From: a virus
Lineage: Duplodnaviria > Caudoviricetes
DNA length: 58,224 nucleotides
Virus record (IMG/VR): IMGVR_UViG_3300036761_003285
Location: 1 to 58,224 of that record
Strand: one strand, 5' to 3'
Shown: piece after piece, positions 1-58,224 of the stretch
Layout of the letters: each line of letters begins with the position of its first letter
How positions within the stretch are numbered: the first letter of the stretch is position 1
The notes under the pieces: generated by a model
Seen by the model: only the letters and a program-made list of their open reading frames with translations
Database searches by the model: none
What the model was told of the DNA's origin: nothing
Program-made: the position numbers and the translations under genes

Positions 1-558
1 TCACTCGAAGGAGCTCCTGTTAGTGTGGGTGGTAGTTTCTACTGTCACCACAACCTCCTCACGTCACTTCGTCGCGGCCCTCGAGATGTAGGTGGAGTTT
101 TCTACTGTAACAACAACCTCCTCACGTCACTAGAAGGAGCTCCTGTTAGTGTAGGTGGAGATTTCTACTGTGACCACAACCACCTCACGTCACTCGAAGG
201 AGCTCCTGTTAGTGTAGGTGGTATTTTCTACTGTCACCACAACCAACTCACGTCACTAGAAGGAGCTCCTGTTAGTGTAGGTGGAGTTTTCTACTGTGAC
301 CACAACCACCTCACGTCACTCAGAGGAGCTCCTGTTAGTGTAGATGGAAGTTTCTTCTGTAGCCACAACCTCCTCACGTCACTAGAAGGAGCTCCTGTTA
401 GTGTAGGTGGAGTTTTCTACTGTGACCACAACCTCCTCACGTCACTCGAAGGAGCTCCTGTTAGTGTAGGTGGAGTTTTCTACTGTAACAACAACCACCT
501 CACGTCACTCAGAGGAGCTCCTGTTAGTGTAGGTGGTGGTTTCTACTGTGACCACAAC
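1..558 (+). repeat. Coding tandem repeat, 63-bp unit x9
   Basis: Units start at 1, 64, 127, 190, 253, 316, 379, 442, 505 (tcactNNNNgga...ctcacg). Confidence 0.95.
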
Positions 559-663
559 TCCGTCGAATTCACGGAAGCTGATATCAAACGAGCCATGGAA
601 CAGAGTAGACGTAGTAGTGTTGAAAGTGTGATAGATGGGCTGGTGGGGCAATGCCTGACGTAA
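1..663 (+). CDS. Leucine-rich repeat protein, copy 1 (5' truncated by window edge)
   Basis: Frame open from base 1 (SLEGAP...). Nine 21-aa units SLEGAPVSVGGxFxCxxNxLT fitting LxxLxLxxNxL; TAA at 661-663. Confidence 0.9.
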   Translation, partial: SLEGAPVSVGGSFYCHHNLLTSLRRGPRDVGGVFYCNNNLLTSLEGAPVSVGGDFYCDHNHLTSLEGAPVSVGGIFYCHHNQLTSLEGAPVSVGGVFYCDHNHLTSLRGAPVSVDGSFFCSHNLLTSLEGAPVSVGGVFYCDHNLLTSLEGAPVSVGGVFYCNNNHLTSLRGAPVSVGGGFYCDHNSVEFTEADIKRAMEQSRRSSVESVIDGLVGQCLT

Positions 664-1253
664 AGCCTTGCACGAGAGGGTCAGCAGCAGATTCGCTTCT
701 GGGTTGTGCTGCCATGAAGAAGGCATTGGAAGAAGCTGCCTTCACGGAAGAGGGATTTCCTCTCAAGCCAAAGTTTCCAAGTGCCACTGAAGTAGAGAAC
801 ATCTACAATCTTACAAAGGGGTACTCTCGACAGTTCTTCCCGATCATTCCTTACAAGCGACTCCTCACACAGGTTAGAGAACTCGATGAGATCCACGGGG
901 AAATCGCTGAACCGCAGAAACGATGGACCCCAAAGGTTGGAGTTCGCGCTTTTGTTGTACCATCAATCATTACCCAGCCGTTGACAAAGCTTGGAGTTGA
1001 AGATGTGCGAACGGCAGAGTTGCAAATCACTGTTCCTGATCTCATCAGTGCCGGTCTAGCTACGCAAAATCCTGATACTTACGAAGTGACTATGGTCGGA
1101 GGGATCGGTGATCACTTCTGGTATCACTACAAGGAGTACGAGATTGATACTTGTGTTCCTTCCGCATGGTGGGGTAATACAGACATTGCTCTCTACTTCC
1201 AGATGAAGGCTCATCTCTATCAGCCGCAGTCGGTTGATGTTGTAGGTCCATAA
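651..1253 (+). CDS. Putative neck/head-closure protein (T4 gp14-like)
   Basis: LTKLGVEDVRTAELQIT resembles the gp14 LSKFG..RDE motif; lies upstream of the terminator and sheath genes. Confidence 0.5.
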   Translation: MPDVKPCTRGSAADSLLGCAAMKKALEEAAFTEEGFPLKPKFPSATEVENIYNLTKGYSRQFFPIIPYKRLLTQVRELDEIHGEIAEPQKRWTPKVGVRAFVVPSIITQPLTKLGVEDVRTAELQITVPDLISAGLATQNPDTYEVTMVGGIGDHFWYHYKEYEIDTCVPSAWWGNTDIALYFQMKAHLYQPQSVDVVGP

Positions 1254-1335
1254 CTATCCAGTTGAACTCCTTTCCCTGAGTATAACTATTTGTACCATCA
1301 AACTAGTACTTGCTCACTAGTACGAGGCAGACAGT

Positions 1336-1782
1336 ATGTTCGGGTTCGAGACACAGTCAACTGATCACCGACCTCCTGAAACGACTGTGTCGTATGAGAA
1401 GAAAAAGCTTCCTACGATGCTGTTGCAGGCCGCCCGGGATCAGCTTATCTTTCGTATTCGGAATCGACTCGGATCCCTGCTCGTCACTGATGACATGAAG
1501 ATCATCTATCCTTTCTTGAAGGATCTGCCAAAGACACTCAAGGATTACATGTCTTGTCTCAAGGTTGATCAACAAGGCGAGCCCGGCGACTGCACAGTTG
1601 TTCTGGTGGTTGATAGGGCAAGGTTGGAGCGGCTTGGATACCCGGCGAATCTTGCAGACATTTTTGAGTACGGAAATCAGACGATGCCTCCGTGTACACA
1701 CATCCGCACAGTAAAAACCGGATTCAGCCATTTGGCTACATTGATGAAGAAGCGAGTGATGGCAGAATGCAAAAGTTCGTAG
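1336..1782 (+). CDS. Putative tail-completion/neck protein (HK97 gp10/Ne1-like)
   Basis: IFEYGNQTMPPCTHIR resembles the EYGT..MP.RPF motif; GAGG SD upstream; neck context. Confidence 0.45.
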   Translation: MFGFETQSTDHRPPETTVSYEKKKLPTMLLQAARDQLIFRIRNRLGSLLVTDDMKIIYPFLKDLPKTLKDYMSCLKVDQQGEPGDCTVVLVVDRARLERLGYPANLADIFEYGNQTMPPCTHIRTVKTGFSHLATLMKKRVMAECKSS

Positions 1783-2117
1783 AAAAGTACAAGTTGTGGC
1801 TCGACCGAGAGCTGAAAGCACTCAGGTGCTCCAGATGGCCTGAGGCTGCAATTCTGCTTTCTCGATTTCAGTGCCTTGAGTTGAGAGAATCTCTCTTTGG
1901 TGCTCTGGACCACTCAACCAAGCTGAACGCGGTTTTTGTTGAGTTCTCGAATGAGCGCCAGAATCTCCGTTGGTTGGAAAAGCTCGTTCATGAGAGTAGC
2001 AAGTGGAAGCTTCTCTTTGAGTCGACCATTCGGGCAACGCAGATGAGTCAAGAGGAGATAGTTGAGGCGCTTGTTGAATCTCAGATCGACATTGAATTTG
2101 CCGTGAACTTGTCATGA
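1767..2117 (+). CDS. Hypothetical protein, possibly virion-internal
   Basis: ATG at 1767 overlaps the end of the previous gene; stop overlaps the next ATG (ATGA); repeated (L/V)xES motifs. Confidence 0.55.
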   Translation: MQKFVEKYKLWLDRELKALRCSRWPEAAILLSRFQCLELRESLFGALDHSTKLNAVFVEFSNERQNLRWLEKLVHESSKWKLLFESTIRATQMSQEEIVEALVESQIDIEFAVNLS

Positions 2118-3205
2118 GTGAAGACGTACCAAAGCGCTACGTGCAGATGTTTGCAAACTATGATAAGTCCATGGTTCAGAAGGTCCACTCTCTTCAGCTA
2201 AGAACACAGGACGCGGCCAAGCAAGATGTCTACTACGGCATTCCTTCTGTGTTTGCCACACCAGAGCGGGCGTTTGCTCAGATCAGGAAGCAGATTGCGC
2301 GAAAGCGAGGTTTGCCTGAAGAAAAAGTTACAGCCTTCCCGCTTCCAATCGCTTCGATTGCTCGGCTTGAGCAGAAACTCGATCTGTCTAGATACGTGCG
2401 GTTCAATTTTTCGAGGCTCACGTGGATTCCAAACTGGCAGAAGTACTGGGGAATGGTGAGGCCGAGTCCGTGGGACATGATCTACCAGGTTGACATCTGG
2501 GCACGACATATTCACGAACTTGATGATCTCACGACGCAACTCGTCCTGTGGTTGAGAGCAGATGAGTTGTACCTGACTGTAGATCATCCAGTTCCGATGG
2601 GCCAGAGAATCGTGTTGACCCAGTTCATGGGAATGACTGATTCTTCCGGTCTTGATACCGGAACGGAGGAAAAACGAACCCTTCGTCGTACCTTTTCTTT
2701 CGTAGTACACGGTTGGATAGTTCATGACCCCACAGAAGTTACACTCATTGATCGAATCATTATCGACCTGTACGACAACATCGATGAACTGGATCCTACA
2801 TGGCTTGAGAGGATTGTCGTGCCGGAAAGCGAGAAAGGGAACCAGATGGGCTCGATAAATACGTCACTCTACGGCGTTTTGATTGTCGGTGTTGCTGAAG
2901 CCGGCAAGACGTACGGTAACTTTATCGTCCCTGCTACTGCTTCCATTACGGGCATGCAAGTTAACTGTCTCGGTCGAGTTCCGACAGGAAGTGATCTGAT
3001 CTTCAAGCTTGTCGTCAACGGGTCAGTGGACGATGATCGAAAGCTCACACTTATGGATGGGGAGCAGAAGGATTCAGTTATTTTTGGCTATCCACTTTCG
3101 GTCATGGCCGGTGACGTGTTGTCTGTTTATGTTTCACAAGTCGGGTCGACAGAGCCAGGGGATTGGCTTGAAGTGAGATTTGACGCATCGTTGTCTGTTA
3201 GTTAA
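2114..3205 (+). CDS. Tail terminator/sheath stabiliser (T4 gp15-like) with extra C-terminal beta domain
   Basis: PLPIASI and PSPWDMIYQVDIWARHIHELDDLTTQL motifs; directly precedes the sheath gene. Confidence 0.7.
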   Translation: MSEDVPKRYVQMFANYDKSMVQKVHSLQLRTQDAAKQDVYYGIPSVFATPERAFAQIRKQIARKRGLPEEKVTAFPLPIASIARLEQKLDLSRYVRFNFSRLTWIPNWQKYWGMVRPSPWDMIYQVDIWARHIHELDDLTTQLVLWLRADELYLTVDHPVPMGQRIVLTQFMGMTDSSGLDTGTEEKRTLRRTFSFVVHGWIVHDPTEVTLIDRIIIDLYDNIDELDPTWLERIVVPESEKGNQMGSINTSLYGVLIVGVAEAGKTYGNFIVPATASITGMQVNCLGRVPTGSDLIFKLVVNGSVDDDRKLTLMDGEQKDSVIFGYPLSVMAGDVLSVYVSQVGSTEPGDWLEVRFDASLSVS

Positions 3206-3225
3206 TCAAAAAGAAGGAGTTAGCC

Positions 3226-4731
3226 ATGGTAATCGTTAGTCCAGGTGTCTATAGCAGGGAAGTTGACTTGAGTTTGTACACCCCTCAGCTCGCAACGGCC
3301 ATCCTGGGTCTTATCGGGACCGCTTCAAAAGGTCCGGTGAATGAGGTCACTCTCATCACTGATGAGGGTCAACTCGTTGACACCTTTGGACCGCCTTCGG
3401 GGCAGCATTATGCCCTGTTTGCGGCAGTGCGGTTCCTGAGAAAAGGAAACCAGCTCAAGTTTGTCCGGGTGGCAGACTACGATATCGAGGCCACTGGTAC
3501 GATTAAGGACCAAACTCTCGCCGATGCCTTCTCGGTTCTGGCTGTGAGCTCCGGTTCTTGGGGGAACAACATCTCCTTACTGGTTGGTAGCGGAACCGAT
3601 GCGGGCACCTACAAGATTACCGTTCTCTACAACGGAATGTCTGCGGACGTGTATGACCTCTTGAAGGTCGGCCCGCTGAACGTTGATGACGTCAATTACA
3701 TCATGACCAGAATCAATGGTATCAGTGAGTACATCTCTGTGACGGCCCTTGCCAGTTCGACAACGCTCGACTCCGGGACGGTGACTCTTTCTGGTGGCGA
3801 TGACGGGGCACCCGCACAGGTTTCTGACTACATCGGCAGTGTTGGTGATCCGCCGACGATTCCAGCAACGGGATTGCAGCTGTTTGCTAATCCCGAGACT
3901 GAGGACGTCAACGTCATTGCAGTGCCAGGAATCAGTCACCGCTCGGTGATCTCCGCCATGCAGACGTTGTGCGAGAGCAGAGCAGACTGCATCTACATTA
4001 CTGCTCCGCCGTATGGCAAGACAGTGAAGCAGGCAGTGGCTTGGATGAACGGTCTTGGTGGCGGTCCTGAAGATCCCCTCACGTCGATCAACAGTTCCTA
4101 CGGAGCAGTGTTCTATCCGTGGATCAAAGTTTATGATGGTTACAGTGACTCCGAAGTCTGGATTCCACCTGATGGTCACGTTGCGGGTGCGATTGCCTTC
4201 ACTGACTTCGTGGCCGATCCGTGGTGGGCGATACTGGGCCTGAACAGAGGCCTCCTCAGTGACGCCCTCAATGTCGAGTACTCCGCTACTCAGGGCGAGC
4301 GAGACTACATGTACTCGAATGGCAACTCATTGAATCCAATCATCAACATGGCCGGCCAGGGAATTGTCATCTGGGGCCAGCGCACAGCCCAGCGACAGCC
4401 GACGGCTCTTGATCGCATCAACGTCCGCCGCTTGCTGCTGTACATGCGGAAGGCAATCGCAACGGCGACGCTGTCGCTTGTTGGTGAGCCTAACGATGAG
4501 GACACTTGGTCCCGTTTCCGCCTCCTGGTCAGTCCGATCATGGAGGAAATCAGAGGTCGCCGGGGCATCACTGACTATCAGGTCGTGTGCGACGAAACTA
4601 CGAACACTGCGGCCCGGCGTAACCGGAACGAGATGTATGCGAAGGTCATGTTCAAGCCCACCAAGACTGCGGAGATGATCCAGCTTGACTTCGTTATTCT
4701 CAACCAGCAGACCAGCTTCAGTGAGCTGTAG
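3226..4731 (+). CDS. Contractile tail sheath protein (gp18-like)
   Basis: SPGVYSREVDLS start; YYPW-like FYPWIKV; IWGQRT; DRINVRRLL; AAGGAG SD. Confidence 0.97.
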   Translation: MVIVSPGVYSREVDLSLYTPQLATAILGLIGTASKGPVNEVTLITDEGQLVDTFGPPSGQHYALFAAVRFLRKGNQLKFVRVADYDIEATGTIKDQTLADAFSVLAVSSGSWGNNISLLVGSGTDAGTYKITVLYNGMSADVYDLLKVGPLNVDDVNYIMTRINGISEYISVTALASSTTLDSGTVTLSGGDDGAPAQVSDYIGSVGDPPTIPATGLQLFANPETEDVNVIAVPGISHRSVISAMQTLCESRADCIYITAPPYGKTVKQAVAWMNGLGGGPEDPLTSINSSYGAVFYPWIKVYDGYSDSEVWIPPDGHVAGAIAFTDFVADPWWAILGLNRGLLSDALNVEYSATQGERDYMYSNGNSLNPIINMAGQGIVIWGQRTAQRQPTALDRINVRRLLLYMRKAIATATLSLVGEPNDEDTWSRFRLLVSPIMEEIRGRRGITDYQVVCDETTNTAARRNRNEMYAKVMFKPTKTAEMIQLDFVILNQQTSFSEL

Positions 4732-4763
4732 AAGGTTGTCTAACACACTAGGAGGAACAAGAT

Positions 4764-5360
4764 ATGCCGGAATTCATAAGTGCGGATCACATAGCAGCCC
4801 AAAACGGTGCGTTCGAGCCCCAGCGGAAGAACAATTTTACGCTGGTGATTGCGATCGACCAGAACAGGCTGCTCCAGCGGTCGTTGGACTCGTTTCCGCT
4901 TCCGAAGGAAGCAAACGAGGAGGTGGCTGTAAACTATGCAAATGAGGTCAGGAAGGTCGCCGGCAGGGCGGTGTTCGAGAATCTCGAGCTCGTCCTTAAG
5001 GACTTTGCCGATCAAGGTATCGGGCAATTGCTGATCGCCTGGAGACGGCAAGTGTATGATCCTTCTAACGGAAAGATCGGGCTGGCGAAGGACTACAAGA
5101 AGAGCGGGGAGGTCGTCATGTTTGCTCCGGACGGCACCTTGCAGAGGACCTGGACTCTCATTGGCTGCTGGCCGAGCAAGCTCGACCCCGGGGGCGGGGA
5201 TATGAACGCCAACGAGAACAACAAGATCTCGTGCACTCTTACGATCGACAAAGCAATCCCAGGCAAGGCTGGTTCGAAGAGCTCGTCTTCCAGCGGGCAG
5301 CAATTTGGTGGAAACACGGCCAGAGGGTCGTTGGTTGGACAGGGTTCAATTCTGGCCTAA
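4764..5360 (+). CDS. Tail tube protein (gp19-like)
   Basis: FEPQRKNNF, KDYKK, WTLIGCWPS motifs; follows sheath; AGGAGG SD. Confidence 0.92.
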   Translation: MPEFISADHIAAQNGAFEPQRKNNFTLVIAIDQNRLLQRSLDSFPLPKEANEEVAVNYANEVRKVAGRAVFENLELVLKDFADQGIGQLLIAWRRQVYDPSNGKIGLAKDYKKSGEVVMFAPDGTLQRTWTLIGCWPSKLDPGGGDMNANENNKISCTLTIDKAIPGKAGSKSSSSSGQQFGGNTARGSLVGQGSILA

Positions 5361-5387
5361 GTACGAAACACGGAAGGAGGCTGAACC

Positions 5388-6185
5388 ATGGCACAGGAGA
5401 AAACCTCGGCGCCTGCCGCGGCGAAGGAGTTGCCTAAAGGTGCAGCAACACGTAGTCCTTACTCGATGGAGGTAACTCTGCCGAGTAGAGGCAAGTTCTA
5501 CGGAAACGCTCTTCCTGACGGAAAGGTCTGGATTCGTCCGATCACCGTCGCAGAAGAGAAATTGTTTGCCAGCAACACGAACGCAACGGATATTGCGGAC
5601 AGAGTGCTCGCCAGGTGTATTGAGTCAGAGTGCATTTCTCTTCAGGAAATGCTTCAGACTGACAAGTACTACCTTCTTCTGACTCTGCGCTCTCTGAGTT
5701 ACGGGTCAGATTACCCGCATAAGATCAAGTGCCGATGCGGGAAAGAGTACGTCCATAAGATGACAGTTCCTGATGGGCTGATGCTCAAGATGGCGACAGA
5801 GACTGACGTCGAGCCGTTCGAGGTCGACCTGCCGATGGTGAAGAAGAAGGTGACATTACGGTTCCTTCGAGGCAAGGACGAAGACCTAGTTGACCAGTAC
5901 ATCGCGCAACTCGAAGGAGCAAATGCAAATGATGGCGATCCGGGGTATGGGTATCGTCTGTCTTTACATATCGTCGCGATCGACGGTGCTGAGCCCAGTA
6001 GTCTCGAGCGACTTCGCTTTGTTGAAAGCATGCATGGCAGAGACTCTCAGACGATCCGTCGGGCGATAAGCGTAAGAGAGACAGGCGTCGATCTAACCTT
6101 GAAGGCAGTTTGTCCCTTCTGTCAGGCAGAGTTCGAAACGCTCCTGACTCTGACCCGCGAGTTTTTTCGCCCGAACGTTTCCTAG
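5388..6185 (+). CDS. Baseplate hub assembly/tail assembly chaperone (T4 gp26-like)
   Basis: LPSRGKFY, IRPITVAEEK, LRSLSYG, CxC and CPFC motifs; ends ...EFFRP. Confidence 0.8.
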   Translation: MAQEKTSAPAAAKELPKGAATRSPYSMEVTLPSRGKFYGNALPDGKVWIRPITVAEEKLFASNTNATDIADRVLARCIESECISLQEMLQTDKYYLLLTLRSLSYGSDYPHKIKCRCGKEYVHKMTVPDGLMLKMATETDVEPFEVDLPMVKKKVTLRFLRGKDEDLVDQYIAQLEGANANDGDPGYGYRLSLHIVAIDGAEPSSLERLRFVESMHGRDSQTIRRAISVRETGVDLTLKAVCPFCQAEFETLLTLTREFFRPNVS

Positions 6186-6408
6186 CGGTCGTGAGTTTCT
6201 GACTGCTCGGTACAAGCGTCAGTTGGCGTTGGCGATCGGAGGAAACGTGACAATCACCGAGTCATCAGCGATGACCATTCCTGAGTTCGAGCACTTCGAA
6301 CGTGCTTTCAACGAGTTGATGGAAGAGGCAAGAAAGGCTCAGGCAAAGTCAGGTTCGTACGACGCACCTTCGATGCCGGGAACGCTCGGTAGGGCGAGGA
6401 TTCACTGA
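6154..6408 (+). CDS. Second chaperone segment (gp51/GT-like), probably reached by frameshift
   Basis: +1 frame is open from 6154 across GAG TTT TTT C and has no SD-linked start; stop overlaps the tape measure ATG. Confidence 0.6.
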   Translation, partial: PASFFARTFPSGREFLTARYKRQLALAIGGNVTITESSAMTIPEFEHFERAFNELMEEARKAQAKSGSYDAPSMPGTLGRARIH

Positions 6409-7919
6409 TGGCTGAAGAACTTCTAACTGAGCAGATCTTTAGGGCAAAGTTTGACGACCAAGTAACAGGTCCGGCCCAAGAGGCTGTTGACAAAGCGAGG
6501 AAGATGTTTGAAGACTTGGCCTCTTCAATGAAGGCAGAGATCAATTCTGTGCGAGGTGGGGCAGAAGGCGGTCCAAAGTTGTCAGGTACATTCAGAGCAG
6601 AAGTCACGCCCGGGGCTGCAACAACAGCGTCAGCTTCAATTGGGATGACTGATGATTTTCGAATATCAATGATCTACCTCGGTAAGGCTCTTCTCGGAAT
6701 AGTCCAACTTCTCAGAAAGGCTGAGGGGAAAAAGAAACCAGAGGAAGAAGGGGGTACTCTTGCTGAAAAGACAAGGAGATGGGCCGGATTCAAGGAACTG
6801 GCAAGATCTTTCAAAGATGAGATGCACAAGAATTTTTCTCTCATCAAGGGATTCTTGGTCGGTACAATACTGGGCCCGGCAATAGAGGAGTTCTTTGCGT
6901 TTCTTGAGCCTGTTATCACACCATTCATCGAGATGTTTAGGTCACTGATCCGTCATCCTGAGGTGAGAAAGTTCTTGGACTGGATCACCATAAAATCACA
7001 AGAGGCGGCTCGTTCGCTTACTCGAGTATTCGGCCTTTGGATTGAGAAGCATGTTCCGAGGATCACGAAGTGGCTTCAAGCTGAGCTTCCCCGTTGGTGG
7101 GATGAGTTCATCGCTCGTTGGAAGATTCGCGGCAAAGAAATACTGGATTGGATTTCAAACTTTTACGAGAGGTGGATCAAGCCTGTTGTTAAGGCTTTTC
7201 AGGACATGAGCAAAGTTCAGATTGGGGGACAATCACTGGCGGCCTGGATTTTCGATATTGGTATTGCACTCTTTATCATCGGGCAACTCTTTGGGTGGAT
7301 GCTTCCTCTGGTTATGATGTTAGGAAGTGGGCTAGGCTGGCTGTTCCGTTCAGCGCTGATACCATTGGTTCGGTTTCTGTTCTTGACACCCTGGGGTTTA
7401 TTGATTGCGGGATTGTTGGCACTCGGATGGGCAATTCACAAACTCGTTCCTGGAGAGGATTTTCTGGTGAAGTTGAAGAACGCTGGACTGATCATCTGGG
7501 ACTACTGGAGTTGGTTATTCACGAATCTAGGCGGATTCATTGCACACTGGGCAAAAGGGTTGTGGGGGCGGATTACTGGCCGCGGCGGTGAGACAGGAGA
7601 ATACAAGTGGACAAAAAGGGAGTGGGAGCATCTTCCGATTGAGAAGAAGGGCGGTGGCCTTACAGCTGAAGGCGCTGCGGCTGCGATCCCGATCGAGCCG
7701 ACTCTTGAAGGAATGGCTCCTGAGTGGTTAAAGGGTATGTTGCCCGGAGCTACCCCTTCCGTCTCGGGTGCAGAAGGGTCGTCAGCAGGAAGAGTGGAAG
7801 ATCTGCTTTTGAACATCAATAACACACTGAAGGGCGGATTCACGGATACTGCTGACGCGCTTGTTGGCGGCGGAAAAGATCTTGATTTCGGAATGGATCT
7901 TGATTGGAACCCTGCATGA
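6408..7919 (+). CDS. Putative tape measure protein
   Basis: Position after chaperones; helical Trp-periodic and hydrophobic Gly/Leu segments. Confidence 0.7.
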   Translation: MAEELLTEQIFRAKFDDQVTGPAQEAVDKARKMFEDLASSMKAEINSVRGGAEGGPKLSGTFRAEVTPGAATTASASIGMTDDFRISMIYLGKALLGIVQLLRKAEGKKKPEEEGGTLAEKTRRWAGFKELARSFKDEMHKNFSLIKGFLVGTILGPAIEEFFAFLEPVITPFIEMFRSLIRHPEVRKFLDWITIKSQEAARSLTRVFGLWIEKHVPRITKWLQAELPRWWDEFIARWKIRGKEILDWISNFYERWIKPVVKAFQDMSKVQIGGQSLAAWIFDIGIALFIIGQLFGWMLPLVMMLGSGLGWLFRSALIPLVRFLFLTPWGLLIAGLLALGWAIHKLVPGEDFLVKLKNAGLIIWDYWSWLFTNLGGFIAHWAKGLWGRITGRGGETGEYKWTKREWEHLPIEKKGGGLTAEGAAAAIPIEPTLEGMAPEWLKGMLPGATPSVSGAEGSSAGRVEDLLLNINNTLKGGFTDTADALVGGGKDLDFGMDLDWNPA

Positions 7920-8476
7920 ATGACAACACAGCAGGTTCAGCAAGGTTGCGAATCAGCGCAAAGGGGATAACCCTCGACTTTGAACTCGAGCAAGGGTTCA
8001 GTGATGGGTACGAGAATCGCTTTGAGGTTCCTGGAGAGACCAAGCAGAGGGCGTCGAATCCGAAAGGTTATGACTGGCGGGGCGGCAAGTTCAAGCCGAT
8101 GCGAGTTGAGATCAATCTTGTCGTGGGTGTGCAGAACGCAATTCAAACTCCGGAGAAGCTCAAAGAAGTCGTTCTGGCCTTTTTCAAGATCGCTCTTCCC
8201 GACAACGTTGAGACTATTCGAACACCGGTTACTGTTCAGGTAGGATCTTGGTTTAGTAGAATCGGATACATCGTAGATTTGACTGTGAAGTGGGACGAGC
8301 CATATGATATTGATACCGGGATGCCTTACCGAGCCAATGTTCAGTTTGAGTTCATCGCTGACTTCTACAACAAGGAGTCAGATCTAACTCTTGACAAGAA
8401 TCCAAAGTCGGCAGATTTTGACTTCCAGTTTATAGGCAAGGCGCGAGGAGGGGGGACGCCCGCCGCGTCTTGGTAA
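7916..8476 (+). CDS. Baseplate tube initiator (gp48/gp54-like)
   Basis: Tube-fold pattern (PVTVQVG...IVDLTVKWD...GMPYRANVQFEF); position after tape measure; ATG at 7916. Confidence 0.65.
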   Translation: MNDNTAGSARLRISAKGITLDFELEQGFSDGYENRFEVPGETKQRASNPKGYDWRGGKFKPMRVEINLVVGVQNAIQTPEKLKEVVLAFFKIALPDNVETIRTPVTVQVGSWFSRIGYIVDLTVKWDEPYDIDTGMPYRANVQFEFIADFYNKESDLTLDKNPKSADFDFQFIGKARGGGTPAASW

Positions 8477-8488
8477 GGAGCCCGGTAA

Positions 8489-8857
8489 ATGATCAAGCAT
8501 CTTGAAAAACGAGTTGTTGTTGACAACAGGTACGCACTGACTGATATTCATGTTGACGATTTCGTGGGCCCCGGCCGTCGCCGCTATGGCTTGTGGAAGG
8601 CTCCGGCGATCAAGACACTTCCAGAGCTCCCTCTGAGCGAAGGTACGTACTTTAGGTACACAATCACTGCTGCAGATATCGGACGAATTGATCTCATTGC
8701 TTGGAGACACTATCAGGACGTGAATCTCTGGTGGGTCATTGCCCGGTGTAACGGGATTGCGAACCCGTTTGAGGATTTGGTCATAGGGCGGGTTCTTCTG
8801 ATTCCATACAAAGCGCTGGTGGTACAGGCCATCGAGCAAGGTAGAACTTTCGTATGA
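8489..8857 (+). CDS. LysM-type baseplate wedge protein (gp53-like)
   Basis: RIDLIAWRHY...LWWVIARCNGIANPF...LLIP. Confidence 0.88.
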   Translation: MIKHLEKRVVVDNRYALTDIHVDDFVGPGRRRYGLWKAPAIKTLPELPLSEGTYFRYTITAADIGRIDLIAWRHYQDVNLWWVIARCNGIANPFEDLVIGRVLLIPYKALVVQAIEQGRTFV

Positions 8858-10005
8858 TAATTGCTGATACTGTAGATGTTCAGGTGGGTGGCAACACTGT
8901 GAATTTTCAAAAGGTGGGTTCGCTTTCCGTTCGAGTATTCGAATCGATCTATGGCAAGTCTCAGTATCATCTTCGCTTTATGGACAGGGATGCGTCGCGG
9001 TGGAACAAGATCGCACAACAGACCGATATCTTAGTGAATATACGAATAGGTGCTGTTACGAACGTTGACACAAAGGGATTTTGGTCGAAGTGGAAGGAAG
9101 CAAGAGTTACAGGGTTGAAGCTTGTGTCGACCGCGGACAAGATTGATGTGACAATCACTGCCGAAGACGAGTTTTTTGACTTCAAAAGAAGGGCCACTCA
9201 GCGAGTCTTCATCAAGAAGTCCATTTCGGAGATGATCGAAGCTATTGCCAAAGAATACATTCTTGATACTGACCTGATTGAGACCACTGACAAGTATACA
9301 CTTCGGCAGGGATGGATGACTGATTTTGAGTTTCTTACCGAAGAGTTGCTTCCTCGAGCGCGGGCAAAGAATCCTGAGGAAGTTTTTCTTCTTTACATCA
9401 GACAGGATAGCCCCCCAAAGTTGGTTTTTACTTCGCTGGATAAGCAATCGCGGTCAGGAGAACCAAAGCTGAAGTTTCGTTGGGAGCCCACCGGGGCGTC
9501 GAAATCCGAGTTTGATCCTCTTGGCAGAGCATTCATCACTGAGTATACATCTACAACTAAGTTGGATCCCTCCAACTTCGGGACGAAAACAGTGACATTT
9601 GATGTGAATAAAGCCCAGGGTGTTCCTTACATGGTTTCCTTTCTTGCGAATGATAGTACTTACAACTATCCACTACTCGGAGCAACAAAACCTGACCCGG
9701 TATCGCCCCTGCCCGCAAAAGTGCAGAGCATCTTAATGGACGCTCTCGATCTTGACTTTCCAACTGAGCTCAAGACACGAACAGATTGGAAGTTGCGAAT
9801 GAATGAGCGGGTAGCAATTTCAACTCTACTTCTTCATGCCGCACAGATTGGTGAGATAGCCGAGATTGACGCAAAGGTTGTAGGCGGGCAGAAGCTTTTC
9901 AGCTCAGGAAGATATCTGATCTACGCGCTGTATCATATCATTTCTGGTAGAGGTTCGAAAACACTGACATTCTTGGAGCGTCGTGGTACTGTAAAGGGAA
10001 AATAA
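8854..10005 (+). CDS. Baseplate hub protein (gp27/P2 gpD-like)
   Basis: SISEMIEAIAKEY, LRQGWMTDFEFL, SGRYLIYALYH motifs; follows LysM gene. Confidence 0.75.
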   Translation: MIIADTVDVQVGGNTVNFQKVGSLSVRVFESIYGKSQYHLRFMDRDASRWNKIAQQTDILVNIRIGAVTNVDTKGFWSKWKEARVTGLKLVSTADKIDVTITAEDEFFDFKRRATQRVFIKKSISEMIEAIAKEYILDTDLIETTDKYTLRQGWMTDFEFLTEELLPRARAKNPEEVFLLYIRQDSPPKLVFTSLDKQSRSGEPKLKFRWEPTGASKSEFDPLGRAFITEYTSTTKLDPSNFGTKTVTFDVNKAQGVPYMVSFLANDSTYNYPLLGATKPDPVSPLPAKVQSILMDALDLDFPTELKTRTDWKLRMNERVAISTLLLHAAQIGEIAEIDAKVVGGQKLFSSGRYLIYALYHIISGRGSKTLTFLERRGTVKGK

Positions 10006-10646
10006 TGACCCCACAACAATTTCTACAACTACTCAGACAAAGGAAAGTCAAGTACAAGGTGGTTGATCGTTATGTAGATGTAGAAGGTGACTGTAACATA
10101 GGTGGTCTAGGTCTAGTTGAGATTCCCGTACAGTTTCGTGTAGTTACAGGAAATTTCCACTGTGACCACAACCAACTCACGTCACTAGAAGGAGCTCCTG
10201 TTAGTGTGGGTGGTCGTTTCCACTGTGACCACAACCAACTCACGTCACTCGAAGGAGCTCCTGTTAGTGTAGGTGGAGATTTCTACTGTTATTCCAACCA
10301 ACTCACGTCACTTCGTCGCGGTCCTCGAGATGTAGGTGGAGATTTCTACTGTTATTCCAACCAACTCACGTCACTCGAAGGAGCTCCTGTTAGTGTAGGT
10401 GGTATTTTCTACTGTCACCACAACCTCCTCACGTCACTTCGTCGCGGCCCTCGAGATGTAGGTGGTCGTTTCCACTGTGACCACAACCAACTCACGTCAC
10501 TAGAAGGAGCTCCTGTTAGTGTAGGTGGTGGTTTCTACTGTGACCACAACTCCGTCGAATTCACGGAAGCTGATATCAAACGAGCCATGGAACAGAGTAG
10601 ACATAGTAGTGTTGAAAGTGTGATAGATGGGCTGGTGGGGTGTTGA
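10005..10646 (+). CDS. Leucine-rich repeat protein, copy 2 (complete)
   Basis: Unique N-terminus (VDVEGDCNI...IPVQF), six full 21-aa units plus one partial, same C-terminal tail as copy 1; TAATG coupling to hub gene. Confidence 0.92.
   Translation: MTPQQFLQLLRQRKVKYKVVDRYVDVEGDCNIGGLGLVEIPVQFRVVTGNFHCDHNQLTSLEGAPVSVGGRFHCDHNQLTSLEGAPVSVGGDFYCYSNQLTSLRRGPRDVGGDFYCYSNQLTSLEGAPVSVGGIFYCHHNLLTSLRRGPRDVGGRFHCDHNQLTSLEGAPVSVGGGFYCDHNSVEFTEADIKRAMEQSRHSSVESVIDGLVGC
10182..10640 (+). repeat. 63-bp tandem array plus dispersed direct repeat of 514-648
   Basis: Units at 10182, 10245, 10308, 10371, 10434, 10497; 10506-10640 matches 514-648 with one mismatch. Confidence 0.95.
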
Positions 10647-10648
10647 GT

Positions 10649-13045
10649 ATGGATTTGTATTCACTACTTCCGGCTGTCATCAGATTCAAAGACTCGCTCA
10701 CTAAGGGAAGTGTCGGTGAGGGCGTCGTTGAGCGAATCATCTACATGATGGAGCAGGAAGGAGAAACAACAGGAGATCTCATAGCGGGGTTACTTGATCA
10801 GATCAATCCTGATGAATGCGATGCAAAGTTCTTGATCTACATCTCGTTGACCCTCGGGTTTGCCGTTTCAGAGAATGCCGGTCAACCTCCGTCTGAAGAC
10901 TTTGCCCGTTGGTTTACAAAGAATCTCGTCAATTTCTACAAGATACGCGGGCGTCCGTTCTCATGGAAGAAGCAGTGGCAGTACTTAGAGACTGGTGGTG
11001 ACAGATATCTTGAGGCCTGGGAGCTGTGGAAGGACATTCCATACGAGAGGGGTCACTACTATAGGTACGGCGGCGGGGATGCGTACTATGGGCTACTTCA
11101 TGCTGCCCGTGTAGATCTCTTTAGAGAGATCAGCGGCATCAAAGAGTTCCTGCCTGTTCTCGAAGCCATGGGTCACATGCCTACTATTGAGTGGGTTCGG
11201 CCGATCCATGTTCTGCTTCGGATGAACTACTTCACTCCTGATTTCTACGAGACCGCCGAGTTGATCTCGGATGACAATCGTGATTTTGAAGCGCTTTACC
11301 AGCCCGCAGATCAGTTGTTGAATCCATCAGATGAGTTGGACATCATCATTTCCTGTCTTGCCTCGTGTGAAACAGTGTGTGAGTCCGGGCAAGAAACAGG
11401 CTGCCTGACTTCATGCGAAGCTGATTGTGAACCGATGTACGAAGCAGCCGGCCCGCCCGGCCCGCCCGGACCCCCGGGCCCGCCAGGAGGACCCGGAGCT
11501 GATGGGTGCGACGCATGCGTTCAAGGTGTGGTCTTCCCATCAGATTCAGGAGGGAAGATTGTTATTGTACTTTTCGACTACTTTGAATGCTGGGAAGTGG
11601 GAGAGTTGATCTGCGTTGAGATTCTTGATAAGCCATCTGGTCCTGTCCCGCCCACTGCTCCAAACCTCTTTAAGTTCGAGACAACCATAACCCAGATTGA
11701 GCACTACGGCGGTGTTCTGGCAAAGATTCATCTGGACAAGTTCCAGGCAGGCACAGGCATCAAGACTGATGATTATGCGATTGTGTGCCATGGAGCGTGT
11801 TCTTGTGACGCTTGTGAAACGCAAACAACCTTTGACGCGTCCACAGGAGCTCAGCTAATCACGTTCGAAACTCACAATCCATACTGCTGGCGGAAAGATG
11901 AGCCTGTCTGTGTCTATGTTCCTGATCCTACGTGGAGATATGTCAGTACAGGCAATGTAACACAGAAGCCTACTTTCAATCTGTCAAAAAAGAAGTGGTA
12001 CGTTGAGCTTTCCGTTCAGAAGCCGCCCATTGCCAGCGGAACGATCAATCTGAAGATCGTTATCTGCCATGGAGGGTGCCCTTACACAGGACCTACCGGA
12101 CCTCGTGGTCCTACAGGACCAGCCGGGAGACCCACTGGTTTTACTGGTCCTCAGGGTCCTACAGGACCAGCAGGAGGCGGTACCGGAGGAGGCCCCACAG
12201 GACCAACCGGAGAAACTGGTTGTGACGCGTGTGTCATTGCGACGTATCTCGGAGTGGATGGTTCAGGCAGGATCAAATTCACTGTTCCTGATGATGAGCG
12301 ATGTTGGACTGTGGGAGAAGATGTTTGTGTTTCAAACATCATTCCAACGGGCGGTTCTGAACCGCCAAAGAGATTCACTGGTGTAGTGATTGACAAAGGC
12401 GCTGGATACATCACTACGGACATGCTGAATAGCAATGTGTTCATGGATTGGCAGACAAATGAGAAAGCTACAATCTGTCACGGCCCTTGCGCTTGTGATG
12501 CATGTGAAATCGTTACTGATTATGAGACTGAAAGTGCGGGGAAGTGGCTCAAGTTTTATACACTTCACTACCGGTGCTGGAAGGTAGGAGAATCTGTTTG
12601 TGCAAGTGTGATTTCGTGGAATTACCAATCAGATGGTACGATTGCGTCAGTGACAAGATTGCCCAGCCTAAATTGGGAAGTAAAGATTGATCTGGATCTT
12701 GATCCTGCTCATACTGGTTCCTACATCGGCATTGTGACTGAGATTTGTCATGGGAGTTGTGCTCCTACTGGCCCTACTGGCCCTACTGGTGCAGGTTTTA
12801 CTGGTCCTCGTGGTCCCACCGGTCCTGCGGGAAGTGGTACCGGAGGAGGTGGTCCCGGTACTTGTCCTGCTTGCTCTACATATCCACCTCCGGGAACTAT
12901 GAAAGTGCTCTGGCAGACAACAGGGGGGAGTTATCAAACCTCGAAGCCAACGCTCAAGGCTGGGGCGTTCTGGGAAACGACCTTGTATTGTTCTAATAAC
13001 CAGTACTGTTTGGTAAACGATCAAGTTTGTCTGCCACTGACCTGA
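10649..13045 (+). CDS. Baseplate wedge/tail protein I (gp7/P2 gpI-like) fused to Cys-rich collagen-like fibre
   Basis: MDLYSLLP, INPDECDAKFL, FYKIRG, RPIHV in the N-domain; then CxxxC repeats, (GPP)n and (GPT)n tracts, four CDAC...CW...C...CHGxC domains. Confidence 0.8.
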   Translation: MDLYSLLPAVIRFKDSLTKGSVGEGVVERIIYMMEQEGETTGDLIAGLLDQINPDECDAKFLIYISLTLGFAVSENAGQPPSEDFARWFTKNLVNFYKIRGRPFSWKKQWQYLETGGDRYLEAWELWKDIPYERGHYYRYGGGDAYYGLLHAARVDLFREISGIKEFLPVLEAMGHMPTIEWVRPIHVLLRMNYFTPDFYETAELISDDNRDFEALYQPADQLLNPSDELDIIISCLASCETVCESGQETGCLTSCEADCEPMYEAAGPPGPPGPPGPPGGPGADGCDACVQGVVFPSDSGGKIVIVLFDYFECWEVGELICVEILDKPSGPVPPTAPNLFKFETTITQIEHYGGVLAKIHLDKFQAGTGIKTDDYAIVCHGACSCDACETQTTFDASTGAQLITFETHNPYCWRKDEPVCVYVPDPTWRYVSTGNVTQKPTFNLSKKKWYVELSVQKPPIASGTINLKIVICHGGCPYTGPTGPRGPTGPAGRPTGFTGPQGPTGPAGGGTGGGPTGPTGETGCDACVIATYLGVDGSGRIKFTVPDDERCWTVGEDVCVSNIIPTGGSEPPKRFTGVVIDKGAGYITTDMLNSNVFMDWQTNEKATICHGPCACDACEIVTDYETESAGKWLKFYTLHYRCWKVGESVCASVISWNYQSDGTIASVTRLPSLNWEVKIDLDLDPAHTGSYIGIVTEICHGSCAPTGPTGPTGAGFTGPRGPTGPAGSGTGGGGPGTCPACSTYPPPGTMKVLWQTTGGSYQTSKPTLKAGAFWETTLYCSNNQYCLVNDQVCLPLT

Positions 13046-13047
13046 GT

Positions 13048-14439
13048 ATGTCTTCTCCTTGTGATATTGCTACAAAGATGGGACTTGCCAAGGAAGCGAT
13101 TGACGGCCTTGTTAGTCGCTGTTTCACCGGAGTAACTCCCCCAGCAAAAGTTCCTACAGTTTGGTCTGACATGTGTGGTGACACGAGCGTCAGTCTGGCT
13201 CGCCAGATGTATGTGGATGTCGTGGCCCTGGTGGCAAGAACAGATAACACAGGCCATTTAACTGGTTGGGTTGATCCCGGAGCTCCTCCTACTTGTATCA
13301 CAGGTGCTTGGCTTGATAGCTTCATTGCTGCAGTCAATGCAGTTCTGTGTGAGTGTTGTCCTGATGGGATGGATGATTGCACAAGCAACTATTCTCCCTC
13401 AAGCACGCTTCAGATCAAGATCTGCTATCGTTCAGTCACGCTTACTTGGGACGGGGAAGCTGATGATTATTGGGTTGAGTACTGTTTTGTCGCTCCTCCG
13501 TATCCTTCGTATCCGTATATCTGCCTTCAGAAAACTGAAATGCCCGGTTCGTGTATAAAGTCAGGGAATAGTGGCTGGATAACTCCAAAAACTTACACAA
13601 TCCCTGCTGATACGGCTTGCAGTCGTTCAGAAAACTGGTGCTTGTACTGGCGTGTTAAGCCGAGATGTTGTGACAGAACGGAGGGAGATCCTTGTCCTAC
13701 TTGGGAGGAGGGGCCTTTTTCTGCAATCCAAAAAATACCTGTTGAAAATGGAAACGAGGGGTTCGCACCAGATGGATATCTTGATTGGTATCCGCCCGGA
13801 TCGAACTGTATTCCTTGCAGCGGAAGTTCAAAGCTTTGCGTGAAGTGGAAAGTTGGTCCTTGTTCTCGGCTTCTCAAACTCTGGGTGCGTCTCTTCACTG
13901 GTGGTGGAGCATGGACGGAAATAGTTCTAGATCAAATTGACGTTACAACGCAGAAGCAAGGGCAATCAGAGTATCCAATCAATCCAGCGTGGTGCACAGG
14001 AGGGGGGCCGTATGTGTCCGCGTGTGTTTTTGGAAAAGTATTCTCGAGCTCAGGAGTTGAGTGTGATATTCGTACTACGTCAACACTTCCTTTTCTGCCT
14101 CCTGGTCCTAGTTGTGCTTCGATGAATGGGTGTCAGGGTACTCATCAGCCATGCACGCCCGGGGCGATTTACCCGCTTACTTCATGGATAGTTATTAACG
14201 GAGGTCCAACCAAGAATCTGACGCCGTGGAAATGTGCGGGAGCGCCCGGCGGAGTACTCTACACGGTCTGGAGAGTAGTTGAGACAGTATACAACAGAAC
14301 TTATGCGTACGGGAATGTCAGTCAAGTTGCCACGCCCGACTGCCCGAACGGATTCCAGCTTATTGATCTTCCACCGTCGTGGACCCCCGAATACTTTACA
14401 TATCCCGGTTATATGAGACTTGAACTCGGTTGTTTCTGA
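13048..14439 (+). CDS. Cys-rich putative fibre/accessory virion protein with Fn3-like segment
   Basis: About 30 Cys; VTLTWDG..DYWVEY...YWRVKP Fn3-like pattern; follows fibre gene. Confidence 0.6.
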   Translation: MSSPCDIATKMGLAKEAIDGLVSRCFTGVTPPAKVPTVWSDMCGDTSVSLARQMYVDVVALVARTDNTGHLTGWVDPGAPPTCITGAWLDSFIAAVNAVLCECCPDGMDDCTSNYSPSSTLQIKICYRSVTLTWDGEADDYWVEYCFVAPPYPSYPYICLQKTEMPGSCIKSGNSGWITPKTYTIPADTACSRSENWCLYWRVKPRCCDRTEGDPCPTWEEGPFSAIQKIPVENGNEGFAPDGYLDWYPPGSNCIPCSGSSKLCVKWKVGPCSRLLKLWVRLFTGGGAWTEIVLDQIDVTTQKQGQSEYPINPAWCTGGGPYVSACVFGKVFSSSGVECDIRTTSTLPFLPPGPSCASMNGCQGTHQPCTPGAIYPLTSWIVINGGPTKNLTPWKCAGAPGGVLYTVWRVVETVYNRTYAYGNVSQVATPDCPNGFQLIDLPPSWTPEYFTYPGYMRLELGCF

Positions 14440-14441
14440 CA

Positions 14442-15311
14442 ATGAAGCTGCTCGAAAACGCCCACATGCCATACGTAGCGGTGATAAGCTCCGTCCCCCA
14501 TCTGTTCTTCTGCAGAGGGAGCAGGAAAACATCCACTTTTGGAGAAAGTACGTATTCATATGTGGACTGGCACATATACTGCGCTCTTCTTAGAGACCCT
14601 TCAATTTCTGTTCAACTCGCGCAAGGGCGTTTTGTTGAACCAGTAATTCAGTGCAACCCCTGTGTGCGCACTGAAGAAGGGCTGGTAAAACTAAGCTTTG
14701 TTTGTTCGGAAGTTCGAAGAAACACACCAACAAATTACTTGCTTTACACTCTGTCGGGCTCTTCTCTTGCTGATCTTAGCAATTTCTCTTTTGTGAACAT
14801 AGGTGCATACAGAATGTTCAACGGCGTGACACTTTCTGGTTGTACTGTTTTCTGCCGTTTGAGTGATATTCGTGTGAATCGAAAGGACGGTGGAGTAGAT
14901 GCGTTTCGAACCAGTTTTGATGAGGTGCTTCGAGTAATTCAAGGACGAAGCTCTTCAGAGATTATTGTCACCGGAAGGTCTGGTGCGGAGTATCGATCAG
15001 TTCTGTTTGATCTCGAAGACTACAAGTGTAAAGGGGAGATTTTTGCCGATCGAAATCCCGTGTACAAATGCTGTATCTATGGTGACAAAGTCTATCACGC
15101 TGTTCGAACAGGAGACTTTGAGGGCCGAGAGATTCACTCAGGGGATTTGTCGATTGAGCCTTGTAACATAACATTCACAGTTTCAGACAATTTGCGAAAT
15201 TCGCAACGTCCAGTTTCCGACAGAGAGATCATGACAAAGATCTTGTCTATGGGCGTGAATAACATGTCTGCTGGAGTTCTCAAAGGTCTCCTTGAAAAGG
15301 AGTTGGTATAA
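14442..15311 (+). CDS. Hypothetical protein (beta-rich)
   Basis: Long ORF coupled to both neighbours. Confidence 0.7.
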   Translation: MKLLENAHMPYVAVISSVPHLFFCRGSRKTSTFGESTYSYVDWHIYCALLRDPSISVQLAQGRFVEPVIQCNPCVRTEEGLVKLSFVCSEVRRNTPTNYLLYTLSGSSLADLSNFSFVNIGAYRMFNGVTLSGCTVFCRLSDIRVNRKDGGVDAFRTSFDEVLRVIQGRSSSEIIVTGRSGAEYRSVLFDLEDYKCKGEIFADRNPVYKCCIYGDKVYHAVRTGDFEGREIHSGDLSIEPCNITFTVSDNLRNSQRPVSDREIMTKILSMGVNNMSAGVLKGLLEKELV

Positions 15312-15754
15312 TGGGTTGTTGTGGAGACAAAGTCCCGAAGGTGCACTCGTTGCAGGCGGTAGTGGTAAACACACCACAAAACTTGATTCCTGTTACCTCT
15401 GTTCCTCCAATCAATCCAGAACTGAGGCTTCAGTTCGAGGCTTTTATTCGAGGTGGTGAGGTCACCCGCCCCTCTTGCAAGAACTGTGCTTGCAAACATC
15501 TTTCCCAGGCTCGCGCAATCATCAGCGAGAAGCAGAAAGCTCCTGAGTACAGACACTACTACTGGTTTGCCATGGGTCACATTGCCGAAGCAGAGGACGA
15601 GCTCGTTCGTTCCTACCCACAGATGGCTGCGGTGATCCGAGCAGAACGACTCAAGCTTGAGCATGACCCAAACTACTTGATATCTTTCGAGAGTCTAGTT
15701 GATGCCGTAACAAGCCTGCCCGACGCACAATTTGGGCCTGCAGAGAAGAAGTGA
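15311..15754 (+). CDS. Hypothetical Cys/His protein
   Basis: MGCCG start; CKNCACKHL and GHIAEAEDE motifs; AGGAG SD. Confidence 0.75.
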   Translation: MGCCGDKVPKVHSLQAVVVNTPQNLIPVTSVPPINPELRLQFEAFIRGGEVTRPSCKNCACKHLSQARAIISEKQKAPEYRHYYWFAMGHIAEAEDELVRSYPQMAAVIRAERLKLEHDPNYLISFESLVDAVTSLPDAQFGPAEKK

Positions 15755-15760
15755 GGGGTA

Positions 15761-17926
15761 ATGGCTTTGTGGTACGAGTGCGGTGCTGGATTTGTAAAAA
15801 CCCAAGTTGCCAGGGCAACAATTGGGGCAGATGTTTACTTGTGTTGCCCCGGGCCCTCTCTTGCCAAAGTCAATGATTTAGATCTTCATATTCCCGGAGT
15901 GGTGGTAGCCGCAATCAACACAGCATATCCAAAGATTAGACCGAATATCTGGTTGGGATTGGATGAACCGCAGTGTTACGACCGTCGCCTGTGGTTTGAG
16001 GGATTTGTGAAGATTACTCGAGGAAATTATAAGTTACTTGAGTGTGAAGGGAAGCCCATCAAAGATCTACCTTTCGTGTTTTTTGCTGACTGTGATTCAC
16101 CGAGTGCTGGAATTCGTGAAGTTGACTACATCCTTCAGCAGCGCGCTCACGATGTGAGGTTTGTTTGGGCGAAGAACACCTTGGTGTTTGCAATTCATGT
16201 TCTTGTGTGGTTAGGGGCTCGAAAGATCCATTTTGTTGGTTGTGATATGGGCGGGAACAAAGACTACTACGATTCTCGCATTCTTTCTGATGAAGAGCGG
16301 GCGAAGAATCAACTGCTCTATACACAGCAAGTTGAGTGGTTGCGTGAGTTTGTCCTGAAAGCCAAGGTTAGTGCAATCGAGTGCGTCAGTTGTACGGAAG
16401 GGTCTCCGTTGAATTCGATTATGCCATTTGTTCAACTAAGTGATGCTCTGAAAGCCTCTCGGAAACAGGCGCCCGAAGAGGCAGGTGAACTGATGCATTC
16501 GTCGAAATCATTTGAAGTTACAGCGACTCGAGAGTGGGCTAATGTTGTTCCTACGATTCCCGAAGCTGTGATGGTGGGAATCTCAAAGGCTGATGAAGAT
16601 CTCATTGATTGGTGGTGGTATTGGTTTTCAAAGACAAACTCTTACCCCGTACAGTTTGTTGATTTTGGCATGTCTGAAGAGGCCAGAAAGAAGTGTCGTT
16701 CTCTTGGTACTGTGATAGATCTCAATGACCCAATCAAAGAAGACGGGCAGCGGGGCTCGCTGAGAAAGCCGTTTGCTGCGCTTCTGACACACGCTGCACG
16801 GACAGTTTTCACAGATATTGATGCCGAGATTCGTGGCAATCTTGTATCTTTGTTCAAGCAAGATCTTGGTCCTCGAAAGTTCGCTGCAGCACAAGATTGG
16901 GCTGCTTCGCTAGCCTATCGAAAGAAAAACCCAAACACGGGACCTGTCATTTGCTCGGGTGTGTTTGTCTTTGATTACGGATCTGAAGTTGTAAAGAAGT
17001 GGGCTGATGCCATTCATACCCAGAAGGCAAAGTACAATGGTGATCAGTTGTATCTCAATGAGCTCTACTACAAGTGCGGCCTGTCAGACATCGTCCTTCT
17101 TGATGGCAAGGTTCATCGAACGCCACAGGAAGGCGATGATCCCGGAGTGTTGATCATGCACTACGGGGGCACGGCAAAGAATGCAGCCAGACGCGCGTGG
17201 GCTGCATTCAATTCAGGAATTCTTAGTGACCTATCCAAGGCCTATGAGTACAACTGGCGCCAGGCTTCGTTCAGTTTCACAAGAGGTGTAATTCTGGGGG
17301 CAGATCAAGCACAGGAGTGGATGCTCGAATGGTGGTGGGAGAACTACGATGCGCATAATACTCTACCTGTTTGCTTTGTTGATTTTGGTATGACCAAAGG
17401 GGCGCTTGATTGGTGCAGGCATCACGGAACAGTTACAGACCCAATTCACTTTGGTGGATACGCATGGTTCAAGAAGCCTTTGGCTACACTTGAAACCGTA
17501 TTTGCGAAAACGATCTGGCTCGATATAGACTGCCAAGTTCTGGGCAATCTTGATCCGCTCTTTGAGTACTGTAAAAGCAACGGTATCGGCATGACAGTGG
17601 ATCGAGGAACACCTGATCGGTACAAGCAGAGGTTGCCTCCCGAGGCAACCATCTACAACAGCGGCTGCATCGTGTACAACTTCAGAGACCCGGTCATGCC
17701 CCAGTGGGCGAAGATGACAGCGATCGTCTACGAGCAGCAGCCCGGGGATCAAGAAACGCTGGCACTGACGCTCAGAAGGTATGCAGTCGGCAGGATTCGT
17801 TCTATACCGAAAGAGCTTGTTCGACTACGCCTCGAAGAAGACGGCCCATGTATTGTGAGGCATTGGACTGGGCCCGTCGGCAAGGACAGAATCAGAGCAA
17901 TGAGTGTACAGGCAGAACTCAGATGA
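15761..17926 (+). CDS. Multidomain glycosyltransferase: Maf/DUF115-like domain plus two GT-A (GT8-like) domains
   Basis: CPGPSL...AIN and GARKIHFVGCD in the N-domain; two WWW...FVDFG...KP...DID...(N/C)SG...DQ...H domains. Confidence 0.75.
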   Translation: MALWYECGAGFVKTQVARATIGADVYLCCPGPSLAKVNDLDLHIPGVVVAAINTAYPKIRPNIWLGLDEPQCYDRRLWFEGFVKITRGNYKLLECEGKPIKDLPFVFFADCDSPSAGIREVDYILQQRAHDVRFVWAKNTLVFAIHVLVWLGARKIHFVGCDMGGNKDYYDSRILSDEERAKNQLLYTQQVEWLREFVLKAKVSAIECVSCTEGSPLNSIMPFVQLSDALKASRKQAPEEAGELMHSSKSFEVTATREWANVVPTIPEAVMVGISKADEDLIDWWWYWFSKTNSYPVQFVDFGMSEEARKKCRSLGTVIDLNDPIKEDGQRGSLRKPFAALLTHAARTVFTDIDAEIRGNLVSLFKQDLGPRKFAAAQDWAASLAYRKKNPNTGPVICSGVFVFDYGSEVVKKWADAIHTQKAKYNGDQLYLNELYYKCGLSDIVLLDGKVHRTPQEGDDPGVLIMHYGGTAKNAARRAWAAFNSGILSDLSKAYEYNWRQASFSFTRGVILGADQAQEWMLEWWWENYDAHNTLPVCFVDFGMTKGALDWCRHHGTVTDPIHFGGYAWFKKPLATLETVFAKTIWLDIDCQVLGNLDPLFEYCKSNGIGMTVDRGTPDRYKQRLPPEATIYNSGCIVYNFRDPVMPQWAKMTAIVYEQQPGDQETLALTLRRYAVGRIRSIPKELVRLRLEEDGPCIVRHWTGPVGKDRIRAMSVQAELR

Positions 17927-18585
17927 AGCAAGGTGTTCTAGTTGGTTGTTCGAGAGAGCAAGAGGACTTGCTCGAATGGTGGTGGGGGTGCTACAGTAAG
18001 CACAATACCCTTCCAGTCTGTTTTGTCACTTACGAGTTTGATCTAAAGGACAGTCTTCGTTTGTTGGAAAGAGGCGAAGTGGTTCAAAGTAACGAACCTT
18101 TCTCCAAAGGGACATTCAGGAAGGTGACAGCATTTAGTTTGTCGCCATTTGATGTTAATCTCTGGCTGGATCTTGACTGTGAAGTTCGAGGCGATCTCAG
18201 TCCGATTTTCTCGCTCTTTTCCTCGGGTTGTGTTTTCTGCCCCCGGGGCCCTCGCAAGTGCGGAACAAATGATCCATATGGTTGGTTCAAGATGTGTAAC
18301 TCCGGGTCATGGGTGAGAGATACTGGTCTCATTCTTGCTGATCGAGACGGTCGTTTGTATCGAAAGTGGTTTGCTGATGTGCAAGCTTTCAGCCATATGT
18401 ATCACGGTGAAAACGAGACGCTTGTGGTTGTTGCTGACCGTGAAGGACTTCCGATTGGCGAGGTTTCAGATCAGATGTTTCAATCGTGTCATCTTAATGT
18501 ATACCCGAATCCACTCGTGTTCCACTGGATCGGAGGCCGCGGGAAGTATCTACTCAGAGAGAGGATCGCCCGTGAAAGACTTTGA
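17923..18585 (+). CDS. GT-A glycosyltransferase (third paralogous domain)
   Basis: EWWW...NTLPVCFV, WLDLDCEVRGDL, HWIG; ATGA coupling. Confidence 0.75.
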   Translation: MKQGVLVGCSREQEDLLEWWWGCYSKHNTLPVCFVTYEFDLKDSLRLLERGEVVQSNEPFSKGTFRKVTAFSLSPFDVNLWLDLDCEVRGDLSPIFSLFSSGCVFCPRGPRKCGTNDPYGWFKMCNSGSWVRDTGLILADRDGRLYRKWFADVQAFSHMYHGENETLVVVADREGLPIGEVSDQMFQSCHLNVYPNPLVFHWIGGRGKYLLRERIARERL

Positions 18586-20962
18586 AGTTATTAACCCTAT
18601 TATTACTGGGAAACAAGAGCTGAGCTACCGAACAGGGCAAGGGAAGTATTATCACTTCAACGTGAGGGGTGATACTTTTGCTCTTGATGTGAACTCACTG
18701 ATGTTAATTCGAGGCCTGAAAGAGAATCTACCTCCTCCAAGTGACGAAGTTTCTCAGTTTCCATTCTGTCCTAATCGCAATGTGCTGGCACTTCTATTCT
18801 GTCTTACTCATCAGTGCAATCTGAAGTGCAAGTATTGTTACGTTGATCGGTTGTATTCATCTAACGATCGGATGACTCCCGAGATTGCCGCTACAGCGTT
18901 GACAACCTTGGTCAATCCTGATGCTGTGAGAAAGCAGGGGCTTCGGATCAGCTTTTTCGGAGGAGAGGCACTACTTGAATTCGAACTTCTCAAGCAGATT
19001 GTCTCGCTAGTCAGAACAGCTTTCCCGTCCCCCTGCCCTGTGCAGTTCAGTCTCACGACGAACGGGACGTTGTTGACTAAACCGATTGCTAAGTTCTTGG
19101 TTGAGCATAGCTTTTCAGTGATACTCTCGTTGGATGGCCCTCGTGAGCTCCACAATGAGACACGAATCTCTAGAGGAGGAGCGGGCTCCTTTGATGTTGC
19201 TCTTGAAGGACTCACTTTGTTGAACGAAGTAGCTCTGAAGAAGATTACTCTGAGAGCAACTTTCTTTCCCGAAAATCCTCGAATCATGGAGCGATTGGTG
19301 TTCTTGAATGCACTTTGTGATCAGGGCTTGGCTGCGAATGTCTCAATTGAACCTTCGATCTTGACTGAAAGTGAATGTGCCGCACAAGAGATTGATCAGT
19401 TTCAGGACAAGATCAACGCGGCAAGACTCGAGGCTGAGTACGCTGAGGCTACTGATTGGCTCCTCGGGCGATTGCGGCAGAAGAAGCCTGCGCGTTTCCA
19501 CAATATCATGCTCTATGCTGAGCGATTACTCTATCGTCGAAAGTACTGCAGTGATTGCGGAGCTGGCGTTGGGTATATCTCCATAGGACCAACAGGGAAG
19601 ATCTTTGCCTGCCACAGAGAGACCAACAGCTTGATCGGTGATCTCTCTCAGGGAGGGATAGACGAAGCACTAAGAGCACAGTGGGTAGACAATCGCTACT
19701 ATGTCAACAAAGAGTGTCGGCGGTGTGATCTTCGAAACGTTTGCGGAGGAACTTGCCGAGAGCATTCGCTTGGATCAATGGGTGATATCTTTGATGTTGA
19801 TCCGGTTCGTTGTACTTTCAAGCGACTGTGGATCCACTCAGCTGTGTATCTGATCTCCGAGCTTCCATCTGCTGATCGGACAAGTCTGATTCTGCAGAAG
19901 AAGCCACAGAAGGTCGAACTTCCTGATTCAAAGAAGGAGCGGTTCAACCTTGTTCGGGAAGCTGGCGGGTTTGGTGATATCATCTCCATTGGAGGTGCTG
20001 CTGTTCAGATCAAGAAGGAGTTCCCGAACTCGGAGATTTGCTTGTACTTGCCTGATGATTTCGTTGATGTTGCGAAGCATCTTCGTGAAATCGACCAAGT
20101 AGTAGGTCTTGGTTCTGTTGAGACACTATCTAAGCAACGTCGTGTTCGAGGCGAGAAGTTTGATTCTGGAAAGTACACATACCTTTCGAAAGTGGCTAAC
20201 CGGGGCTTAGTTGTTGATCTCTGGTGTCCTGCAGTCAAGTACGAGCAGCAAGAGAAGGATCGCATTCAGCACACACGTTCGCAGATCTTTGCAAGTGTGA
20301 TATGTAAGGAAGACTCACATGCGATTCCTCGTTGGTTCTCAACTCCTGCAGAACGTGTAAAAGCAAGTAGCTATCTGAACAAGGCATTTGGAGATCCTAG
20401 TGATACTGGACCAACAATCGCCCTGGCTGCAAGAGGCACAAAGGCGGAGAAGAATATTTCAGAGCACCATTTGCAGGATCTGCTTACTTGGTTGATCTCT
20501 AAGAACAGCAATGTTGTGTGGATGGATTGTTTGGATCCCTCTGTCATTCTACACGGGTTTGCCAACAACAAGATAGTTTGGCCGAATGTATCATTCTGTG
20601 AATCCGTAGCAATTCTCGAGCAGTGTGATCTTCTCATTTCTGTTGATACTGGAATCTTTCATGCTGGTGTGGCTGCTCGAGTTCCTACTGTTGGTGTGTT
20701 TGGGATGACAGATGGGAACCCTTATATTGGATTCTACCCCTTGACGTACGTCGTACAGAATGAAGTGCCCCATGAAGGCATTTGCACGATACCTTGCAAT
20801 TCATCTTCGGAAAAAGGACACATTGTAGGTTGTAGTCTGGCATGCGCGCGGATGCAGAACTTGTCGTTTGATGAGTTGAAGCTGGCTGTTCTTTCGGCAA
20901 TGAAGACGGCATCAGCTCCTCAGTTTCAGGAGTACCGGTTGCGCCTATTTGATGAGAAATGA
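18572..20962 (+). CDS. Radical SAM/SPASM maturase (SCIFF/CteB-like) fused to GT9 glycosyltransferase domain
   Basis: ALDVNS N-terminal motif; CNLKCKYC; FFGGEALL; TTNGTLL; SLDGPRELHN; SPASM CGAG..IFACH, CRRC...VCGGTC...C. C-terminal GGFGDII, ISVDTGIFH, VPTVGVFG. GTG at 18572 follows an AGGA SD. Confidence 0.9.
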   Translation: MKDFEVINPIITGKQELSYRTGQGKYYHFNVRGDTFALDVNSLMLIRGLKENLPPPSDEVSQFPFCPNRNVLALLFCLTHQCNLKCKYCYVDRLYSSNDRMTPEIAATALTTLVNPDAVRKQGLRISFFGGEALLEFELLKQIVSLVRTAFPSPCPVQFSLTTNGTLLTKPIAKFLVEHSFSVILSLDGPRELHNETRISRGGAGSFDVALEGLTLLNEVALKKITLRATFFPENPRIMERLVFLNALCDQGLAANVSIEPSILTESECAAQEIDQFQDKINAARLEAEYAEATDWLLGRLRQKKPARFHNIMLYAERLLYRRKYCSDCGAGVGYISIGPTGKIFACHRETNSLIGDLSQGGIDEALRAQWVDNRYYVNKECRRCDLRNVCGGTCREHSLGSMGDIFDVDPVRCTFKRLWIHSAVYLISELPSADRTSLILQKKPQKVELPDSKKERFNLVREAGGFGDIISIGGAAVQIKKEFPNSEICLYLPDDFVDVAKHLREIDQVVGLGSVETLSKQRRVRGEKFDSGKYTYLSKVANRGLVVDLWCPAVKYEQQEKDRIQHTRSQIFASVICKEDSHAIPRWFSTPAERVKASSYLNKAFGDPSDTGPTIALAARGTKAEKNISEHHLQDLLTWLISKNSNVVWMDCLDPSVILHGFANNKIVWPNVSFCESVAILEQCDLLISVDTGIFHAGVAARVPTVGVFGMTDGNPYIGFYPLTYVVQNEVPHEGICTIPCNSSSEKGHIVGCSLACARMQNLSFDELKLAVLSAMKTASAPQFQEYRLRLFDEK

Positions 20963-21798
20963 AAACGATTGACGTTGCTGTTTTCGTGAGGGACAGATAC
21001 GAGCATCTCGTGTTCTGTACTTCCTGGTTGAAGAACAGCAAGGAGTGCCCCGGAGTCGTGTTTAATCGGGTTGCCTATGACGACAGTAGTGCTGATTCAA
21101 GGGTTGGCGAGTTTCTTGGGGGTTCATATGACAAAGTAGAGTCGGTGCCGAGAGAAGTCACTGCTGTTGATCCTGAGCAGCGAATCGGATGGGCGCGGAG
21201 ATTGGCAGTACAGAACTTCCTGAAAAAGTCGATTGCAAACTTTCTGCTGCTTCTCGATAGTGATATCATCGTCACAAAAGAAACAATTGCAGAAGCTGTA
21301 AGAGATTACGAGGCGCTTAATGATTGGGTTGAGGTCGGAGGAGGTACCCTCTACGCCATCAGTCATACAACCGGGCAGATTCATGCGAACGGGAAACACT
21401 TCTCGAAGGTGGCTCTTACAGGTGATGCCCATATGCTGTTCAAGAGAGAGCATCTTGAGCGCATTGGAAACCACTTCAGTACGAAGCCAAAAGGATTTGC
21501 TGACAACCAGATTCAAGCGATTCGTGATCAAGGTAAGGTCTACTTTACTCGTATCAGTCCTCCTTATCAAGTGCAACACATTGGGTTCGGTGAGGGCGTA
21601 TCACTTGTCTACAAGCAGGAGAAGTTCAAACCCTCGTGGACAATGCGACCGTACTGGACCCATGAATCTAATCGAAGGATTCTTCAGGTGGAGAACTTTG
21701 ACGTATTACACTACATCAATTGCATCAATGCTGTGGGCGGCATCAGCGCACCTGAGGAGTACACGAAAACCAAAGGAATAGCCAATGAACACAAGTGA
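20959..21798 (+). CDS. GT2-like glycosyltransferase
   Basis: VAVFVRDRYEHL, YDDSS, LLLDSDII, VQHIG. Confidence 0.75.
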   Translation: MKTIDVAVFVRDRYEHLVFCTSWLKNSKECPGVVFNRVAYDDSSADSRVGEFLGGSYDKVESVPREVTAVDPEQRIGWARRLAVQNFLKKSIANFLLLLDSDIIVTKETIAEAVRDYEALNDWVEVGGGTLYAISHTTGQIHANGKHFSKVALTGDAHMLFKREHLERIGNHFSTKPKGFADNQIQAIRDQGKVYFTRISPPYQVQHIGFGEGVSLVYKQEKFKPSWTMRPYWTHESNRRILQVENFDVLHYINCINAVGGISAPEEYTKTKGIANEHK

Positions 21799-22231
21799 TG
21801 TGGTACGGAAAGAACTTCGGGGTGAAGTTGTCTTCACACAGGTTTCTGCCTTCGGTGAGCGCCGTTTAGTACAGACAAATCTAGTTGTTAACAACGCCTA
21901 CAGGCAGCTTGCATATCTTCTTGGGTATACAAGCCTTGCCTGTGTCAATCGCATGCGATTCGGAACCAGTGGGACCGCGCCGGCAATGGGAGATCTCAAC
22001 GTCGTTCCCGTACCGGCTGTTGGTTTTCTCGTTACCACTAACACCTTTCCTAGTGCCACAAGTGTGAAGTTCACAGCGAGTTGGGGCCCGGCAGAATCAT
22101 CCCCGGCGTCCTTTCAAGAGGTGGGCCTTTTCTCCTCTGACGGCATACTGGTTGCACGAGTTGTGTTTTCTCCAATGATGAAGTCTGTCGGGTGGACCTG
22201 GACGATCGAATGGACGCTGGCATACGTATGA
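21785..22231 (+). CDS. Tail-collar/fibre-attachment baseplate protein, paralogue 1
   Basis: NLVVN...FGTSGTAP...QEVGLFSSDG.LVARVVF..K pattern. Confidence 0.7.
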   Translation: MNTSDVVRKELRGEVVFTQVSAFGERRLVQTNLVVNNAYRQLAYLLGYTSLACVNRMRFGTSGTAPAMGDLNVVPVPAVGFLVTTNTFPSATSVKFTASWGPAESSPASFQEVGLFSSDGILVARVVFSPMMKSVGWTWTIEWTLAYV

Positions 22232-22238
22232 GGTGAAT

Positions 22239-22673
22239 ATGAAAGGCAGATTGGTCGTTTCTGAGCACAACCTGAAAACAGGGAAGCGTCGAGTGGTTGT
22301 TGACGTACAGAACATGATTCTGAACAACATGTACGAGCAGTTCATCAAGTTGTTCGGATGTGCGGGGAATGAGGCTTACTTGGCCAAGATGATCTTTGGG
22401 ACGGGGAACGATGCCCCTGATCCTACTCAGAGCTTTCTCAGTCGTCCCATCACTCCTGCAAAGAATGTGATTTGCACTGTTGATCCAGTCAACTATTCGG
22501 TGCTGGCTACTGCATCACTGCTATCTGATGAGGGAAATGGCTTTCCGATTTCCGAAGCTGGCCTGCTGACCTACGACAACGTTCTGGTCACTCGAGCGGT
22601 TTTCGATACTAGGATGAAGACTTCAGATTTTGTATTCAATTTCAACTGGACGGTCTATACCAAGGCACCGTAG
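22239..22673 (+). CDS. Tail-collar/fibre-attachment baseplate protein, paralogue 2
   Basis: NMILN...FGTGNDAP...ISEAGLL...LVTRAVF..KTSD; GAGGTG SD. Confidence 0.7.
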   Translation: MKGRLVVSEHNLKTGKRRVVVDVQNMILNNMYEQFIKLFGCAGNEAYLAKMIFGTGNDAPDPTQSFLSRPITPAKNVICTVDPVNYSVLATASLLSDEGNGFPISEAGLLTYDNVLVTRAVFDTRMKTSDFVFNFNWTVYTKAP

Positions 22674-22797
22674 GAACGGCGGGGACTTACAGCTGAACCG
22701 CACATGCTTCTTCGTATTTCTGAAAGATTTTTTTAGGATGAATTGAGGAGGCCCAGTTCTCTAGGCTCAACCCCAAAAGAAAGTTTTGGGTTGGCTA

Positions 22798-22826
22798 TTG
22801 CCGTTTCATGCGAGATACTATATAAT
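22798..22826 (+). promoter_or_regulatory. Sigma70-type promoter
   Basis: TTGCCG - 17 nt - TATAAT; AGGAGG SD at 22851; marks the switch from structural to DNA-metabolism genes. Confidence 0.8.
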
Positions 22827-22861
22827 GTATACAAGGAACAACAAAGTCACAGGAGGCAGTC

Positions 22862-23440
22862 ATGAAAGTCTACACTACTGAGGCAGAACTGGAGAAATAC
22901 ATACTCGAGAAGAAGTGGATTGCAGAGAGTGAAGCAAACCGGTTCTGGAGACGCTTCTTCGTTAAGACCGGAACCGTCGATCACGACGACATTCTTCAGG
23001 AAGCCTACAAGGCGCTGCACATCTCCTTGCAGTACTTCAACAAGTCTGCATCTGTGTTTGAGGCTTTGGATCCATATCTGAGGCTTGGCATTCGCGGTGA
23101 GTTGACCAACTGGGTGAACAAGACGAAGCGTCAGTTTGATCTCACCTACGATGATCCTTCCATCATCGAGAATATTCCTGAGGACATCCAAGACCTGATG
23201 CCAACGATGGAAGACATCGAGATCCTCTCGCCGCTGAGTCCGGGGGCGATGGGTTTTCTGAAGTGCATCTTCACGCCGAGCGATGAACTCAAGGCTCGGA
23301 TCAAGGCGAAGCTCACATCGGGCCGGCCTTACGCAAAACACATCCTCCCAACCATCCTTGAGTGGATGGGGATCACCTACGAGCAGTACTACGAGATTCA
23401 GAAGGAACTCCAAGAGAAGTGCTTGTACGAGCCAGCTTGA
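22862..23440 (+). CDS. Sigma-factor-like/HTH regulator
   Basis: DHDDILQEAYKAL resembles sigma region 2; C-terminal LEWMGITYEQY is HTH-like. Confidence 0.45.
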   Translation: MKVYTTEAELEKYILEKKWIAESEANRFWRRFFVKTGTVDHDDILQEAYKALHISLQYFNKSASVFEALDPYLRLGIRGELTNWVNKTKRQFDLTYDDPSIIENIPEDIQDLMPTMEDIEILSPLSPGAMGFLKCIFTPSDELKARIKAKLTSGRPYAKHILPTILEWMGITYEQYYEIQKELQEKCLYEPA

Positions 23441-23492
23441 AGCTCTGAATTCGTGACCGAAAGTTGTAATACATACAGGCGGAGGTACAGTC

Positions 23493-24380
23493 ATGAAGGT
23501 CACAGGAGTAGTAGGAACAACCAGAGGAAGCGCTCATTTTGGAATCAAGCCTTATCCTGTTGTGGTTGAGAGACCGCTGTGTGCAGCGGACAGGACAATC
23601 ATTCATATTGTCGTTTACACTGACTTCAAGGCTATCGGTGAGTCGGAATTTGAGGTTGATAAAACGGCGAGGTATCATTTCAGTCCTCTGGTAGTTTCTC
23701 TTACACCTCAACTTGAGCAGTTGTATACGTCCTTGGGTGGAGATATTGAAGTGCTCAAGCGCCAGTTCTTGGCAGAAGAAGAGGCAAGAGCAAGTGAACG
23801 TGAGAGGTTGATAAGGAGACGGCGGATGAAAGGCGAATCAACATGCCCCGGATTCGAGAAGGCATACGATCCTGACGTCATCGAGTGCAAGGAATGCAAG
23901 ACGTTCTTCCCCACCGAGTTTGAAGCTTGTAGGCGAGCCTGCATGAAGCAGGCCGAAGGTGAAGGCGGTAAGAGCATGACAGACAAGGAGGCACAGAATA
24001 TGTCACCCGCAACCGCCCAGACAACGCAGCAGCCCGCCGCGGCACCGGCCCCGGTGGCACCGCCCGCAGCTCCTCAGGTCCCGAAGGAGCCGAAGGTGAC
24101 GGTGGAGAAGAAGACCGGGAAGTACGAGGGGTTCCGCGAGGGCAGCAATGCCGATGCCCTGCAGAAGTTCTTGATGGGCAAGGGCAAGGCTACCGTCGAG
24201 GAGTGCGCGACGTACCTCGTCGGAGTGTCGAAGAAGCCCCTGGACCTCAAGAAGGCCACCGAGACGGTGAAGGCCTATCTGTGGGAGTGGAAGAAGGGCG
24301 AGTGGGCCGGCGTGAAGCGGCCGTTCCCTTTCACCGTGAAGGTCGACGGAGCGAACGTCGAATACACGAAGAAGGCCTGA
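23493..24380 (+). CDS. Hypothetical protein with Zn-finger and Lys-rich C-domain
   Basis: CPGF...YD....ECKEC...C; Ala/Pro linker; GGAGG SD. Confidence 0.75.
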   Translation: MKVTGVVGTTRGSAHFGIKPYPVVVERPLCAADRTIIHIVVYTDFKAIGESEFEVDKTARYHFSPLVVSLTPQLEQLYTSLGGDIEVLKRQFLAEEEARASERERLIRRRRMKGESTCPGFEKAYDPDVIECKECKTFFPTEFEACRRACMKQAEGEGGKSMTDKEAQNMSPATAQTTQQPAAAPAPVAPPAAPQVPKEPKVTVEKKTGKYEGFREGSNADALQKFLMGKGKATVEECATYLVGVSKKPLDLKKATETVKAYLWEWKKGEWAGVKRPFPFTVKVDGANVEYTKKA

Positions 24381-24400
24381 CCCCGGCGACGAAGGTCTTG

Positions 24401-24436
24401 GAGTAGAGGGCTGGCTGTCCGGCCCTCTACTCTTTT
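24401..24436 (+). terminator. Intrinsic terminator
   Basis: GAGTAGAGGGCTGG-CTGT-CCGGCCCTCTACTC followed by TTTT. Confidence 0.8.
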
Positions 24437-24453
24437 CATGAAAGGCCAATCAG

Positions 24454-25122
24454 ATGGATTCAAAGTTTGATGGTGTAATCATTGTCAGCGGGGGTTTGGA
24501 TTCTACAACTCTTCTGTATCATCTTGTCAAGCAGAATCTCAAGATCACGGCACTCAGTTTCGACTACGGTCAGCGTCACTCAAGAGAACTCGTTTGTGCC
24601 TGCTGGCAGTGTGACTCCCTGAAGGTTCCTCACAAGATCATTGATCTCGGTAACATCAAGCAGCTTCTTCAGGGCAGTTCTCTCACTAGTCCTGAGATTG
24701 TCACACCTGAGGGGCACTACGCGCAGGAGAACATGAAGTTGACGGTTGTTCCAAACAGGAACATGATCATGTTATCCTTAGCGATCGCCTGTGCAATCTC
24801 TCTCAAGGCACCCAAGGTGTGGTATGGCGCTCACGCCGGAGATCACGCAATCTACCCAGATTGCCGCCCGGCGTTTGTCAAGGCCATGCAGAGGACGGCT
24901 GATCTTTGTGACTGGAATCCTGTTGACATCGAAGCTCCCTTTCTGGGAATCGACAAGGCTGGGATTGTTTCGATAGGTCTCGAGCTGGGTGTGAGGTACG
25001 ACCAGACCTGGACCTGCTACAGTGGCAGGGAGAAAGCCTGTGGGAAGTGTGGTTCTTGCAGTGAGCGGCTCGAAGCGTTTGAGAAGAACCATTTGAAGGA
25101 TCCACTTGAGTATGAGCATTGA
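24454..25122 (+). CDS. queC: 7-cyano-7-deazaguanine synthase
   Basis: SGGLDSTT, YGQRH, VPNRN, YPDCRP, CY...CGKCGSC.ER. Confidence 0.97.
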   Translation: MDSKFDGVIIVSGGLDSTTLLYHLVKQNLKITALSFDYGQRHSRELVCACWQCDSLKVPHKIIDLGNIKQLLQGSSLTSPEIVTPEGHYAQENMKLTVVPNRNMIMLSLAIACAISLKAPKVWYGAHAGDHAIYPDCRPAFVKAMQRTADLCDWNPVDIEAPFLGIDKAGIVSIGLELGVRYDQTWTCYSGREKACGKCGSCSERLEAFEKNHLKDPLEYEH

Positions 25123-25669
25123 CCAGAAGAAGCTCGAGCAGGCGACTCTGTTGTTCCTGGAAGGACTTGGTCTTGATACAGAAGATCAGCACTTCAAGAA
25201 CACTCCGGCTCGAGTGGCTCGTGCGTGGAAGCAAGACTTCGGTGCTGGTTACGAGATGGATCCCGAGAAGGTCCTCACAGTGACCTTCTCGGATGACTAT
25301 GATGAGATGATCGTTGTGAAGGACATTCCCGTCCTGAGTTACTGCGCGCATCATGTGGTGCCTTTCTTTGGCAAGGCCAAGGTGGGTTACGTACCAAACA
25401 ACCGGCGTATCACCGGGCTCTCCAAGTTGGCGCGCATTGTCGATGTCTTTGCTAAGAGGCTTCAGGTCCAGGAGAGATTGACCCGGCAGGTTGCCAGTGC
25501 CATCAATGATATTCTCAAACCCAAAGGGGTTGGTGTAGTGATTTCAGCGAGTCACATGTGCATGAGTCACAGAGGTGTTCGTGCGGTGGGGAGTGAGACT
25601 GTCACGAGCTGCCTCATAGGGTGCATGAGAGATGAGCCAGAAACGCGAGCTGAGTTCCTCCAGTTCTAA
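25112..25669 (+). CDS. folE: GTP cyclohydrolase I
   Basis: TPARVA, CAHHVVPF, GLSKLAR, QVQERLT, HMCMSHRGV. Confidence 0.97.
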   Translation: MSIDQKKLEQATLLFLEGLGLDTEDQHFKNTPARVARAWKQDFGAGYEMDPEKVLTVTFSDDYDEMIVVKDIPVLSYCAHHVVPFFGKAKVGYVPNNRRITGLSKLARIVDVFAKRLQVQERLTRQVASAINDILKPKGVGVVISASHMCMSHRGVRAVGSETVTSCLIGCMRDEPETRAEFLQF

Positions 25670-26108
25670 GCCCGAGGTAGTAAAGCGTTATTTGTGTTGG
25701 GATGAGTACTACGGGCTTGTTGTGGATCTTGCCGAGATGATTCTTCAACACGCACCTGGAACAAAGCCGATCTACCTGATTGGTATCCCTCGAGCAGGGG
25801 GGCTGCTCGCTCTTCTCATGACTTACCTTCATGACCGGTTTTTCATGTTTGATCAAGGTGCAGTGATTGACCCAAAAAGAGCACACATCTTCGTTGTCGA
25901 TGACATCCTCGATACGGGCACCACACGAAAGGCCTACGGAACCTTATATCCCTGGGCAGTATTGATTGACAAATCGCCAATCACGAAGATTCCGCCTGCA
26001 GATCTCGCTGCCGACACATTGACCCATAGGCAGTGGGTTGTATTTCCTTATGAGGTGGATAATAGCAAATCAGAGAATATCAGCAGAAAGGCGCGCGGGT
26101 ATGATTAG
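25632..26108 (+). CDS. Type I phosphoribosyltransferase (purine PRT-like)
   Basis: GIPRAGG, VVDDILDTGTT PRPP loop, WVVFPYE; start uncertain. Confidence 0.85.
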   Translation: MSQKRELSSSSSKPEVVKRYLCWDEYYGLVVDLAEMILQHAPGTKPIYLIGIPRAGGLLALLMTYLHDRFFMFDQGAVIDPKRAHIFVVDDILDTGTTRKAYGTLYPWAVLIDKSPITKIPPADLAADTLTHRQWVVFPYEVDNSKSENISRKARGYD

Positions 26109-26562
26109 GAGAGCAAAAGATGACGTTTCGAAGCTGAAGTCGCTCGGAAGTAAGGTGACGATCTACCCAAATTGTTCCGGAGCGAATGTGCTTCTGCTCG
26201 AGCGCTTCCCAAACAAGTTTGAGGCTCCTTACATGGTCGAGCTCAGAACGAGTGAGTTTACCTCACTCTGTCCCAAGACCGGACAACCTGACTTTGGTAA
26301 GATCAGGGTCAGATACATTCCGAACAGGTGGTGCATCGAGTCCAAGGGGTTCAAGTTGTACATGTTCTCGTACCGTGGCGAGCATAGCTTCATGGAGACC
26401 ATCACGAACAACATTCTGAAGGCTCTCTCCTTACTGGTCCATCCAAACTGGATGGAGGTCACCGGAGACTTTGCTGCTCGAGGCGGTGTCGGGATCAAGG
26501 TTGTTGCCACCTACGTCAAGGGCCAGGTACCATCCTCTCGGATGTCGAGAAAGGGCCGATGA
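26101..26562 (+). CDS. queF: PreQ0 reductase (unimodular QueF)
   Basis: EFTSLCPKTGQPDFG, ESKGFKLY QueF motif, F.ARGG. Confidence 0.92.
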   Translation: MIRRAKDDVSKLKSLGSKVTIYPNCSGANVLLLERFPNKFEAPYMVELRTSEFTSLCPKTGQPDFGKIRVRYIPNRWCIESKGFKLYMFSYRGEHSFMETITNNILKALSLLVHPNWMEVTGDFAARGGVGIKVVATYVKGQVPSSRMSRKGR

Positions 26563-27554
26563 AGATTCTCTATGCATCTGCATCCTTCGCGGCGCAATAT
26601 CATCTTGTTGCTACGGCACAGAACATTCTTGAGGCCTGGCCTAAGTTGTCGTCGGCGAAGGACCTGATGGAGTTTCTGAAAAGTAATCCAGACCCGGAGC
26701 GAACTGCTCTGCTCGATAGCGGAGTGTTCAGTACGTGGAGTCGAGGTGATGAGGTAAATATCGACGCCTATATCAAGACCTGCCATGAACTGATCAATGC
26801 CGGGATCTTTTCTGAGACTGTCAACGTTGACGTAATTCCCGGTAAGTGGGGCCAGATTCCTAGTCCACAGCAGGTCGAGGAGTCTGCTGCAAAGGGCTGG
26901 CAGAACTACATGTATATGATCGAGCACGGTCTTGCTCCTCACAAGATCGTTCACGTCTTTCACCAGGGCGAGGAATTCAAGTGGATCCAGAAGCTCGTTG
27001 ATTATCATGACTACACTGTGAGGCAGGGAGGCGAGGGCCTCTATGTCGGCATCTCTCCGGCCAACGATCGAACAACCAAGCAGAGAATGCTCTGGCTTGA
27101 GCAGGTGATGCCTTATATCACCAACAAGGACGGGACAGCGAAGATGCGCTGGCATGGATTCGGAGTCACATCTTACGAGATCATGAAGCGTTATCCGTGG
27201 TTCAGTTGTGATTCTACGAGCTGGATGCGGGCCGGTGCCATGGGGCAGATCAAAGTTCCTCAGATTGATATCAAAGAACGTCCTTTCATGAACAGCAAGA
27301 TCCAGGTTGCACTTACGAAGCGATCGGGTATGAGTGCGAGTAATCTTCACTTTGACAGTCTATCTCCTGCTGAGCAGGAGTTTGTTCGTGAGTATCTCAA
27401 ACGTATCAACGTGTCGTTTGACGAAGCCTCTGCGGATGGCTCGTCAGGAGTTTCCGCTCGCCAGCATGCGAATCTACACTACTGGAAACAAGTCGAGAAG
27501 GAAATCAACACGTTGGACCTTCGGTGGAAGCCGATGCATCCAACATTCATCTGA
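26559..27554 (+). CDS. TGT-fold deazaguanine DNA transglycosylase (DpdA-like)
   Basis: LDSGVFS, DVIPG, VFHQGE, HGFGVT, PWFSCDSTSW; adjacent to queC/folE/queF. Confidence 0.75.
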   Translation: MKILYASASFAAQYHLVATAQNILEAWPKLSSAKDLMEFLKSNPDPERTALLDSGVFSTWSRGDEVNIDAYIKTCHELINAGIFSETVNVDVIPGKWGQIPSPQQVEESAAKGWQNYMYMIEHGLAPHKIVHVFHQGEEFKWIQKLVDYHDYTVRQGGEGLYVGISPANDRTTKQRMLWLEQVMPYITNKDGTAKMRWHGFGVTSYEIMKRYPWFSCDSTSWMRAGAMGQIKVPQIDIKERPFMNSKIQVALTKRSGMSASNLHFDSLSPAEQEFVREYLKRINVSFDEASADGSSGVSARQHANLHYWKQVEKEINTLDLRWKPMHPTFI

Positions 27555-27563
27555 GAGGAGCGC

Positions 27564-28607
27564 ATGAAAGTAGCACCCCTGAGAGAAGCAACAGCCCGAC
27601 TCCTGCCCGCTATTGACTCAAAGGGTATCGTGAAAGAGTTTACTTACTTCTACTTCAATGGTGACTGCGTCGAAGCTTCTAACGGGTCACTGCTTATCAG
27701 GTCCTATCTTGATGAGAAGTCACCCGTCTTTGCCGTTGAAGCTCTTACATTCTACTCGATTCTGAAGTCCTTAACAGATGAGGATGTCGAGATCATCGTC
27801 ACGGAGAAGACCGTTGAGCTGAAGACCAAGACGGTAAAATCCGAGCTCACCCTTCCTGCCACTCCTGCCAAGAGTACAATTGACTTCAATGTCAGTACAT
27901 GGCAACCGCTTCCTGAAGGACTGATCTATGGCTTGGGGTTGTGCCGATACACAGCCTGTCCGGATCAGACCGCCGGTGCGCTGACAGGAGTTCGTGTTGA
28001 AGACGACATTATTCTTTCGTGCGATCGCTGGCGCATCTCATTCTTCAACCTGGACAAGGAGTCAAAGCTCACGGCAACTCTTCCCGCAGATCTGATCGAC
28101 GAGCTGGGTCGTTTTTCTAAAACCCTTACTCAGTTTGCCGTGAAGGGTAACACAATCTATTTCAGGATGGAGAAGGTCATCATTGGGGCACAGATGCTCA
28201 GCGGGGACTATCCTTCGGCGAAGCTCCTGGATGCGATCAAGATGACTGAGAGTACTATGGAGCTCAAACTCACGAAGGAGCTGAAGCAGAAGATCGCTGA
28301 GGCGAGTAACCGTCAGAATATCATCCAGGAGAAGGTGATGGAGTACGACCGTTTGAGCAAGTTTACCTTCGAGAAGAACAGAGTAATTCTCTTTGCCCAG
28401 AATGATACGGTTGGTAAGATCGAGGAGCAGATCGAGTGTCCGGGTTCTGCTGCAGTAGTGTTTTCCTTCTTTGTCAATCCGGTTTTCCTGTTGAAGATGT
28501 TTGAAGAGACTGATCAGCTTACCTACTCCGCCGAGCACTCCGTTGCATCCTTTCTCGGGCCTCAGTTTGTACATATGGTGAAGACAAAGGCCCCAGCCCA
28601 GGCGTGA
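27564..28607 (+). CDS. DNA sliding clamp (DnaN beta-like)
   Basis: 347 aa; ALTGVRV...SCDRWRI, SGDYP, VNPVFLL; precedes polymerase. Confidence 0.75.
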   Translation: MKVAPLREATARLLPAIDSKGIVKEFTYFYFNGDCVEASNGSLLIRSYLDEKSPVFAVEALTFYSILKSLTDEDVEIIVTEKTVELKTKTVKSELTLPATPAKSTIDFNVSTWQPLPEGLIYGLGLCRYTACPDQTAGALTGVRVEDDIILSCDRWRISFFNLDKESKLTATLPADLIDELGRFSKTLTQFAVKGNTIYFRMEKVIIGAQMLSGDYPSAKLLDAIKMTESTMELKLTKELKQKIAEASNRQNIIQEKVMEYDRLSKFTFEKNRVILFAQNDTVGKIEEQIECPGSAAVVFSFFVNPVFLLKMFEETDQLTYSAEHSVASFLGPQFVHMVKTKAPAQA

Positions 28608-28613
28608 GTGACC

Positions 28614-31202
28614 ATGGAAGATCTGACTCAACGAGCGTTCATAGTTGATGCCAACGTCTTGGCCAAGATGAATCGACGACGTCGCGTTTCACGCAAGGAC
28701 GTTGATGGCCCGAAGCGACCCGCCACGCCGGGCCGAAAGAGAACGATATCTCCGGTTGTTCGAGATTGTACTGTCTGCGGACTTGATAAAGAGTGTCAAT
28801 CACCAAAGATGGAGCCTACGGGTAACGGGCAGATGCAGATTCTGCTCTGTGGAGAGGCGCCGGGTGATGTTGAAGATCACAAAGGTGTGCAGTTTGTTGG
28901 ACCTACTGGATCGCATCTTGATGATAGTATAAGAGAGCTTGGGATTGAGATGCATCGAGATTGCTTTCTTACTAACGCAATCCAGTGCAAGCTGCTTGCA
29001 GGGTCGGGAAAGAAGAAGGCTAAGATGGACTTTTGGGCCGACTGCTGTAGAGCTCGGCTTGAAACTCAGATACTCCGTATGAAGCCTCGGCTAATCATTG
29101 CCTTTGGCGCTCCGGCGATGCGAGCAATACTCAGGCCAAAGTTTGGTGATCCGGGCTCTACACAGTACCACGGTCTCGTCTTTCCCTCTCTGAAGTTCAA
29201 CTGCTGGGTAGGGTGCTGCTGGCATCCATCATACGTGACCAGGGAGATCGAGAAAGGCAACGAGAGCATCCAAGAGTTGTTCTTGCAAGCGCTGGCAACC
29301 TTTCTTGATTTCCTAGGAAAGCCGATTCCTGCACCCCTTCCAGAGAATCACATTGTTCTCAAAGACTTCGACCTCGCCCGTGAGTTTCTTCAGGGCATGT
29401 GTCAGTGTACTTTGCCCACAGCATTTGACTACGAGACAACCAGATTGCACCCATCTGGTGGACCTGAGTCGCGAATCTACTGTGCGTCTTTCTCTACTAA
29501 CCCCGAAGAGGGGTTTTGGCTTCCTCTCCAGATGCCTGCATTTTGGACTCCCGAACAGCAAGTTGAGCTTCTCGTTCTCCTCGGTGAGTGGCTGAGATCA
29601 CCGTGCCCGAAGGTGATTCAGAATCGATCGATGGAAGAGCGTTGGTCAGCATCAGAGCTTGCCACGGAGATCGAGAATGTTATCAACGATACCATGGTAA
29701 CACATCACGTCATCTACAACCGGGCTCGTACGACGAATCTGGGCTTTCAGTCGTTCATGCTGAGGGGTGTTGACTACAAAGGTGAGGTCAACGTCGAGCA
29801 GAACGATTGGTGTGACCACGAACCAATTGATAAAGTCATCAAGTATTCGTGTTACGATTCGCAGTATACCCTTCTTGCTCACCAGGAGCAACAGAAGATT
29901 CTAGATCGAGAACCTGTCCTCAAGCAGGCAGCGGGATTCTTTCTTAAGTGCCTCAAGCCACTGATCAGAATGGAGGTTAGAGGCTTTGCCGTGGATAAGA
30001 AGAGGCTTGCTGATCAGCGCAAGGAGGCCGAGACCAAGCAGGCCGAGTGTGCTAATTTCATTGCCAAGCATGAGTTTGTCGAGCAGTTCAAGAAGAAGTT
30101 CGATCGTGACTCATGGGGACCGGGATCGGACAAGGATTTCATTGATCTCTTCTACCGCACTCTCGGATTGAAACCTCCGCCGTGGACTACAGAGGGCGGA
30201 GGCTACCCGTCGGACAAGGACGCCGTTGCATTCATTCTGAAGAGTGTGCAAGACGCCAAGCTGAAAGAGTTCTTTGAAAAGATGCTATCTTGGCGGAGGT
30301 ACGACACTCTGCTGTCAACTTTCATTGGCGGGTTCGAGAGAGCTCTTCAACCAGACGGTCTTATTCATCCAAGTTTTCTTCTCAACACTGTGGCTAGTTA
30401 CAGGTCGAGTTCTTCCAATCCCAATCTCCAGAATCTGCCAAAACGAGCGGAGGAGCATTCCGAGTTTCGCAAGATCGTGATTCCCCACGTTGGCAGCCTG
30501 ATCACAGAGGCAGATGCGAGCGGATCAGAGGTTGTAACGATTGCGATGATGTCGGGTGACGCGGTGTTGATCCAGCAGATCAAAGAAAAGTTTGATCCTC
30601 ATCGCTACTGGGCTACAAAGTTGTGGGAGTGGGATGATCCTTCCAAGGTGACGAAGAATCAGCGGTTCCTCTCCAAGAACAAGTTTGTCTTTCCTGAGTT
30701 TTATGGGTCCTACTACAAGACCTGCGCTGCAGATCTCGAACTTCCCGAGCGCCACGTCATGAGGGTTGAGAGAGAGTTCTGGCAGATGTACAAGGGCGTT
30801 AAAAGATGGCAGGAACTACTTGTAAAAGCTTACGACCGGACAGGTTACGTTGAGTTGCCGCTTGGGTTTAGGCGGTATGCTCCACTGTCGAAGAACCAGA
30901 TTCTCAATACTCCTGTTCAGGGAACGAGTTTTCACATGCTTCTTGAAGCCATTCGAGAGTCGGACGAGGAGATGGTTCGTCGACAGATGAGGAGTCTGAT
31001 TGAGCTCGAAGTACACGACAGTATGGTAACCGATGTGGTTCTGGAAGAGCTCGACGATGTCCGGAAGATCCAGTTGACGGCGATGACGAGACATCAGTGG
31101 GATTGGCAACGTGACGTGCCGAGAAGCGCTGAATGGCTCGAGGGTCCAAATTGGGGCGAGCAGAAAGAGGTCAAGGATGCTCTACCAACAAGTAAGGCCT
31201 AA
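28614..31202 (+). CDS. Family A DNA polymerase with N-terminal UDG-like domain and 3'-5' exonuclease
   Basis: GEAPG...FVGPTG, WHPSY (UDG family 4); FDYET exonuclease; RSSSSNPNLQNLP; ADASGSE (motif A); K.FVFPEFYG (motif B); NTPVQG; VHDS (motif C). Confidence 0.95.
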   Translation: MEDLTQRAFIVDANVLAKMNRRRRVSRKDVDGPKRPATPGRKRTISPVVRDCTVCGLDKECQSPKMEPTGNGQMQILLCGEAPGDVEDHKGVQFVGPTGSHLDDSIRELGIEMHRDCFLTNAIQCKLLAGSGKKKAKMDFWADCCRARLETQILRMKPRLIIAFGAPAMRAILRPKFGDPGSTQYHGLVFPSLKFNCWVGCCWHPSYVTREIEKGNESIQELFLQALATFLDFLGKPIPAPLPENHIVLKDFDLAREFLQGMCQCTLPTAFDYETTRLHPSGGPESRIYCASFSTNPEEGFWLPLQMPAFWTPEQQVELLVLLGEWLRSPCPKVIQNRSMEERWSASELATEIENVINDTMVTHHVIYNRARTTNLGFQSFMLRGVDYKGEVNVEQNDWCDHEPIDKVIKYSCYDSQYTLLAHQEQQKILDREPVLKQAAGFFLKCLKPLIRMEVRGFAVDKKRLADQRKEAETKQAECANFIAKHEFVEQFKKKFDRDSWGPGSDKDFIDLFYRTLGLKPPPWTTEGGGYPSDKDAVAFILKSVQDAKLKEFFEKMLSWRRYDTLLSTFIGGFERALQPDGLIHPSFLLNTVASYRSSSSNPNLQNLPKRAEEHSEFRKIVIPHVGSLITEADASGSEVVTIAMMSGDAVLIQQIKEKFDPHRYWATKLWEWDDPSKVTKNQRFLSKNKFVFPEFYGSYYKTCAADLELPERHVMRVEREFWQMYKGVKRWQELLVKAYDRTGYVELPLGFRRYAPLSKNQILNTPVQGTSFHMLLEAIRESDEEMVRRQMRSLIELEVHDSMVTDVVLEELDDVRKIQLTAMTRHQWDWQRDVPRSAEWLEGPNWGEQKEVKDALPTSKA

Positions 31203-32136
31203 CACGTTTGATAAAGTTATCGGAAACAAGGCTGTTATCCTGGGATTAAAGGGTCTGGTGGCGAAGAGGCCGGCTGATCGTCCTCATACCTTTCTTCTAC
31301 ACGGGCCGAGCGGCTGTGGAAAGACGACGCTTGCGAGAATCATTGCCAAAGAGTTTGGGTGTGATGATGTCAATACTATTGAGATCAACGCCGCAAACTG
31401 TCGAGGAATTGACACTATCAGGGACATTTCCAACTCGGCTGATTTGATGCCGATGTTTGGGGTGGCAAAGAGCTACATACTTGATGAATCGCATCAGCTC
31501 ACCTCGGCAGCACAAGAGGCTCTTCTGAAGATCATCGAAGACTGCCCACTCCATGTCTACTTCATCTTCTGCACGACTGACCCTTCTAAGATCATTCTTA
31601 CTATTCGAAATCGTTGTGCGAAGTACGAGGTTGTACCCCTCAGGCCGTCGGAGCTACGAAAGGTGCTTGAAGATGCCACGGTACGAATGGTGCAGGAACT
31701 CAAGCTGGATGATCCACCTCCTGCAGAGGTCATCGATGCCATTGTCAAAGCCTCTAATGGGTGCCCGCGGCAGGCAGTGATGCTCCTGGAGCAGATTCAG
31801 AGTTGTACGTCTGTTGAAGACGCTCTGGAATCAATTGAGTACCTCTCAACGGCTGAAAGCGTTTCAAAGGAGATCTTTGAAATCGTGCAACTGGTGGCTT
31901 CGAAGAAATCCACTCGCTGGGAGAGGATCGCGAAGTTGTATCGAGAACTCAAGCCCGATCCCGAGAAGGTCCGGCTATCAGTTCTTGGTTACTGCAAGAC
32001 TATTCTGCTCACAACCGCAGATCTTGATGAAGCTGGTCGGATGGCAGAGGTGATTTCGATCTTTGAGAAACCTGTATATACAGCAGGAGAGGCCCTTCTT
32101 GCTCGCATGCTATTCGAGTCAACTCTGCTAGATTAA
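31177..32136 (+). CDS. Clamp loader ATPase (DnaX gamma/tau-like)
   Basis: LYQQVRP..FD.VIGN, GPSGCGKTT, ILDESH, ALLKIIED, TIRNRC. Confidence 0.93.
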   Translation: MLYQQVRPNTFDKVIGNKAVILGLKGLVAKRPADRPHTFLLHGPSGCGKTTLARIIAKEFGCDDVNTIEINAANCRGIDTIRDISNSADLMPMFGVAKSYILDESHQLTSAAQEALLKIIEDCPLHVYFIFCTTDPSKIILTIRNRCAKYEVVPLRPSELRKVLEDATVRMVQELKLDDPPPAEVIDAIVKASNGCPRQAVMLLEQIQSCTSVEDALESIEYLSTAESVSKEIFEIVQLVASKKSTRWERIAKLYRELKPDPEKVRLSVLGYCKTILLTTADLDEAGRMAEVISIFEKPVYTAGEALLARMLFESTLLD

Positions 32137-32154
32137 CTTGTAAGAGAAAACATC

Positions 32155-32319
32155 ATGGAATATATTATTGAAGTGCTGAAAGTTTTGGGATTTACAGCTA
32201 TAGGGGTGGCGGGGTTTGGCATCCTGATGCTGGTGGTGTTTGTTCTAGTCAGGACAATGACGATTGGGTTCTATTCAGGAAAAGATGCCGTTGAGAAGCG
32301 GCGCAAACAGAAGGAGTAA
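32155..32319 (+). CDS. Small single-pass membrane protein (54 aa, not in ORF track)
   Basis: MEYIIEVLKVLGFTAIGVAGFGILMLVVFVLVRT...KRRKQKE fills the intergenic gap exactly. Confidence 0.65.
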   Translation: MEYIIEVLKVLGFTAIGVAGFGILMLVVFVLVRTMTIGFYSGKDAVEKRRKQKE

Positions 32320-32323
32320 GGTT

Positions 32324-33367
32324 ATGGGAAGGCTGGATGCTATTCAGAAAACCGCAAAGGAGAGCGCGGAGGGTTCTTTCGGACCGAAGAGGGTGTGGTA
32401 CCTCAATACTGCTCTTCTTGAGGAGCTCGGGATTGACCAGTACAAAGCGAAGGTGGGGACAAACTTCCTTCGCATTCTTCCTCCTGAGAGTCTGGAAGAG
32501 TACTTTGGTAGGCGCATCTTCGTCCATTACAACATCGGTCCGAACGACGATGCATATCTGTGCCCGAAGCTGATGAAGAATCAGCGGTGCCCAATCTGCG
32601 AGCGTCGTGACGCTCTTCTGGCCAAGGAAGCCGACAAGGAAGTGTTGAGGATGTACTCGTGCTTCCCGCCTCGATATCTCTTTTTCGTTATGGACGTCTC
32701 GTCCAAGGAGACCGAGGAGAAGGGCCCGCAGATCTATGACGCTCCGCAGGGAGTGAACGAGGAGATCCTGGGCCTGAGCAAGGATCGTCGAACCGGTGAG
32801 GTGATTGACATCAGTGATCCAGATAAGGGCAAGGTCATCATCTTCGATCGGAAGGGCACCAAGGCGATGAATACTCGCTACAGTGCTTTCGAGCTCGAGG
32901 ATGCCGATGCGGTTCCGGATGACTGGCTCGAGATTCCTACCTTTGACGAAGTTCTGAAGTTTGCAACGACGGAGGAGCTCGAGAAGGCCTTGGCAAGTAT
33001 GGGTCAGAGGGAAGTCGAGCCCCAGCTTGAGCCCGAAGAAGAAGCCGCCGGGCCGAGAAGGAGACAGAGGGAGTCTGCTCCTGTGGTTACTCTACCCCCT
33101 CCCCCGCCCCCGCCTCCTCCACCTCCTCCTGCGGCTCCGCCTACTCCTCCTCCTGTAGCTGAGCCGCCCGTTCGGAGGCGCCGGAGAACTGAGGAAGTTC
33201 CGGTTCCTACCACTTCCCAGCCTCCCCTGGCCGCGGCACCGGCGCCGGCGCCTGCTACGACCCCCGCTCCTGCGGCCCCTGCACCCGCGCCTGCGGCTGT
33301 CGGAACCGATGATGATGTCAGACATCGTGTTCGTGAGCGCTTGGCACGTCACCGTCAGGGGGCCTGA
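32324..33367 (+). CDS. Single-stranded DNA-binding protein (gp32-like) with Pro-rich tail
   Basis: LRILPP, HYNIG, CPK...CPICE, DISDPDKG, TRYS; AAGGAG SD. Confidence 0.85.
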   Translation: MGRLDAIQKTAKESAEGSFGPKRVWYLNTALLEELGIDQYKAKVGTNFLRILPPESLEEYFGRRIFVHYNIGPNDDAYLCPKLMKNQRCPICERRDALLAKEADKEVLRMYSCFPPRYLFFVMDVSSKETEEKGPQIYDAPQGVNEEILGLSKDRRTGEVIDISDPDKGKVIIFDRKGTKAMNTRYSAFELEDADAVPDDWLEIPTFDEVLKFATTEELEKALASMGQREVEPQLEPEEEAAGPRRRQRESAPVVTLPPPPPPPPPPPPAAPPTPPPVAEPPVRRRRRTEEVPVPTTSQPPLAAAPAPAPATTPAPAAPAPAPAAVGTDDDVRHRVRERLARHRQGA

Positions 33368-33861
33368 TGCTTAGCTATGACGAACTTCGGGGGCGGGTAG
33401 CCATCAATGCGAATGCTCTGAGTGAGCAATGCTCCAATCACCCAGAGCTGTTCATGGAAGCTGGTGACCTTGCCTCCGAAGCTCGAGCGGCTGCAAAGGC
33501 CGCGAAGCACAATCTCGAGCAAGTTCAGGCGACAGTTCAACTTGGGTATCGAAACGGAACGACGCACACTGAGGCCAAGATTACCGAGACTTCTATCCTT
33601 GCCTTGGTAGCAACCGACCTCGCGGTTATCAAGGCCAAGCGAGAGCTAGTCGAAACAGAGCTGCTCTCATCGAAGTGTGATTCTCTAGTGAACGCATACG
33701 ATCATCGACGGAGTATGCTCACCAATGAGGTAACACTTGCTACGCAGACGTTTTACCAGACGGGTGATATCAAGTCTCGCAGAGTTTTGAACGAGGCTAC
33801 TGAGGAAGAGATCAGAAAGAGAAGGGCTGAGGAACATGGCAGAGGAGAAAGCGAAAGCTAG
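33367..33861 (+). CDS. UvsY-like recombination mediator
   Basis: Helical; KITETSI...AYDHRRSML pattern; between SSB and RecA. Confidence 0.6.
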   Translation: MLSYDELRGRVAINANALSEQCSNHPELFMEAGDLASEARAAAKAAKHNLEQVQATVQLGYRNGTTHTEAKITETSILALVATDLAVIKAKRELVETELLSSKCDSLVNAYDHRRSMLTNEVTLATQTFYQTGDIKSRRVLNEATEEEIRKRRAEEHGRGESES

Positions 33862-34891
33862 TGATTTCATCAAAGACCTAGGACCTGTCAAGTACTTTCT
33901 GTCATCAGGGTCTACTTTGTTGGATCTTGCCATTGCCAATCGACTACCGGGAGGCTTCCCTGCTGGACGTATCTCTCATATCTACGGCAATGAGTCGACG
34001 GGGAAATCACTGCTAGGAGGAGAGGTCCTCGGCAGTGCTCAGCGCCAGGGGGGAAGAGCATCCCTCAACGATTCAGAAGGCACTTGGGATCTTCAGCGAG
34101 CGCATGACATCAATGCCGTACAAATTGACAACCCAGCAATCTGGTCTTACGACTCGTCGGAGACAATCGAAGACCTGTTTGACAGGTTCATCTTTGACGA
34201 GGTCGTTGCATGTCACAACCTCAAAGTTCCTTCATGTTCGTGTGCTGTCATTGATACTCTATCAGCCATTCCATCCAAGGTGGAGAAGGAAACTAAGCTC
34301 GAAGCACCTACTATGGGGCAGAGCCGCCCCAAGCAGCTCAGTGTTGCATTCCGGAAGTACATTGACGCCATTAACAGTGTGAATCTCGCCCTGGTGTTTC
34401 TAGATCAAACTCGGGAGAATGTTGGGGTAACCTTTGGTGATTCACTGACTACATCTGGTGGTAAGGCGCTGAGATTTTATGCGTCAGTTCGGGTGATTCT
34501 GTCCCACATTGACAAGATCAAGAATTCAGCTGAGCGAGCGGTTGGTGTAAAGCTTGGCTTCTACGTGAAGAAAAACAAGATCGGGCCGCCTTTCAGAGAA
34601 GGCGAATTCAGAATCCTTTTCGACTACGGTATTGATGACATCGGCTCCAACTTGGAGTGGCTTCATGAGAACGACCCAGAGCAGATCAAGGTACCAAAGA
34701 AGGATAGGCCGTGGGTGTTCAGAGCGAGTGCTGCTGACTCGAAGCCAATTGATCTTAAAGGTCGTGGTTTGAATGCACTGATTGAGAAGGTCGAAGCCGA
34801 GAATCTCGAGAAGTGTCTGATCTCTGAAGTTGAGCGTGTGTGGAAGGTTGTCTACATGCCACCAGATAGAAAGCCCCGGCAAAGGGTATAG
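33836..34891 (+). CDS. recA: RecA/UvsX recombinase
   Basis: SSGSTLLDLAI, GGFPAGRI, GNESTGKS, DSE, TTSGGKALRFYASVR, KNKIGPPF. Confidence 0.95.
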   Translation: MAEEKAKASDFIKDLGPVKYFLSSGSTLLDLAIANRLPGGFPAGRISHIYGNESTGKSLLGGEVLGSAQRQGGRASLNDSEGTWDLQRAHDINAVQIDNPAIWSYDSSETIEDLFDRFIFDEVVACHNLKVPSCSCAVIDTLSAIPSKVEKETKLEAPTMGQSRPKQLSVAFRKYIDAINSVNLALVFLDQTRENVGVTFGDSLTTSGGKALRFYASVRVILSHIDKIKNSAERAVGVKLGFYVKKNKIGPPFREGEFRILFDYGIDDIGSNLEWLHENDPEQIKVPKKDRPWVFRASAADSKPIDLKGRGLNALIEKVEAENLEKCLISEVERVWKVVYMPPDRKPRQRV

Positions 34892-35845
34892 ATGGAGAAC
34901 GAGAATAAAGAGCGCCTTGAGCGCGTCCTGAAGGAGCTGGGCATTCCTTGGCAGGTGAAGGCGAAGAACTCCTTGAACATCAACTGTCCATACTGTTCGA
35001 GTGATGAGGGGTTTCATTTGGGAATCTACCTTGACAACTTCACTTTTAGTTGCTGGAAGTGTAAAGTTGGGGGTTCGTTATTTGATGTGTTGAATGAGAT
35101 TACTCACATTCGTTACTCAGAGTTTGAGACACTTTTCACCAAGCCAAGAGATCAAGGTGACCTAACTGCAGAACAGGCAATTTTGGCAATGATGAAGCAG
35201 GCTGTCGATAAAGAGAAGAGAGCTGAGAGCGGAGTGCAATGGCCTCCGCCGTGCGGAATGCCTCTAGGGAAGATGTGTAATGAAGCCCTTGTCCGTGATT
35301 TCATGACGAAGAGAAACCTTAACGTCAACTTCTGCTGTTGCCGAGGTGTTTACATCGGTGTTGCATCGAAGTGGACGGCTCGTTTCATCATTCCTGTGTC
35401 ACACGGAGGAAGGGTTGTGGCCTACCAAGGCAGAGATATGACAGGGAAGATCGAGCCACGGTACCGAACTGAAGGTGATGTCAGCAAGTACTTGTATGGT
35501 TTCGACGACATTGACTACACCAAACCAGTGGCAATCACAGAAGGGGTAATCAACGCTTGGACTATTGAGGAGAACGCCGTCGCAGCCTTCACGCAGAGCC
35601 TTTCTTCTGATCAGCTTGCACTGATGTGGAGTATGAGAGAAGTACCGATGTGGATCCTGTGCTGGGATATCGGACAGGATGGTTCCGATGCATTCTGGAC
35701 TGCTCGAAAGATGGGCCAAGAGCTTGTGAGTATGTTTGGCCAAGGCAAGGTTGGATACATCGAGTTTCCTCCCGGAAAGGATTGCAACGACATGGGACGA
35801 GACTGGATGCGAGCTGAGCTTGAACACCCAAAACTCTTTGAATGA
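34892..35845 (+). CDS. DNA primase (Zn ribbon plus Toprim)
   Basis: CPYC...CWKC, YQGR, ITEG, CWD...D, KDCNDM. Confidence 0.88.
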   Translation: MENENKERLERVLKELGIPWQVKAKNSLNINCPYCSSDEGFHLGIYLDNFTFSCWKCKVGGSLFDVLNEITHIRYSEFETLFTKPRDQGDLTAEQAILAMMKQAVDKEKRAESGVQWPPPCGMPLGKMCNEALVRDFMTKRNLNVNFCCCRGVYIGVASKWTARFIIPVSHGGRVVAYQGRDMTGKIEPRYRTEGDVSKYLYGFDDIDYTKPVAITEGVINAWTIEENAVAAFTQSLSSDQLALMWSMREVPMWILCWDIGQDGSDAFWTARKMGQELVSMFGQGKVGYIEFPPGKDCNDMGRDWMRAELEHPKLFE

Positions 35846-36378
35846 ACCCTCAAGATGAAAGCTCATTATTTGATACTTTGACTGAGGCGGAGGTAACATC
35901 GATTGCCAAGATTATCGTTTCACTTGCGGCAAAGTTTGCGCAGAAATTTCCTTTCTTGGTGGCCGATGATCTGATACAGGATGGATGGAAGGAAATCATC
36001 CGATATCAAACTTACTTTGACCCAGCCAAGGGCAAGCTCACTTCCTGGGTATACATGGTCGTCCAGGACATCTTCACAAGCATCGCGCAGAAGGAGTACA
36101 ACAAGACACAGAAGTGGGAGGACATCGAAGGTCACGTCTTCAAAGATACGACGGTTAGTGATCCTTGCCACCAAGTAGCACTTTTGGATATGATTGTGAC
36201 TCTTCAGAAAACACTCTCGCCTGTCTGCTTCAAGTACTTGTTGGAATTGGAGAAGAATCCTCAGATCTGCCTCAATACACTGTCGCAGATACTTGGGTTG
36301 TCCGAGAGGGATCTGAGCTATCTGCGAGATGAATTGAGATCAACAACAGAGCACATCATGGGCAGAGCATATGAATGA
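35842..36378 (+). CDS. Sigma70-family-like factor
   Basis: ADDLIQDGW...FDPAKGKLTSWVY region 2; C-terminal LSQILGLSE HTH. Confidence 0.75.
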   Translation: MNPQDESSLFDTLTEAEVTSIAKIIVSLAAKFAQKFPFLVADDLIQDGWKEIIRYQTYFDPAKGKLTSWVYMVVQDIFTSIAQKEYNKTQKWEDIEGHVFKDTTVSDPCHQVALLDMIVTLQKTLSPVCFKYLLELEKNPQICLNTLSQILGLSERDLSYLRDELRSTTEHIMGRAYE

Positions 36379-36694
36379 ACAACTTCAGCACTGCTTCGGG
36401 AAGTTGTATGATCATCGCGCCAAAGAGTGTCAGGTCTGCTGTTGCTCTCCTGAGTGCTGGAAAGAAACGGTGCCTTTACAAGGCCGCCCTGTAATCAAAA
36501 GTGGGTATGCTCTGGCGATTGCAAACATCATCTCGACGAAACGAAGAGCTACAGTGGAAGAGATCAAAGAGGAGTTGGTCAAGCGATTTGGGAAAGATGA
36601 ACGAAACATCTACTACTACCTGAGCATGCTCAAGAAAGAAGGATTGATTGATGTTCAGATTCGGGGTAGACAACGCTACTACACGGTGAGGTGA
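36371..36694 (+). CDS. Zn-finger/winged-helix protein
   Basis: CFGKLYD...ECQVC....EC; YYLSMLKKEGLI wHTH-like. Confidence 0.65.
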   Translation: MNEQLQHCFGKLYDHRAKECQVCCCSPECWKETVPLQGRPVIKSGYALAIANIISTKRRATVEEIKEELVKRFGKDERNIYYYLSMLKKEGLIDVQIRGRQRYYTVR

Positions 36695-36697
36695 GAA

Positions 36698-37384
36698 ATG
36701 AAAGTGGTTGAGATTTTTCAAACTATCCAAGGTGAAGGGCTCTTTTCTGGGGCTGTGACAGTTTTTGTGCGATTCGCGGGCTGCTCTCTCAGATGCCCTG
36801 AGTGCGATACCAAGTATGCCTGGGAAAACAAAGATATTCAGGAGGTTGGGGCCCCATTCGTTGTTGACAAGATCATCGATATCTCAGCTCGTCCTCGCCA
36901 CATCTGTATTACCGGCGGAGAGCCCCTCGAGCAACCCAAGAGTGACCTGTTCAACCTCCTTCAGATCTTCCATGGATGGGTCGGTAATAGGGGTCTTCAA
37001 TCAGTTGTAATTGAGACCAACGGTGCCCAAGATGTCAGCTGGGTGTTTGGCAAGCCATTCAGACCAATCACTCATTTGTCTGTTGACTACAAACTGCCCA
37101 GTTGCGGCAGAGAGGGAAGTATGCTGTTCAACAACTTCACCAAGTTGGGTAGTACGGATGTCATCAAGTTCGTCTGTGCAAACGTTGATGACGTCAACTA
37201 TGCCGGGATGGTACTGCAGAAACTCGCGGGCAACGTCGAAGCCTGTCCGGTGATTCTCTTTCACGCCCTTGGCGGGCAACCTGCAAATTGGCTTCCTCGA
37301 ATCATCTTGGGGTGGGAAGGCCTCCTCGAGCGATTTGACGTCCGGGTCGGTGTTCAGTTACACAAGTTGTATAAGGTGAGGTAA
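36698..37384 (+). CDS. queE: 7-carboxy-7-deazaguanine synthase (radical SAM)
   Basis: EIFQTIQGEG, FVRFAGCSLRCPECDT, ITGGEPL, IETNG, QLHK. Confidence 0.93.
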   Translation: MKVVEIFQTIQGEGLFSGAVTVFVRFAGCSLRCPECDTKYAWENKDIQEVGAPFVVDKIIDISARPRHICITGGEPLEQPKSDLFNLLQIFHGWVGNRGLQSVVIETNGAQDVSWVFGKPFRPITHLSVDYKLPSCGREGSMLFNNFTKLGSTDVIKFVCANVDDVNYAGMVLQKLAGNVEACPVILFHALGGQPANWLPRIILGWEGLLERFDVRVGVQLHKLYKVR

Positions 37385-37386
37385 TC

Positions 37387-37722
37387 ATGCCTGACGAGCA
37401 AATTCTGCTTCGGATGTTTTTCGAGAACGGACGAATCGAGACTCGCCCCCTTGCGTGGGTGCGAATAGTCAGCTGTCAAGAGGATTTTGACTTTGTTGAG
37501 GAGGAGGAAAAAGCAATAGTGGAAGGGGGAGGAGAGGTCTACATTGTTCTTGTGGAAAAGCTGATTTCGATACAGGTGTTCAAGGGGCATTTCACTAATG
37601 CAAGAGTTGAGCGAGAAGGTAATCGTCCAGGCAGTTATTCAGAGCGGCGACCTTACCCTTCACGGTCGTCTCGTTACTATCGAGATGACCAAAGAGGCCG
37701 TGATCAGGATGAACGAAGGTGA
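37387..37722 (+). CDS. Hypothetical protein
   Basis: GAGGT SD; coupled to queE. Confidence 0.6.
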   Translation: MPDEQILLRMFFENGRIETRPLAWVRIVSCQEDFDFVEEEEKAIVEGGGEVYIVLVEKLISIQVFKGHFTNARVEREGNRPGSYSERRPYPSRSSRYYRDDQRGRDQDERR

Positions 37723-38503
37723 GCGGTGGTCGGGGCAGTCAGCACTTCAACTCACTAGGCCAAGATCAATCCCAGTCACGAATAGACAGGTTGCCATTCA
37801 GAATCAGATAGGAAACGATAAGAAGTTTCATCACAAGAACTCCCTCCGAGCGACTGTCAACGAGAGGCTAGTAATCCAGGCCTGGAACCTGAGTCCTTAC
37901 ATTCAATCACAAGAGCGACGGCGCAAAGATCCTCGAAATCATCCTGTTCTCTTCAAGCAGATTTCAGCAGTCCTGCCGATTATCAGAAAGGCACTAAGAG
38001 ATATTGGTTTGGAGAAGATTGATGAGCAGATAGTAAAGTACTTCGAGTACTGTGGGTCAGGCCGCCATATCCAAGATGGCCGAAGTTATGGGTTCAAGAG
38101 TCTGGGGGGTTTCTTGGAGAAGCTCCTTACCGTCACGAAGGAAAAGTCGGTAGCTTGGTGGGACGAAGGAGAGGCAGAGAGTGGAGTACAAGACGATCCC
38201 TTGACTAAACGAATTGCAGAGTCGTTTGAGATGACCTTTGCAGAAAACTCAGGGTTAGTTGCTCAGCTTGATGAAAAAGGTTGGCAGCACTTCAGCAGGT
38301 CAGCAGTAAAGATACGTCGCTTCATCGACAGGCAGAAGAGGCGAGGAGTAGCTTTTACTGAAGGCGAAATGATTGCACATCTTCTTGAGTGTATCGACGA
38401 GACATTTGCCATGAAGGGTGAGTCGGTGTATCCCGCACATGTCAGCTCCGATGCGGTCTGGGCCCTGCTATCTCAATTGCTGTCTGAGAAAGGCATAGTC
38501 TGA
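37709..38503 (+). CDS. Hypothetical protein upstream of helicase (start uncertain; ORF opens at 37598)
   Basis: Long ORF whose stop overlaps the helicase ATG. Confidence 0.65.
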   Translation: MNEGERWSGQSALQLTRPRSIPVTNRQVAIQNQIGNDKKFHHKNSLRATVNERLVIQAWNLSPYIQSQERRRKDPRNHPVLFKQISAVLPIIRKALRDIGLEKIDEQIVKYFEYCGSGRHIQDGRSYGFKSLGGFLEKLLTVTKEKSVAWWDEGEAESGVQDDPLTKRIAESFEMTFAENSGLVAQLDEKGWQHFSRSAVKIRRFIDRQKRRGVAFTEGEMIAHLLECIDETFAMKGESVYPAHVSSDAVWALLSQLLSEKGIV

Positions 38504-39945
38504 TGGTAGAGAAGAAAGAACTCACTGTCCACATCCAGGATAGTATTGCCTTTCTGGCTATTACCTCTACTGAGTTTCTCAAAATCGTTCGCAACGCACT
38601 CCGTGTTGATCTTCTTCCATCCGATCCGATCTATTACACGTTGAAGACGTGTTACAACTACTTCGATCTCACCAGAGAAGCCCCAGGAGATCACTTCTGT
38701 GATGCCTTGGATCAGAGTTTGATTGGTATAGAGGAGAAAAAGAAGGAGATCGTCTTTGGATTTGTTGATCGCATTTCGCAGATGCGACCTCCAAACACTG
38801 ATTATGTCGTATCTCGCCTGAATGAATATGTGAAGACCAGGGAGTTTGAGCACGCCGCTCTGGAGTTTGTGCGCCTTGTCGATCGAAAGCAGTTCAAGCA
38901 GGCAGAGTTGATCATGTACAATGCGCTTCGTGCTGGAGTAGAGAGAGAAAACATTGGACTTGATTACTTCAAAGATCTCAACTTCGAAAGTCGTCGGCTA
39001 CACAAACAGGCCATAATGAGGTTGGGGCTGAAGCATTTTGACATCTACCGGCAGTTTCATCGCAAAGAGCTTGTCTGTGTTCTAGGTGGAATGAAAGGCA
39101 AGAAATCTTGGGCCGGGCATCATTTCGGTGTGCAAGCACTGATGCACGGCCTGAATGTGCTCCATATCAGCCATGAGAATTCTGAGGAGGAATGCGAGGA
39201 GAGGTATGACCGGATGGCGGGGGCGATCGCCAACGACAAGTTTGAGTTTGACCCTGTTACCATTCGATTCTATGACGAAGAGCATCAGACTCTGGCGTCG
39301 GAGAAGCGAATGCGACCTTGTATCAAGGACTCGGCTGCTCGGACGGAGGCTCGCCGTCTACTGCAGAAGTTTGGCGGTCGATTGATCATCAAGAAGTATC
39401 CGATGTACTTTGCGGACATGCGAGAGGTTGAGCGCCACATGGACTATCTAGAGACGTTCGAAGGCTTCGTTCCTGATCTGTTGATCAACGACTATCCGGA
39501 TGTTCAGAAGCCCCTGGATGGCAAAAAAGTTACCAGAGATCAGGTGAACGAGACCTATATGTACAACAAGCGATTGGTAGACGAGCGAAACATGCTTGGG
39601 CTGGTTTTTTCGCAAGCTACAAGAGCAGCGATCAGGGCCAAGCGATTGACCCGGAAAGACTTTGCCGAGGACATCCGTAAACTTGCCAACGTCGACACTG
39701 CAATCGGTGTTTGCCAGACAGATGCTCAGGCAAAGATGGATATCGCTACACTGTTCGTGATTGCTGCTCGTGTTGGTGTAGAGGATGTGGGGTGCGGAAT
39801 AGTGATGAATCTAGATATTGGCCAGTTCGCTTCTGATAGCTTTCCAGTGAAGTTTGGGGTTGAGGTGGCAGACGAGGACAAAGAGAAGGACAAGAAGAGT
39901 GGAGCTGATAAGTCAGAGCGACGCAAAGAGACTGACAAGGGATGA
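38503..39945 (+). CDS. Replicative DnaB-like helicase
   Basis: Variant Walker A GGMKGKKS; HISHE; INDYPD; SQA; EDIRK. Confidence 0.8.
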   Translation: MVEKKELTVHIQDSIAFLAITSTEFLKIVRNALRVDLLPSDPIYYTLKTCYNYFDLTREAPGDHFCDALDQSLIGIEEKKKEIVFGFVDRISQMRPPNTDYVVSRLNEYVKTREFEHAALEFVRLVDRKQFKQAELIMYNALRAGVERENIGLDYFKDLNFESRRLHKQAIMRLGLKHFDIYRQFHRKELVCVLGGMKGKKSWAGHHFGVQALMHGLNVLHISHENSEEECEERYDRMAGAIANDKFEFDPVTIRFYDEEHQTLASEKRMRPCIKDSAARTEARRLLQKFGGRLIIKKYPMYFADMREVERHMDYLETFEGFVPDLLINDYPDVQKPLDGKKVTRDQVNETYMYNKRLVDERNMLGLVFSQATRAAIRAKRLTRKDFAEDIRKLANVDTAIGVCQTDAQAKMDIATLFVIAARVGVEDVGCGIVMNLDIGQFASDSFPVKFGVEVADEDKEKDKKSGADKSERRKETDKG

Positions 39946-41422
39946 TTTTCGGTTCATCTTTGAAGGGACAAAGCTCAAAACCGAGCCGATGGTCCATCAG
40001 TACGCGTCAATGCTCTGGAGTCTGTATCGAGACCGGGTAATCTTCTTCCACGCGATAGGTACAGGGAAAACACTTGCTGCTCTTTACACCAATCTGCTGT
40101 GGAAGGTGAAGCGGACCTTGGTTGTCTGTCCCTGCTCGGTAGTGAAGACTTGGATTGATGAGATTGAAAAGCACACCGATCTCGGACATACGGTTCTCAC
40201 CGGACCAGCAGAAGAGCGCAGGGCGATGACGGAAGAGTCGAAGTCACCGATTCACATTATCAACTATGAGGGACTCAAGCTGGTGTATGGAAAGAGAGTT
40301 CCACGAAAGCCAGCACAGCACCAAGACCCAGATGAGCGGATGCCAACTAGATGGGTAGCAGACAAAGAGTTGATTGAACGATGCTCTTATGATTCGCTTG
40401 TCTTTGATGAGTGCCATCACCTTAAGAACTGGGATTCCATCCAGACCACCATTGCACACTTTCTTGCTCGCCAAGTACAGAAGATTATACTGCTTACAGG
40501 TACTCCAATGGCAAGGGATATTCGAGACTTCTGGGCGGAGCTGATGGTACTTGACAATGGGGCAACTCTGGGGCCGAATCTCTTTGAGTTTCTCCACACG
40601 TACATGAATCGCGTGCAGTTCAAAGTGAAGAACAGACACTTCTACGAGTGGTTCCCGAAGAAAGGGTCAATGGAGACTATCGTTGAGAAGGTAGCCCCGG
40701 TTGCAATCAGATATGACACCGAAGAGTGTGCTGATCTTCCAGAGGTGATCTACGAGCGGCGGTACATTGAAGTCACTGCTGAGCAACGAAAACTAATCAA
40801 TGTGGTCATGGCGGGGTTGAAGGAAGATCTGAAGCAGCTCAAACTGGATAGGTCGAAGCTCCTGAACAAAGCAGCAAAACTGGCCCAGATTGCATCAGGA
40901 TTCATGCTCCTTGACAATGATCAGGAGATGTTTCTGAAGTCGAATCCAAAGATGGATGAGCTGGTAGGTCTGCTACTCATCGAAATTCCTGGCAAGTGTA
41001 TTGTCTTTCACAACTTCGTTGCTGTGGGGCGGATGATAGAGCAAGCACTGAAAAAGCACAACCTCAAGTTCAGGTCGTTGCGAGGAGAGATCAAGAACAA
41101 GTTGGAGCAGATCGACGATTTTCAGAAAGACCCGTCGGTGAAAGTGCTGGTTGCCAATTCGCAATCAGGAGGAGAGGGTCTTAATCTACAAGTGGCAAAT
41201 GTTATCATCTATTTCGACCAGATCTGGAGTCCAATCGCTCGGTCACAGTGCGACGGCCGGGTGGTGCGAACAGGGCAGAAGCAGCACTGTCTGATCATTG
41301 ACCTATTGCAGAGCCTCTCTTCAAAGACGCAGAGCATCGACGAGCGGATACACAACAGCTGCAGAGATAAGCAGGACATCTGCGAGAACGTCCTGCAGTA
41401 TATCAGAGACTACGATGATTGA
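39899..41422 (+). CDS. SNF2-family helicase
   Basis: HQ, IGTGKT, INYEGL, DECH, LTGTP, GEGLNLQ, Q.DGRVVRTGQ; start approximate. Confidence 0.93.
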   Translation: MELISQSDAKRLTRDDFRFIFEGTKLKTEPMVHQYASMLWSLYRDRVIFFHAIGTGKTLAALYTNLLWKVKRTLVVCPCSVVKTWIDEIEKHTDLGHTVLTGPAEERRAMTEESKSPIHIINYEGLKLVYGKRVPRKPAQHQDPDERMPTRWVADKELIERCSYDSLVFDECHHLKNWDSIQTTIAHFLARQVQKIILLTGTPMARDIRDFWAELMVLDNGATLGPNLFEFLHTYMNRVQFKVKNRHFYEWFPKKGSMETIVEKVAPVAIRYDTEECADLPEVIYERRYIEVTAEQRKLINVVMAGLKEDLKQLKLDRSKLLNKAAKLAQIASGFMLLDNDQEMFLKSNPKMDELVGLLLIEIPGKCIVFHNFVAVGRMIEQALKKHNLKFRSLRGEIKNKLEQIDDFQKDPSVKVLVANSQSGGEGLNLQVANVIIYFDQIWSPIARSQCDGRVVRTGQKQHCLIIDLLQSLSSKTQSIDERIHNSCRDKQDICENVLQYIRDYDD

Positions 41423-41450
41423 TTTGTAAGTTAGAAGAGGAGACAGAAAA

Positions 41451-41651
41451 ATGTATTGTACAAAGTGCCACTTTGGATCTGAGATCTGCAAGTTTCCGTC
41501 AATTGGAGAGGAAAAAAGGAGAAAGGACGGGTCGACGTTCACTGCTTATCTGTTCCGCTGTCCTCAGTGTGGCTGTCTTGACAAGAGCCACTTGCGTACG
41601 AAGCCCCACGGCGTCCAGACGAGGAAGAATGATCGCAAAACTGGAGATTGA
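41451..41651 (+). CDS. Small Zn-ribbon protein
   Basis: CTKC and CPQC; GAGGAG upstream. Confidence 0.6.
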   Translation: MYCTKCHFGSEICKFPSIGEEKRRKDGSTFTAYLFRCPQCGCLDKSHLRTKPHGVQTRKNDRKTGD

Positions 41652-42837
41652 GAACTTTCAGTCGCATGAAAGTTCTGCCTTGGACTTTTGCCCGGGTGTT
41701 AACGTAATCGTTGGCAGCAGTGACAGTGGCAAGAGTGCGATTCTTCGGGCAATCTACTGGGTACTTTACAACCGGCCCGCAACTACATCAATCATTCGCA
41801 ACGGGTCAGGGACAACGGGGAGCCGAGGAGCGTCGCGGCTTGGTACAGCCCGAGTAGACCTATCAGTGGTTCGAAAGGACGGCATTGCCGGCAAGGTGGG
41901 CAGAGTTCGCGGCCATGAGGCTAACCAGTACTTCGTCGACGCCAAGAAGTTTTCGGCAATCGGCAAGGATATTCCAGAAGAGGTACTGCATATTCTCAAT
42001 CTGGACAAGATCAACGTTCAGCGTCAGCTCGATCTGCCCTATCTTCTACTTGACCCATCAGGAGAAGTGGCCCTCACCTTCAACAAGTTCACTAATCTGG
42101 ATCAAATTGACAAGCTTATTCTCCTCATTGGAGTAGAGATGAGAGACGCCCAGGCGGGGAAGAAGTTTGCCGAGGAGACTCTCGCAAAGCTGTCGGAAGA
42201 GCTGAAGAAGTTTGAGTCTGTCGATAACTTGGAGGCTCTTGTTGGCGCCTTCGAAGAGGTTGACAAGGAGATTCAGGAGAAGACAGCGAAGGAATCTCGT
42301 TTGACCGAAGCTGCTGATACCATCGTCGAGGTGAAAGCTGAAAGAGACTCCAATCTCTCCAGACTTACCGACTGTAACATTCTGCTTTCGAAATTGCTGG
42401 CCAAGAGAGATGACCTGGTTGCAATGAAGGCGTCGATTGATGCGATAAGTAAATGTCGAGATGACTGTCTGACACTTGCCAGTAACATCCGAAGTACCCG
42501 GGGGAGAATAGACGAGATCAATAAGTACCTGCCTGGCAGGATAGAGCAGATGGATAGCCTCAAGAAGGCCGTTGTACACGGTCGCATGCTAGAAGAGGTA
42601 GAAGGATCGATCTCTCAAGTTTCTTTGAAGAGGTCGAGGGTATGCAACTTGCGTGACATTGTGGATAGTCTGTCCGGTCAGCTCGACGTGCTGGATGAAA
42701 ACACGATTGGTCACAGAGTTCTACTTGATGATGCTAGGAAAGAGCTCGCATCTGTAGATATTTGTATTCTGTGCGGGCAGAAGCTTGCAACAGATGAAGC
42801 CAAGGCGACAATGCTTGCGAACGTGAGGAAGGCATGA
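41629..42837 (+). CDS. SbcC/Rad50 N-terminal half
   Basis: IENFQSH, GSSDSGKS Walker A, Q-loop, coiled coil, ends at CILC Zn-hook. Confidence 0.9.
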   Translation: MIAKLEIENFQSHESSALDFCPGVNVIVGSSDSGKSAILRAIYWVLYNRPATTSIIRNGSGTTGSRGASRLGTARVDLSVVRKDGIAGKVGRVRGHEANQYFVDAKKFSAIGKDIPEEVLHILNLDKINVQRQLDLPYLLLDPSGEVALTFNKFTNLDQIDKLILLIGVEMRDAQAGKKFAEETLAKLSEELKKFESVDNLEALVGAFEEVDKEIQEKTAKESRLTEAADTIVEVKAERDSNLSRLTDCNILLSKLLAKRDDLVAMKASIDAISKCRDDCLTLASNIRSTRGRIDEINKYLPGRIEQMDSLKKAVVHGRMLEEVEGSISQVSLKRSRVCNLRDIVDSLSGQLDVLDENTIGHRVLLDDARKELASVDICILCGQKLATDEAKATMLANVRKA

Positions 42838-43796
42838 AGTTACTGCTGATAAGTGATATCCATGCACGGTATCTGCCACCGATCAACAGAACCGAAAAGG
42901 ACTTCTTTGCTGAGGCAGTTATTAACAAGCTCTATCAGGTACTGGAGATCGCAAGGCAGCGGCAGTGTAGAGTGATTCTTCAAGCCGGAGACCTCTTTGA
43001 CAACCCGAACCCGAGTAAGTATGTGATCGCTTCACTCATGCGATTGTTCAAGTCTTTCGACATTCCAATCTTGACTGTGCTTGGGCAGCATGATATGGTG
43101 ATGCGAAACTTTGATGCTGTCAACAGGACCGGAACATACCTGTTAGAGGCTGGAGAAGCGGTGGCGATACTCGGACTCATGCAATGTCAACACAGGATCG
43201 TCTTGCTTGACGACATACTGGTTCACGGGCTGAACTTTGAGCAAGACTTTGATTTGCCAGTACCAGATACGAGTCGAAGGAACATCTTGATTGCTCATGC
43301 TTCAGTAGGGACGGACCCATTGTTTCCCGGCCATGTCATCCAATCACCAAGGGAGTTTATCAGGAAGAACCCGGGTTACGAGATGATACTTGTGGGTGAT
43401 TATCACTACACTTTCGAAGATGAGTGGAAGGGATGCAAGATATACAACACCGGATGCATGATTCGCAAGACGATCAAGCAGGAAGATCTGAACCACCGTC
43501 CTTGTGTGTTTGTCTACGATACAGAAACTCATTCAGCCGAGAAGGTCTTTCTGAAAATCAGCCCTGTTGAGGTTGCCTTCTCAATCAACAGAGCGGAGAA
43601 GAAAGACGATACGAAGCTGAAACGCTTCATTGAGATCCTATCCGAGCAGAAGCAGTTGTCGGTGTCGTTTGATGACAATCTTCGAGTCTATTATCAGAAC
43701 AACCAAGTGCCCGATGCGGTGAAGAAGCTGATTGCGGCGAAGATGTATCAGGTTGGCCTGATAGGGACAAGTGAGTTTAGAGAAGTGACAAAGTGA
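42834..43796 (+). CDS. SbcD/Mre11 nuclease
   Basis: SDIH, AGDLFD, GQHD, GDYH metallophosphoesterase motifs. Confidence 0.92.
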   Translation: MKLLLISDIHARYLPPINRTEKDFFAEAVINKLYQVLEIARQRQCRVILQAGDLFDNPNPSKYVIASLMRLFKSFDIPILTVLGQHDMVMRNFDAVNRTGTYLLEAGEAVAILGLMQCQHRIVLLDDILVHGLNFEQDFDLPVPDTSRRNILIAHASVGTDPLFPGHVIQSPREFIRKNPGYEMILVGDYHYTFEDEWKGCKIYNTGCMIRKTIKQEDLNHRPCVFVYDTETHSAEKVFLKISPVEVAFSINRAEKKDDTKLKRFIEILSEQKQLSVSFDDNLRVYYQNNQVPDAVKKLIAAKMYQVGLIGTSEFREVTK

Positions 43797-43987
43797 AACA
43801 GGCAGTCAAATGTGTACTTTTCTTTACTGCTGGCACGCTGATACTTCTAAGCACACCGCTTTTTGTGCTCATTGGGCTACTTCTAGTCCTAGGTATGTAC
43901 ATGGATGAAAGGATCGAATATGGACGTCAAAGAAATTCAGAAGCGGATCGACGATCTCCAGACTGTGATCAAGCAGGAGGAGAATAA
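43793..43987 (+). CDS. Small membrane protein
   Basis: Hydrophobic N-half; GTGA coupling. Confidence 0.5.
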   Translation: MKQAVKCVLFFTAGTLILLSTPLFVLIGLLLVLGMYMDERIEYGRQRNSEADRRSPDCDQAGGE

Positions 43988-44171
43988 CCGAGCAAAACTT
44001 GAAGGGCGGCTTCAGGAGCTGCAGTTGCAACTCGAGAAGGAGTTCAGCGTTAAGACGAGTGACGAAGTCTCGGCACTGATCACCAAGCTCGATTCTGAGC
44101 TGAAGGCGCTGGGCGAGGAGCGATTGCATATCATGGAAGAGTTGGATAAACTTTTGGCAGGGTCAAAGTGA
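43920..44171 (+). CDS. Small coiled-coil protein
   Basis: Heptad-rich; lies between SbcD and the SbcC C-half. Confidence 0.7.
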   Translation: MDVKEIQKRIDDLQTVIKQEENNRAKLEGRLQELQLQLEKEFSVKTSDEVSALITKLDSELKALGEERLHIMEELDKLLAGSK

Positions 44172-44770
44172 CCAGTTACAGAGAGACACTGAACAAGCTC
44201 AAGGGAATGCGAGACATCTATCGTCAGCAGCATCAGGATGCTGAGAAGAAGATCTTGTCTCTGTCTCAGCAGATAGCTGAGCTTGAATCTGCCAGAGAGG
44301 TCGTTAACTCCGTGATGGTCGCAACACAGAGTACTGTCAAGGGCTTCATCGAAGAGGTCGTATCCTTGGCACTCAAGACCGTGTTCGGTGATACCTATGC
44401 TCTGAAAGTAGCCTATGAGATCAAACGCAACAAGCCCGAAGCTTCGCTGATGATCCTGAAGGATGGCATTGAGTTTGATCCAACTGATGAAGTCGGCGGG
44501 GGAGTAATTGACGTTGCCGCACTTGGCCTGCGAATGGCAATGTGGGCCTTGGCCAACCCCAAACCGGAGCCAGTACTTATTCTTGACGAGCCTGGAAAGT
44601 TTGTATCCAGGGACTTGATCGAAGAGTTTGGCAAGATGATCAAGATTTGTTCGGAAATGCTCAGCCTACAGATCATTATGGTTTCTCATGATCCAGCGAT
44701 GATCGCCGTTGCTGACCGCTCGTTTGAGGTGACCCAAACCAACGGCGTGTCAAAGGTGAACGTTGTATAA
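44168..44770 (+). CDS. SbcC/Rad50 C-terminal half
   Basis: GGGVIDVAALGLR signature, LILDEPG Walker B, VSHD H-loop. Confidence 0.9.
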   Translation: MTSYRETLNKLKGMRDIYRQQHQDAEKKILSLSQQIAELESAREVVNSVMVATQSTVKGFIEEVVSLALKTVFGDTYALKVAYEIKRNKPEASLMILKDGIEFDPTDEVGGGVIDVAALGLRMAMWALANPKPEPVLILDEPGKFVSRDLIEEFGKMIKICSEMLSLQIIMVSHDPAMIAVADRSFEVTQTNGVSKVNVV

Positions 44771-44818
44771 CCATATGTCTAGTCAGTCCTCAGTAATAGT
44801 TGGTTGTTCCTTGGTGCC

Positions 44819-44860
44819 GGGGCGGTCGTTCGTGACTGGCGATCGCCCCTTCCTACTTTT
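44819..44860 (+). terminator. Putative intrinsic terminator
   Basis: GGGGCGGTCGTT...GGCGATCGCCCC stem (G-U pairs) then TTCCTACTTTT. Confidence 0.55.
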
Positions 44861-44885
44861 ACGACCTGATCTGTAAGAACAATCA

Positions 44886-45602
44886 ATGACCACTCTCCTG
44901 ACAGTTGACTGGGACTACTTCATAGACGAAGATCCCATGTGGGATCTGGGTCACAAAGAATCAGTGACGCATCTTGACCTGATCTGGAGAGCTAGAGGAA
45001 ATCTAATTGGGAAGATGCACACGACGGGAGTGGAGAAGTCCTTCTGGAAGAAGTTGCCAGTCACTACAGATTGTCCTGTATTTGTATCTGACTCTCACTG
45101 CTTTGCCTATGAGTTTGCTAAGCAAGTTGATCATGTACTTCTTGTGGATCGGCATCATGATTGCTGGCCGGCGGAGAAGAACAGAATCGAATGCGATACT
45201 TGGCTCGGTGAGTGGTTGCGTCGGCGTGCCAAGCGAAAGGTTACCTGGTTGCGGCCGAAGAATGCGAAGATGATCTATGAGGTCCCCAAAGTGTTTGATA
45301 CCAGATTCATTGTGACAGATGATATCATGACTATCCAGCCCTATGTAGCGGAGATAGTTCACATCTGCAGAAGTGGTTGCTGGTGTCCGCCGTGGCTCGA
45401 CATTGACTTTGTCAACTTCCTCAAAGATCTCCGCCCGCTGAAGGATGTCGTATCTATTCCTCAAGAGGCCAAAGACACGAAGTGGAATCCAATCAAGTTC
45501 AGATGGTCTCTTGAGGAGTTTAAGCAGGCGCGCGAAGCGGCCAAGGTGATCGAAGTTGGCAAGAAGGAGGATCTTGATGTCGATCGACGAATTGCTCCAT
45601 GA
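44886..45602 (+). CDS. UPF0489/arginase-fold-like metal-binding protein
   Basis: VDWDYF, DSH, VDRHHD, ICRS..WCPP. Confidence 0.5.
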   Translation: MTTLLTVDWDYFIDEDPMWDLGHKESVTHLDLIWRARGNLIGKMHTTGVEKSFWKKLPVTTDCPVFVSDSHCFAYEFAKQVDHVLLVDRHHDCWPAEKNRIECDTWLGEWLRRRAKRKVTWLRPKNAKMIYEVPKVFDTRFIVTDDIMTIQPYVAEIVHICRSGCWCPPWLDIDFVNFLKDLRPLKDVVSIPQEAKDTKWNPIKFRWSLEEFKQAREAAKVIEVGKKEDLDVDRRIAP

Positions 45603-45786
45603 TCTTCCTCTGACCTGGCGGGTGGCGTTACAGCAGAGTGACACACCCTCGGCATCTGGCAAGTGGTGGTGTCATATCACCACGACAAAGTCAGTTATGA
45701 CGCTTGCTCTTGGACCTTACAAAGACACTCCAAATGAGGCACTAGTATGTGCCCTGGACATGGCGCTGGAAAGCGATCCAAAGTGA
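45577..45786 (+). CDS. Hypothetical protein
   Basis: AAGGAGG SD before ATG 45577. Confidence 0.6.
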   Translation: MSIDELLHDLPLTWRVALQQSDTPSASGKWWCHITTTKSVMTLALGPYKDTPNEALVCALDMALESDPK

Positions 45787-46280
45787 TTGACCGCCAGACA
45801 ATCTTTTCTCCAGACAGAGTCTACCGCTACACTCTCTGGCGGGAGTGGGATATCCTCAATCATGATTATGCAATGTTCATTGGACTCAATCCGTCGACTG
45901 CTGACGAGACGAAGAATGATCCTACAGTGCGAAGGTGTATCGGCTTCGCCAAAGCTTTTGGATTTGGGGCATTGTGTATGATGAATCTGTTTGCTTACAG
46001 GGCGACGAAACCAGAAGATATGATGAATCATCCAGATCCTGTTGGTTCAGACAACGACAAGTGGCTTCAGGAGTGTGCGAGAGAAGCAAAGGTTGTCGTT
46101 GCGGCCTGGGGCACACTCGGAGCATACATTGATCGAGATATTGCTGTCTGTCGTTTGATTCCGAATCTCAAGTGTCTTTGCCCAAGAGAAAAGAGTCTTC
46201 CACCACATCCTTTGTACCTTCCGTCTGATTCTACACTGATTGACTTTCAGCCGAGGAGTTTAGATGCCCAAACTTACTGA
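45783..46280 (+). CDS. DUF1643 family protein
   Basis: YRYTLWREW, IGLNPSTAD..NDPTVRRC, NLFAYRAT.P, AAWG, HPLY. Confidence 0.9.
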   Translation: MIDRQTIFSPDRVYRYTLWREWDILNHDYAMFIGLNPSTADETKNDPTVRRCIGFAKAFGFGALCMMNLFAYRATKPEDMMNHPDPVGSDNDKWLQECAREAKVVVAAWGTLGAYIDRDIAVCRLIPNLKCLCPREKSLPPHPLYLPSDSTLIDFQPRSLDAQTY

Positions 46281-46473
46281 TCAATCCCCAATGCCATTTG
46301 GCAAGTACAAGGGCAGAAAGATGGAAGATGTACCAGCAACGTACTTGAAGTGGCTGATGGAGGAACCTTGGATAGGGGATTGGCCAGATGTACTTGATTA
46401 TCTGGAGCAGAATGTAGCGGCTATTGAAGCCGAGCTTAAAGATCAAGGATACTACGAAGGCTGGGAAAGATAG
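46264..46473 (+). CDS. DUF3820/ExoX C-terminal-like small protein
   Basis: MPFGKYKG...VPATYLKWL. Confidence 0.8.
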   Translation: MPKLTDQSPMPFGKYKGRKMEDVPATYLKWLMEEPWIGDWPDVLDYLEQNVAAIEAELKDQGYYEGWER

Positions 46474-47262
46474 TTGAGCATTGCCCTCATAGTTCCTACC
46501 AGAAGCAGACCCGGGAATGTACGGAGATTGTTAGAGAGTGTTTTTGAGACAGCAGACAAATGCTCCAACGTCTCGGTCTATCTCGGAGTAGATGATGACG
46601 ATCCTTTCCGTGAAGAGATTGACCGTGAAGCTGCAGTGTTTGCATTCTTTGTCAACATCGTTGAAATCCACAGTGAGGGAAAGTTTCAGGGCGTCGGGAA
46701 GTTGTGGAATCTTTGTGCTAAGGAAGCGCCAGATAACATCCTTGGCCTGATTGGGGATGATGTTGTCTTCAGGACCAAAGGATGGGATACAAAAGTGCTG
46801 GCAGAATACGCCCCTGACCGATGTCCTGCTGACAACTTCAAGTTGGTCTACGGGGATGACGGAGGAATGCACGAGAAGATTTCTACGCATCCATTCATTC
46901 ACAGAAGGTACATTGACATCACCGGACACTATGTCCGTGAAGAGTTTGTAACTGATTACATTGACTTGTGGTTGTACCAGATGTATTTCTACTTCAATCG
47001 CGTGACCTATCTTCCTGATCTTGTGACGGAGCACATGCACCCCGCATGGGGCAAGGGAGAGGTAGATTGGACGATGATTCGGATGCAGCAAGCCAATCGC
47101 GAGTCTCCTTGTAAGTACAGCTGGGCCGAGATGGAGCCGCTTCGAGTCAAGGAGGCCTTTCTTATTGCCAGTGTGATAGGCGTGCAACCAGATTTCTCCA
47201 GGATAGTACCTTTCGTGATAGAACGAGGTTGGGTCAAACAAAAGAAAGGGGTAGTGGTATGA
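46474..47262 (+). CDS. GT2 glycosyltransferase
   Basis: IVPTRSRP, GVDDDDP, GDDVVF, EHMHP. Confidence 0.85.
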   Translation: MSIALIVPTRSRPGNVRRLLESVFETADKCSNVSVYLGVDDDDPFREEIDREAAVFAFFVNIVEIHSEGKFQGVGKLWNLCAKEAPDNILGLIGDDVVFRTKGWDTKVLAEYAPDRCPADNFKLVYGDDGGMHEKISTHPFIHRRYIDITGHYVREEFVTDYIDLWLYQMYFYFNRVTYLPDLVTEHMHPAWGKGEVDWTMIRMQQANRESPCKYSWAEMEPLRVKEAFLIASVIGVQPDFSRIVPFVIERGWVKQKKGVVV

Positions 47263-47663
47263 GACGGTTACTGTGTCTGTGTCTGTGTCTGGTCGGTCTG
47301 GCCGCGGTGGCGGAGGAGCCGCTGTTCAAAGTGGTAGGGATGGACTATCCGATGAACGGTACGGAGCAGGAGCGTCCGCTGTCCTTGGGAGTGTGCTCCT
47401 GGACGGACAAAGAGAATGACTTTTCCGTGGGCGCCTACTTCGACTTCGCGTTCATCTCTGTTCTCAAGGATCATCTGAGACTCGGAACGGGATTTGTCTT
47501 TGCCCCGACGGTGGATCGACGGGTAGACATGCGACTGGAAACGTCCCTTACGGTCCGGTTTGACTGGCTGACAGTCGGTGTTTACTATGCTCCCTTCTGG
47601 GGTTTGGTGGAAAACATTGATAACCCTTACGGCTTTCTCGTCGGCTATTCATTCAAGTTCTAG
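47259..47663 (+). CDS. Secreted beta-strand protein, possible small outer-membrane barrel
   Basis: Signal peptide MRRLLCLCLCLVGLAAVA; alternating strands; C-terminal VGYSFKF. Confidence 0.6.
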   Translation: MRRLLCLCLCLVGLAAVAEEPLFKVVGMDYPMNGTEQERPLSLGVCSWTDKENDFSVGAYFDFAFISVLKDHLRLGTGFVFAPTVDRRVDMRLETSLTVRFDWLTVGVYYAPFWGLVENIDNPYGFLVGYSFKF

Positions 47664-47671
47664 GAGGAAAA

Positions 47672-47857
47672 ATGCGGAAGAAAGTGGTGAGTGGAGATTT
47701 GTGCGGTCTGAGTGGCAACAACAGAGATCGGCGTAGGCAGTTCCGGGAGCTGGTCAAGAAGTATGGCGAAGGGAATGTCATCCGCGTCGACAATCCTGAG
47801 GCAAAGTGCAAGAACACTTTTGTCAGGATCAGGCTTCCTGTTGTTGCAGGGACATGA
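47672..47857 (+). CDS. Hypothetical protein
   Basis: AGGAGG SD; ATGA coupling. Confidence 0.6.
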   Translation: MRKKVVSGDLCGLSGNNRDRRRQFRELVKKYGEGNVIRVDNPEAKCKNTFVRIRLPVVAGT

Positions 47858-48642
47858 CCGCAGATGAGATAGTGCACCTCATCCAACTCAAACACTCTCA
47901 AGATGTAGTCGTCACTGAGTGTAAGACCGGAGCAAGCCAAGGTCGAAAGGCCGAGGGCATGCGGATTTTCGACGTTTGGGTAGTCCCTCGCTCCTATAGC
48001 ACTCCATGGATCACTGGATATGAGGTAAAGGTCGACCGATCTGATTTTGTCAATGACAATAAGTGGCCAGGTTATCTGCCATACTGCAACTACTTTTACT
48101 TTGCTTGCCCAAAGGATCTCATAGGCGTAGTGGAAGTTTCAGGAGATGCGGGGCTGATGTATGCTACGGGAAAAGGCCTGCGCGTCGTGAAGAAAGCACC
48201 TCTGCGACAGATAGAAATTCCCGATAGCATTTTCAGGTATGTGTTGATGACGCGAGTGAAGGTCACTCGATCGACTTACTACGACGAGATTGATACGGAC
48301 AAGCGAAAGTTCTTCAAGCAGTGGTTAGAAGAGAAAGAGGTCGATCATCTCCTCGGCCTACAAATCAGTCAGTCGCTGCGGCGAAGGGTCGACGAAGAAG
48401 TCCTCAAAGCACGCGAGGAGAATGAGAGACTCGAGACAAAGATCGCTACTTATTCCAGATTGAAGGAGTTCTTGATCGCGATGGGCCTCGACCTCGACAA
48501 GAGCAGTATATGGCGCGTGGAGCAGGTCATCAAGCAGAAGACAACACGTGTTCCTGATGGAATGCAATCGCGTATCACTGAACTACTGCAGCTGATGTTG
48601 GAGCTCGACGAGTTTTGTAGTGAAAAGGACCAAAGTAGATGA
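47854..48642 (+). CDS. MmcB-like PD-(D/E)xK nuclease-fold protein
   Basis: FDVW...GYEVKVDRSDF..DNKWPGYLPYCNYFYFACP. Confidence 0.8.
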   Translation: MTADEIVHLIQLKHSQDVVVTECKTGASQGRKAEGMRIFDVWVVPRSYSTPWITGYEVKVDRSDFVNDNKWPGYLPYCNYFYFACPKDLIGVVEVSGDAGLMYATGKGLRVVKKAPLRQIEIPDSIFRYVLMTRVKVTRSTYYDEIDTDKRKFFKQWLEEKEVDHLLGLQISQSLRRRVDEEVLKAREENERLETKIATYSRLKEFLIAMGLDLDKSSIWRVEQVIKQKTTRVPDGMQSRITELLQLMLELDEFCSEKDQSR

Positions 48643-49271
48643 TTTATGGCTACTTCAATTCCTGCTACTTGCTGAATCTTGAGCGAAGGTATGACAGGCT
48701 CCTCGCCGTCAAAGCCGAGTGCGCCCGAGTGGGCATTGCCTTTCGGCGAGTGATAGGCAAGATTTTCACCGAGAAGGACTATCCGCATCTTCCCCAGGAA
48801 GGGATACTCCGAGAGCGTCTGCCAGCCATTGGAAACGCCAATAGTCACAGAGAGGCCATTCGTCTGGGGAAAGAACTTAACGCAACGGCGTGCATCATCC
48901 TTGAAGATGATGCAATGTTTAGTGAAGCCTTCCCGGTGCAGATTCCAAAAATCGTAGAGTACTTGAGAGGGCACGAATGGGATCTTCTACAGTTCTGGTC
49001 CAGGCATGATCATAGTGTGAAAGTTACTAAAGAGCTCAAACGACTGACAGATGGAACTACAGGAGCTCATGCGTATGCGATTCACCGCAGATTCTTTGAC
49101 AGATTCCTCCGTGAGTTTAACCCGCCCAAAAGTGGAGGGACACTGTTTGTCGACGTCTACTTTCTCCGTCTGAAAAATGCGGTTAAACTCGCAACCGTTG
49201 ATAATCTTGTTCTGCAGCGGTCAGGATACAGTGACATTCGAGGCTGTCTTTCACACATTTCCTCGGTGTAG
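48639..49271 (+). CDS. GT25 glycosyltransferase
   Basis: YLLNLERRYDR, SH, ILEDDA, GAHAYAI, Q...YSDI. Confidence 0.85.
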   Translation: MIYGYFNSCYLLNLERRYDRLLAVKAECARVGIAFRRVIGKIFTEKDYPHLPQEGILRERLPAIGNANSHREAIRLGKELNATACIILEDDAMFSEAFPVQIPKIVEYLRGHEWDLLQFWSRHDHSVKVTKELKRLTDGTTGAHAYAIHRRFFDRFLREFNPPKSGGTLFVDVYFLRLKNAVKLATVDNLVLQRSGYSDIRGCLSHISSV

Positions 49272-49370
49272 GATATGATGAAAATTTCATGATGAGGAGC
49301 TTGATGCGGTGATGACGCGATTGTCTGATTCATGATCTGAAACGGCAACGAGCGAACACGAGGGACTCCC

Positions 49371-49604
49371 ATGAGAATAGAGCTATGGAACAGATTGAAC
49401 GTACTCCTAGACCAGGCACGCATTGAAACAGTAGTCACGGAGAGCTCCGTTGAGCACGTGATAGGATGCGATATCTGCAAAACGAAGGTTCCTACTAGAG
49501 AGATAGAAGTTCTCACTTACCAGGAGAGCCATACGTTGGTCTGTCGTACGTGCGGTAATCGACTGATGGCGCGGCTGGCAGCACTCGCCCTTGAGAAAAG
49601 TTAA
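49371..49604 (+). CDS. Small Zn-finger protein
   Basis: CDIC and CRTC; GAGGG SD. Confidence 0.55.
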   Translation: MRIELWNRLNVLLDQARIETVVTESSVEHVIGCDICKTKVPTREIEVLTYQESHTLVCRTCGNRLMARLAALALEKS

Positions 49605-49774
49605 AACAACAGATTTCTCTTTCATCAGTATTACTCTGACTTCTGTATTATACGTGTAGGCAGCATCATGAGTGTCATAGGAGTCATCAGATCATAGGCA
49701 AATCAATGAAGAAGCAGCAGAACATGGGGTGAGTAGTGGGGAAGAAGAGGGCCTCTTTAATCATGAGGTGAAGT

Positions 49775-49996
49775 ATGAGTGATTCAACCAACGGAATCGG
49801 ACCAATGGGAACCAACGGTCGCTGGCGCTACAAGGACAAGGCTCCTTGCCGAGTGCACTGTTCGGAATGCGACGCGTGGTATGATGAAGACCTCGTAACC
49901 TTCGTCAACATCGAAGAGGACATTCAGGGCCAGGACCTGATGACCTTCGAATGTCACGTCTGTAAGACACGTCAGACCAGCCATCGAGTGCGATAA
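49775..49996 (+). CDS. Small Zn-ribbon protein
   Basis: CSEC and CHVC; GAGGTG SD. Confidence 0.65.
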   Translation: MSDSTNGIGPMGTNGRWRYKDKAPCRVHCSECDAWYDEDLVTFVNIEEDIQGQDLMTFECHVCKTRQTSHRVR

Positions 49997-50036
49997 GGTC
50001 ACCCGTTACTACGTAACGGGTGAAAGTGAGTAGGAG

Positions 50037-50441
50037 TTGAAAGTGAAACCTTTTACGTCATTTCCGTACAGCTCGCCGAGAGGGCATTTGCTTGCAACAA
50101 ATTCCGGTGACGTTGCTGCCAGTAACGTTGCTCCGCAGATCGCTGTTGAGTTGTACGAGAAGTGGTATCACCTCTTCGTGATTTTTCCAGGAGGGAGGGT
50201 CGAGACATTTGCTTCTAGCCTGTACGAAAATGGGTTCCTGAAGGAGTTTCCGGGCCAGTCAGCTTTCGGTGATCATATCTTCAATCCGCTCTTTGTCCTG
50301 TATCTAGCCAAAGTGCTTGGGTATGAAGTGGCAGCCCTCAGTCTGGAACTGCTGATCGGTCGATGGGAGCTGGAGGGCAAACGGTCGTACCCAGCCGGGC
50401 CAGAGGCACTCGACAAAGCTAAAGAGGGACAGCGTGAGTGA
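50037..50441 (+). CDS. Hypothetical protein
   Basis: ORF coupled to next gene; AGGAG nearby. Confidence 0.6.
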   Translation: MKVKPFTSFPYSSPRGHLLATNSGDVAASNVAPQIAVELYEKWYHLFVIFPGGRVETFASSLYENGFLKEFPGQSAFGDHIFNPLFVLYLAKVLGYEVAALSLELLIGRWELEGKRSYPAGPEALDKAKEGQRE

Positions 50442-50667
50442 TCTCCTCGCAAACGCAATGGCGGAATACATGGAACGCGTATTGCCCGCCCAAGCGGGGC
50501 CTGAACAGGTTCAGGAAACTCGAAGGGCGTTCTACGCCGGGGCCTTTTCGATTCTGTCAATTTTCAACGCAATGCCTGAAGACGACAAAGTAATCGAAGA
50601 AGAGATTGCCGGGCTTGCACAAGAGGTCAAAGAATTTCTTGAGAAAGTCAAACGAGGTCAAGCATGA
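50434..50667 (+). CDS. Conserved-type small phage protein
   Basis: QVQETRRAFYAGA motif. Confidence 0.7.
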   Translation: MSDLLANAMAEYMERVLPAQAGPEQVQETRRAFYAGAFSILSIFNAMPEDDKVIEEEIAGLAQEVKEFLEKVKRGQA

Positions 50668-50870
50668 GTGAGGTACTGCCTCTCTTGGAATCCATTGCCA
50701 CAGAGCTCTCCCGTCAGTGGGGCTTACTCGGTCTTCGCATGACTCAGCTTCGTAAGGGGAAGATCGCTACGGAGAAGTTCCGTGCAGATTCGAGAGTGGC
50801 AATCGACGAGATAAACCTGCTAACAAAGCAGTTTCATGATCAGTTACGAGAACAACGAGAAGGGATGTAG
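50664..50870 (+). CDS. Hypothetical protein
   Basis: ATGA coupling; GAGG SD. Confidence 0.6.
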   Translation: MSEVLPLLESIATELSRQWGLLGLRMTQLRKGKIATEKFRADSRVAIDEINLLTKQFHDQLREQREGM

Positions 50871-51340
50871 TGCGAACTGAAGAAATTTCCTTTCAGACGC
50901 CCTGTCCTGCGTGCAAAAGCACAAATGGATGGAAGGAGACAATGCCGGCGGGCTGTCTGTTTGGAATCTTCCGCAGGTGTTCATGCGGATGGTCAAAGCA
51001 GGTCTCGGGGTCATTTTCTAGTAAAAAGCTAGCGGAGCGATACACTAAGGTTTCTGGAGGATGTGTTGCGCGATTCACAATAAGTTGTGAGAAACAGCTC
51101 TCCACTGACCTCTGTATTCATACATATGAGAGAGTCATGGAAACTCGCGGGCGAGAGGGTTGCCTCAGACGTACTACTCCGCGGCTCAAAGACCCTCTCT
51201 CGCGAGGCCGTCCGGCGATGGTATCAGGATTACTGGGAGCAGCAAACGACGAAGTGGCTTCGAGGAGAGATCATCAGTACTTCCGAGCGCATCGTGTGCC
51301 GGTCGGAGATTGGAGCTCAACTTCGGGAGTGGGAAGATAG
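50870..51340 (+). CDS. Hypothetical Zn-ribbon protein (3' half overlaps next ORF; uncertain)
   Basis: TAGTG coupling; CPAC...CSC. Confidence 0.35.
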   Translation: MRTEEISFQTPCPACKSTNGWKETMPAGCLFGIFRRCSCGWSKQVSGSFSSKKLAERYTKVSGGCVARFTISCEKQLSTDLCIHTYERVMETRGREGCLRRTTPRLKDPLSRGRPAMVSGLLGAANDEVASRRDHQYFRAHRVPVGDWSSTSGVGR

Positions 51341-51479
51341 CGGATTCGAAATTGAGGGGTTCAATCCCAAGCGGAACAACAATCTGCCCGATGAGGTTGC
51401 GTGGGAGGTAGCAATGGGTCTACCTCAGCTCACGAAGAAGATGATCAAACGTGCTAGGGAGAGGGAAGCCTTACAGTGA
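51126..51479 (+). CDS. Hypothetical protein
   Basis: Protein-like composition; GTGA coupling to next gene. Confidence 0.5.
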   Translation: MRESWKLAGERVASDVLLRGSKTLSREAVRRWYQDYWEQQTTKWLRGEIISTSERIVCRSEIGAQLREWEDSGFEIEGFNPKRNNNLPDEVAWEVAMGLPQLTKKMIKRAREREALQ

Positions 51480-51847
51480 AAATCATTCACAAAGGTCGCA
51501 AGGTACAGATCCAGGCCTGGCGGTGCATCGTCAAGGAAAAGTTTATTGAGGCCTATCAGTTCAATACTGTCGAGAAGTACCCGTGTCCTGAAGGATACAG
51601 CGACTGTGCAGTGTTTATTGGAGTGGGGGAGGGGAGCCCAGACTTTACCCGAGTGGCGCCCGCACCTGATACTGAGATTAGATTCAAAGTGCGTTGGGGG
51701 TGGTCGGTGTATGCCACCGGTAACGGCCGCTACAGCTTTACGGTCTTCTACGTGAAGTCCAAGCACAACATTGCCACTCCACACTGGCACTTTCCTCGGG
51801 TGTACTCGTCAAAGCGGCTAATTCCATTTGATCCACATCATGGATAA
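51476..51847 (+). CDS. Hypothetical protein
   Basis: Coupled ORF with GAGGG SD. Confidence 0.55.
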   Translation: MKIIHKGRKVQIQAWRCIVKEKFIEAYQFNTVEKYPCPEGYSDCAVFIGVGEGSPDFTRVAPAPDTEIRFKVRWGWSVYATGNGRYSFTVFYVKSKHNIATPHWHFPRVYSSKRLIPFDPHHG

Positions 51848-51855
51848 GGAGGTAG

Positions 51856-52176
51856 ATGATGAACCGAAAGAGCGAAATCACCGGCCTCCGCAGTACAGGT
51901 ACGGTCTTCATCGACGGAGTAGAGCTGAGTCCTGCACGATCTCAAGCAGTTTACAACCACTCTCCTGACGGATTCAATTGGGGCTATGGTGGCAGCGGGC
52001 CGGCACAGTTGGCCTTGGCTTTGTTGCTGGAGGCGACGGACAAGTTCAATTCTCAGCGGTACTATCAAGACTTCAAGTTCGCTGTTGTGTCTCATTTAGA
52101 CGAGAACTTTGTCTTGCAGGCGTCAGTAATCTACGACTGGTTGGAAAAGAGGAAGACAGAAGATGGCCGATTCTGA
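51856..52176 (+). CDS. DUF6166-like protein
   Basis: NHSPDGFNWGYGGSGPAQLALALL; AGGAGG SD. Confidence 0.8.
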   Translation: MMNRKSEITGLRSTGTVFIDGVELSPARSQAVYNHSPDGFNWGYGGSGPAQLALALLLEATDKFNSQRYYQDFKFAVVSHLDENFVLQASVIYDWLEKRKTEDGRF

Positions 52177-52549
52177 TAATGTTTGTCACAGATTGCCGCC
52201 GAAAGAGATCTATGATGTCCTCCACGCAGCCGAAGAAAAAGGTATCGAGTTGCCTAAGAGTGTCGAGCTCTGGTGGGAACTCGAGACTGATATGGGGCAA
52301 GGCCTGACGAAAGAACAAGCCGAAGTACAGGCCCAGCACCCGGATTACACAGTGGTCTATCTGGCAATCTGCGGGTGGCAATCGGCACTGATGACTTGGA
52401 CTCTGGCAGAGGGTCCCGGAGGTGGATTCTACGAGCCTTTTACAACAGGACTGGGGCCATACGGCCACAATGACAAGGGTCGACAGCGGGCAGTCGCTGA
52501 GGCAAAACAATGGGCAGAAGATGAAGGCATTCAGTATAAGGGGCCATGA
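52163..52549 (+). CDS. Hypothetical protein
   Basis: Coupled ORF; GFYEPFTTG.G.Y...EAKQWAEDEGI. Confidence 0.65.
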   Translation: MADSDNVCHRLPPKEIYDVLHAAEEKGIELPKSVELWWELETDMGQGLTKEQAEVQAQHPDYTVVYLAICGWQSALMTWTLAEGPGGGFYEPFTTGLGPYGHNDKGRQRAVAEAKQWAEDEGIQYKGP

Positions 52550-52959
52550 TGAAAATTGCGATGTTAGTTGACTTCATGGGGTCGGGAGAGAAAACTGCTG
52601 AGGACGAGTATGACGAGATAGAAGAGAAGTTCTCGGATGTTCTTGGCAAAGAGAATACGTTCATTCGGCAGGTGCGGCCTGATGAGCTTTCGAACAACCC
52701 TGTAGACGTCTATGTCTTTGATTTTGGTGGCTTGCTCCCCGGGGTTTCTTCCCTAATAAATTCCTATCACAGAGAACTGGCCAAGCAAGTTGAGGACCAC
52801 CCCAACACGCTGTTCGTCATCTGGAGTTCTTTCACAGGTAACGAGTACAATCAATTTCTCTGTGAGGAAGCCCAAGAACGGGTAGGAAAGCAGCACAATC
52901 TGATCGTCTGTAACGGGATGGATGATGAACTCGTTGAGAGGCTGAAGCATCTGAAATGA
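52546..52959 (+). CDS. Hypothetical alpha/beta protein
   Basis: ATGA coupling; DVYVFDFGGL. Confidence 0.65.
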   Translation: MMKIAMLVDFMGSGEKTAEDEYDEIEEKFSDVLGKENTFIRQVRPDELSNNPVDVYVFDFGGLLPGVSSLINSYHRELAKQVEDHPNTLFVIWSSFTGNEYNQFLCEEAQERVGKQHNLIVCNGMDDELVERLKHLK

Positions 52960-53702
52960 GTTCGCCCCTTCGAAAATTCGTGATGAAAGCAGACGTCACT
53001 TTCTGGGCTGCGTCTACAGGTGATGCGCTGAAGAAGTTGAGAGATCACTTTGACTTTGCCTTTGCCGGCGAAGACAGCGGATTGCTCGAGTCCGGTACTA
53101 TCATCGTTGGTGAACCGGGTCAGCTAGAAAGTGATGTTCCGCCATCTGGAGACAAGGCTTTATCAAGGAGTCTTCTCCTGGACGGAGGTGAGGCGGTTGG
53201 ACGGCTCTGTGCGTGTTGCCACAAGCGGGCACCGTTTCCTGGGTGGACGATCTGCGAGGAATGTCGGCAAGAAAACGTGCCGGAAAGATGTGATATGCCC
53301 CACCCCCGCCAAGGGAGGAGCACCGCCATGAGTGAAAGAATCTTTTGCAAGTATCTGGTCAAAGGCAACGCACCAGACAGTCCTGATTATGATTGTGAAC
53401 TCGGGATCGGAGATGATTGTGACGACTGTCCACTTGAACAGGCCAACCGACAACTCGCCGCCGTGACGGCAGCGCGGGACCACCTACTGGCTAGAGTTGC
53501 CAGCGACAAAGAAGCGCTAGACCGCAAGGACGCAATGCTGGATTCCATGACGGAGGAGAACGCCCGGATGCGGAAGGGGCTAGAGGAAGTGAGGGAGAAA
53601 TTTGATCCCGCATTGGGCACCACGCCCGACTTGTCTGACCTGGTGGACATAGAGGAAAGCGTTGACCGAGCCCTCGCCCCGGCTGAGGCGGGGAAGGGAT
53701 GA
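52956..53702 (+). CDS. Hypothetical composite protein
   Basis: Two Cys clusters plus coiled coil; internal SD-ATG at 53328. Confidence 0.55.
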   Translation: MSSPLRKFVMKADVTFWAASTGDALKKLRDHFDFAFAGEDSGLLESGTIIVGEPGQLESDVPPSGDKALSRSLLLDGGEAVGRLCACCHKRAPFPGWTICEECRQENVPERCDMPHPRQGRSTAMSERIFCKYLVKGNAPDSPDYDCELGIGDDCDDCPLEQANRQLAAVTAARDHLLARVASDKEALDRKDAMLDSMTEENARMRKGLEEVREKFDPALGTTPDLSDLVDIEESVDRALAPAEAGKG

Positions 53703-53712
53703 AAGAAGAAAG

Positions 53713-53931
53713 ATGAGTAAAGCTGCATACACGTTGGATGAGGTCAGATTTGATGTCCGTGATGAGAAGTTGACTAAGGTTTATGCGTTTGTCACTGCAA
53801 AAGGAGATTGCCCGCACAATTTTCAGGGGTGGCATCACAGGACCTTTCCCTCAAGCATGACGGTTCAGGAAATTGTGAATGTGCATTTGATGGACTTCAT
53901 TTGTTGGCCTTTGCAAGCTCCCAAAGAGTGA
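53713..53931 (+). CDS. Hypothetical protein
   Basis: Purine-rich leader; last gene before the AT-rich spacer. Confidence 0.55.
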   Translation: MSKAAYTLDEVRFDVRDEKLTKVYAFVTAKGDCPHNFQGWHHRTFPSSMTVQEIVNVHLMDFICWPLQAPKE

Positions 53932-53955
53932 TTCTCCTTCACTCTCCAGAATAGT

Positions 53956-53984
53956 TTGCTTTACTTCATCAGTTTTTGTATAAC
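53956..53984 (+). promoter_or_regulatory. Putative promoter
   Basis: TTGCTT - 17 nt - TATAAC in AT-rich gap; AAGGAG SD downstream. Confidence 0.5.
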
Positions 53985-54025
53985 ACCATTCGGATAACTG
54001 CTGTATTTGAAGGAGTTGGTCTTCG

Positions 54026-56797
54026 ATGCAACAAGTAATCATGGGCGGCTTCAACGACGCCCTCAGCCAGGCCGCAAGTGAGTACAACTCCGTAATGGGA
54101 GGGATGGCCTGGAATGCGACAGAGTCTACTGTCTACCAGGTCGTGCCCACAGCGGGCTACTTCAGTAAGTTGTGTGTCAACCTTTCCGCTGTTGTAGCCA
54201 CTGGAAGCAATACCTTTGTGTTCACGCTGATGGTTGACGGTGTGCCATCTGCCTTGGCTGTCACAATTGGCAAAGGAAGCTTGTCAGGGAGAAGCTTCAA
54301 CACCGCTGTGGCAGTGACTGCTGGCCAGACAGTTTCCATTCGTTCTTCCTATACAGGTGCTCCTGGAACACCAACGGCTGCGTGGACGATCTGCTTTGCT
54401 TCTACTACTGCTGGTGAGTCGATTTGTATGACGAATGGCTTGGCAAACACCGGTGCAGATCGTTTTGTCCCAATTCAAGGGGCAGGCGGAGCGGATGCCA
54501 CAGAAGCCAATGCCAACAATCCAATCCCAACAGCGGGCACGCTCAAGAAGTTGTATGTGAAGCTCTCGGCTGACCCTGGCACTGACCCAGATGCGTATTC
54601 ATTCACGTTGCAGAAAGGAGGAGTGCCACAGACACTCACTTGTACGATCACAGCGGATGCGACTACAGGGAACGATTTGGTCAACACTGTCGCTGTGGCC
54701 GCTGGTGATCTAGTAGACGTGCTCATTCACTTTCTCAATACACCTGCGGTGGCTCCTACGGCCGCAATCGGCATGGTCTTTGTCTCTGATACTGAGGGCG
54801 AATCTCTGATCTTAGGAGGTTCAACTTCTCAGGCATCTACGAGTGTTGCAAACTTCAATCATGTGATGACAGGCAACACTGCTTGGGTAGCAGCGGCGGC
54901 AGAAGCTACGGTGATGTCTAGTAGTCAGAAGTGTATCTTGAGTAAGTTGTATGTGAAGTTAGATGCTGCTCCCGGAAATGCCAAGTCTTATACTGTGAAT
55001 GTCCGCTATCGAGATTCAAACGGGACTTGGGGGAATACGGGAATCACTACTGGAGCAATCACAGGCGCAGCAGTTACAACCGGAAGTGATACGTCAAACA
55101 CTTACACGACTGATGACTTCTACTTGCAGACCATCTGTGCTACGCCAGCAAGCACTCCCGCCGCGGCCCGCATCCATTGGGGCATGGTCTGTCATTATGC
55201 CCCAAGACTGATCCCCAATCTGACTCTGATTGCCAAAGGTGATGCTACTACGGAGAATGGTGGGGCTTGGGCGGGAGACGCTACACCAGCAGCAGATACC
55301 GAATTCTACAGAGAGGCAGCGGGTTCCATTGGTGGGGCAATTCGTCCCGGTGTAGCGGGTGGTACAGGGTCACTCTGGTTTGCTCCTCTTATTGCATTGA
55401 ACCTTTCTAGTACGCACATCTACATCTGGTTCTGCACCTCAGCCATCAGCTTTTTGCAGACGAAGGCAAACGGAGGGATATACGTCTATGCTTGGACAGA
55501 CGCTACGCATATTTCTCAGTGGTACGTAGACGGTATTGACACCTACAAGGGTGGTTGGAAGTGCTACGTCATTGATACCGCGTCTACACCAAGCGCAAAA
55601 CTTGGAGTGGCTAACTATGCGACAATGTCATCGGTGGCACGAATCGGGATGGGCATTACCACTACAGGCAACCCCGCCAACAGAACCAACAGCTGGGTAG
55701 ACGTTATTCGCTATGGTGACGGCATTACGCTTGAGGGCGGAACAAGCAATGCTCCTGCAACACTGGCACTCATTGAAACTGATGAGTTGAGTATTGCCAG
55801 CGGGAAAGCGTATGGCGTCTGCCGAATTGAAGGCGGCGCTGTGATTTCTCGTGGGAAGCTCCGAATCGGAAGTACGGTTGGAGGAGAAATCACTTACTTC
55901 AAAGACACATCAAAGATTGTGATTTTCGAAGATCGGTCATGGGTGAGTGCTACTTTGTACGATGTAATTCTGCAAGGCAATGCTTCGGCAGATACAGAAA
56001 TCTATTTTGGAGCCAAATCAGGGACGGCGGGAATCTCCGGATGTGTGTTCAAGTCAGAGGGTACGAAGAAGTTCGACGTCACTGCTTCGGACACAAACAT
56101 CACTAAGTTCGGTCTTTACGGCTGTTCGTTTCTTGATGCAGATGTCGTCACTCTACAGGCGTACAATGCCAACAAGAAAGTACTGAACTGTAACTTTGAA
56201 GCCTGCAATGAAGTCGTAGCAAGTTCATGCATTGTTAAGTACTGCAACTTCATTAACGCAGATGACCACGGTGTCTTGCTCCCGTCGCCTAACTACCTTT
56301 CCTATTGCAACTTCATCGGTTGTCCGGTTGGCGTGAGAATCGCCACGATTGACACATACGACTTCTACGGAATGATTTTCACGAACTGCACTGTTGATCT
56401 GGAGAACTCCAGCGCTGGTCTAGTCACAATCCTGAATGATAACGCTTCGGGTTCCAATACAGACACACACACTGAGACCGGAGGCGGGAGTACAGCGATT
56501 GAAAACTCTGTTAATCTCTACGTCAAAGTTGTCGACGAAAACAACGATGCGATTGTTGGAGTAAGAGTCTACATCTTCCTGTCTGCTGATGGGACGATGC
56601 TGCTCGACGACGCAACGGACGGGTCAGGAGAGGTGCAGACTGGCTACACTGATAGTATTCCTGCTAGTATTGGTATTCATATTCGCCACAGCAGCTCTAA
56701 CCCAAGGTATTACCCGATCCAAACCGGCGGAACCATTCTGGCTTCAGGCTTTTCGCTTACGGCAGTTATGATTGAGGACTTGATCGCTGAAGGGTAA
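54026..56797 (+). CDS. Large virion structural/fibre protein (three repeated beta domains, beta-helix-like region)
   Basis: Thr/Ala/Gly-rich; three (S/K)KL(C/Y)V.L...P...FTL repeats; periodic CxF/CNF beta-helix-like repeats near the C-terminus. Confidence 0.75.
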   Translation: MQQVIMGGFNDALSQAASEYNSVMGGMAWNATESTVYQVVPTAGYFSKLCVNLSAVVATGSNTFVFTLMVDGVPSALAVTIGKGSLSGRSFNTAVAVTAGQTVSIRSSYTGAPGTPTAAWTICFASTTAGESICMTNGLANTGADRFVPIQGAGGADATEANANNPIPTAGTLKKLYVKLSADPGTDPDAYSFTLQKGGVPQTLTCTITADATTGNDLVNTVAVAAGDLVDVLIHFLNTPAVAPTAAIGMVFVSDTEGESLILGGSTSQASTSVANFNHVMTGNTAWVAAAAEATVMSSSQKCILSKLYVKLDAAPGNAKSYTVNVRYRDSNGTWGNTGITTGAITGAAVTTGSDTSNTYTTDDFYLQTICATPASTPAAARIHWGMVCHYAPRLIPNLTLIAKGDATTENGGAWAGDATPAADTEFYREAAGSIGGAIRPGVAGGTGSLWFAPLIALNLSSTHIYIWFCTSAISFLQTKANGGIYVYAWTDATHISQWYVDGIDTYKGGWKCYVIDTASTPSAKLGVANYATMSSVARIGMGITTTGNPANRTNSWVDVIRYGDGITLEGGTSNAPATLALIETDELSIASGKAYGVCRIEGGAVISRGKLRIGSTVGGEITYFKDTSKIVIFEDRSWVSATLYDVILQGNASADTEIYFGAKSGTAGISGCVFKSEGTKKFDVTASDTNITKFGLYGCSFLDADVVTLQAYNANKKVLNCNFEACNEVVASSCIVKYCNFINADDHGVLLPSPNYLSYCNFIGCPVGVRIATIDTYDFYGMIFTNCTVDLENSSAGLVTILNDNASGSNTDTHTETGGGSTAIENSVNLYVKVVDENNDAIVGVRVYIFLSADGTMLLDDATDGSGEVQTGYTDSIPASIGIHIRHSSSNPRYYPIQTGGTILASGFSLTAVMIEDLIAEG

Positions 56798-56884
56798 GCG
56801 GAAACCTTTGAACAGGTTTGAAGAAGATAAGAGGAAAACGTATTACAACGACACTTGGGGTCGTTAATCAAAGGAGACTGACAT

Positions 56885-58224
56885 ATGGGTATCAGCGCTG
56901 ACATTCTCATCGACACCGTCAACAAGCGAATCTACATGGACCACGCCTATGACAAGGATGCTGATACGGCGTATTCGGCCCAGGCATTGTACACGTACTT
57001 GATGGATGAGTTTGACGCGCAGGCGAAGATGGATGACACAGTGCCCATCTCGGCCCAGACGCCAAATGCGTTTACGATGATCAACGGCTGGTTCATCGAC
57101 GATGAGACAATCAAGTGGTTCAAAGATGGTTCGATTGGCACTTCGGGCTGGACCCACCCCACCAACCCGACGGGAATTCGTCTCATCACTGTGGATGGTT
57201 CATTGGCTGCTTTGCAGGCGTCGGATATCGGCTTGGCAGTGACCGGCGGGGTGACGGGTGACACTGGTACACTTCTGGCATATGATGCTGCTCGGAAGAC
57301 CCTTTGGGTAAGATGCGACGCTGCCGGGGACACCTTCCAAGATGCTGATGAGGCCATCACTGTCGATGTTCATGCCGTTGGGAACATGACCGGCGTTTCG
57401 ATCACAGGCGAAAACCTCTACGTCAATCTTTATACGCTGGGTACGCTGACAAGCGTTGATGACACTATTTACATCATCCAGGACGGGGCAAAGATCCCGG
57501 CGTGGTGGGATACGGGCATCACTGGTTGCGACGTTCTGGTCAAGGTCAAGGAACTCGGTGTAACGATTGACAGTGGCAACGTTGTCGTTTACTGTCGTTA
57601 CTATCCGTCTGCCGGCAACGCAGCTTTGTTCGATCATTTCCCGATTACGCTTACCGGCGGCCGACAGGCTGTGCCTCTGAGCACCGGTCTCGACTTGAAC
57701 AACACGTCTGCACAGGCGGATGTGATCAAGTACATCAACGGCGTCACTTATACCATCACGTTTTCCTTTGCCGGGCCTTACAGCAGAACGCTTGGTGGTG
57801 TAACGAAGAACTACGATGTCGAGATCGACTGTGACAATGCTCGGTTGTCAGAGGCGTACGAAGCCTTCAAGTACGTCTGCCGTGAAGGCAGCACGACACC
57901 GCTGGACGCTATGGACGGCGAGCAGTACATTTCTGCAAATCCTGTCTACACTCCGTCGAAGCAGTCGCCTTTCGGCACATTTGCAGGCGGTAAGTTCTTC
58001 GGTGCCAGAGGTGTATGGTTGAAGGATTACAACGACCTTGACGCCAAGAACTTCCAGCTCATCAGCTCAGACGGTACGACCGTCTATCCGCCAAACACGG
58101 TCATCTGTGCTGTTACCAGTTTGGTAGCAGGTGACTCCGTGGCGATGTTTCTCAAGACGGGTGAAACTGGTGACATCGAGAAAGACACGTACACGCTTGA
58201 CGGCCAGCATCTGGCGAATGCCAC
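56885..58224 (+). CDS. Virion structural protein (3' truncated by window edge; absent from ORF track)
   Basis: AAGGAG SD; ATG 56885, MGISADILIDTVNKRIY...PISAQTPNAFTMINGWFID; appears open to window end. Confidence 0.8.
   Translation, partial: MGISADILIDTVNKRIYMDHAYDKDADTAYSAQALYTYLMDEFDAQAKMDDTVPISAQTPNAFTMINGWFIDDETIKWFKDGSIGTSGWTHPTNPTGIRLITVDGSLAALQASDIGLAVTGGVTGDTGTLLAYDAARKTLWVRCDAAGDTFQDADEAITVDVHAVGNMTGVSITGENLYVNLYTLGTLTSVDDTIYIIQDGAKIPAWWDTGITGCDVLVKVKELGVTIDSGNVVVYCRYYPSAGNAALFDHFPITLTGGRQAVPLSTGLDLNNTSAQADVIKYINGVTYTITFSFAGPYSRTLGGVTKNYDVEIDCDNARLSEAYEAFKYVCREGSTTPLDAMDGEQYISANPVYTPSKQSPFGTFAGGKFFGARGVWLKDYNDLDAKNFQLISSDGTTVYPPNTVICAVTSLVAGDSVAMFLKTGETGDIEKDTYTLDGQHLANA

Follow-up and report, generated by a model that had tools for sequence, protein, structure and literature searches.

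The window analysed here is a 58,224-nucleotide stretch of viral DNA, the record of which is only about 66% complete. At positions 10649-22673 it carries a gapless run of genes on the plus strand, listed below together with the genes immediately upstream.

8489-8857, + strand: gp25-like wedge protein (PHROGs); upstream context
8854-10005, + strand: 383-aa protein with no assignment; upstream context
10005-10646, + strand: Cys-containing protein with 21-aa leucine-rich-type repeats (63-nt tandem repeat); upstream context
10649-13045, + strand: FIB, putative fibre protein attached to the baseplate; 798 aa, of which 36 are Cys (4.5%), from translation and a Cys/Gly-X-Y map
11354-11428, + strand: proposed radical SAM target tract in FIB, CxxxCExxCE-x5-GCxxxCExxCE (Cys 236, 240, 244, 252, 256 and 260)
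13048-14439, + strand: CYS2, a Cys-rich orphan of 463 aa (30 Cys)
14442-15311, + strand: 289-aa protein; no match in Pfam, PHROGs or NCBIfam, no homolog in the related loci L002-L017
15311-15754, + strand: 147-aa protein with the N-terminus MGCCG; no match in Pfam, PHROGs or NCBIfam, no homolog in L002-L017
15761-17926, + strand: three-domain glycosyltransferase, 721 aa (Maf/MptE-like plus two GT8-like GT-A domains)
17923-18585, + strand: stand-alone GT8-like GT-A protein, 220 aa, paralogous to each GT-A domain of the 721-aa protein
18572-19933, + strand: radical SAM/SPASM domain (aa 1 to about 454) of a fusion enzyme, from Pfam, NCBIfam and a structure match to CteB
19934-20962, + strand: second part of the fusion enzyme, a GT9-like domain (heptosyltransferase-like, GT-B), PF01075 at 31.2 bits (cut-off 22)
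20959-21798, + strand: GT2-like GT-A glycosyltransferase, 279 aa, from motifs and profile matches
21785-22231, + strand: 148-aa structural protein of the tail-collar fold (phrog_5417), followed by its paralog
22233-22673, + strand: 146-aa paralog with the tail-collar fold (phrog_5417), which closes the run

From the leucine-rich-repeat gene to position 22673 the successive gaps are +2, +2, +2, -1, +6, -4, -14, -4, -14 and +1 nt, and all genes of the run, where gaps range from -14 to +6 nt, lie within one translationally coupled tail operon; a gap of 188 nt then marks its end. The gene inventory of the original prediction was recovered in full, coordinates included. No candidate for a stand-alone precursor gene was found in the run, nor is there room for one with gaps of 6 nt or less; indeed, every small Cys-containing ORF of the run lies inside another gene in another frame. 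The AlphaFold2 model of the 148-aa collar protein (pLDDT 83.9) matched a haloarchaeal virus baseplate hub chain in Foldseek (9h4p_BD, E 2.3e-5) and, in BFVD, viral proteins that bear the name tail fibre or tail collar fibre. As to its 146-aa paralog, the atlas lead showed PF12571 in 15% of one neighbouring cluster.

FIB is composed of a P2 gpI-like domain (aa 1 to about 200), the Cxxx tract, five collagen-like Gly-X-Y runs and four Cys-bearing modules of about 100 aa each, built on CxxC...CW..GE..C...CHGxC. The Tail_P2_I family (PF09684) is matched by four of ten FIB family members (best E 4e-11) and not by the window FIB itself, and PHROG tail-fibre matches to FIB are restricted to the collagen stretch at aa 483-573. 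The tract, which is short in FIB (six Cys, aa 236-260), sits after the gpI-like domain and before the first collagen run, and contains the only two CxxxCxxxC motifs among the real genes of the window. When ten FIB homologs were aligned (alignment A5), the CxxxCExxCE tract was found directly behind the gpI-like domain in all ten, with C240, C244, C256 and C260 invariant and C236, C252 and E257 nearly so; in relatives, the same site is expanded to tens or hundreds of Cxxx units, with up to 151 Cys. Over 634 repeat units, the residue following Cys is Glu in 50%, Gln in 26% and Thr in 18% (94% summed).

Both Cys-rich proteins of the run had been put forward as parts of the system, and this holds for FIB in part only: judged from the alignments, the conserved correlate of the radical SAM enzyme is the short six-Cys tract at aa 236-260, whereas the other 30 or so Cys of FIB are not conserved together with the enzyme. 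CYS2, furthermore, has no family match in Pfam, PHROGs or NCBIfam, no homolog in a search of 5.8 billion proteins or in L002-L017, and does not resemble the proteins that occupy its place in L009 and L016; judging from where its gene lies, it may serve distally in the fibre or in receptor binding.

The fusion protein (18572-20962) starts with GTG preceded by AGGA and matches Radical_SAM (3.8e-13), Fer4_12 and Glyco_transf_9 (1.8e-7) in Pfam. Its radical SAM domain has the CxxxCxxC motif (C82, C86 and C89) and a GGE motif, followed by seven SPASM Cys (329, 347, 382, 385, 391, 395 and 414), and these radical SAM and SPASM Cys occupy invariant columns of alignment A1. The best NCBIfam matches are PapB (8.9e-55), SCIFF (1.7e-50), nif11 (3.6e-50) and the QhpD type (1.4e-48), but no named maturase family has a curated cut-off that the enzyme reaches (PapB 186 vs 340 bits, SCIFF 172 vs 425, TIGR04115 75 vs 350), so that its chemistry is not readable from family membership. 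Weaker matches include the sactipeptide enzyme RumMC (1.4e-26), anSME (3.3e-27) and families that form cyclophanes. Among solved structures, CteB ranks first (5wgg, E 2.2e-36). As the best profile and structure matches are all Cys-thioether maturases, they suggest an enzyme of the thioether-forming kind.

If the enzyme acts on the tract, the two would be expected together, and the predicted co-occurrence was indeed observed. With a tract defined as four or more Cys at exact four-residue spacing, a pattern that the window's own six-Cys tract falls below, 50 of the 80 viral loci retrieved via the radical SAM enzyme had a tract on the same strand as the enzyme, in 22 cases upstream of it, in 26 downstream and in two overlapping, mostly within about 1 kb. 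In total, 146 tracts lay on that strand vs three on the opposite one; many of these loci are near-duplicates (e.g., L028-L030, L032-L034 and L036 as one set, and L011 with L013), so that the counts are not independent events. In the control, namely 80 metagenome loci with radical SAM relatives at 24-39% identity, a tract was found in only nine, three of which (L196, L197 and L201) belong to the six closest. Within the set of the 16 closest viral loci (L002-L017), long tracts are seen in 12 and the short one in L009; the sequence available upstream of the enzyme in L002 and L005 (4.7 kb and 1.3 kb, respectively) has none, and L014 is a true exception, with the enzyme module present and no tract within 10 kb upstream. 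When viral contigs were scanned in reverse, with the pattern (C[EQ]xx)5, six loci had a radical SAM match, and in all six a diverse-unit tract lay in an ORF directly beside it; three were contigs new to the survey. Tract and enzyme occur together in at least three radical SAM lineages, namely the clade of the window enzyme, the true members of TIGR04115 and further PapB-like enzymes. With a median length of 332 aa and a maximum of 2645 aa, the ORFs that hold a tract are not leader-core peptides. None of eight large Cxxx proteins from the more distant loci matched a tail-fibre PHROG, and the sequence comparisons support the label "fibre" only for the gpI-like subgroup.

Six sugar-transferase domains are encoded in the tail-fibre operon. 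In the 721-aa protein, for which 1098 homologs were found at E<=0.001, the first 240 aa or so form a Maf/MptE-like domain. Two GT8-like GT-A domains follow (aa about 260-480 and about 500-721), and a DxD motif is present in both; the AlphaFold2 model (mean pLDDT 93.3) matched the GT-A/GT8-like structures LARGE1, GlyE, LH3, LgtC and glycogenin in Foldseek, and weak profile matches to the Cst-II sialyltransferase were also seen (E 0.003-0.03). PF01973 MptE-like, which we take to be the old DUF115/Maf family, is matched by 10 of 16 relatives of the N-domain (best E 2.6e-9), while the window domain itself scores only 18.5 bits (cut-off 34.6). The 220-aa protein resembles the two GT-A domains in BLASTP (E 1e-19 and 2e-18, 27% identity) and retains a DxD motif (LDLDC). 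The 279-aa protein remains under the Pfam GT2 cut-off (17.6 bits vs 23.3), and a seven-member profile of its family, in which the DDxS.D and DxD motifs are invariant, matches the GT2 structures of chondroitin synthase (1e-7) and SpsA (4e-4).

In the GT9-like domain, a G-D motif is conserved at the N-terminal end, and four Cys at the C-terminal end are invariant. This domain is fused to the radical SAM domain in the window and eight database relatives and is encoded by a separate adjoining gene in L003, L005, L010, L011 and L016. A GT9-like gene occurs in 16 of 160 loci, all 16 among the closest radical SAM relatives (11 of the 16 closest viral and five of the six closest metagenome loci). Genes for ADP-heptose synthesis were also noticed beside the module in two relatives: in L011, an rfaE-domain-I-like heptose-7-phosphate kinase (E 3.7e-62) adjoins the GT9-like gene, and in L006, a HAD protein and an rfaE-domain-II-like adenylyltransferase (E 8e-34) adjoin the radical SAM gene.

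We consider the source phage to be an uncultured myovirus and the run a virion-maturation module inside its tail-fibre operon, in which the FIB tract would be stapled by the radical SAM enzyme and the fibre decorated with sugar by the GT9-like, GT2-like and Maf-GT8 enzymes; to this reading as a whole we assign a probability of about 0.5. FIB would be made with the gpI-like domain for attachment to the baseplate, and its six-Cys tract, where every second or third Cys is followed by Glu, would lie at the root of the collagen-like shaft. The radical SAM/SPASM half would take a side-chain hydrogen from the residue after or near each Cys, mostly Glu, and the Cys sulfur would then be bonded to the carbon concerned, giving redox-inert thioether rings such as PapB, CteB and QhpD form in their own substrates. 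The preference for Glu, Gln and Thr after Cys would fit Cys-to-Glu thioethers of the PapB/QhpD type: in one paper, PapB is described as joining Cys to an Asp or Glu C-terminal of it, at i+1 to i+7 (PMC12373016). Gln is no known acceptor of PapB, however, and makes up 26% of the residues after Cys here. The same fibre may be decorated by the GT9-like half, probably with ADP-heptose, by the GT2-like enzyme and, as accessories in this phage, by the Maf-like/GT8-like enzymes; the Thr-rich collagen runs and/or the tract would be the likely sugar sites.

Alternatively, the radical SAM enzyme might act on the fibre tract and the glycosyltransferases remodel host surface glycans (LPS core, capsule or flagellin) for superinfection exclusion or progeny release, leaving the virion unglycosylated. 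GT9, GT8 and GT2 enzymes form the classic set of LPS core synthesis, so that those of the run could act on the host envelope; the GT8 and GT2 folds are also common in polysaccharide synthesis. Indeed, the best PDB matches of the GT9-like profile (A7) are the LPS heptosyltransferases WaaC (1e-19) and WaaF (1e-16), with the protein heptosyltransferase TibC far behind (0.006). Maf/GT8 genes are present in only three of the 160 related loci, and L009 keeps the FIB-type fibre, the radical SAM enzyme and the collar pair with no glycosyltransferase, so that stapling and glycosylation are separable and the latter is not obligatory for the module. This alternative nonetheless appears unlikely to us, as the GT9-like domain is fused to a peptide maturase or adjoins it wherever split, only the closest of the 160 radical SAM loci examined have its gene, the GT2-like enzyme of L008 is fused to a tail-collar-fold protein, and all these genes lie inside the coupled tail operon. 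Somewhat less probable still is a chemistry other than side-chain thioethers on the tract, for which alpha-carbon sactionine, conversion of Cys to formylglycine as by anaerobic sulfatase maturases, epimerisation or interchain Cys-carbon links would be candidates. The sub-cut-off scores, the RumMC, anSME and cyclophane-family matches, and the Gln and Thr after Cys (44% of units), which are not known as PapB acceptors, would all be consistent with it, but the four best profile matches and the best structure are Cys-to-side-chain thioether enzymes, and the strong preference for Glu fits PapB/QhpD acceptors. Also, anSME targets carry C/S-x-P/A-x-R, a motif absent from the FIB tract.

It is quite improbable, in our estimation, that the tracts are enzyme-independent metal-binding or disulfide elements beside the enzyme through operon packing alone, and that the enzyme's actual target is a protein of the host, a small peptide from a gene elsewhere or the DNA/queuosine pathway. 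Regularly spaced Cys can bind metals, QueC (7-deazaguanine pathway) is encoded 1.8 kb downstream in the window, and a precursor gene could lie outside a record of this completeness; yet the enzyme matches peptide maturases and not QueE, the pairing spans at least three lineages with tracts almost absent from the metagenome control, and for one lineage a CXXX-repeat target family was defined independently by NCBIfam curators. We give least credence, and very little, to the Cxxx proteins being non-virion, RiPP-like products secreted or released during infection, such as a bacteriocin-like or adhesive polymer. The radical SAM relatives are natural-product maturases and the eight distant Cxxx proteins lack structural PHROG annotation, but in the window subgroup the tract is part of a protein that also has collagen runs and a Tail_P2_I domain and is flanked by baseplate wedge and tail-collar-fold genes, and the ORF lengths do not suit leader-core peptides.

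Returning to the stapled and sugar-decorated fibre, the original prediction held that RiPP-type chemistry is turned on the phage's own fibre; the co-occurrence and the conserved tract speak for it, and we infer the thioether chemistry, the incorporation of FIB into virions and the glycosylation. The combination had further been thought undescribed: we found no paper tying such radical SAM enzymes to phage virion proteins, but an in-silico pair of NCBIfam, the CXXX-repeat target and its radical SAM maturase (TIGR04114/TIGR04115), precedes it as the nearest known kind, with the window enzyme under the cut-off. Taken from sequence, our results suggest that the phage chemically staples its own fibre, which is probably also glycosylated. 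The thioether rings would make a rigid joint that resists proteases and reductants, and in relatives with tens to more than 100 repeats the same chemistry would yield a whole stapled rod.

The 58,224-base stretch is a complete IMG/VR virus record with an estimated completeness of ~66%, and all of its long ORFs are borne on the + strand. Upstream of the gene run at 10649-22673, a tail sheath (phrog_23, 9e-96), a baseplate hub, a gp25-like wedge protein and a 383-aa protein without assignment are encoded; downstream of it are found QueC, a clamp-like protein, a family A polymerase with an N-terminal UDG domain and a clamp loader, and further on a gp32-like protein, RecA, an SNF2 helicase and SbcCD-like proteins. 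The window phage is contractile-tailed. Within 10005-22673, neighbouring genes overlap by up to 14 nt or lie no more than 6 nt apart, and the run is followed by a gap of 188 nt; the gene inventory drawn up for 10649-22673 in the original prediction was found to be correct. The genes to which we refer are as follows.

10005-10646, + strand: 21-aa leucine-rich-type repeat protein (213 aa, ~6 units), between the baseplate genes and FIB
10649-13045, + strand: FIB, a putative fibre protein with 36 Cys in 798 aa and five Pro- and Thr-rich Gly-X-Y runs
13048-14439, + strand: CYS2, a protein with 30 Cys in 463 aa
15761-17926, + strand: 721-aa protein, a Maf-like domain and two GT8-like domains
18572-20962, + strand: fusion of a radical SAM/SPASM (rSAM) half and a GT9-like half
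20959-21798, + strand: GT2-like protein of 279 aa
21785-22673, + strand: collar pair, tail-collar-fold paralogs of 148 and 146 aa

The repeat protein ahead of FIB is encoded by a 63-nt tandem repeat (80% matches), each unit of which has one Cys and an NQLTSL motif, and its two PHROG matches are weak and both to unknown-function families. At the beginning of the window, the first ORF (1-663) is 5'-truncated and encodes 220 aa with 10 Cys (4.5%). The QueC homolog (24454-25122; PF06508, E 4e-64) lies just past the tail operon, is kept in L002, one of the closest viral loci, at 57% identity, and suggests that the phage DNA may carry 7-deazaguanine modification. The polymerase gene (28608-31202) encodes an 864-aa protein in which a uracil-DNA-glycosylase-superfamily domain is joined to a 3'-5' exonuclease and a family A DNA polymerase. 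By megablast, the window had no close deposited DNA relative, and tblastn with the fusion hit only 14 records, all of them unannotated "Bacteriophage sp." entries of uncultured origin (26-36% identity), with no cultured relative.

The fusion starts at a GTG codon with AGGA upstream, and its length is identical to that of the database entry. Its N-terminal half is a radical SAM enzyme: PF04055 matches it with 50.4 bits (cut-off 29.5), and an alignment of 13 sequences shows no variation in the CxxxCxxC cluster motif (C82, C86, C89) or in the SAM-binding GGE motif (G130-G131-E132). The SPASM motif consists of seven Cys residues, Cx9-15Gx4C ... Cx2Cx5Cx3C ... C, holding two auxiliary clusters, and the corresponding residues (C329, G342, C347, C382, C385, C391, C395 and C414) are also invariant; no separate SPASM-domain match is listed for the window protein, but many of its relatives have a precomputed PF13186 match. 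The best NCBIfam matches are to PapB (8.9e-55), the SCIFF maturase (1.7e-50), a nif11-type maturase (3.6e-50) and a QhpD-type enzyme (1.4e-48), and the fusion falls below every curated NCBIfam cut-off, namely 186.2 bits against 340 for PapB (NF047865), 172.3 against 425 for SCIFF (TIGR03974) and 75.4 against 350 for TIGR04115. Among solved structures, the best relative is CteB (5wgg, E 2.2e-36) over aa 70-427, with an alignment to CteB that extends to residue 448. Eight full-length relatives share 37-67% identity with the fusion, and unfused rSAM proteins share 37-41%.

A neighbour of the kind that accompanies TIGR04115, with Cys at four-residue spacing, is present in the window: FIB carries such a tract at aa 236-260, and long tracts occur in 12 of the 16 closest viral loci (L002-L017, found through the rSAM enzyme). 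When ten FIB homologs were aligned, the N-domain was conserved and the Cxxx tract occupied a fixed position behind it, with its Cys invariant or nearly so. PF09684 (Tail_P2_I) matches four of these ten homologs (26-57% identity to FIB; best E 4e-11); the N-domain of the window copy had no PF09684 match and no usable match in the ESM Atlas. A short form of the tract, in which two CxxxCxxxC groups are followed by collagen, is shared by the window, the database relatives P0121 and P0122, and L009. To judge from these alignments, the likely rSAM target narrows to FIB aa 236-260. There is no room in the window for a separate precursor gene, and no small ORF with a Cys repeat was found outside other genes.

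The remainder of FIB contains Thr-rich Gly-Pro-Thr runs and a module of ~100 aa, repeated four times, that bears CxxC, CW..GE..C and CHGxC. The other ~30 Cys of FIB, as well as CYS2, were considered as a conserved target and set aside; both are absent from L003, L008 and L016, which retain the enzyme. CYS2 had no homolog that we could find and did not resemble the proteins that L009 and L016 encode in its place, and the two proteins after it had no family match in three libraries. These other Cys residues of FIB and CYS2 may form disulfides or bind metal.

While a locus search with the single sequence gave no loci, an alignment-based scan of viral contigs gave 80. In the 16 closest ones, BLAST and HMM comparison revealed a recurring order: gpI-like/Cxxx protein(s), rSAM, GT9-like, GT2-like and collar pair. 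Just upstream of rSAM, these relatives encode strikingly Cys-rich proteins with long C-E/Q/T-x-x arrays, several of which share the FIB N-domain. Two of them represent an extreme form of the tract, being made almost wholly of C-E/T-x-x units: a 615-aa protein with 131 Cys (L010, 1591-3438) and a 735-aa protein with 151 Cys (L012, 1460-3667), Cys making up ~21% of each. In 50 of the 80 viral loci, many of which are near-duplicates and hence not independent events, the rSAM strand carries a tract with four or more exactly spaced Cys (51 loci if the strand and diversity filters are dropped); most tracts lie within ~1 kb, and 146 are on the rSAM strand vs 3 on the opposite one. As a control, 80 metagenome loci were collected with the same alignment (rSAM identity 24-39%), and tracts were present in nine, including three (L196, L197 and L201) of the six closest to the window enzyme. 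Co-occurrence of the SPASM enzyme with CxxxC proteins, the test that the original prediction had set for itself, is thus positive.

The reverse scan, in which viral contigs were searched for the DNA pattern (C[EQ]xx)5, gave 115 stretches, from which 80 loci are listed. Most of the listed loci, judged by eye, are tandem DNA repeats of 12 nt read in one frame or another, e.g., CEVFCEVF; diverse units in ORFs of at least ~150 aa were found in nine. Six of the 80 listed loci (L082, L095, L099, L109, L128 and L160) have an rSAM match, and all six have a diverse tract in the adjacent ORF; L109, L128 and L160 share contigs with L012, L073 and L044, respectively. The remaining three diverse-unit loci (L084, L104 and L153) are cut at the locus edge. 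Many loci between L085 and L158, giant-virus bins included, hold 12-nt repeats that read CExx/CQxx in one frame with no rSAM nearby, and such repeats are a trap for pattern searches of Cxxx tracts.

The median ORF with a tract encodes 332 aa and the longest 2645 aa; the products are therefore proteins rather than leader-core peptides. When eight large Cxxx proteins of distant loci were compared with PHROGs, no tail-fibre family was hit, the matches being to phrog_8917 (unknown function) and one amidase, and the term "fibre" hence cannot be generalised beyond the gpI-like subgroup. Two further kinds of protein were noticed next to the enzyme. Between its Cxxx protein and its main rSAM, L010 encodes a second, divergent rSAM/SPASM protein (3482-4606; PapB 1.8e-14, SPASM domain 3.3e-10). 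Small Cys-containing proteins of 66-153 aa are encoded directly upstream of rSAM in L005 (998-1198), L015 (9643-9912), L012 (3585-4043) and L016 (9408-9869); BLAST at 1e-3 reveals no similarity among them, the one in L016 has no family match, and each is possibly an accessory or zinc-ribbon protein.

The proposed system would belong to a known general kind, that of an rSAM/SPASM thioether maturase with a Cys-repeat target. The closest named case is TIGR04115/TIGR04114, an rSAM maturase and its CXXX-repeat target, which to our knowledge has been defined in silico only. As in that pair, an rSAM/SPASM enzyme stands beside a protein with runs of Cys at four-residue spacing, and true TIGR04115 members (353-407 bits; cut-off 350) occur on viral contigs beside Cxxx proteins in L026, L031, L055, L059 and L074, where one protein neighbouring TIGR04115-type enzymes reaches the TIGR04114 cut-off. 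For one lineage, the pairing was therefore already known in silico. The repeats of the window clade are nonetheless C-E/Q/T-x-x (position +1 being E in 50%, Q in 26% and T in 18%) whereas those beside TIGR04115 members are C-S/T/G-G-x (S/T/G at position +1), and the window-clade repeats of FIB, L010 and L008 have no TIGR04114 match. Unlike the TIGR04115 group, furthermore, the window clade adds the GT9-like and GT2-like proteins and the collar pair, and its tract is located in a Tail_P2_I protein. The window lineage is a different, unnamed one with another repeat composition.

The characterised maturases resemble the window enzyme in part. PapA is a short leader-core peptide, and PapB, which acts on it in the freyrasin (ranthipeptide) system, is the best NCBIfam match; the target is similar in that Cys is followed by acidic residues at short regular spacing, but the window tract lies within a 798-aa structural protein, the enzyme carries a glycosyltransferase domain, and the score is under the PapB cut-off. 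In PMC12373016, PapB is described as taking Glu at i+1 to i+7. The SCIFF maturase CteB (PDB 5wgg/5why) is the closest solved structure and has the three-cluster SPASM architecture in common, but its N-terminal region ahead of the core is ~94 residues as compared with ~69 in the window enzyme, which misses the SCIFF cut-off. CteB joins Cys to Thr. QhpD installs Cys-Asp/Glu thioethers in a protein subunit that is retained in a larger assembly; QhpD/QhpC (HMM match 1.4e-48) is thus a precedent for stapling a structural protein rather than a natural product. The window enzyme differs in scoring 166 bits against the QhpD cut-off of 453, and its proposed target is a repeat array in a virion protein, whereas QhpC, a small subunit of an enzyme, has no more than a handful of links.

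The C-terminal third of the fusion is a GT9-type domain, to which PF01075 assigns 31.2 bits against a cut-off of 22. A profile of this family matches WaaC over its full length (1e-19, positions 6-260, with the N-terminal G-D aligned) and WaaF at 1e-16, both of which are heptosyltransferases of LPS synthesis; the match to TibC, which like AAH is an autotransporter heptosyltransferase with a protein acceptor, is weak (E 0.006-0.011 across just ~100 residues). TibC has a Cys cluster. The catalytic-motif D is nearly invariant in the GT9-like domain, and its four invariant C-terminal Cys and its fusion or adjacency to an rSAM maturase set it apart from WaaC, WaaF and TibC. In L003, L005, L010, L011 and L016, rSAM and GT9-like are separate adjoining genes, and the GT9-like part is confined to 16 of 160 loci, all among the closest relatives of the rSAM enzyme. 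This fused or adjacent arrangement, together with the restriction to those relatives, argues for a shared substrate of the GT9-like part and the maturase.

With respect to the donor, L011 encodes beside the module a protein like the HldE heptose-7-phosphate kinase domain (12234-13235; 3.7e-62 vs 3.3e-25 for ribokinase), and in L006 the gene preceding rSAM (9009-9917) encodes a HAD phosphatase fused to an adenylyltransferase like HldE domain II (8e-34). These HldE-like genes beside the module point to ADP-heptose as the donor. When the L011 and L006 proteins were used in tblastn, neither ADP-heptose genes nor a second rSAM gene was found in the window.

For other proteins of the run, the original prediction had used the names Maf-like, GT2 and tail collar, which are based on comparison of families or folds and not on a direct match of the window copy. 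The 721-aa protein, for which a sequence search of the PDB gave no match, is modelled as three domains with a mean pLDDT of 93. Its first domain scores 18.5 bits against PF01973 (cut-off 34.6), but PF01973 (MptE-like), which we take to be the old DUF115/Maf family, matches 10 of 16 relatives of this domain (36-48% identity, best E 2.6e-9); a profile of the domain also matches Campylobacter sialyltransferases weakly. The last two domains have the GT-A fold and are nearest to GT8-type enzymes (LgtC, glycogenin, the UGGT catalytic domain, GlyE, LARGE1 and the LH3 glycosyltransferase domains), with Foldseek matches to LgtC, glycogenin and the UGGT catalytic domain at a TM (by target) of 0.56-0.61 and E ~1e-8; the Pfam GT8 match is 16.8 bits, under its cut-off. 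These GT-A matches are generic, and no acceptor is drawn from them. The 220-aa protein of the run is a paralog of both GT-A domains, and DxD is kept in all three copies. The 279-aa protein scores 17.6 bits against PF00535 (cut-off 23.3), but D41, D42, D100 and D102 are invariant, and its profile matches GT2 structures at 1e-7 to 4e-4. In L231, a 1433-aa ORF with a Maf-like domain (87-4385; E 9e-92) ends directly before an rSAM 38% identical to that of the window, an order that echoes the glycosyltransferases and then rSAM seen here.

The collar pair, the final two proteins of the run, are phrog_5417 paralogs. The model of the first one (pLDDT 84) matches a baseplate chain of a haloarchaeal tailed virus and, at E 1e-4 to 3e-7, viral proteins named tail collar fibre or tail fibre; neither paralog has a Pfam match to PF12571, for which the atlas lead amounts to 15% of one cluster. 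In L008, one 429-aa ORF (13197-14486) comprises a GT2-like enzyme and a tail-collar-fold domain.

A combination of GT9, GT8 and GT2 enzymes is typical of LPS core synthesis, and on that explanation the glycosyltransferases would count against glycosylation of the virion. It gains from L009, where the fibre, rSAM and collar pair are present without a glycosyltransferase, and from the occurrence of Maf/GT8 enzymes in only 3 of 160 loci. The fusion of the GT2-like enzyme to a collar-fold protein in L008 speaks against it. Among the window genes scanned, no sugar-nucleotide gene was found (by Pfam, 10 downstream proteins gave replication/recombination families only). Maf proteins glycosylate flagellin, and BclA is a collagen-like glycoprotein; the window is similar to these systems in having a Maf-like domain and Thr-rich Gly-Pro-Thr runs, but six glycosyltransferase domains of four folds in one tail operon, coupled to rSAM, set it apart from them. 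The evidence for glycosylation of the fibre is weaker than that for its stapling. Phage glycosyltransferases that decorate virion proteins are in print for mycobacteriophages (PMC11256854).

For the stapling, the simplest reading is that rSAM would give the tract successive small rings closed by thioethers; in a C-E-x-x array, Glu is found at i+1 and i+5 for each Cys. In the window, this would connect the baseplate-binding domain to the collagen shaft by a joint with six links, and in the long-tract relatives it would create a thioether rod. Thioethers withstand the reducing conditions that break disulfides, which could explain why they might be used in fibres. Taken as a whole, we consider it a tentative proposal, with a probability of about 0.4, that many uncultured phages build parts of tail fibres or other large virion proteins from Cys-x-x-x repeats (6 to ~150 in the loci examined), that rSAM would convert these into a redox-inert rod, a ladder of thioether macrocycles, and that in the window clade this rod would be heptosylated by the GT9-like enzyme fused to the maturase. 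The idea that the phage staples and glycosylates its own fibre, from which this study started, is thus supported in part: enzyme and tract co-occur and the likely target has been narrowed, with glycosylation on the lesser evidence. What is unusual here is the putative substrate inside a probable baseplate-attached fibre, the fusion of maturase and glycosyltransferase, and the conserved place in a tail operon.

Our search of the main texts of papers found none in which a phage virion protein is linked to a radical SAM maturase, and none in which "CXXX repeat" appears together with "radical SAM". If true, the proposal would describe the first case of a virion protein covalently crosslinked by an enzyme and the largest RiPP-type modification known, on a structural protein rather than a secreted peptide. 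RiPP enzymology would gain natural substrates in which tandem sites number from tens to hundreds, as well as a maturase joined to a glycosyltransferase in one polypeptide. In two phage papers (PMC2853527, PMC12801897), radical SAM genes are treated as metabolic or antibiotic-synthesis genes, and our results suggest that some phage radical SAM genes are instead for structural maturation. If the proposal holds, phages would harden their host-recognition apparatus by the radical chemistry of peptide natural products, and this, alongside the autocatalytic crosslinks of the HK97 capsid, would be a new principle of virion maturation.

What the first reader, a model, noticed from the sequence alone, without database searches (positions are those of the whole stretch)
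11351..11431. SCIFF-like six-Cys motif embedded in a baseplate protein
Seen: SCLASCETVCESGQETGCLTSCEADCE, two CxxxCxxxC triads, between the gp7/I domain and the first collagen tract. Established: SCIFF precursors have a CxxCQTSCQSACKTSCT core that is thioether-crosslinked by CteB-type enzymes, and related maturases use Asp/Glu acceptors. Inference: this is the in-protein substrate of the maturase encoded 7 kb downstream; I found no free-standing precursor peptide in the window.
Basis: partly seen in the sequence, partly recalled or inferred. Interest (0 to 1): 0.8.

Follow-up and report, generated by a model that had tools for sequence, protein, structure and literature searches.

The report
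Maturase-linked cysteine–glutamate tract in phage fibre
A short cysteine/glutamate repeat in a phage baseplate-fibre protein belongs to a widespread but apparently undescribed class of repeats in virion proteins that sit beside a peptide-crosslinking enzyme, so phages probably staple their own structural proteins with chemistry known from small bacterial peptides.

Summary
Window 11351-11431 (+) encodes SCLASCETVCESGQETGCLTSCEADCE, residues 238-264 of an 801-aa protein. That protein has a P2 gpI-like N-domain, this tract, collagen-like tracts and four Cys-rich domains.

The tract is a seven-unit period-4 repeat (C-E-x-x, one Cys replaced by Gln). It is conserved in every homologue that reaches it.

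About 7 kb downstream (18572-20962) lies a radical SAM/SPASM maturase fused to a GT9-like domain. Its nearest solved relative is CteB, the SCIFF maturase. It falls below every curated family cutoff.

The association holds in both directions:
- 52 of 75 viral maturase loci carry period-4 Cys runs, and 50 of those 52 lie within 3 kb of the maturase.
- 5 of 6 contigs found from diverse CExx tracts alone encode a maturase.

Tracts reach about 124 units and occur in gpI-like, tail-fibre-J-like and Hoc-like proteins.

Tract grammar points to Cys(i)→Glu/Gln(i+5) pairing. All six Cys in the window have Glu at i+5, and the Cys-less unit is followed by a Glu-less unit.

The tract matches neither the SCIFF nor the CXXX-repeat profile. 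The crosslink chemistry is inferred, not shown. I found no publication describing this.

The parts
10640..13045 (+). 801-aa baseplate-anchored fibre protein: gpI-like N-domain, CExx tract, collagen-like tracts, four Cys-rich ~100-aa domains
   Evidence: ORF and translation. PHROG tail-fibre hits on the collagen part. It follows tail sheath, tube, baseplate hub and gp25-like wedge genes.
10640..11350 (+). P2 gpI-like (Tail_P2_I) N-terminal domain, residues 1-237
   Evidence: 8 of 14 family members match PF09684, best E 1.4e-08. L012's member hits the TIGR02242 phage tail domain at 5e-05. The family has 1110 representatives at E<=1e-3.
11330..11353 (+). Conserved segment D-E-L-D-I-I-I-S (residues 231-238) just before the tract; possibly a recognition strand (inference)
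   Evidence: D231 is nearly invariant, and the [DE]-x-[FL]-x-[ILV]-x-[IV]-[ST]-C pattern appears across A3 and in many representatives.
11354..11443 (+). CExx tract, residues 239-268: CLAS CETV CESG QETG CLTS CEAD CEPMYE. Six Cys, each with Glu at i+5 (244, 248, 252, 260, 264, 268)
   Evidence: Shuffle test. Grammar statistics.
11450..11506 (+). First collagen-like G-P-P tract (residues 271-289)
   Evidence: Translation. Weak Pfam Collagen hit at 271-289, E 0.023, below the gathering score.
18572..20962 (+). Radical SAM/SPASM peptide maturase fused to a GT9-like domain. The probable start is GTG 18572, after GAGAGAGGA; the listed ORF opens at 18335
   Evidence: Pfam Radical_SAM 3.8e-13, Fer4_12, Glyco_transf_9 1.8e-07. 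NCBIfam PapB 8.9e-55, SCIFF maturase 1.7e-50, QhpD 1.4e-48, all below cutoff. Conservation with relatives starts near residue 85 of the long ORF. DNA at the start.
18587..19924 (+). Maturase core: CxxxCxxC radical SAM motif and SPASM Cys motifs (CX2CX5CX3C), all invariant in 10 relatives
   Evidence: Invariant columns C82, C86, C89, C329, C347, C382, C385, C391, C395, C414 in A4. The A4 profile hits CteB (5wgg) at 2.6e-78 over chain residues 90-449.
19955..20959 (+). GT9-like (heptosyltransferase-fold) domain; role unknown
   Evidence: Pfam PF01075. Weak PDB hit to LPS heptosyltransferase, E 0.0038. A GT9-like hit follows the maturase in 9 of the 12 closest viral loci and in L012. It is a separate ORF in L012, L014, L015, L018, L021 and L022.

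Best explanation
The 27-residue motif is the core of a short C-E-x-x period-4 tract (residues 239-268). The tract sits at the junction between a P2 gpI-like baseplate domain and a collagen-like fibre shaft.

During infection, the phage's own radical SAM/SPASM enzyme (18572-20962) most likely treats this tract as an in-protein substrate. The enzyme belongs to the CteB/PapB/QhpD-like ranthipeptide maturase group.

By analogy with PapB and QhpD, the enzyme would abstract a hydrogen from the side-chain methylene next to the carboxylate of a Glu. It would then join that carbon to the sulfur of the Cys five residues upstream. That would give six overlapping Cys(i)-Glu(i+5) thioether rings: 239-244, 243-248, 247-252, 255-260, 259-264 and 263-268.

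The product would be a covalently stapled, redox-insensitive rigid segment where the fibre leaves the baseplate. In relatives the same kind of tract is much longer and takes the place of the collagen shaft.

What is shown: the tract, its conservation, the enzyme's family and intact cluster motifs, the two-way genomic association, and the donor/acceptor grammar.

What is inferred: that modification happens at all, that it is a thioether, its i to i+5 topology, and its mechanical role.
For: (1) Enzyme.
- The best NCBIfam hits are PapB, SCIFF maturase, nif11 maturase and QhpD (E 1e-48 to 1e-54).
- A profile of 10 relatives hits CteB (5wgg) at 2.6e-78.
- All radical SAM and SPASM Cys are invariant.

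(2) Association starting from the tail protein.
- The only complete relative (135 kb, CheckV 100%) has the same motif and a 43%-identical maturase-GT9 fusion about 6 kb downstream.
- Metagenome contig L012 has two gpI-like paralogues with long tracts plus a 35%-identical maturase.
- That is 2 of 2 informative contigs; the other 7 loci were too short or cut off.

(3) Association starting from the enzyme.
- Of 75 viral maturase loci (exact duplicates removed), 52 have a run of >=4 period-4 Cys.
- 50 of those 52 lie within 3 kb of a maturase hit, although only 44% of the sequence does.
- 35 of the runs are in frames >=200 aa.
- In the 12 closest loci: 8 have long runs, 2 have the short two-block motif after a gpI-like domain, 1 has a single triad, and 1 is cut 1.2 kb upstream.

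(4) Association starting from tracts alone.
- 5 of 6 contigs with sequence-diverse CExx tracts in large ORFs encode a maturase relative (E 1.9e-32 to 9.7e-91).
- The exception is a 23%-complete fragment.

(5) Grammar.
- In 322 chains of >=3 Cys from 150 family representatives, E/Q/D follows interior Cys in 89% but the first Cys in only 46%.
- Five residues after the last Cys it is 45%, or 77% once the 133 cases with Cys at that position are set aside. Offset +4 gives 16%, +7 gives 9%, and background is 18%. The loci set gives the same picture.
- At 13 single missing-Cys gaps, E/Q/D is kept in the Cys-less unit in 12, and none shows the opposite pattern.
- L020 has lost the third Cys and also the Glu five residues on.

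(6) Precedent, from passages read.
- QhpD makes Cys-Asp and Cys-Glu thioethers inside a protein subunit.
- SCIFF maturases in vitro link Cys32 to Thr37, 'five residues apart'.
- PapB accepts Asp/Glu C-terminal to the Cys, from i+1 to i+7.
Against: - No chemistry was observed; everything rests on sequence and gene neighbourhood.
- The enzyme is below the curated cutoff of every named family (best 186 bits vs 340), so its reaction cannot be transferred with confidence.
- No RRE-type leader-binding domain is detectable. The match to CteB starts at chain residue 90, and there is no PqqD-like Pfam hit.
- The enzyme is 7 kb from the tract, with five other genes between them. It is flanked by glycosyltransferase-like genes, so another target is conceivable.
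- Other very Cys-rich proteins lie nearby: 13027-14439 with 30 Cys, and the four Cys-rich domains of the same protein.
- In long tracts Gln is nearly as common as Glu at the acceptor position (558 E vs 477 Q). PapB crosslinking has so far been restricted to acidic acceptors (passage).
- 4 of 13 gap events keep Glu in both units. At least 7 of the 8 supporting events are homologous copies in one family, so the i+5 topology is supported only moderately.
- 23 of 75 maturase loci show no run.
- Loci found through the enzyme are not independent of one another; near-duplicates remain.
Confidence: 0.62

Rival explanations
1. The tract is modified by the maturase, but not as Cys(i)-Glu(i+5) intrachain thioethers. 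Alternatives are a different acceptor position (i+1 or i-3), alpha-carbon (sactionine) links, interchain links that staple the three chains of the fibre, or oxidation of Cys as anaerobic sulfatase maturases do.
For: The enzyme belongs to no curated family. Anaerobic sulfatase maturase is its third-best solved relative (3e-29). For CteA itself, the in vitro and in vivo link positions disagree (Thr37 vs Thr34; passages). The position next to a trimeric collagen tract would suit an interchain staple. 4 of 13 gap events keep Glu in both units.
Against: The edge asymmetry fits i+5 and fits neither i+1 nor i-3: the first Cys usually lacks a following E/Q, and the last Cys has an extra E/Q at +5. No gap event shows Glu tracking its own Cys (0 of 13). 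Known relatives act within one chain (passages).
Confidence: 0.17
2. The tract is an unmodified structural element next to the collagen helix. It could be a metal-binding segment or a disulfide 'knot' that registers the three chains. On this reading the maturase acts on some other target: another Cys-rich tail protein, or a peptide encoded outside this 58-kb fragment.
For: The tract directly precedes a collagen tract. Cystine knots beside collagen helices are known (recalled, not checked here). The same protein and its neighbour are Cys-rich throughout (36 and 30 Cys). The window is probably a fragment, since a relative's complete genome is 135 kb, so a precursor elsewhere cannot be excluded. 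Small CXXX-repeat peptides sit beside more distant viral maturases (L064 and others).
Against: The association between tract and maturase holds from both directions and across unrelated carrier proteins. Tracts of about 124 units (L021) are hard to explain as a registration knot. The one-to-one Cys/Glu(i+5) bookkeeping has no obvious reason in a disulfide or metal site. The short upstream paralogues in relatives carry a C-x3-C-E-x3-E module with no collagen after it. No precursor-like small ORF exists in the window.
Confidence: 0.17
3. The motif is a chance or low-complexity feature of a Cys-rich protein and has no specific role.
For: The protein is 4.5% Cys. Simple 12-bp tandem DNA repeats that happen to encode CExx exist in viral contigs without a maturase: 0 of 4 such contigs had one.
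Against: 0 of 20000 shuffles reach the observed six C-x4-E pairs. The six Cys and four Glu are invariant at 29-55% overall identity. 108 of 150 family representatives carry period-4 chains of >=3 Cys. The tract is not a DNA tandem repeat, because its x positions differ.
Confidence: 0.02

Closest known systems
SCIFF ranthipeptides and their maturase CteB / Tte1186 (TIGR03973 / TIGR03974)
   Same: Period-4 Cys spacing with Gln/Glu/Thr-rich intervening residues. CteB is the nearest solved relative of the maturase (2.6e-78). The thioether reported in vitro is from a Cys to a residue five positions downstream (passage).
   Different: SCIFF precursors are free ~45-aa peptides with a leader bound by an RRE. 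Here the tract lies inside an 801-aa virion protein and no RRE is detectable. The tract fails the SCIFF profile, and the maturase scores 172 bits against a 425 cutoff. The acceptor would be Glu, not Thr.
Freyrasin PapA / PapB (NF047865)
   Same: PapB is the best-scoring NCBIfam model for the maturase (8.9e-55). Freyrasin has six Cys-to-acidic-residue thioethers, with the acceptor C-terminal to the donor, and the enzyme tolerates i+1 to i+7 spacing (passages).
   Different: The native PapA motif is C-x3-D in a small peptide; here it would be C-x4-E, with rings overlapping. The score of 186 bits is below the 340 cutoff.
QhpD acting on QhpC, the gamma subunit of quinohemoprotein amine dehydrogenase (TIGR03906)
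   Same: A SPASM enzyme of the same group that installs Cys-Asp and Cys-Glu thioethers inside a protein that stays part of a larger assembly (passages). This is the clearest precedent for an in-protein substrate.
   Different: QhpC is a small enzyme subunit with three irregularly spaced links and no repeat. Here the tract is regular and sits in a virion fibre. The score of 166 bits is below the 453 cutoff.
CXXX-repeat radical SAM target peptides and their maturases (TIGR04114/04117, TIGR04115)
   Same: Tandem C-x-x-x repeats next to a SPASM maturase. Small viral peptides such as L064 do hit TIGR04114 (23.2 bits, cutoff 20).
   Different: These are defined bioinformatically on small peptides. 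I found no paper holding both 'CXXX repeat' and 'radical SAM'. Neither the window tract nor the 124-unit L021 tract hits these models at E<=1. The maturase scores 75 bits against a 350 cutoff. The C-E/Q-x-x type is embedded in 200-1400-aa virion proteins.
Other covalent reinforcements of extracellular assemblies: HK97 capsid isopeptide 'chainmail', collagen cystine knots (both recalled, not checked here)
   Same: Covalent cross-linking of a structural protein that must survive outside the cell.
   Different: Those links are autocatalytic or oxidative. Here a dedicated radical enzyme would be needed, the link would be a thioether, and the site is a tail fibre.

Membership tests
SCIFF precursor (TIGR03973, six-cysteine ranthipeptide) | Match to the curated profile | tested here: not met
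   Window residues 215-275 give 0 families at E<=1. The control L232 scores 77.3 bits (cutoff 50), E 6.2e-22.
SCIFF precursor (TIGR03973, six-cysteine ranthipeptide) | Free-standing small precursor (~45-50 aa) with an N-terminal leader | tested here: not met
   The tract is residues 239-268 of an 801-aa protein with conserved domains on both sides.
SCIFF maturase ScfB/CteB (TIGR03974) | Score at or above the curated cutoff | tested here: not met
   172.3 bits against a cutoff of 425. It is still the closest solved structure by profile.
PapB family ranthipeptide maturase (NF047865) | Score at or above the curated cutoff | tested here: not met
   186.2 bits against a cutoff of 340; this is the best of 74 NCBIfam hits.
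Radical SAM/SPASM peptide maturases (superfamily level) | CxxxCxxC radical SAM motif plus a SPASM domain with CX2CX5CX3C and flanking Cys | tested here: met
   Pfam Radical_SAM and Fer4_12 are above cutoff. The Cys are invariant across 10 relatives. Alignment to CteB runs through the SPASM domain, to chain residue 449 of 453.
Radical SAM/SPASM peptide maturases (superfamily level) | N-terminal RiPP recognition element (PqqD-like winged helix) | tested here: inconclusive
   No PqqD-like Pfam hit, and the match to CteB starts after its RRE. A conserved ~65-residue N-terminal segment does exist, but its fold was not determined.
Ranthipeptide-type modification (non-alpha-carbon thioether) | Cys sulfur bonded to the beta or gamma carbon of an acceptor residue | not testable with these tools
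   This needs mass spectrometry or NMR. Only the donor/acceptor sequence grammar could be examined.
CXXX-repeat rSAM target system (TIGR04114 / TIGR04115) | Target matches TIGR04114 and the maturase reaches the TIGR04115 cutoff | tested here: not met
   The tract region gives no hit at E<=1. The maturase scores 75.4 bits against a cutoff of 350.
Phage tail protein I (Pfam PF09684 Tail_P2_I) | Profile match of the N-terminal domain | tested here: inconclusive
   8 of 14 aligned family members match (best E 1.4e-08), but the window protein itself does not at E<=0.1. The gene position after sheath, tube, hub and gp25-like genes fits. The AlphaFold model was too poor to test the fold (pLDDT 54).
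Collagen-like fibre protein | G-X-Y repeats | tested here: met
   G-P-P and G-P-T tracts are visible in the translation. PHROG tail-fibre families match residues 483-527. The Pfam Collagen hit on the window protein is weak, but 4 of 14 family members match.

The most novel reading that the evidence does not exclude
C-[EQ]-x-x tracts are a previously unrecognised structural material of phage virions. They would be rods of overlapping thioether rings, one per four residues and up to about 124 in a row, made by phage-encoded radical SAM/SPASM enzymes. They would be used interchangeably with collagen-like helices as shafts and junctions in tail fibres, baseplate proteins and head decoration proteins. 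The window's six-ring segment would be the minimal junction form. On this reading, the RiPP maturase families known from small peptides would have a large second life as builders of protein-scale cross-linked polymers.
Probability: 0.4. Interest if true: 0.9.

Novelty: new variant of a known kind. Interest (0 to 1): 0.8.

Why it matters
Radical SAM/SPASM thioether chemistry is known almost only from small secreted peptides; the QhpC subunit is the one protein-substrate precedent I saw. If the reading is correct:
- Phages apply this chemistry to their own virion proteins, on tracts from 6 to more than 100 repeats.
- That would be a new kind of covalent reinforcement of virus particles, and one that does not depend on an oxidising environment.
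- It would explain a large set of unexplained phage 'radical SAM' genes; one such gene has been interpreted as an antibiotic-synthesis gene (cyanophage paper, passages).
- It would give enzymologists a leader-independent, highly processive substrate class.
- It would give protein engineers a genetically encoded way to make stapled rods.

It is directly testable by co-expressing two genes from this window.

Tried and rejected
- Co-folding the maturase core (alignment A4) with residues 215-275 of the fibre protein, three 4Fe-4S clusters and SAM gave no verdict (score 0.02, mark 0.32). I draw nothing from it.
- AlphaFold2 of residues 1-300 with a 14-row alignment gave mean pLDDT 54. That is too poor for a fold search, so none was run. 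Its beta-hairpin for the tract is not trusted.
- A profile of the N-domain against PDB sequences gave only a chance-level hit (acyl carrier protein, E 0.016).
- tblastn of the whole protein against the 'phages' collection found nothing. A single-protein scan of viral contigs with the N-domain also found nothing.
- The genome-contig scan with the tail-protein alignment A1 found nothing. A3 was too divergent to seed a scan.
- The DNA pattern scan for four C-E-x-x units returned mostly simple 12-bp tandem repeats in short frames. I set those aside as a different phenomenon after 0 of 4 such contigs had a maturase. Only 6 of the 80 listed loci were diverse tracts in large ORFs, so the reverse test is small. 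I chose those 6 by eye from the table.
- L159, a 131-aa diverse tract, has only a weak maturase-like hit with two TAG stops and was left out of the 5-of-6 count.
- I considered that the GT9-like domain might be a protein heptosyltransferase of the autotransporter type (recalled). The only PDB sequence hits were weak ones to LPS heptosyltransferases and a GT9 protein, so this stays open.
- Literature: no paper held 'CXXX repeat' with 'radical SAM'. The listings for 'radical SAM/phage/tail fiber/thioether' (2 papers), 'ranthipeptide/phage' (50 papers, 20 listed), 'SPASM/bacteriophage/cysteine-rich/structural protein', 'SPASM/phage/RiPP/virion' and 'phage-encoded/radical SAM/peptide maturase' showed nothing on radical SAM modification of phage structural proteins, judged from titles and abstract starts only.
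- No supplementary files were consulted.
Full report
**1. The observation**

Window 11351-11431 on the plus strand translates to SCLASCETVCESGQETGCLTSCEADCE. The opposite strand has a stop. The motif is residues 238-264 of an 801-aa ORF, 10640-13045.

The protein has 36 Cys (4.5%), against 2.2% over the 62 plus-strand ORFs tabulated. It is the only one of those ORFs with CxxxCxxxC, and it has two. In all six frames there are four such triads in segments of 30 aa or more. The other two lie in minus-strand frames opposite the plus-strand genes and were taken to be non-coding.

I shuffled the residues of this protein 20000 times. Two or more triads appeared in 98 shuffles. Six C-x4-E pairs within 26 residues never appeared; the maximum was four. 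The feature is real and is not explained by composition.

**2. Context in the window**

The genes upstream match PHROG families as follows:
- tail sheath (3226-4731, 9.1e-96)
- tail tube (4764-5360)
- baseplate hub (5388-6185)
- a gp25-like wedge protein (8489-8857)

The N-terminal 237 residues of the 801-aa protein have no Pfam hit of their own. However, 8 of 14 aligned family members match Tail_P2_I, best E 1.4e-08.

After the tract comes a G-P-P collagen tract. After that come four ~100-aa Cys-rich domains separated by G-P-T tracts.

About 7 kb downstream, ORF 18335-20962 carries Radical_SAM, Fer4_12 and Glyco_transf_9 domains. NCBIfam ranks PapB (8.9e-55), SCIFF maturase (1.7e-50), nif11 maturase and QhpD (1.4e-48) on top, all well below their cutoffs. 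Conservation with relatives starts near residue 85 of this ORF. A GTG at 18572 follows GAGAGAGGA, so I take 18572-20962 as the gene.

A profile of ten relatives hits PDB 5wgg at 2.6e-78 over chain residues 90-449. A figure legend names 5WGG as CteB, the SCIFF maturase, with an N-terminal RRE. The phage enzymes align to the radical SAM and SPASM parts only. All cluster-binding Cys are invariant.

No small open frame in the window looks like a precursor peptide.

**3. The motif is one repeat, and it is conserved**

In register the tract reads CLAS CETV CESG QETG CLTS CEAD CE. That is seven units of period four with one Cys replaced by Gln.

The three database homologues are 29-55% identical over the N-terminal region. 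They keep all six Cys and E244, E248, E252 and E260. The most distant one replaces the collagen tract with a run of about 15 C-x-x-x units.

Loci found through the tail protein show the same short form: L002, L003, L006, L007, L009 and L010, with L008 cut inside it. L012 shows long forms in two tandem paralogues. Upstream paralogues in L002, L003, L006 and L008 end in a minimal C-x3-C-E-x3-[ED] module.

A profile search of 1.84 billion cluster representatives found 1110 family members at E<=1e-3. Of the best 150, 93 have a period-4 chain of four or more Cys, 15 have a chain of three, 11 have pairs only and 31 have none. Many of the 31 are short fragments or partial matches.

**4. Association with the maturase, tested from three starting points**

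*From the tail protein.* Nine loci were found, and two are the same contig. Only two contigs are long enough downstream to judge, and both encode the enzyme:
- The 135-kb record rated 100% complete has a maturase-GT9 fusion (E 7.9e-187, 43% identity) about 6 kb downstream of the motif-bearing gene.
- L012 has a 35%-identical maturase followed by a separate GT9-like ORF.

*From the enzyme.* A scan of viral contigs found 224 stretches encoding relatives, and the best 80 were kept.
- After removing exact duplicates, 75 loci remain. Of these, 52 have a run of at least four period-4 Cys in a frame of 50 aa or more.
- 50 of those 52 lie within 3 kb of a maturase hit, although only 44% of the sequence does. 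35 are in frames of 200 aa or more. Near-duplicates remain in this set, so these are not independent counts.
- Among the 12 closest loci (L013-L024, 33-41% identity), 8 have long runs, 2 (L013, L020) have the short two-block motif after a gpI-like domain, L024 has one triad in a 1474-aa frame, and L018 has none. In L018 the contig ends 1.26 kb upstream of the enzyme.

*From tracts alone.* A DNA pattern for four C-E-x-x units returned 80 listed loci, mostly simple 12-bp tandem repeats.
- Six were sequence-diverse tracts in large ORFs. Five of those six contigs encode a maturase relative: L135, L106, L163 and L137, and L166, which is the L019 contig.
- The exception, L103, is a fragment rated 23% complete.
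- Four contigs of the simple-repeat type had none, 0 of 4.

*In cellular assemblies.* The three closest maturases (two planctomycete MAGs and one unclassified MAG, 32-37% identity) also have tracts in 855-1390-aa proteins just upstream. Canonical SCIFF peptides appear beside more distant enzymes.

**5. Carrier proteins**

The tract occurs in three kinds of carrier protein:
- gpI-like proteins
- proteins with weak central-tail-fibre-J hits (L017, L220)
- a Hoc-like head decoration protein (L261, 1.5e-89)

L021 encodes a 615-aa protein with about 124 consecutive units. The tract is therefore a portable module of virion surface proteins.

**6. Grammar of the tract**

In the window every Cys has Glu five residues downstream: 239/244, 243/248, 247/252, 255/260, 259/264 and 263/268.
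- The unit lacking Cys (Q251) still has its Glu (E252), which would serve C247.
- The next unit (C255-L256) lacks Glu, where no donor exists.
- The first Cys is followed by Leu.
- E268 lies outside the C-x3 register yet is conserved.

This bookkeeping holds in all the short-form homologues. L020 has lost the third Cys together with the Glu five residues on.

Across 111 chains from 91 distinct frames in the loci, E/Q/D follows interior Cys in 93% and the first Cys in 41%. It stands five residues after the last Cys in 54%, against 25% at +4 and 23% at +6.

In the separate set of 150 representatives (322 chains of three or more Cys) the figures are as follows:
- after interior Cys: 89%
- after the first Cys: 46%
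- at last+5: 45% E/Q/D and 41% Cys (a one-residue register shift)
- among the 189 chains without the register shift: 77% E/Q/D at last+5
- at last+4: 16%; at last+7: 9%; background: 18%

At 13 places where a single Cys is missing inside a tract, E/Q/D is kept in the Cys-less unit in 12. It is lost in the following unit in 8, kept in both in 4, and never shows the reverse pattern. At least seven of the eight are homologous copies in the gpI family, so this last test has few independent events.

Taken together, the grammar favours Cys(i) pairing with Glu/Gln(i+5) over Glu belonging to its own Cys. It does not prove it.

**7. What is known about the closest enzymes (passages read)**

- SCIFF maturases in vitro link Cys32 to Thr37, 'five residues apart'. 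In vivo the link was assigned to Thr34 at the gamma carbon.
- QhpD makes Cys-Asp and Cys-Glu thioethers inside the QhpC protein subunit.
- PapB makes six Cys-Asp links in freyrasin, attacks the carbon next to the side-chain carboxylate, needs the acceptor C-terminal to the Cys, and tolerates i+1 to i+7.

Six Cys-Glu(i+5) links are therefore chemically ordinary for this enzyme group.

**8. Membership**

The tract region does not match the SCIFF or CXXX-repeat profiles at E<=1, while a true SCIFF peptide and a small viral CXXX peptide do. The maturase reaches no curated cutoff. No RRE is detectable. The system works like a ranthipeptide system but is not a member of any named family.

**9. Weak points**

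- No chemistry has been seen.
- The enzyme lies 7 kb away, among glycosyltransferase-like genes.
- Other Cys-rich proteins lie nearby.
- Gln is nearly as frequent as Glu in long tracts.
- 23 of 75 maturase loci show no run.
- The unbiased tests are small: 2 of 2 and 5 of 6.
- Co-folding gave no verdict, and the monomer model was unusable.
- The role of the GT9-like domain is unknown. It is fused in the window and in L002 and is a separate adjacent ORF in several relatives.

**10. Novelty**

In seven literature searches I saw no description of radical SAM/SPASM modification of phage structural proteins or of C-E-x-x tracts. I judged this from listings, and from passages in six papers. One cyanophage paper interprets a phage radical SAM maturase as an antibiotic-synthesis gene (passages).

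I rate the finding a new variant of a known kind, with high interest.

Noticed in passing
window 25-663 and 10005-10646: Two paralogous proteins built of ~23-residue repeats (GGxFYCxxNxLTSLEGAPxSVGG) with a shared C-terminal tail. The second sits between the gpJ-position gene and the fibre gene, where relatives carry a short gpI paralogue instead. Only weak PHROG hits of unknown function.
   Followed up: no
window 11507-13045: Four ~100-aa Cys-rich domains (CDAC ... CW.VGE.VC ... ICHGxC, six Cys each) separated by G-P-T collagen-like tracts. They are shared with L002, L003 and L007 homologues. Whether they are disulfide, metal or maturase sites is unknown.
   Followed up: no
window 13027-14439: A 470-aa protein with 30 Cys (6.4%), no CxxxC pairs and no family hit in Pfam, PHROGs or NCBIfam.
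   Followed up: no
window 15761-17926, 17704-18585, 20959-21798: Glycosyltransferase-like genes flank the maturase: weak GT8 (E 0.005) and GT2 (E 0.004) hits. The 721-aa protein has an internal duplication that shares a '...EWWW...PV.FVD...' segment with the 293-aa ORF. They may glycosylate the Thr-rich collagen-like tracts or the tract itself; this was not tested.
   Followed up: partly
L021 1591-3438: A 615-aa viral protein with about 124 consecutive C-[EQ]-x-x units, 1.3 kb upstream of a 35%-identical maturase. This is the longest tract seen.
   Followed up: partly
L261 11050-12741: In an isolate genome (record title Aedoeadaptatus nemausensis), a 563-aa Hoc-like head decoration protein (PHROG 1.5e-89) starts with a Cys tract and lies directly after a maturase relative. 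Similar 520-570-aa proteins follow maturases in viral loci L030, L032, L035, L043, L075 and L078.
   Followed up: partly
L217 (G012:C1:31522-32316): A maturase-like match (E 1e-15) interrupted by two TAG codons, in a contig that also carries a 131-aa diverse Cys tract (L159). This could be TAG reassignment or a broken gene.
   Followed up: no
P0018, P0020, P0066, P0090, P0109; P0034, P0038, P0064, P0069 and others: Some gpI-family representatives carry minimal C-x3-C-E-x3-E modules at the very N-terminus, or inserted inside the domain between the 'KSARVD' and 'RPIHV' segments. The module can therefore be placed at several points of the fold.
   Followed up: no
L122, L146, L160, L170 and many of L093-L172: Simple 12-bp tandem DNA repeats that read as CEYN/CESN/CEPS... 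in short frames are common in viral contigs, giant-virus MAGs included. The four tested contigs lack a maturase. They are probably unrelated to the diverse tracts.
   Followed up: partly
L218, L219, L220: The nearest maturase relatives in cellular assemblies sit in two planctomycete MAG contigs and one unclassified MAG, next to 855-1390-aa tract-bearing proteins that begin M-[AS]-[RV]-T-L-T like the viral L017/L019/L022 proteins. They may be prophages or binned phage contigs, which gives a possible host hint.
   Followed up: partly

Follow-up and report, generated by a model that had tools for sequence, protein, structure and literature searches.

We propose that a single polypeptide of a sediment phage, a radical SAM/SPASM maturase fused to a GT9 glycosyltransferase, matures the tail of its own virion: from what its sequence and that of its neighbours suggest, the enzyme would install Cys-to-Glu/Gln thioether crosslinks in a six-Cys module of a large tail protein and glycosylate that same protein, a reading to which we give a probability of roughly 0.55. 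The window, i.e. the whole 58,224-nucleotide stretch analysed here (IMG/VR record IMGVR_UViG_3300036761_003285), is that of a myovirus, and the fusion gene falls within the tail-fibre module, with tail sheath, baseplate hub and tail-fibre genes upstream of it (Table 1). More tentatively, and at somewhat less than even odds, we posit that a dedicated radical SAM/SPASM enzyme, here fused to a glycosyltransferase, is encoded by a widespread group of tailed phages, and that it makes ladders of thioether rings in the CXXX-repeat segments of baseplate and tail-fibre proteins and glycosylates them. Such stapling and glycosylation by a phage of its own Cys-rich tail fibre would be a type of virion maturation not previously described; our literature search turned up no virion protein with a thioether made by a radical SAM enzyme.

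Table 1. Coordinates of the fusion gene, its parts and the neighbouring genes in the window.
Feature	Coordinates	Strand	Remarks
Cys-rich (36 Cys) P2-gpI-like baseplate/tail-fibre protein	10640..13045	+	801 aa, collagen-like repeats; proposed substrate
Six-Cys CxxxCE module of the tail protein (residues 239-264)	11354..11431	+	proposed crosslinking site
470-aa protein, 30 Cys (6.4%)	13027..14439	+	no family; possible further substrate or fibre tip
721-aa multidomain putative glycosyltransferase	15761..17926	+	weak GT8 match; homologues in L002, L014, L201
220-aa GT-A protein	17923..18585	+	paralogue of both repeats of the 721-aa protein; start inferred, ATG 17923
Radical SAM/SPASM-GT9 fusion gene	18572..20962	+	796 aa, GTG start, stop included
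N-terminal all-β domain (residues 1-68)	18572..18775	+	D-x-N-S-L motif conserved, no RRE helices (alignment A1, DSSP)
Radical SAM core and SPASM domain (residues 69-440)	18776..19891	+	domain, alignment and fold matches
Linker (residues 441-456)	19892..19939	+	low confidence in model; bridged by contigs
GT9 (GT-B) domain (residues 457-796)	19940..20959	+	GD and DTGxxH motifs conserved; C-terminal four-Cys cluster
GT2-like protein	20959..21798	+	conserved downstream neighbour; weak GT2 match
Two paralogous phrog_5417 proteins (148 and 146 aa)	21785..22673	+	probable small tail-fibre components

The fusion gene lies in a single open frame of the ORF list (18335-20962, plus strand), and its 796 codons make up four parts: an all-β N-terminal domain, a radical SAM core, a SPASM domain and a GT9 domain. 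The GTG at 18572 is its likely start, as a Shine-Dalgarno-like GAGAGAGGA is spaced 7-8 nt before it and the predicted N-terminus matches that of the homologue P0002, which is 67% identical and likewise 796 aa long. The AlphaFold2 model of the protein (pLDDT 93, pTM 0.79) has high confidence to either side of the linker, which is its only low-confidence stretch (pLDDT below 50 at residues 448-450). An earlier note on this DNA, made from the sequence alone, had read both enzymes in one ORF, and this holds: the frame is intact, and the architecture recurs in eight other protein clusters (777-796 aa, at least 91% query coverage, 37-67% identity), in L002, and in L201, where a phage contig of 135 kb carries an 804-aa fused frame within a gene order that is also that of the window. 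In three further sequencing runs (X5, X6, X9), contigs read through the linker (19892-19940) without a single difference or gap, and the sequence was found again in sediment metagenomes. An artefact of assembly or sequencing is hardly credible as the origin of the fusion: we found no point in its favour, and the homologues, the spanning contigs and the confident structure on either side of the linker all contradict it. In eight related loci (L003, L004, L005, L008, L010, L011/L013, L014, L016) the radical SAM and GT9 parts are neighbouring but separate ORFs, which makes it plausible, as had been supposed, that the fusion couples crosslinking and glycosylation on one substrate.

All of the motifs named at the outset were found in the radical SAM/SPASM part: YHFNVRGDTFALDVNS at residues 26-41, CX3CX2C at C82/C86/C89 (18815-18838), CGAGVGYISIGPTGKIFACH at residues 329-348, and a SPASM set that continues with CX2CX5CX3C at C382/C385/C391/C395 and a further cysteine, C414. 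No change was seen, in 13 of 13 sequences aligned, at the three radical SAM cysteines, the seven SPASM cysteines (C329, C347, C382, C385, C391, C395 and C414, encoded between 19556 and 19813) or G342. Membership of the radical SAM superfamily is given by CX3CX2C, a Pfam Radical_SAM (PF04055) score of 50.7 bits against a cut-off of 29.5 over residues 78-242, and a fold like those of CteB and anSME. The Pfam SPASM model (PF13186) does not match the fusion protein, and the SPASM assignment is based on the cysteine motif, which follows the pattern CX9-15GX4C...CX2CX5CX3C...C and whose seven cysteines denote two auxiliary clusters, together with structural and sequence alignment to CteB. E-values of 7e-55 (PapB model) and 1.4e-50 (SCIFF model) exclude a chance match. 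Nine homologues of the enzyme are broken up by inteins, which are mostly located in strongly constrained genes.

By sequence and fold comparison, the enzyme is nearest to the thioether-forming peptide maturases (CteB/SCIFF, PapB, QhpD and nif11), and not to the sulfatase maturases. The best-scoring NCBIfam model is PapB (NF047865; 186.5 bits against a cut-off of 340), followed by SCIFF (TIGR03974; 172.5 against 425), the nif11-type maturase (TIGR04064; 171) and QhpD (TIGR03906; 166 against 453); all lie below their cut-offs, those for PapB, QhpD and nif11 being missed by about two-fold or more. CteB is the best solved relative both by sequence (E 2e-36, residues 70-427) and by fold (Z 36.5, rmsd 2.8 Å, 389 of 440 residues aligned; VIA-align). 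A phylogeny placed the enzyme in its own, mostly viral or metagenomic clade, beside one holding SCIFF, QhpD and nif11; true QhpD sequences (L287, L288 and L293; 505-665 bits) form a clade separate from the window enzyme. The anaerobic sulfatase-maturase reading, in which the enzyme would make formylglycine on a protein, had been raised beforehand and is already disfavoured; we hold it very improbable. The fold match to anSME is substantial (Z 29.8) and some relatives carry the name 'anaerobic sulfatase-maturating enzyme' in databases; however, the anSME model (TIGR03942) scores 95.9 bits against a cut-off of 349 and covers only the core residues 79-222, the match to the PDB anSME (7e-14) is limited to residues 78-208, AtsB stands outside the viral clade on a branch 4.4 long (with a root that we placed ourselves), and no sulfatase was seen among the window ORFs searched, which were a part of all ORFs.

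The resemblance to SCIFF maturases that the earlier note saw in the start and SPASM motifs does not extend to identity. The score lies far below the SCIFF cut-off, the enzyme has a clade of its own, and the ORF list holds no gene for a six-Cys SCIFF precursor of about 45 residues between 14430 and 22673, where the genes abut or overlap and therefore leave no space for a small precursor gene; nor were qhp genes present among the window ORFs searched. Elsewhere, in L322, a 76-aa ORF with CQTSCQSACKTSC directly precedes the maturase match. The N-terminal region is shortened, as had been noticed: only 69 residues precede the radical SAM core, the SCIFF model and CteB sequence alignments start at their own positions 94-95, and the structural alignment to CteB starts at residue 23 of the AlphaFold2 model. 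DSSP assigns to that model six β-strands but not one helix ahead of residue 90 (pLDDT 72-97 there), so that the helices of the N-terminal RRE of SCIFF maturases, a winged helix of three strands and three helices, are absent from it. Without them, the leader binding attributed to this domain, at least in its canonical form, is unlikely; the enzyme probably acts on a large tail protein rather than a leader-bearing peptide. The suggested anaerobic host does not follow from the enzyme: its sequence recurs in sediment metagenomes, but bona fide QhpD relatives of it occur in Sphingobium and Novosphingobium, both aerobes.

The GT9 domain appears intact. Pfam Glyco_transf_9 (PF01075) matches residues 615-715 with 31.5 bits against a cut-off of 22, and the AlphaFold2 model places a GT-B domain at residues 454-780, starting at ~19940 just as had been noticed; the VIA-align matches to GT9 structures span residues 454-782. 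Together with GD and DTGxxH, motifs of catalysis and donor binding, these features assign it to the GT9 family. In alignment A6, the invariant G18-D19 aligns to SMGD of WaaC, and D242...H247 to DTGLSHL of WaaC; the N-terminal GD we take to hold the counterpart of the WaaC Asp13 base. The same alignment shows an invariant C-terminal cluster of four cysteines (C288, C292, C304 and C308). By profile and fold comparison, the LPS heptosyltransferases are closer to the domain than is TibC, a heptosyltransferase of proteins: the GT9-domain profile matches 3TOV, WaaF and WaaC with E-values of 3e-17 to 1.4e-13 (WaaC 8e-15), whereas the match to TibC is not significant (E 0.69), and the fold scores run from Z 24.6 (Veillonella 3TOV) through 23.5 (WaaF) and 21.1 (WaaC) to 19.9 (TibC, 4RAP; VIA-align). 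No heptose-synthesis gene was found among the window ORFs searched. Around the fusion gene, the 721-aa putative glycosyltransferase has two GT-A/GT8-like internal repeats (residues 266-480 and 508-720), and the GT2-like protein has homologues in seven of the 16 loci compared (L002-L017), and also in L201.

If the enzyme acts on cysteines of the virion, where would these be found? Cysteine makes up 0-2.3% of the virion genes at 2114-10005, and 3.8-6.4% of the four genes at 10005-15311, amongst them the 801-aa tail protein. This protein carries the pattern CxxxCExxCE...CxxxCExxCE in its six-Cys module, in which C243, C247, C259, E260 and C263 are invariant across 11 homologues, and C239, E244 and C255 nearly so. 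It is a homologue of the repeat protein at L003:6524-7459, which Pfam Tail_P2_I recognises with 43.4 bits (cut-off 20.6), and its conserved Cys/Glu columns sit exactly at the start of the longer runs of its relatives. The candidate site in the window is itself short, with two three-Cys runs that fall below our threshold of four, and lies 5.5 kb upstream of the enzyme rather than adjacent to it. By the standard of nearby CXXX repeats that defines the TIGR04115 family, the window offers only these two runs, and it is the closest relatives that have long, enzyme-adjacent ones. The conserved phrog_5417 proteins downstream, for which there is a weak Phage_tail_fib lead, have 0-2 cysteines, several of them none.

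The link between the enzyme and CXXX-repeat proteins comes from comparing loci. Runs of at least four CXXX-spaced cysteines occur in 53 of 80 viral maturase loci, of at least six in 38 and of at least ten in 25; in a control set of 80 viral loci, retrieved with QueC and comparable in total length, the corresponding numbers are two for at least four and none for at least six, although the maturase loci share genes by descent amongst related phages, so these counts are of non-independent events. In all of the 38 loci with runs of at least six, the repeat ORF is co-stranded with the maturase, with a median gap of 18.5 nt and a distance of at most 1 kb in 31. Of 17 loci, 14 encode large repeat proteins, and 12 of the 16 closest loci have runs of at least six cysteines. 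In the other four (L002, L005, L009 and L014), the available sequence holds no run of at least four; the upstream flank is short in L002 (4.7 kb) and L005 (1.2 kb), and L009 retains the short module, while L014 has 10 kb of upstream flank and no run. The repeat units are also patterned: among the 12 closest loci having at least five units, 10 show E or Q after the cysteine in 74-100% of their units, and the remaining two positions vary, as would be expected if Cys and Glu/Gln were both reaction partners. In L010, C-E/Q-x-x units follow one another up to about 125 times within a single protein; in L012, the units are C-T-x-G, and the enzyme falls inside the same clade.

Does the association hold in reverse? 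When a (CExx)5 DNA pattern is used to find loci, the unfiltered test is negative: a maturase is present in 5 of 37 pattern records, and in none of the 11 whose completeness is 90% or more. We discount this figure since in 12 of the 15 pattern loci examined the ORF that contains the run is short (48-158 aa) and consists of tandem repeats of 12 bp that are nearly perfect, an exclusion that we made post hoc. When the run is required to lie in an ORF of at least 300 aa (n=12), a maturase is present within the locus in 7 and elsewhere in the record in 1 more; of those without, 1 is a 23%-complete fragment, 1 a giant-virus bin, and the remaining 2 are represented by the locus only. An independent but similar arrangement, in a different radical SAM clade, is seen for TIGR04115, all 7 tested members of which, in viral loci beside C-T/S/G-G-x repeats, score above the cut-off (402-533 bits against 350); the repeat proteins of this type that we tested match only phrog_6085 and other PHROGs of unknown function.

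How might such an enzyme work? Late in infection, in the host cytoplasm, the radical SAM domain would reductively cleave SAM and abstract a hydrogen from a Glu/Gln side-chain carbon, most simply of the residue directly after Cys in C-E/Q-x-x. The Cys sulfur would then be bonded to that carbon, giving ranthipeptide-type thioether rings in residues 239-264 of the protein encoded at 10640-13045, and perhaps further Cys-rich fibre proteins would be modified as well. This is the chemistry of QhpD, which crosslinks Cys to Asp/Glu side chains within a protein subunit, and of PapB, which makes Cys-Asp/Glu crosslinks in CxxxD/E motifs. Next, the GT9 domain would attach a sugar to the same tail protein, ADP-heptose being the usual donor of its family, and the neighbouring GT-A enzymes (15761-18585 and 20959-21798) could lengthen the glycans or add others. 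The substrate would be recognised without canonical RRE and leader, and the product would be a covalently stapled, glycosylated hinge linking the domain that binds the baseplate to the shaft of the fibre, resistant to reduction, proteases and heat.

Three other accounts of the enzyme deserve weighing. It could act on the CXXX tail modules with another chemistry, such as sactionine formation at an α-carbon, inter-chain links that lock the fibre trimer, or Cys oxidation; SPASM enzymes of similar fold are diverse in their chemistry (anSME, ChlB, TigE and SuiB, Z 19-30), the window enzyme reaches no equivalog cut-off and has a clade of its own, and that clade includes the L012 relatives with their C-T-x-G units. 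Nevertheless, the nearest characterised families (SCIFF, QhpD, PapB and nif11) are all formers of Cys thioethers, and the strict retention of E/Q after Cys is most simply that of an acceptor residue, so that we find this unlikely. Rather unlikely, too, is that the product is something other than the 801-aa protein - a small, glycosylated, Cys-rich RiPP of the phage serving as bacteriocin or signal, the protein at 13027-14439, or a host protein. Short precursor peptides are indeed the normal substrate of this enzyme class, the window has further Cys-rich ORFs, and the tail-protein site is short and non-adjacent; but the packed genes around the enzyme leave a small precursor no room, no conserved short Cys-rich ORF lies beside it where large repeat proteins recur, the helices for binding a leader are missing, and the downstream phrog_5417 proteins are nearly devoid of cysteine.

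Quite unlikely, in our view, is that the glycosyltransferases, GT9 included, remodel the host envelope, excluding superinfection through heptosylation of the LPS core, or transfer sugars to phage DNA; the radical SAM domain would then make or tailor the sugar, or have an unrelated role. The WaaC/WaaF-like character of the GT9 domain fits such a role, as does a 7-deazaguanine DNA-modification cluster just downstream of the glycosyltransferase/radical SAM cluster, and a preprint reports phage glycosyltransferases that glycosylate DNA (bioRxiv 10.1101/2023.12.21.572611). However, the 7-deazaguanine pathway is served by a small radical SAM enzyme of its own (36698-37384), the radical SAM part of the fusion, with its complete SPASM domain, belongs among the peptide-modifying enzymes, tail genes lie on either side of these enzymes, and the strong two-way link to CXXX-repeat proteins would be left unexplained.

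Should the crosslinking and glycosylation of the tail protein prove true, phages would be able to harden their receptor-binding organelles through radical chemistry and to decorate them with sugars, with a bearing on virion stability in sediments, host recognition, and immune or protease evasion. These would be the first enzyme-installed thioether crosslinks in any virion protein, bringing RiPP-type chemistry into the building of a virus particle, and RiPP maturases would be seen to act on full-size structural proteins without leader or RRE. The ~125-unit array of L010 would be the longest thioether array known, and such very long C-E/Q-x-x arrays would make attractive scaffolds for protein engineering. 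A biological context would also be gained for the curated, uncharacterised 'CXXX-repeat target' systems. The fusion provides a direct handle on these ideas, in the form of a single polypeptide together with a target module that is both short and conserved.

Several known systems share elements with the one proposed here. CteB, the SCIFF peptide maturase of Clostridium thermocellum (PDB 5WGG/5WHY), has the same CX3CX2C and seven-Cys SPASM motifs, and the N-terminal β-strands of the window enzyme align from CteB residue 1; yet the window enzyme has ~25 N-terminal residues fewer and no RRE helices, is GT9-fused and phage-encoded, belongs to a separate clade, and has in place of a 45-residue precursor a presumed substrate of 801 aa. 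SCIFF cores, for their part, are Cys-rich with CXXX spacing. QhpD, PapB and nif11 maturases act on QhpC or short leader peptides, with neither a glycosyltransferase fusion nor a virion context. TIGR04115, the 'radical SAM peptide maturase, CXXX-repeat target family', is a curated, bioinformatically defined family that follows the same logic of an enzyme beside its CXXX target, whereas the window enzyme (75.8 bits against the cut-off of 350) is of another clade, is linked to GT9, and would target C-E/Q-x-x in gpI-like tail proteins. On the glycosylation side, WaaC, WaaF, 3TOV and TibC all have the GT-B fold; the window GT9 differs in that it is fused to a radical SAM enzyme, diverges in its acceptor-binding half and carries the extra four-Cys cluster, and TibC shows, from the PDB titles, that a GT-B/GT9-type fold is able to glycosylate proteins. 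Finally, the isopeptide chainmail of the HK97 capsid and the glycosylation of mycobacteriophage virions are precedents for the modification of structural proteins of tailed phages after translation. In HK97, however, the isopeptides are autocatalytic and belong to the capsid, whilst in the phage described here the links would be enzyme-made thioethers, and belong to the tail.

The fused gene lies in an open frame of 18335-20962, within a linear viral record of 58,224 bases (CheckV completeness estimate 66%) whose long ORFs are nearly all on the plus strand. GTG 18572 is its likely start: a ribosome-binding-like stretch, GAGAGAGGA, stands 7-8 nt before it, the resulting N-terminus is that of the homologue P0002 (67% identity, equal length), and the gene then shares 14 nt with the end (stop) of the upstream gene. 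In Pfam, the 796-residue translation from this codon (P0001) matches Fer4_12 as well as Radical_SAM (residues 78-242; 50.7 bits against a cut-off of 29.5) and Glyco_transf_9 (residues 615-715; 31.5 bits against 22). All motifs quoted in an earlier note on this DNA are found in it, and the radical SAM (rSAM) cysteines C82, C86 and C89, together with seven SPASM cysteines (C329, C347, C382, C385, C391, C395 and C414), are invariant in 13/13 aligned relatives. An AlphaFold2 model built from a 72-row alignment has a pLDDT of 93 and a pTM of 0.79, with pLDDT below 50 only at residues 448-450 of the linker.

The rSAM-GT9 fusion that the note had described is real, and the chance that it is an artefact is next to nil. 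Eight further protein clusters (P0002-P0009, 777-796 aa), found in a search of 5.8 billion proteins, carry both domains at 37-67% identity and at least 91% query coverage, and a 135-kb viral contig (L201) encodes an 804-aa fused frame of 41% identity, in the same gene order as the window from the large glycosyltransferase through DNA polymerase. The stretch was found again in 19 listed sequencing runs labelled sediment metagenome, with no RNA runs among them; contigs of runs X5, X6 and X9, which are not marked as possible sources and may share one campaign, span the linker (19892-19940) free of any difference or gap. The fused form is absent from 50,697 GenBank phage records, where 78 records match and none covers 80% of the query. 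Elsewhere (L003, L004, L005, L008, L010, L011/L013, L014 and L016), the rSAM and GT9 parts are separate adjoining ORFs, in other frames or spaced apart; judged from gene order, this alternation between fused and neighbouring forms is a classic sign of a functional link.

Several homologues show peculiarities of their own. The multidomain glycosyltransferase upstream of the L201 fusion (L201:16-4320) has 1435 aa, about twice the 721 aa of its counterpart in the window. A fused homologue of 44% identity contains a lone in-frame TAG within the SPASM region (L002:5758-5760), at a position occupied by Q, P or K in relatives; mutation, error or codon read-through might explain it. Inteins with LAGLIDADG or HNH homing endonucleases interrupt the maturase homologues at L008:8720-11149 and L014:9737-12325, and likewise P0136, P0157, P0175, P0199, P0202, P0245 and P0255, at several different insertion points in the rSAM core; the "long" forms of 790-1440 aa are due to these inteins.

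As to its class, the enzyme resembles the maturases that form Cys thioethers in peptides. The top NCBIfam models - PapB (186.5 bits), SCIFF (172.5), nif11-type (171.3) and QhpD (166) - all describe such enzymes, and P0001 falls far short of the 340-519 bits that they require; with the sulfatase maturase model it reaches 95.9 bits, over no more than the N-terminal core. CteB is the top solved structure by sequence (E 2e-36, residues 70-427; anSME 7e-14, residues 78-208, in the PDB) and is also matched by fold, with a Foldseek value of 6e-23 and a VIA-align Z of 36.5 (rmsd 2.8 Å, 389 aligned residues), against 30.0 for ChlB and 29.8 for anSME. We placed the protein in a quick maximum-likelihood tree of 61 sequences, whose anchors were checked against curated cut-offs, with source names used in the case of SCIFF: QhpD (three, at 505-665 bits), two nif11 maturases (one above the cut-off, one 0.4 bits below), four source-named SCIFF maturases, and one annotated AtsB adjoining an arylsulfatase gene, which we chose as the root; the anchors include no PapB above cut-off. 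The window protein falls among 46 viral and metagenomic sequences that form one clade (SH-aLRT 94), next to a clade of SCIFF, QhpD and nif11 maturases (95), while AtsB sits on a branch of 4.4. The alternative grouping with sulfatase maturases, which the note had named as a possible refutation, is not borne out given the low anSME score, a fold match weaker than that to CteB and the AtsB branch, and we consider an anSME-like function very improbable. Scanned exhaustively with HMMER, 1.84 billion representatives yielded 387 proteins at E ≤1e-30, of which the best 150 share 30-68% identity and are mostly unfused, at about 430-490 aa. Scan and tree therefore place the enzyme in a large thioether-maturase-like clade that has no name.

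The N-terminus is indeed shortened, as had been noticed from the sequence: just 69 residues precede the rSAM core, and the alignments with the SCIFF model and CteB start at their own positions 94-95. Before residue 90 the AlphaFold2 model contains six strands and no helices, and VIA-align pairs its residue 23 with CteB residue 1, while some 50 residues of CteB stay unpaired. Alignments and model together thus indicate that the N-terminal β-strands of CteB are kept and that the three helices of the leader-binding domain (RRE) are gone; with these helices missing from the model, leader binding by this domain, as had been suggested, finds no support.

Upstream PHROG matches to tail sheath (E 9e-96), sheath stabiliser, baseplate hub and tail-fibre proteins mark the window as a myovirus, and the enzyme genes have tail components on either side.

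Features around the fused gene
Position (nt)	Product
10005-10646	213-aa repeat protein
10640-13045	801-aa protein, 36 Cys, collagen-like repeats
13027-14439	470-aa protein, 30 Cys
14430-15754	two unknown proteins
15761-17926	721-aa protein, two GT-A (weakly GT8-like) repeats
17923-18585	third paralogue of the GT-A repeats
18572-20962	fused rSAM/SPASM-GT9 gene
20959-21798	weakly GT2-like protein
21785-22673	two phrog_5417 paralogues
24454-27554	7-deazaguanine DNA-modification set: QueC, GTP cyclohydrolase I, QueF-like, DpdA-like transglycosylase, weak phosphoribosyltransferase-like ORF
36698-37384	small separate rSAM, probably QueE

The small rSAM lies about 9 kb downstream of the 7-deazaguanine set, and as this pathway thus has an rSAM of its own, the SPASM enzyme does not belong to it. 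Conservation next to the maturase is seen for the phrog_5417 proteins; the Atlas clusters nearest to the two paralogues are viral, and in one of these clusters 15% of the members have Phage_tail_fib. With 0-2 Cys, and several with none, they were ruled out as thioether substrates, and they could be glycosylation targets. At L008:13197-14486, a 429-aa ORF joins the GT2-like and phrog_5417 parts that are separate adjoining genes in the window.

We consider the 801-aa protein the best placed candidate substrate. It is homologous to repeat proteins of L003, L008, L009 and L016 (27-41% identity over 250-425 residues), one of which, L003:6524-7459, matches Tail_P2_I in Pfam (43.4 bits, cut-off 20.6), as do two other repeat proteins weakly; against the PDB, the homologue profile gives weak matches to pyocin Tri2 (PA0619; 0.063) and wedge protein gp32 (0.08). 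Neither the Cys-rich proteins of the window nor the repeat proteins of L010 and L012 are assigned to a family by NCBIfam or Pfam. Between the gpI-like baseplate-binding domain and collagen-like shaft of the 801-aa protein lies a module, C239-x3-C243-E-x2-C247-E...C255-x3-C259-E-x2-C263-E, whose columns are exactly where the longer arrays of relatives start (alignments of 8 and 11 homologues); C243, C247, C259, E260 and C263 are invariant, and C239, E244 and C255 nearly so. The same short six-Cys form is seen in P0267 and P0268, the homologues closest to it, and the longest contig listed for P0268 is 135,046 bp, the length of the contig encoding the fused P0008, so that the two are probably on one contig. 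An AlphaFold2 model of the N-terminal 347 residues (pLDDT 43.7) was left out of the fold search, and a control-free complex prediction of the enzyme with three 4Fe-4S clusters and SAM against tail residues 220-280 scored 0.00, from which no verdict is drawn. Besides the module, the protein contains collagen-like G-P-x runs and four domain copies bounded by C-D-A-C and I-C-H-G-x-C motifs, which are possible metal or disulfide sites. Directly ahead of it, the 213-aa protein is built from a 22-residue unit with a single Cys (F-x-C-x-x-N-Q-L-T-S-L-E-G-A-P...), repeated about seven times, and its PHROG matches are restricted to families of unknown function.

Cysteine is concentrated in this region: it makes up 0-2.3% of residues in the virion genes at 2114-10005, and 3.8-6.4% in the four genes at 10005-15311. 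In the 16 closest viral loci, large and very Cys-rich proteins stand before or after the maturase gene, among them a 615-aa protein with 21% Cys and about 125 consecutive C-E/Q-x-x units (L010) and a 735-aa protein with C-T-x-G units (L012); C-E/Q-x-x runs also occur in L003, L006, L007, L008, L015, L016 and L017. Among 80 viral loci fetched with the enzyme family, runs at CXXX spacing (Cys at every fourth residue) of at least four Cys occur in 53, of at least six in 38 and of at least ten in 25. In 80 control loci of similar total length fetched with QueC, by comparison, two have a run of at least four, both in short minus-strand ORFs, and none has six. In all 38 loci with runs of at least six, the repeat ORF is on the enzyme strand, at a median gap of 18.5 nt from the maturase and within 1 kb in 31.

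In the reverse test, a (CExx)5 DNA pattern retrieved 119 loci. Raw, it found a maturase in 5 of the first 80 loci, 5/37 whole records and 0/11 records at least 90% complete. These raw 5/80 and 5/37 values arise because the DNA pattern mostly caught tandem repeats: 26 of the 119 loci have no in-frame run and 81 have it in an ORF below 300 aa, and of 15 inspected, 12 have near-perfect 12-bp tandem repeats within ORFs of just 48-158 aa, one has its run in a 955-aa frame and two have no in-frame run. Under a restriction to ORFs of at least 300 aa, picked after seeing the data, 12 loci remain: seven have the maturase in the locus and one elsewhere in the record, it is absent from one 23%-complete fragment and one giant-virus bin, and the other two fall outside the records covered. 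The near-perfect 12-bp repeats (L098, L122, L123, L134, L137, L146, L147 and others) lie on many viral contigs, some of them complete, where one frame reads (S-C-E-x)n in ORFs of about 50-160 aa.

Of the 12 closest loci whose arrays have at least five units, 10 show E or Q after Cys in 74-100% of units, the exceptions being L004 (60% E/Q) and L012 (Thr); the other two unit positions are variable. QhpD and PapB form links between Cys and the side chains of Glu or Asp; CteB joins Cys to a Thr five residues downstream, a spacing that in CXXX arrays falls on the residue after the next Cys. Such constraint on Cys and the following Glu/Gln or Thr would be expected if both react. Agreement between enzyme clade and repeat type was set aside as evidence of co-evolution, as both are shared by descent among related phages.

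Built from nine GT9 domains like that of the window, a profile matches a Veillonella GT9 structure (3e-17), WaaC (8e-15) and WaaF (1.4e-13), and TibC at 0.69; the VIA-align Z values are 24.6, 21.1, 23.5 and 19.9, respectively. An invariant G-D near the domain start pairs with the SMGD of WaaC and DTGxxH is conserved, both of which we take to be catalytic or donor-binding residues. Fold match and motifs together make the domain look catalytically intact; it differs in an extra C-terminal motif of four invariant Cys.

We posit, with a probability of roughly 0.55, that the Cys-rich tail protein or proteins are what the rSAM domain modifies, and that GT9 acts on the same product. A reading in which this target undergoes some other chemistry we think unlikely, the top models being thioether maturases. 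It also seems rather unlikely that the substrate is a different one, for instance a small peptide or the Cys-rich protein of 470 aa. The closer likeness of GT9 to lipopolysaccharide enzymes than to the protein heptosyltransferase TibC argues mildly against a protein acceptor, and the genome encodes a DNA-modification set; glycosylation of the host envelope or of DNA is nevertheless quite unlikely in our judgement, the enzyme genes lying amid tail components.

Regarding the host, which had been suggested to be anaerobic, the sediment label is compatible with low oxygen and proves nothing on this point. The nearest genomic relatives are MAG contigs. One from a planctomycete MAG (L282) encodes, immediately upstream of its maturase, a 1391-aa frame (5497-9669) that contains 94 Cys and a CXXX run of 22 Cys, and includes the GT9 part, since the tblastn match reaches query residue 758; a prophage, or a phage contig that was binned wrongly, may account for it. 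Matches in Sphingobium and Novosphingobium are true QhpD; if both genera are aerobic, enzymes of this type do function in aerobes.

Enzymes of this kind are already known. In more distant viral loci, C-T/S/G-G-x arrays accompany maturases that belong, in 7/7 tested (402-533 bits, cut-off 350), to TIGR04115, the curated "CXXX-repeat target family", and their repeat proteins match just phrog_6085 and other PHROG families of unknown function; thus two different rSAM/SPASM clades adjoin CXXX arrays in viruses. The pairing of enzyme and CXXX repeats is known as a curated bioinformatic family, with no described function or tail context found in the literature, and the literature covered (subscription journals and supplements fell outside it) held nothing on phage tail proteins as targets of rSAM enzymes, nor on tail proteins with CXXX repeats; passages in PMC12801897 and PMC5332604 mention phage rSAM genes just in passing. 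Set against these known systems, what appears new from sequence and model is a distinct, largely viral clade, the absence of the RRE helices, the GT9 fusion or conserved neighbouring GT9 gene, and the position in tail modules adjoining CXXX-array tail proteins.
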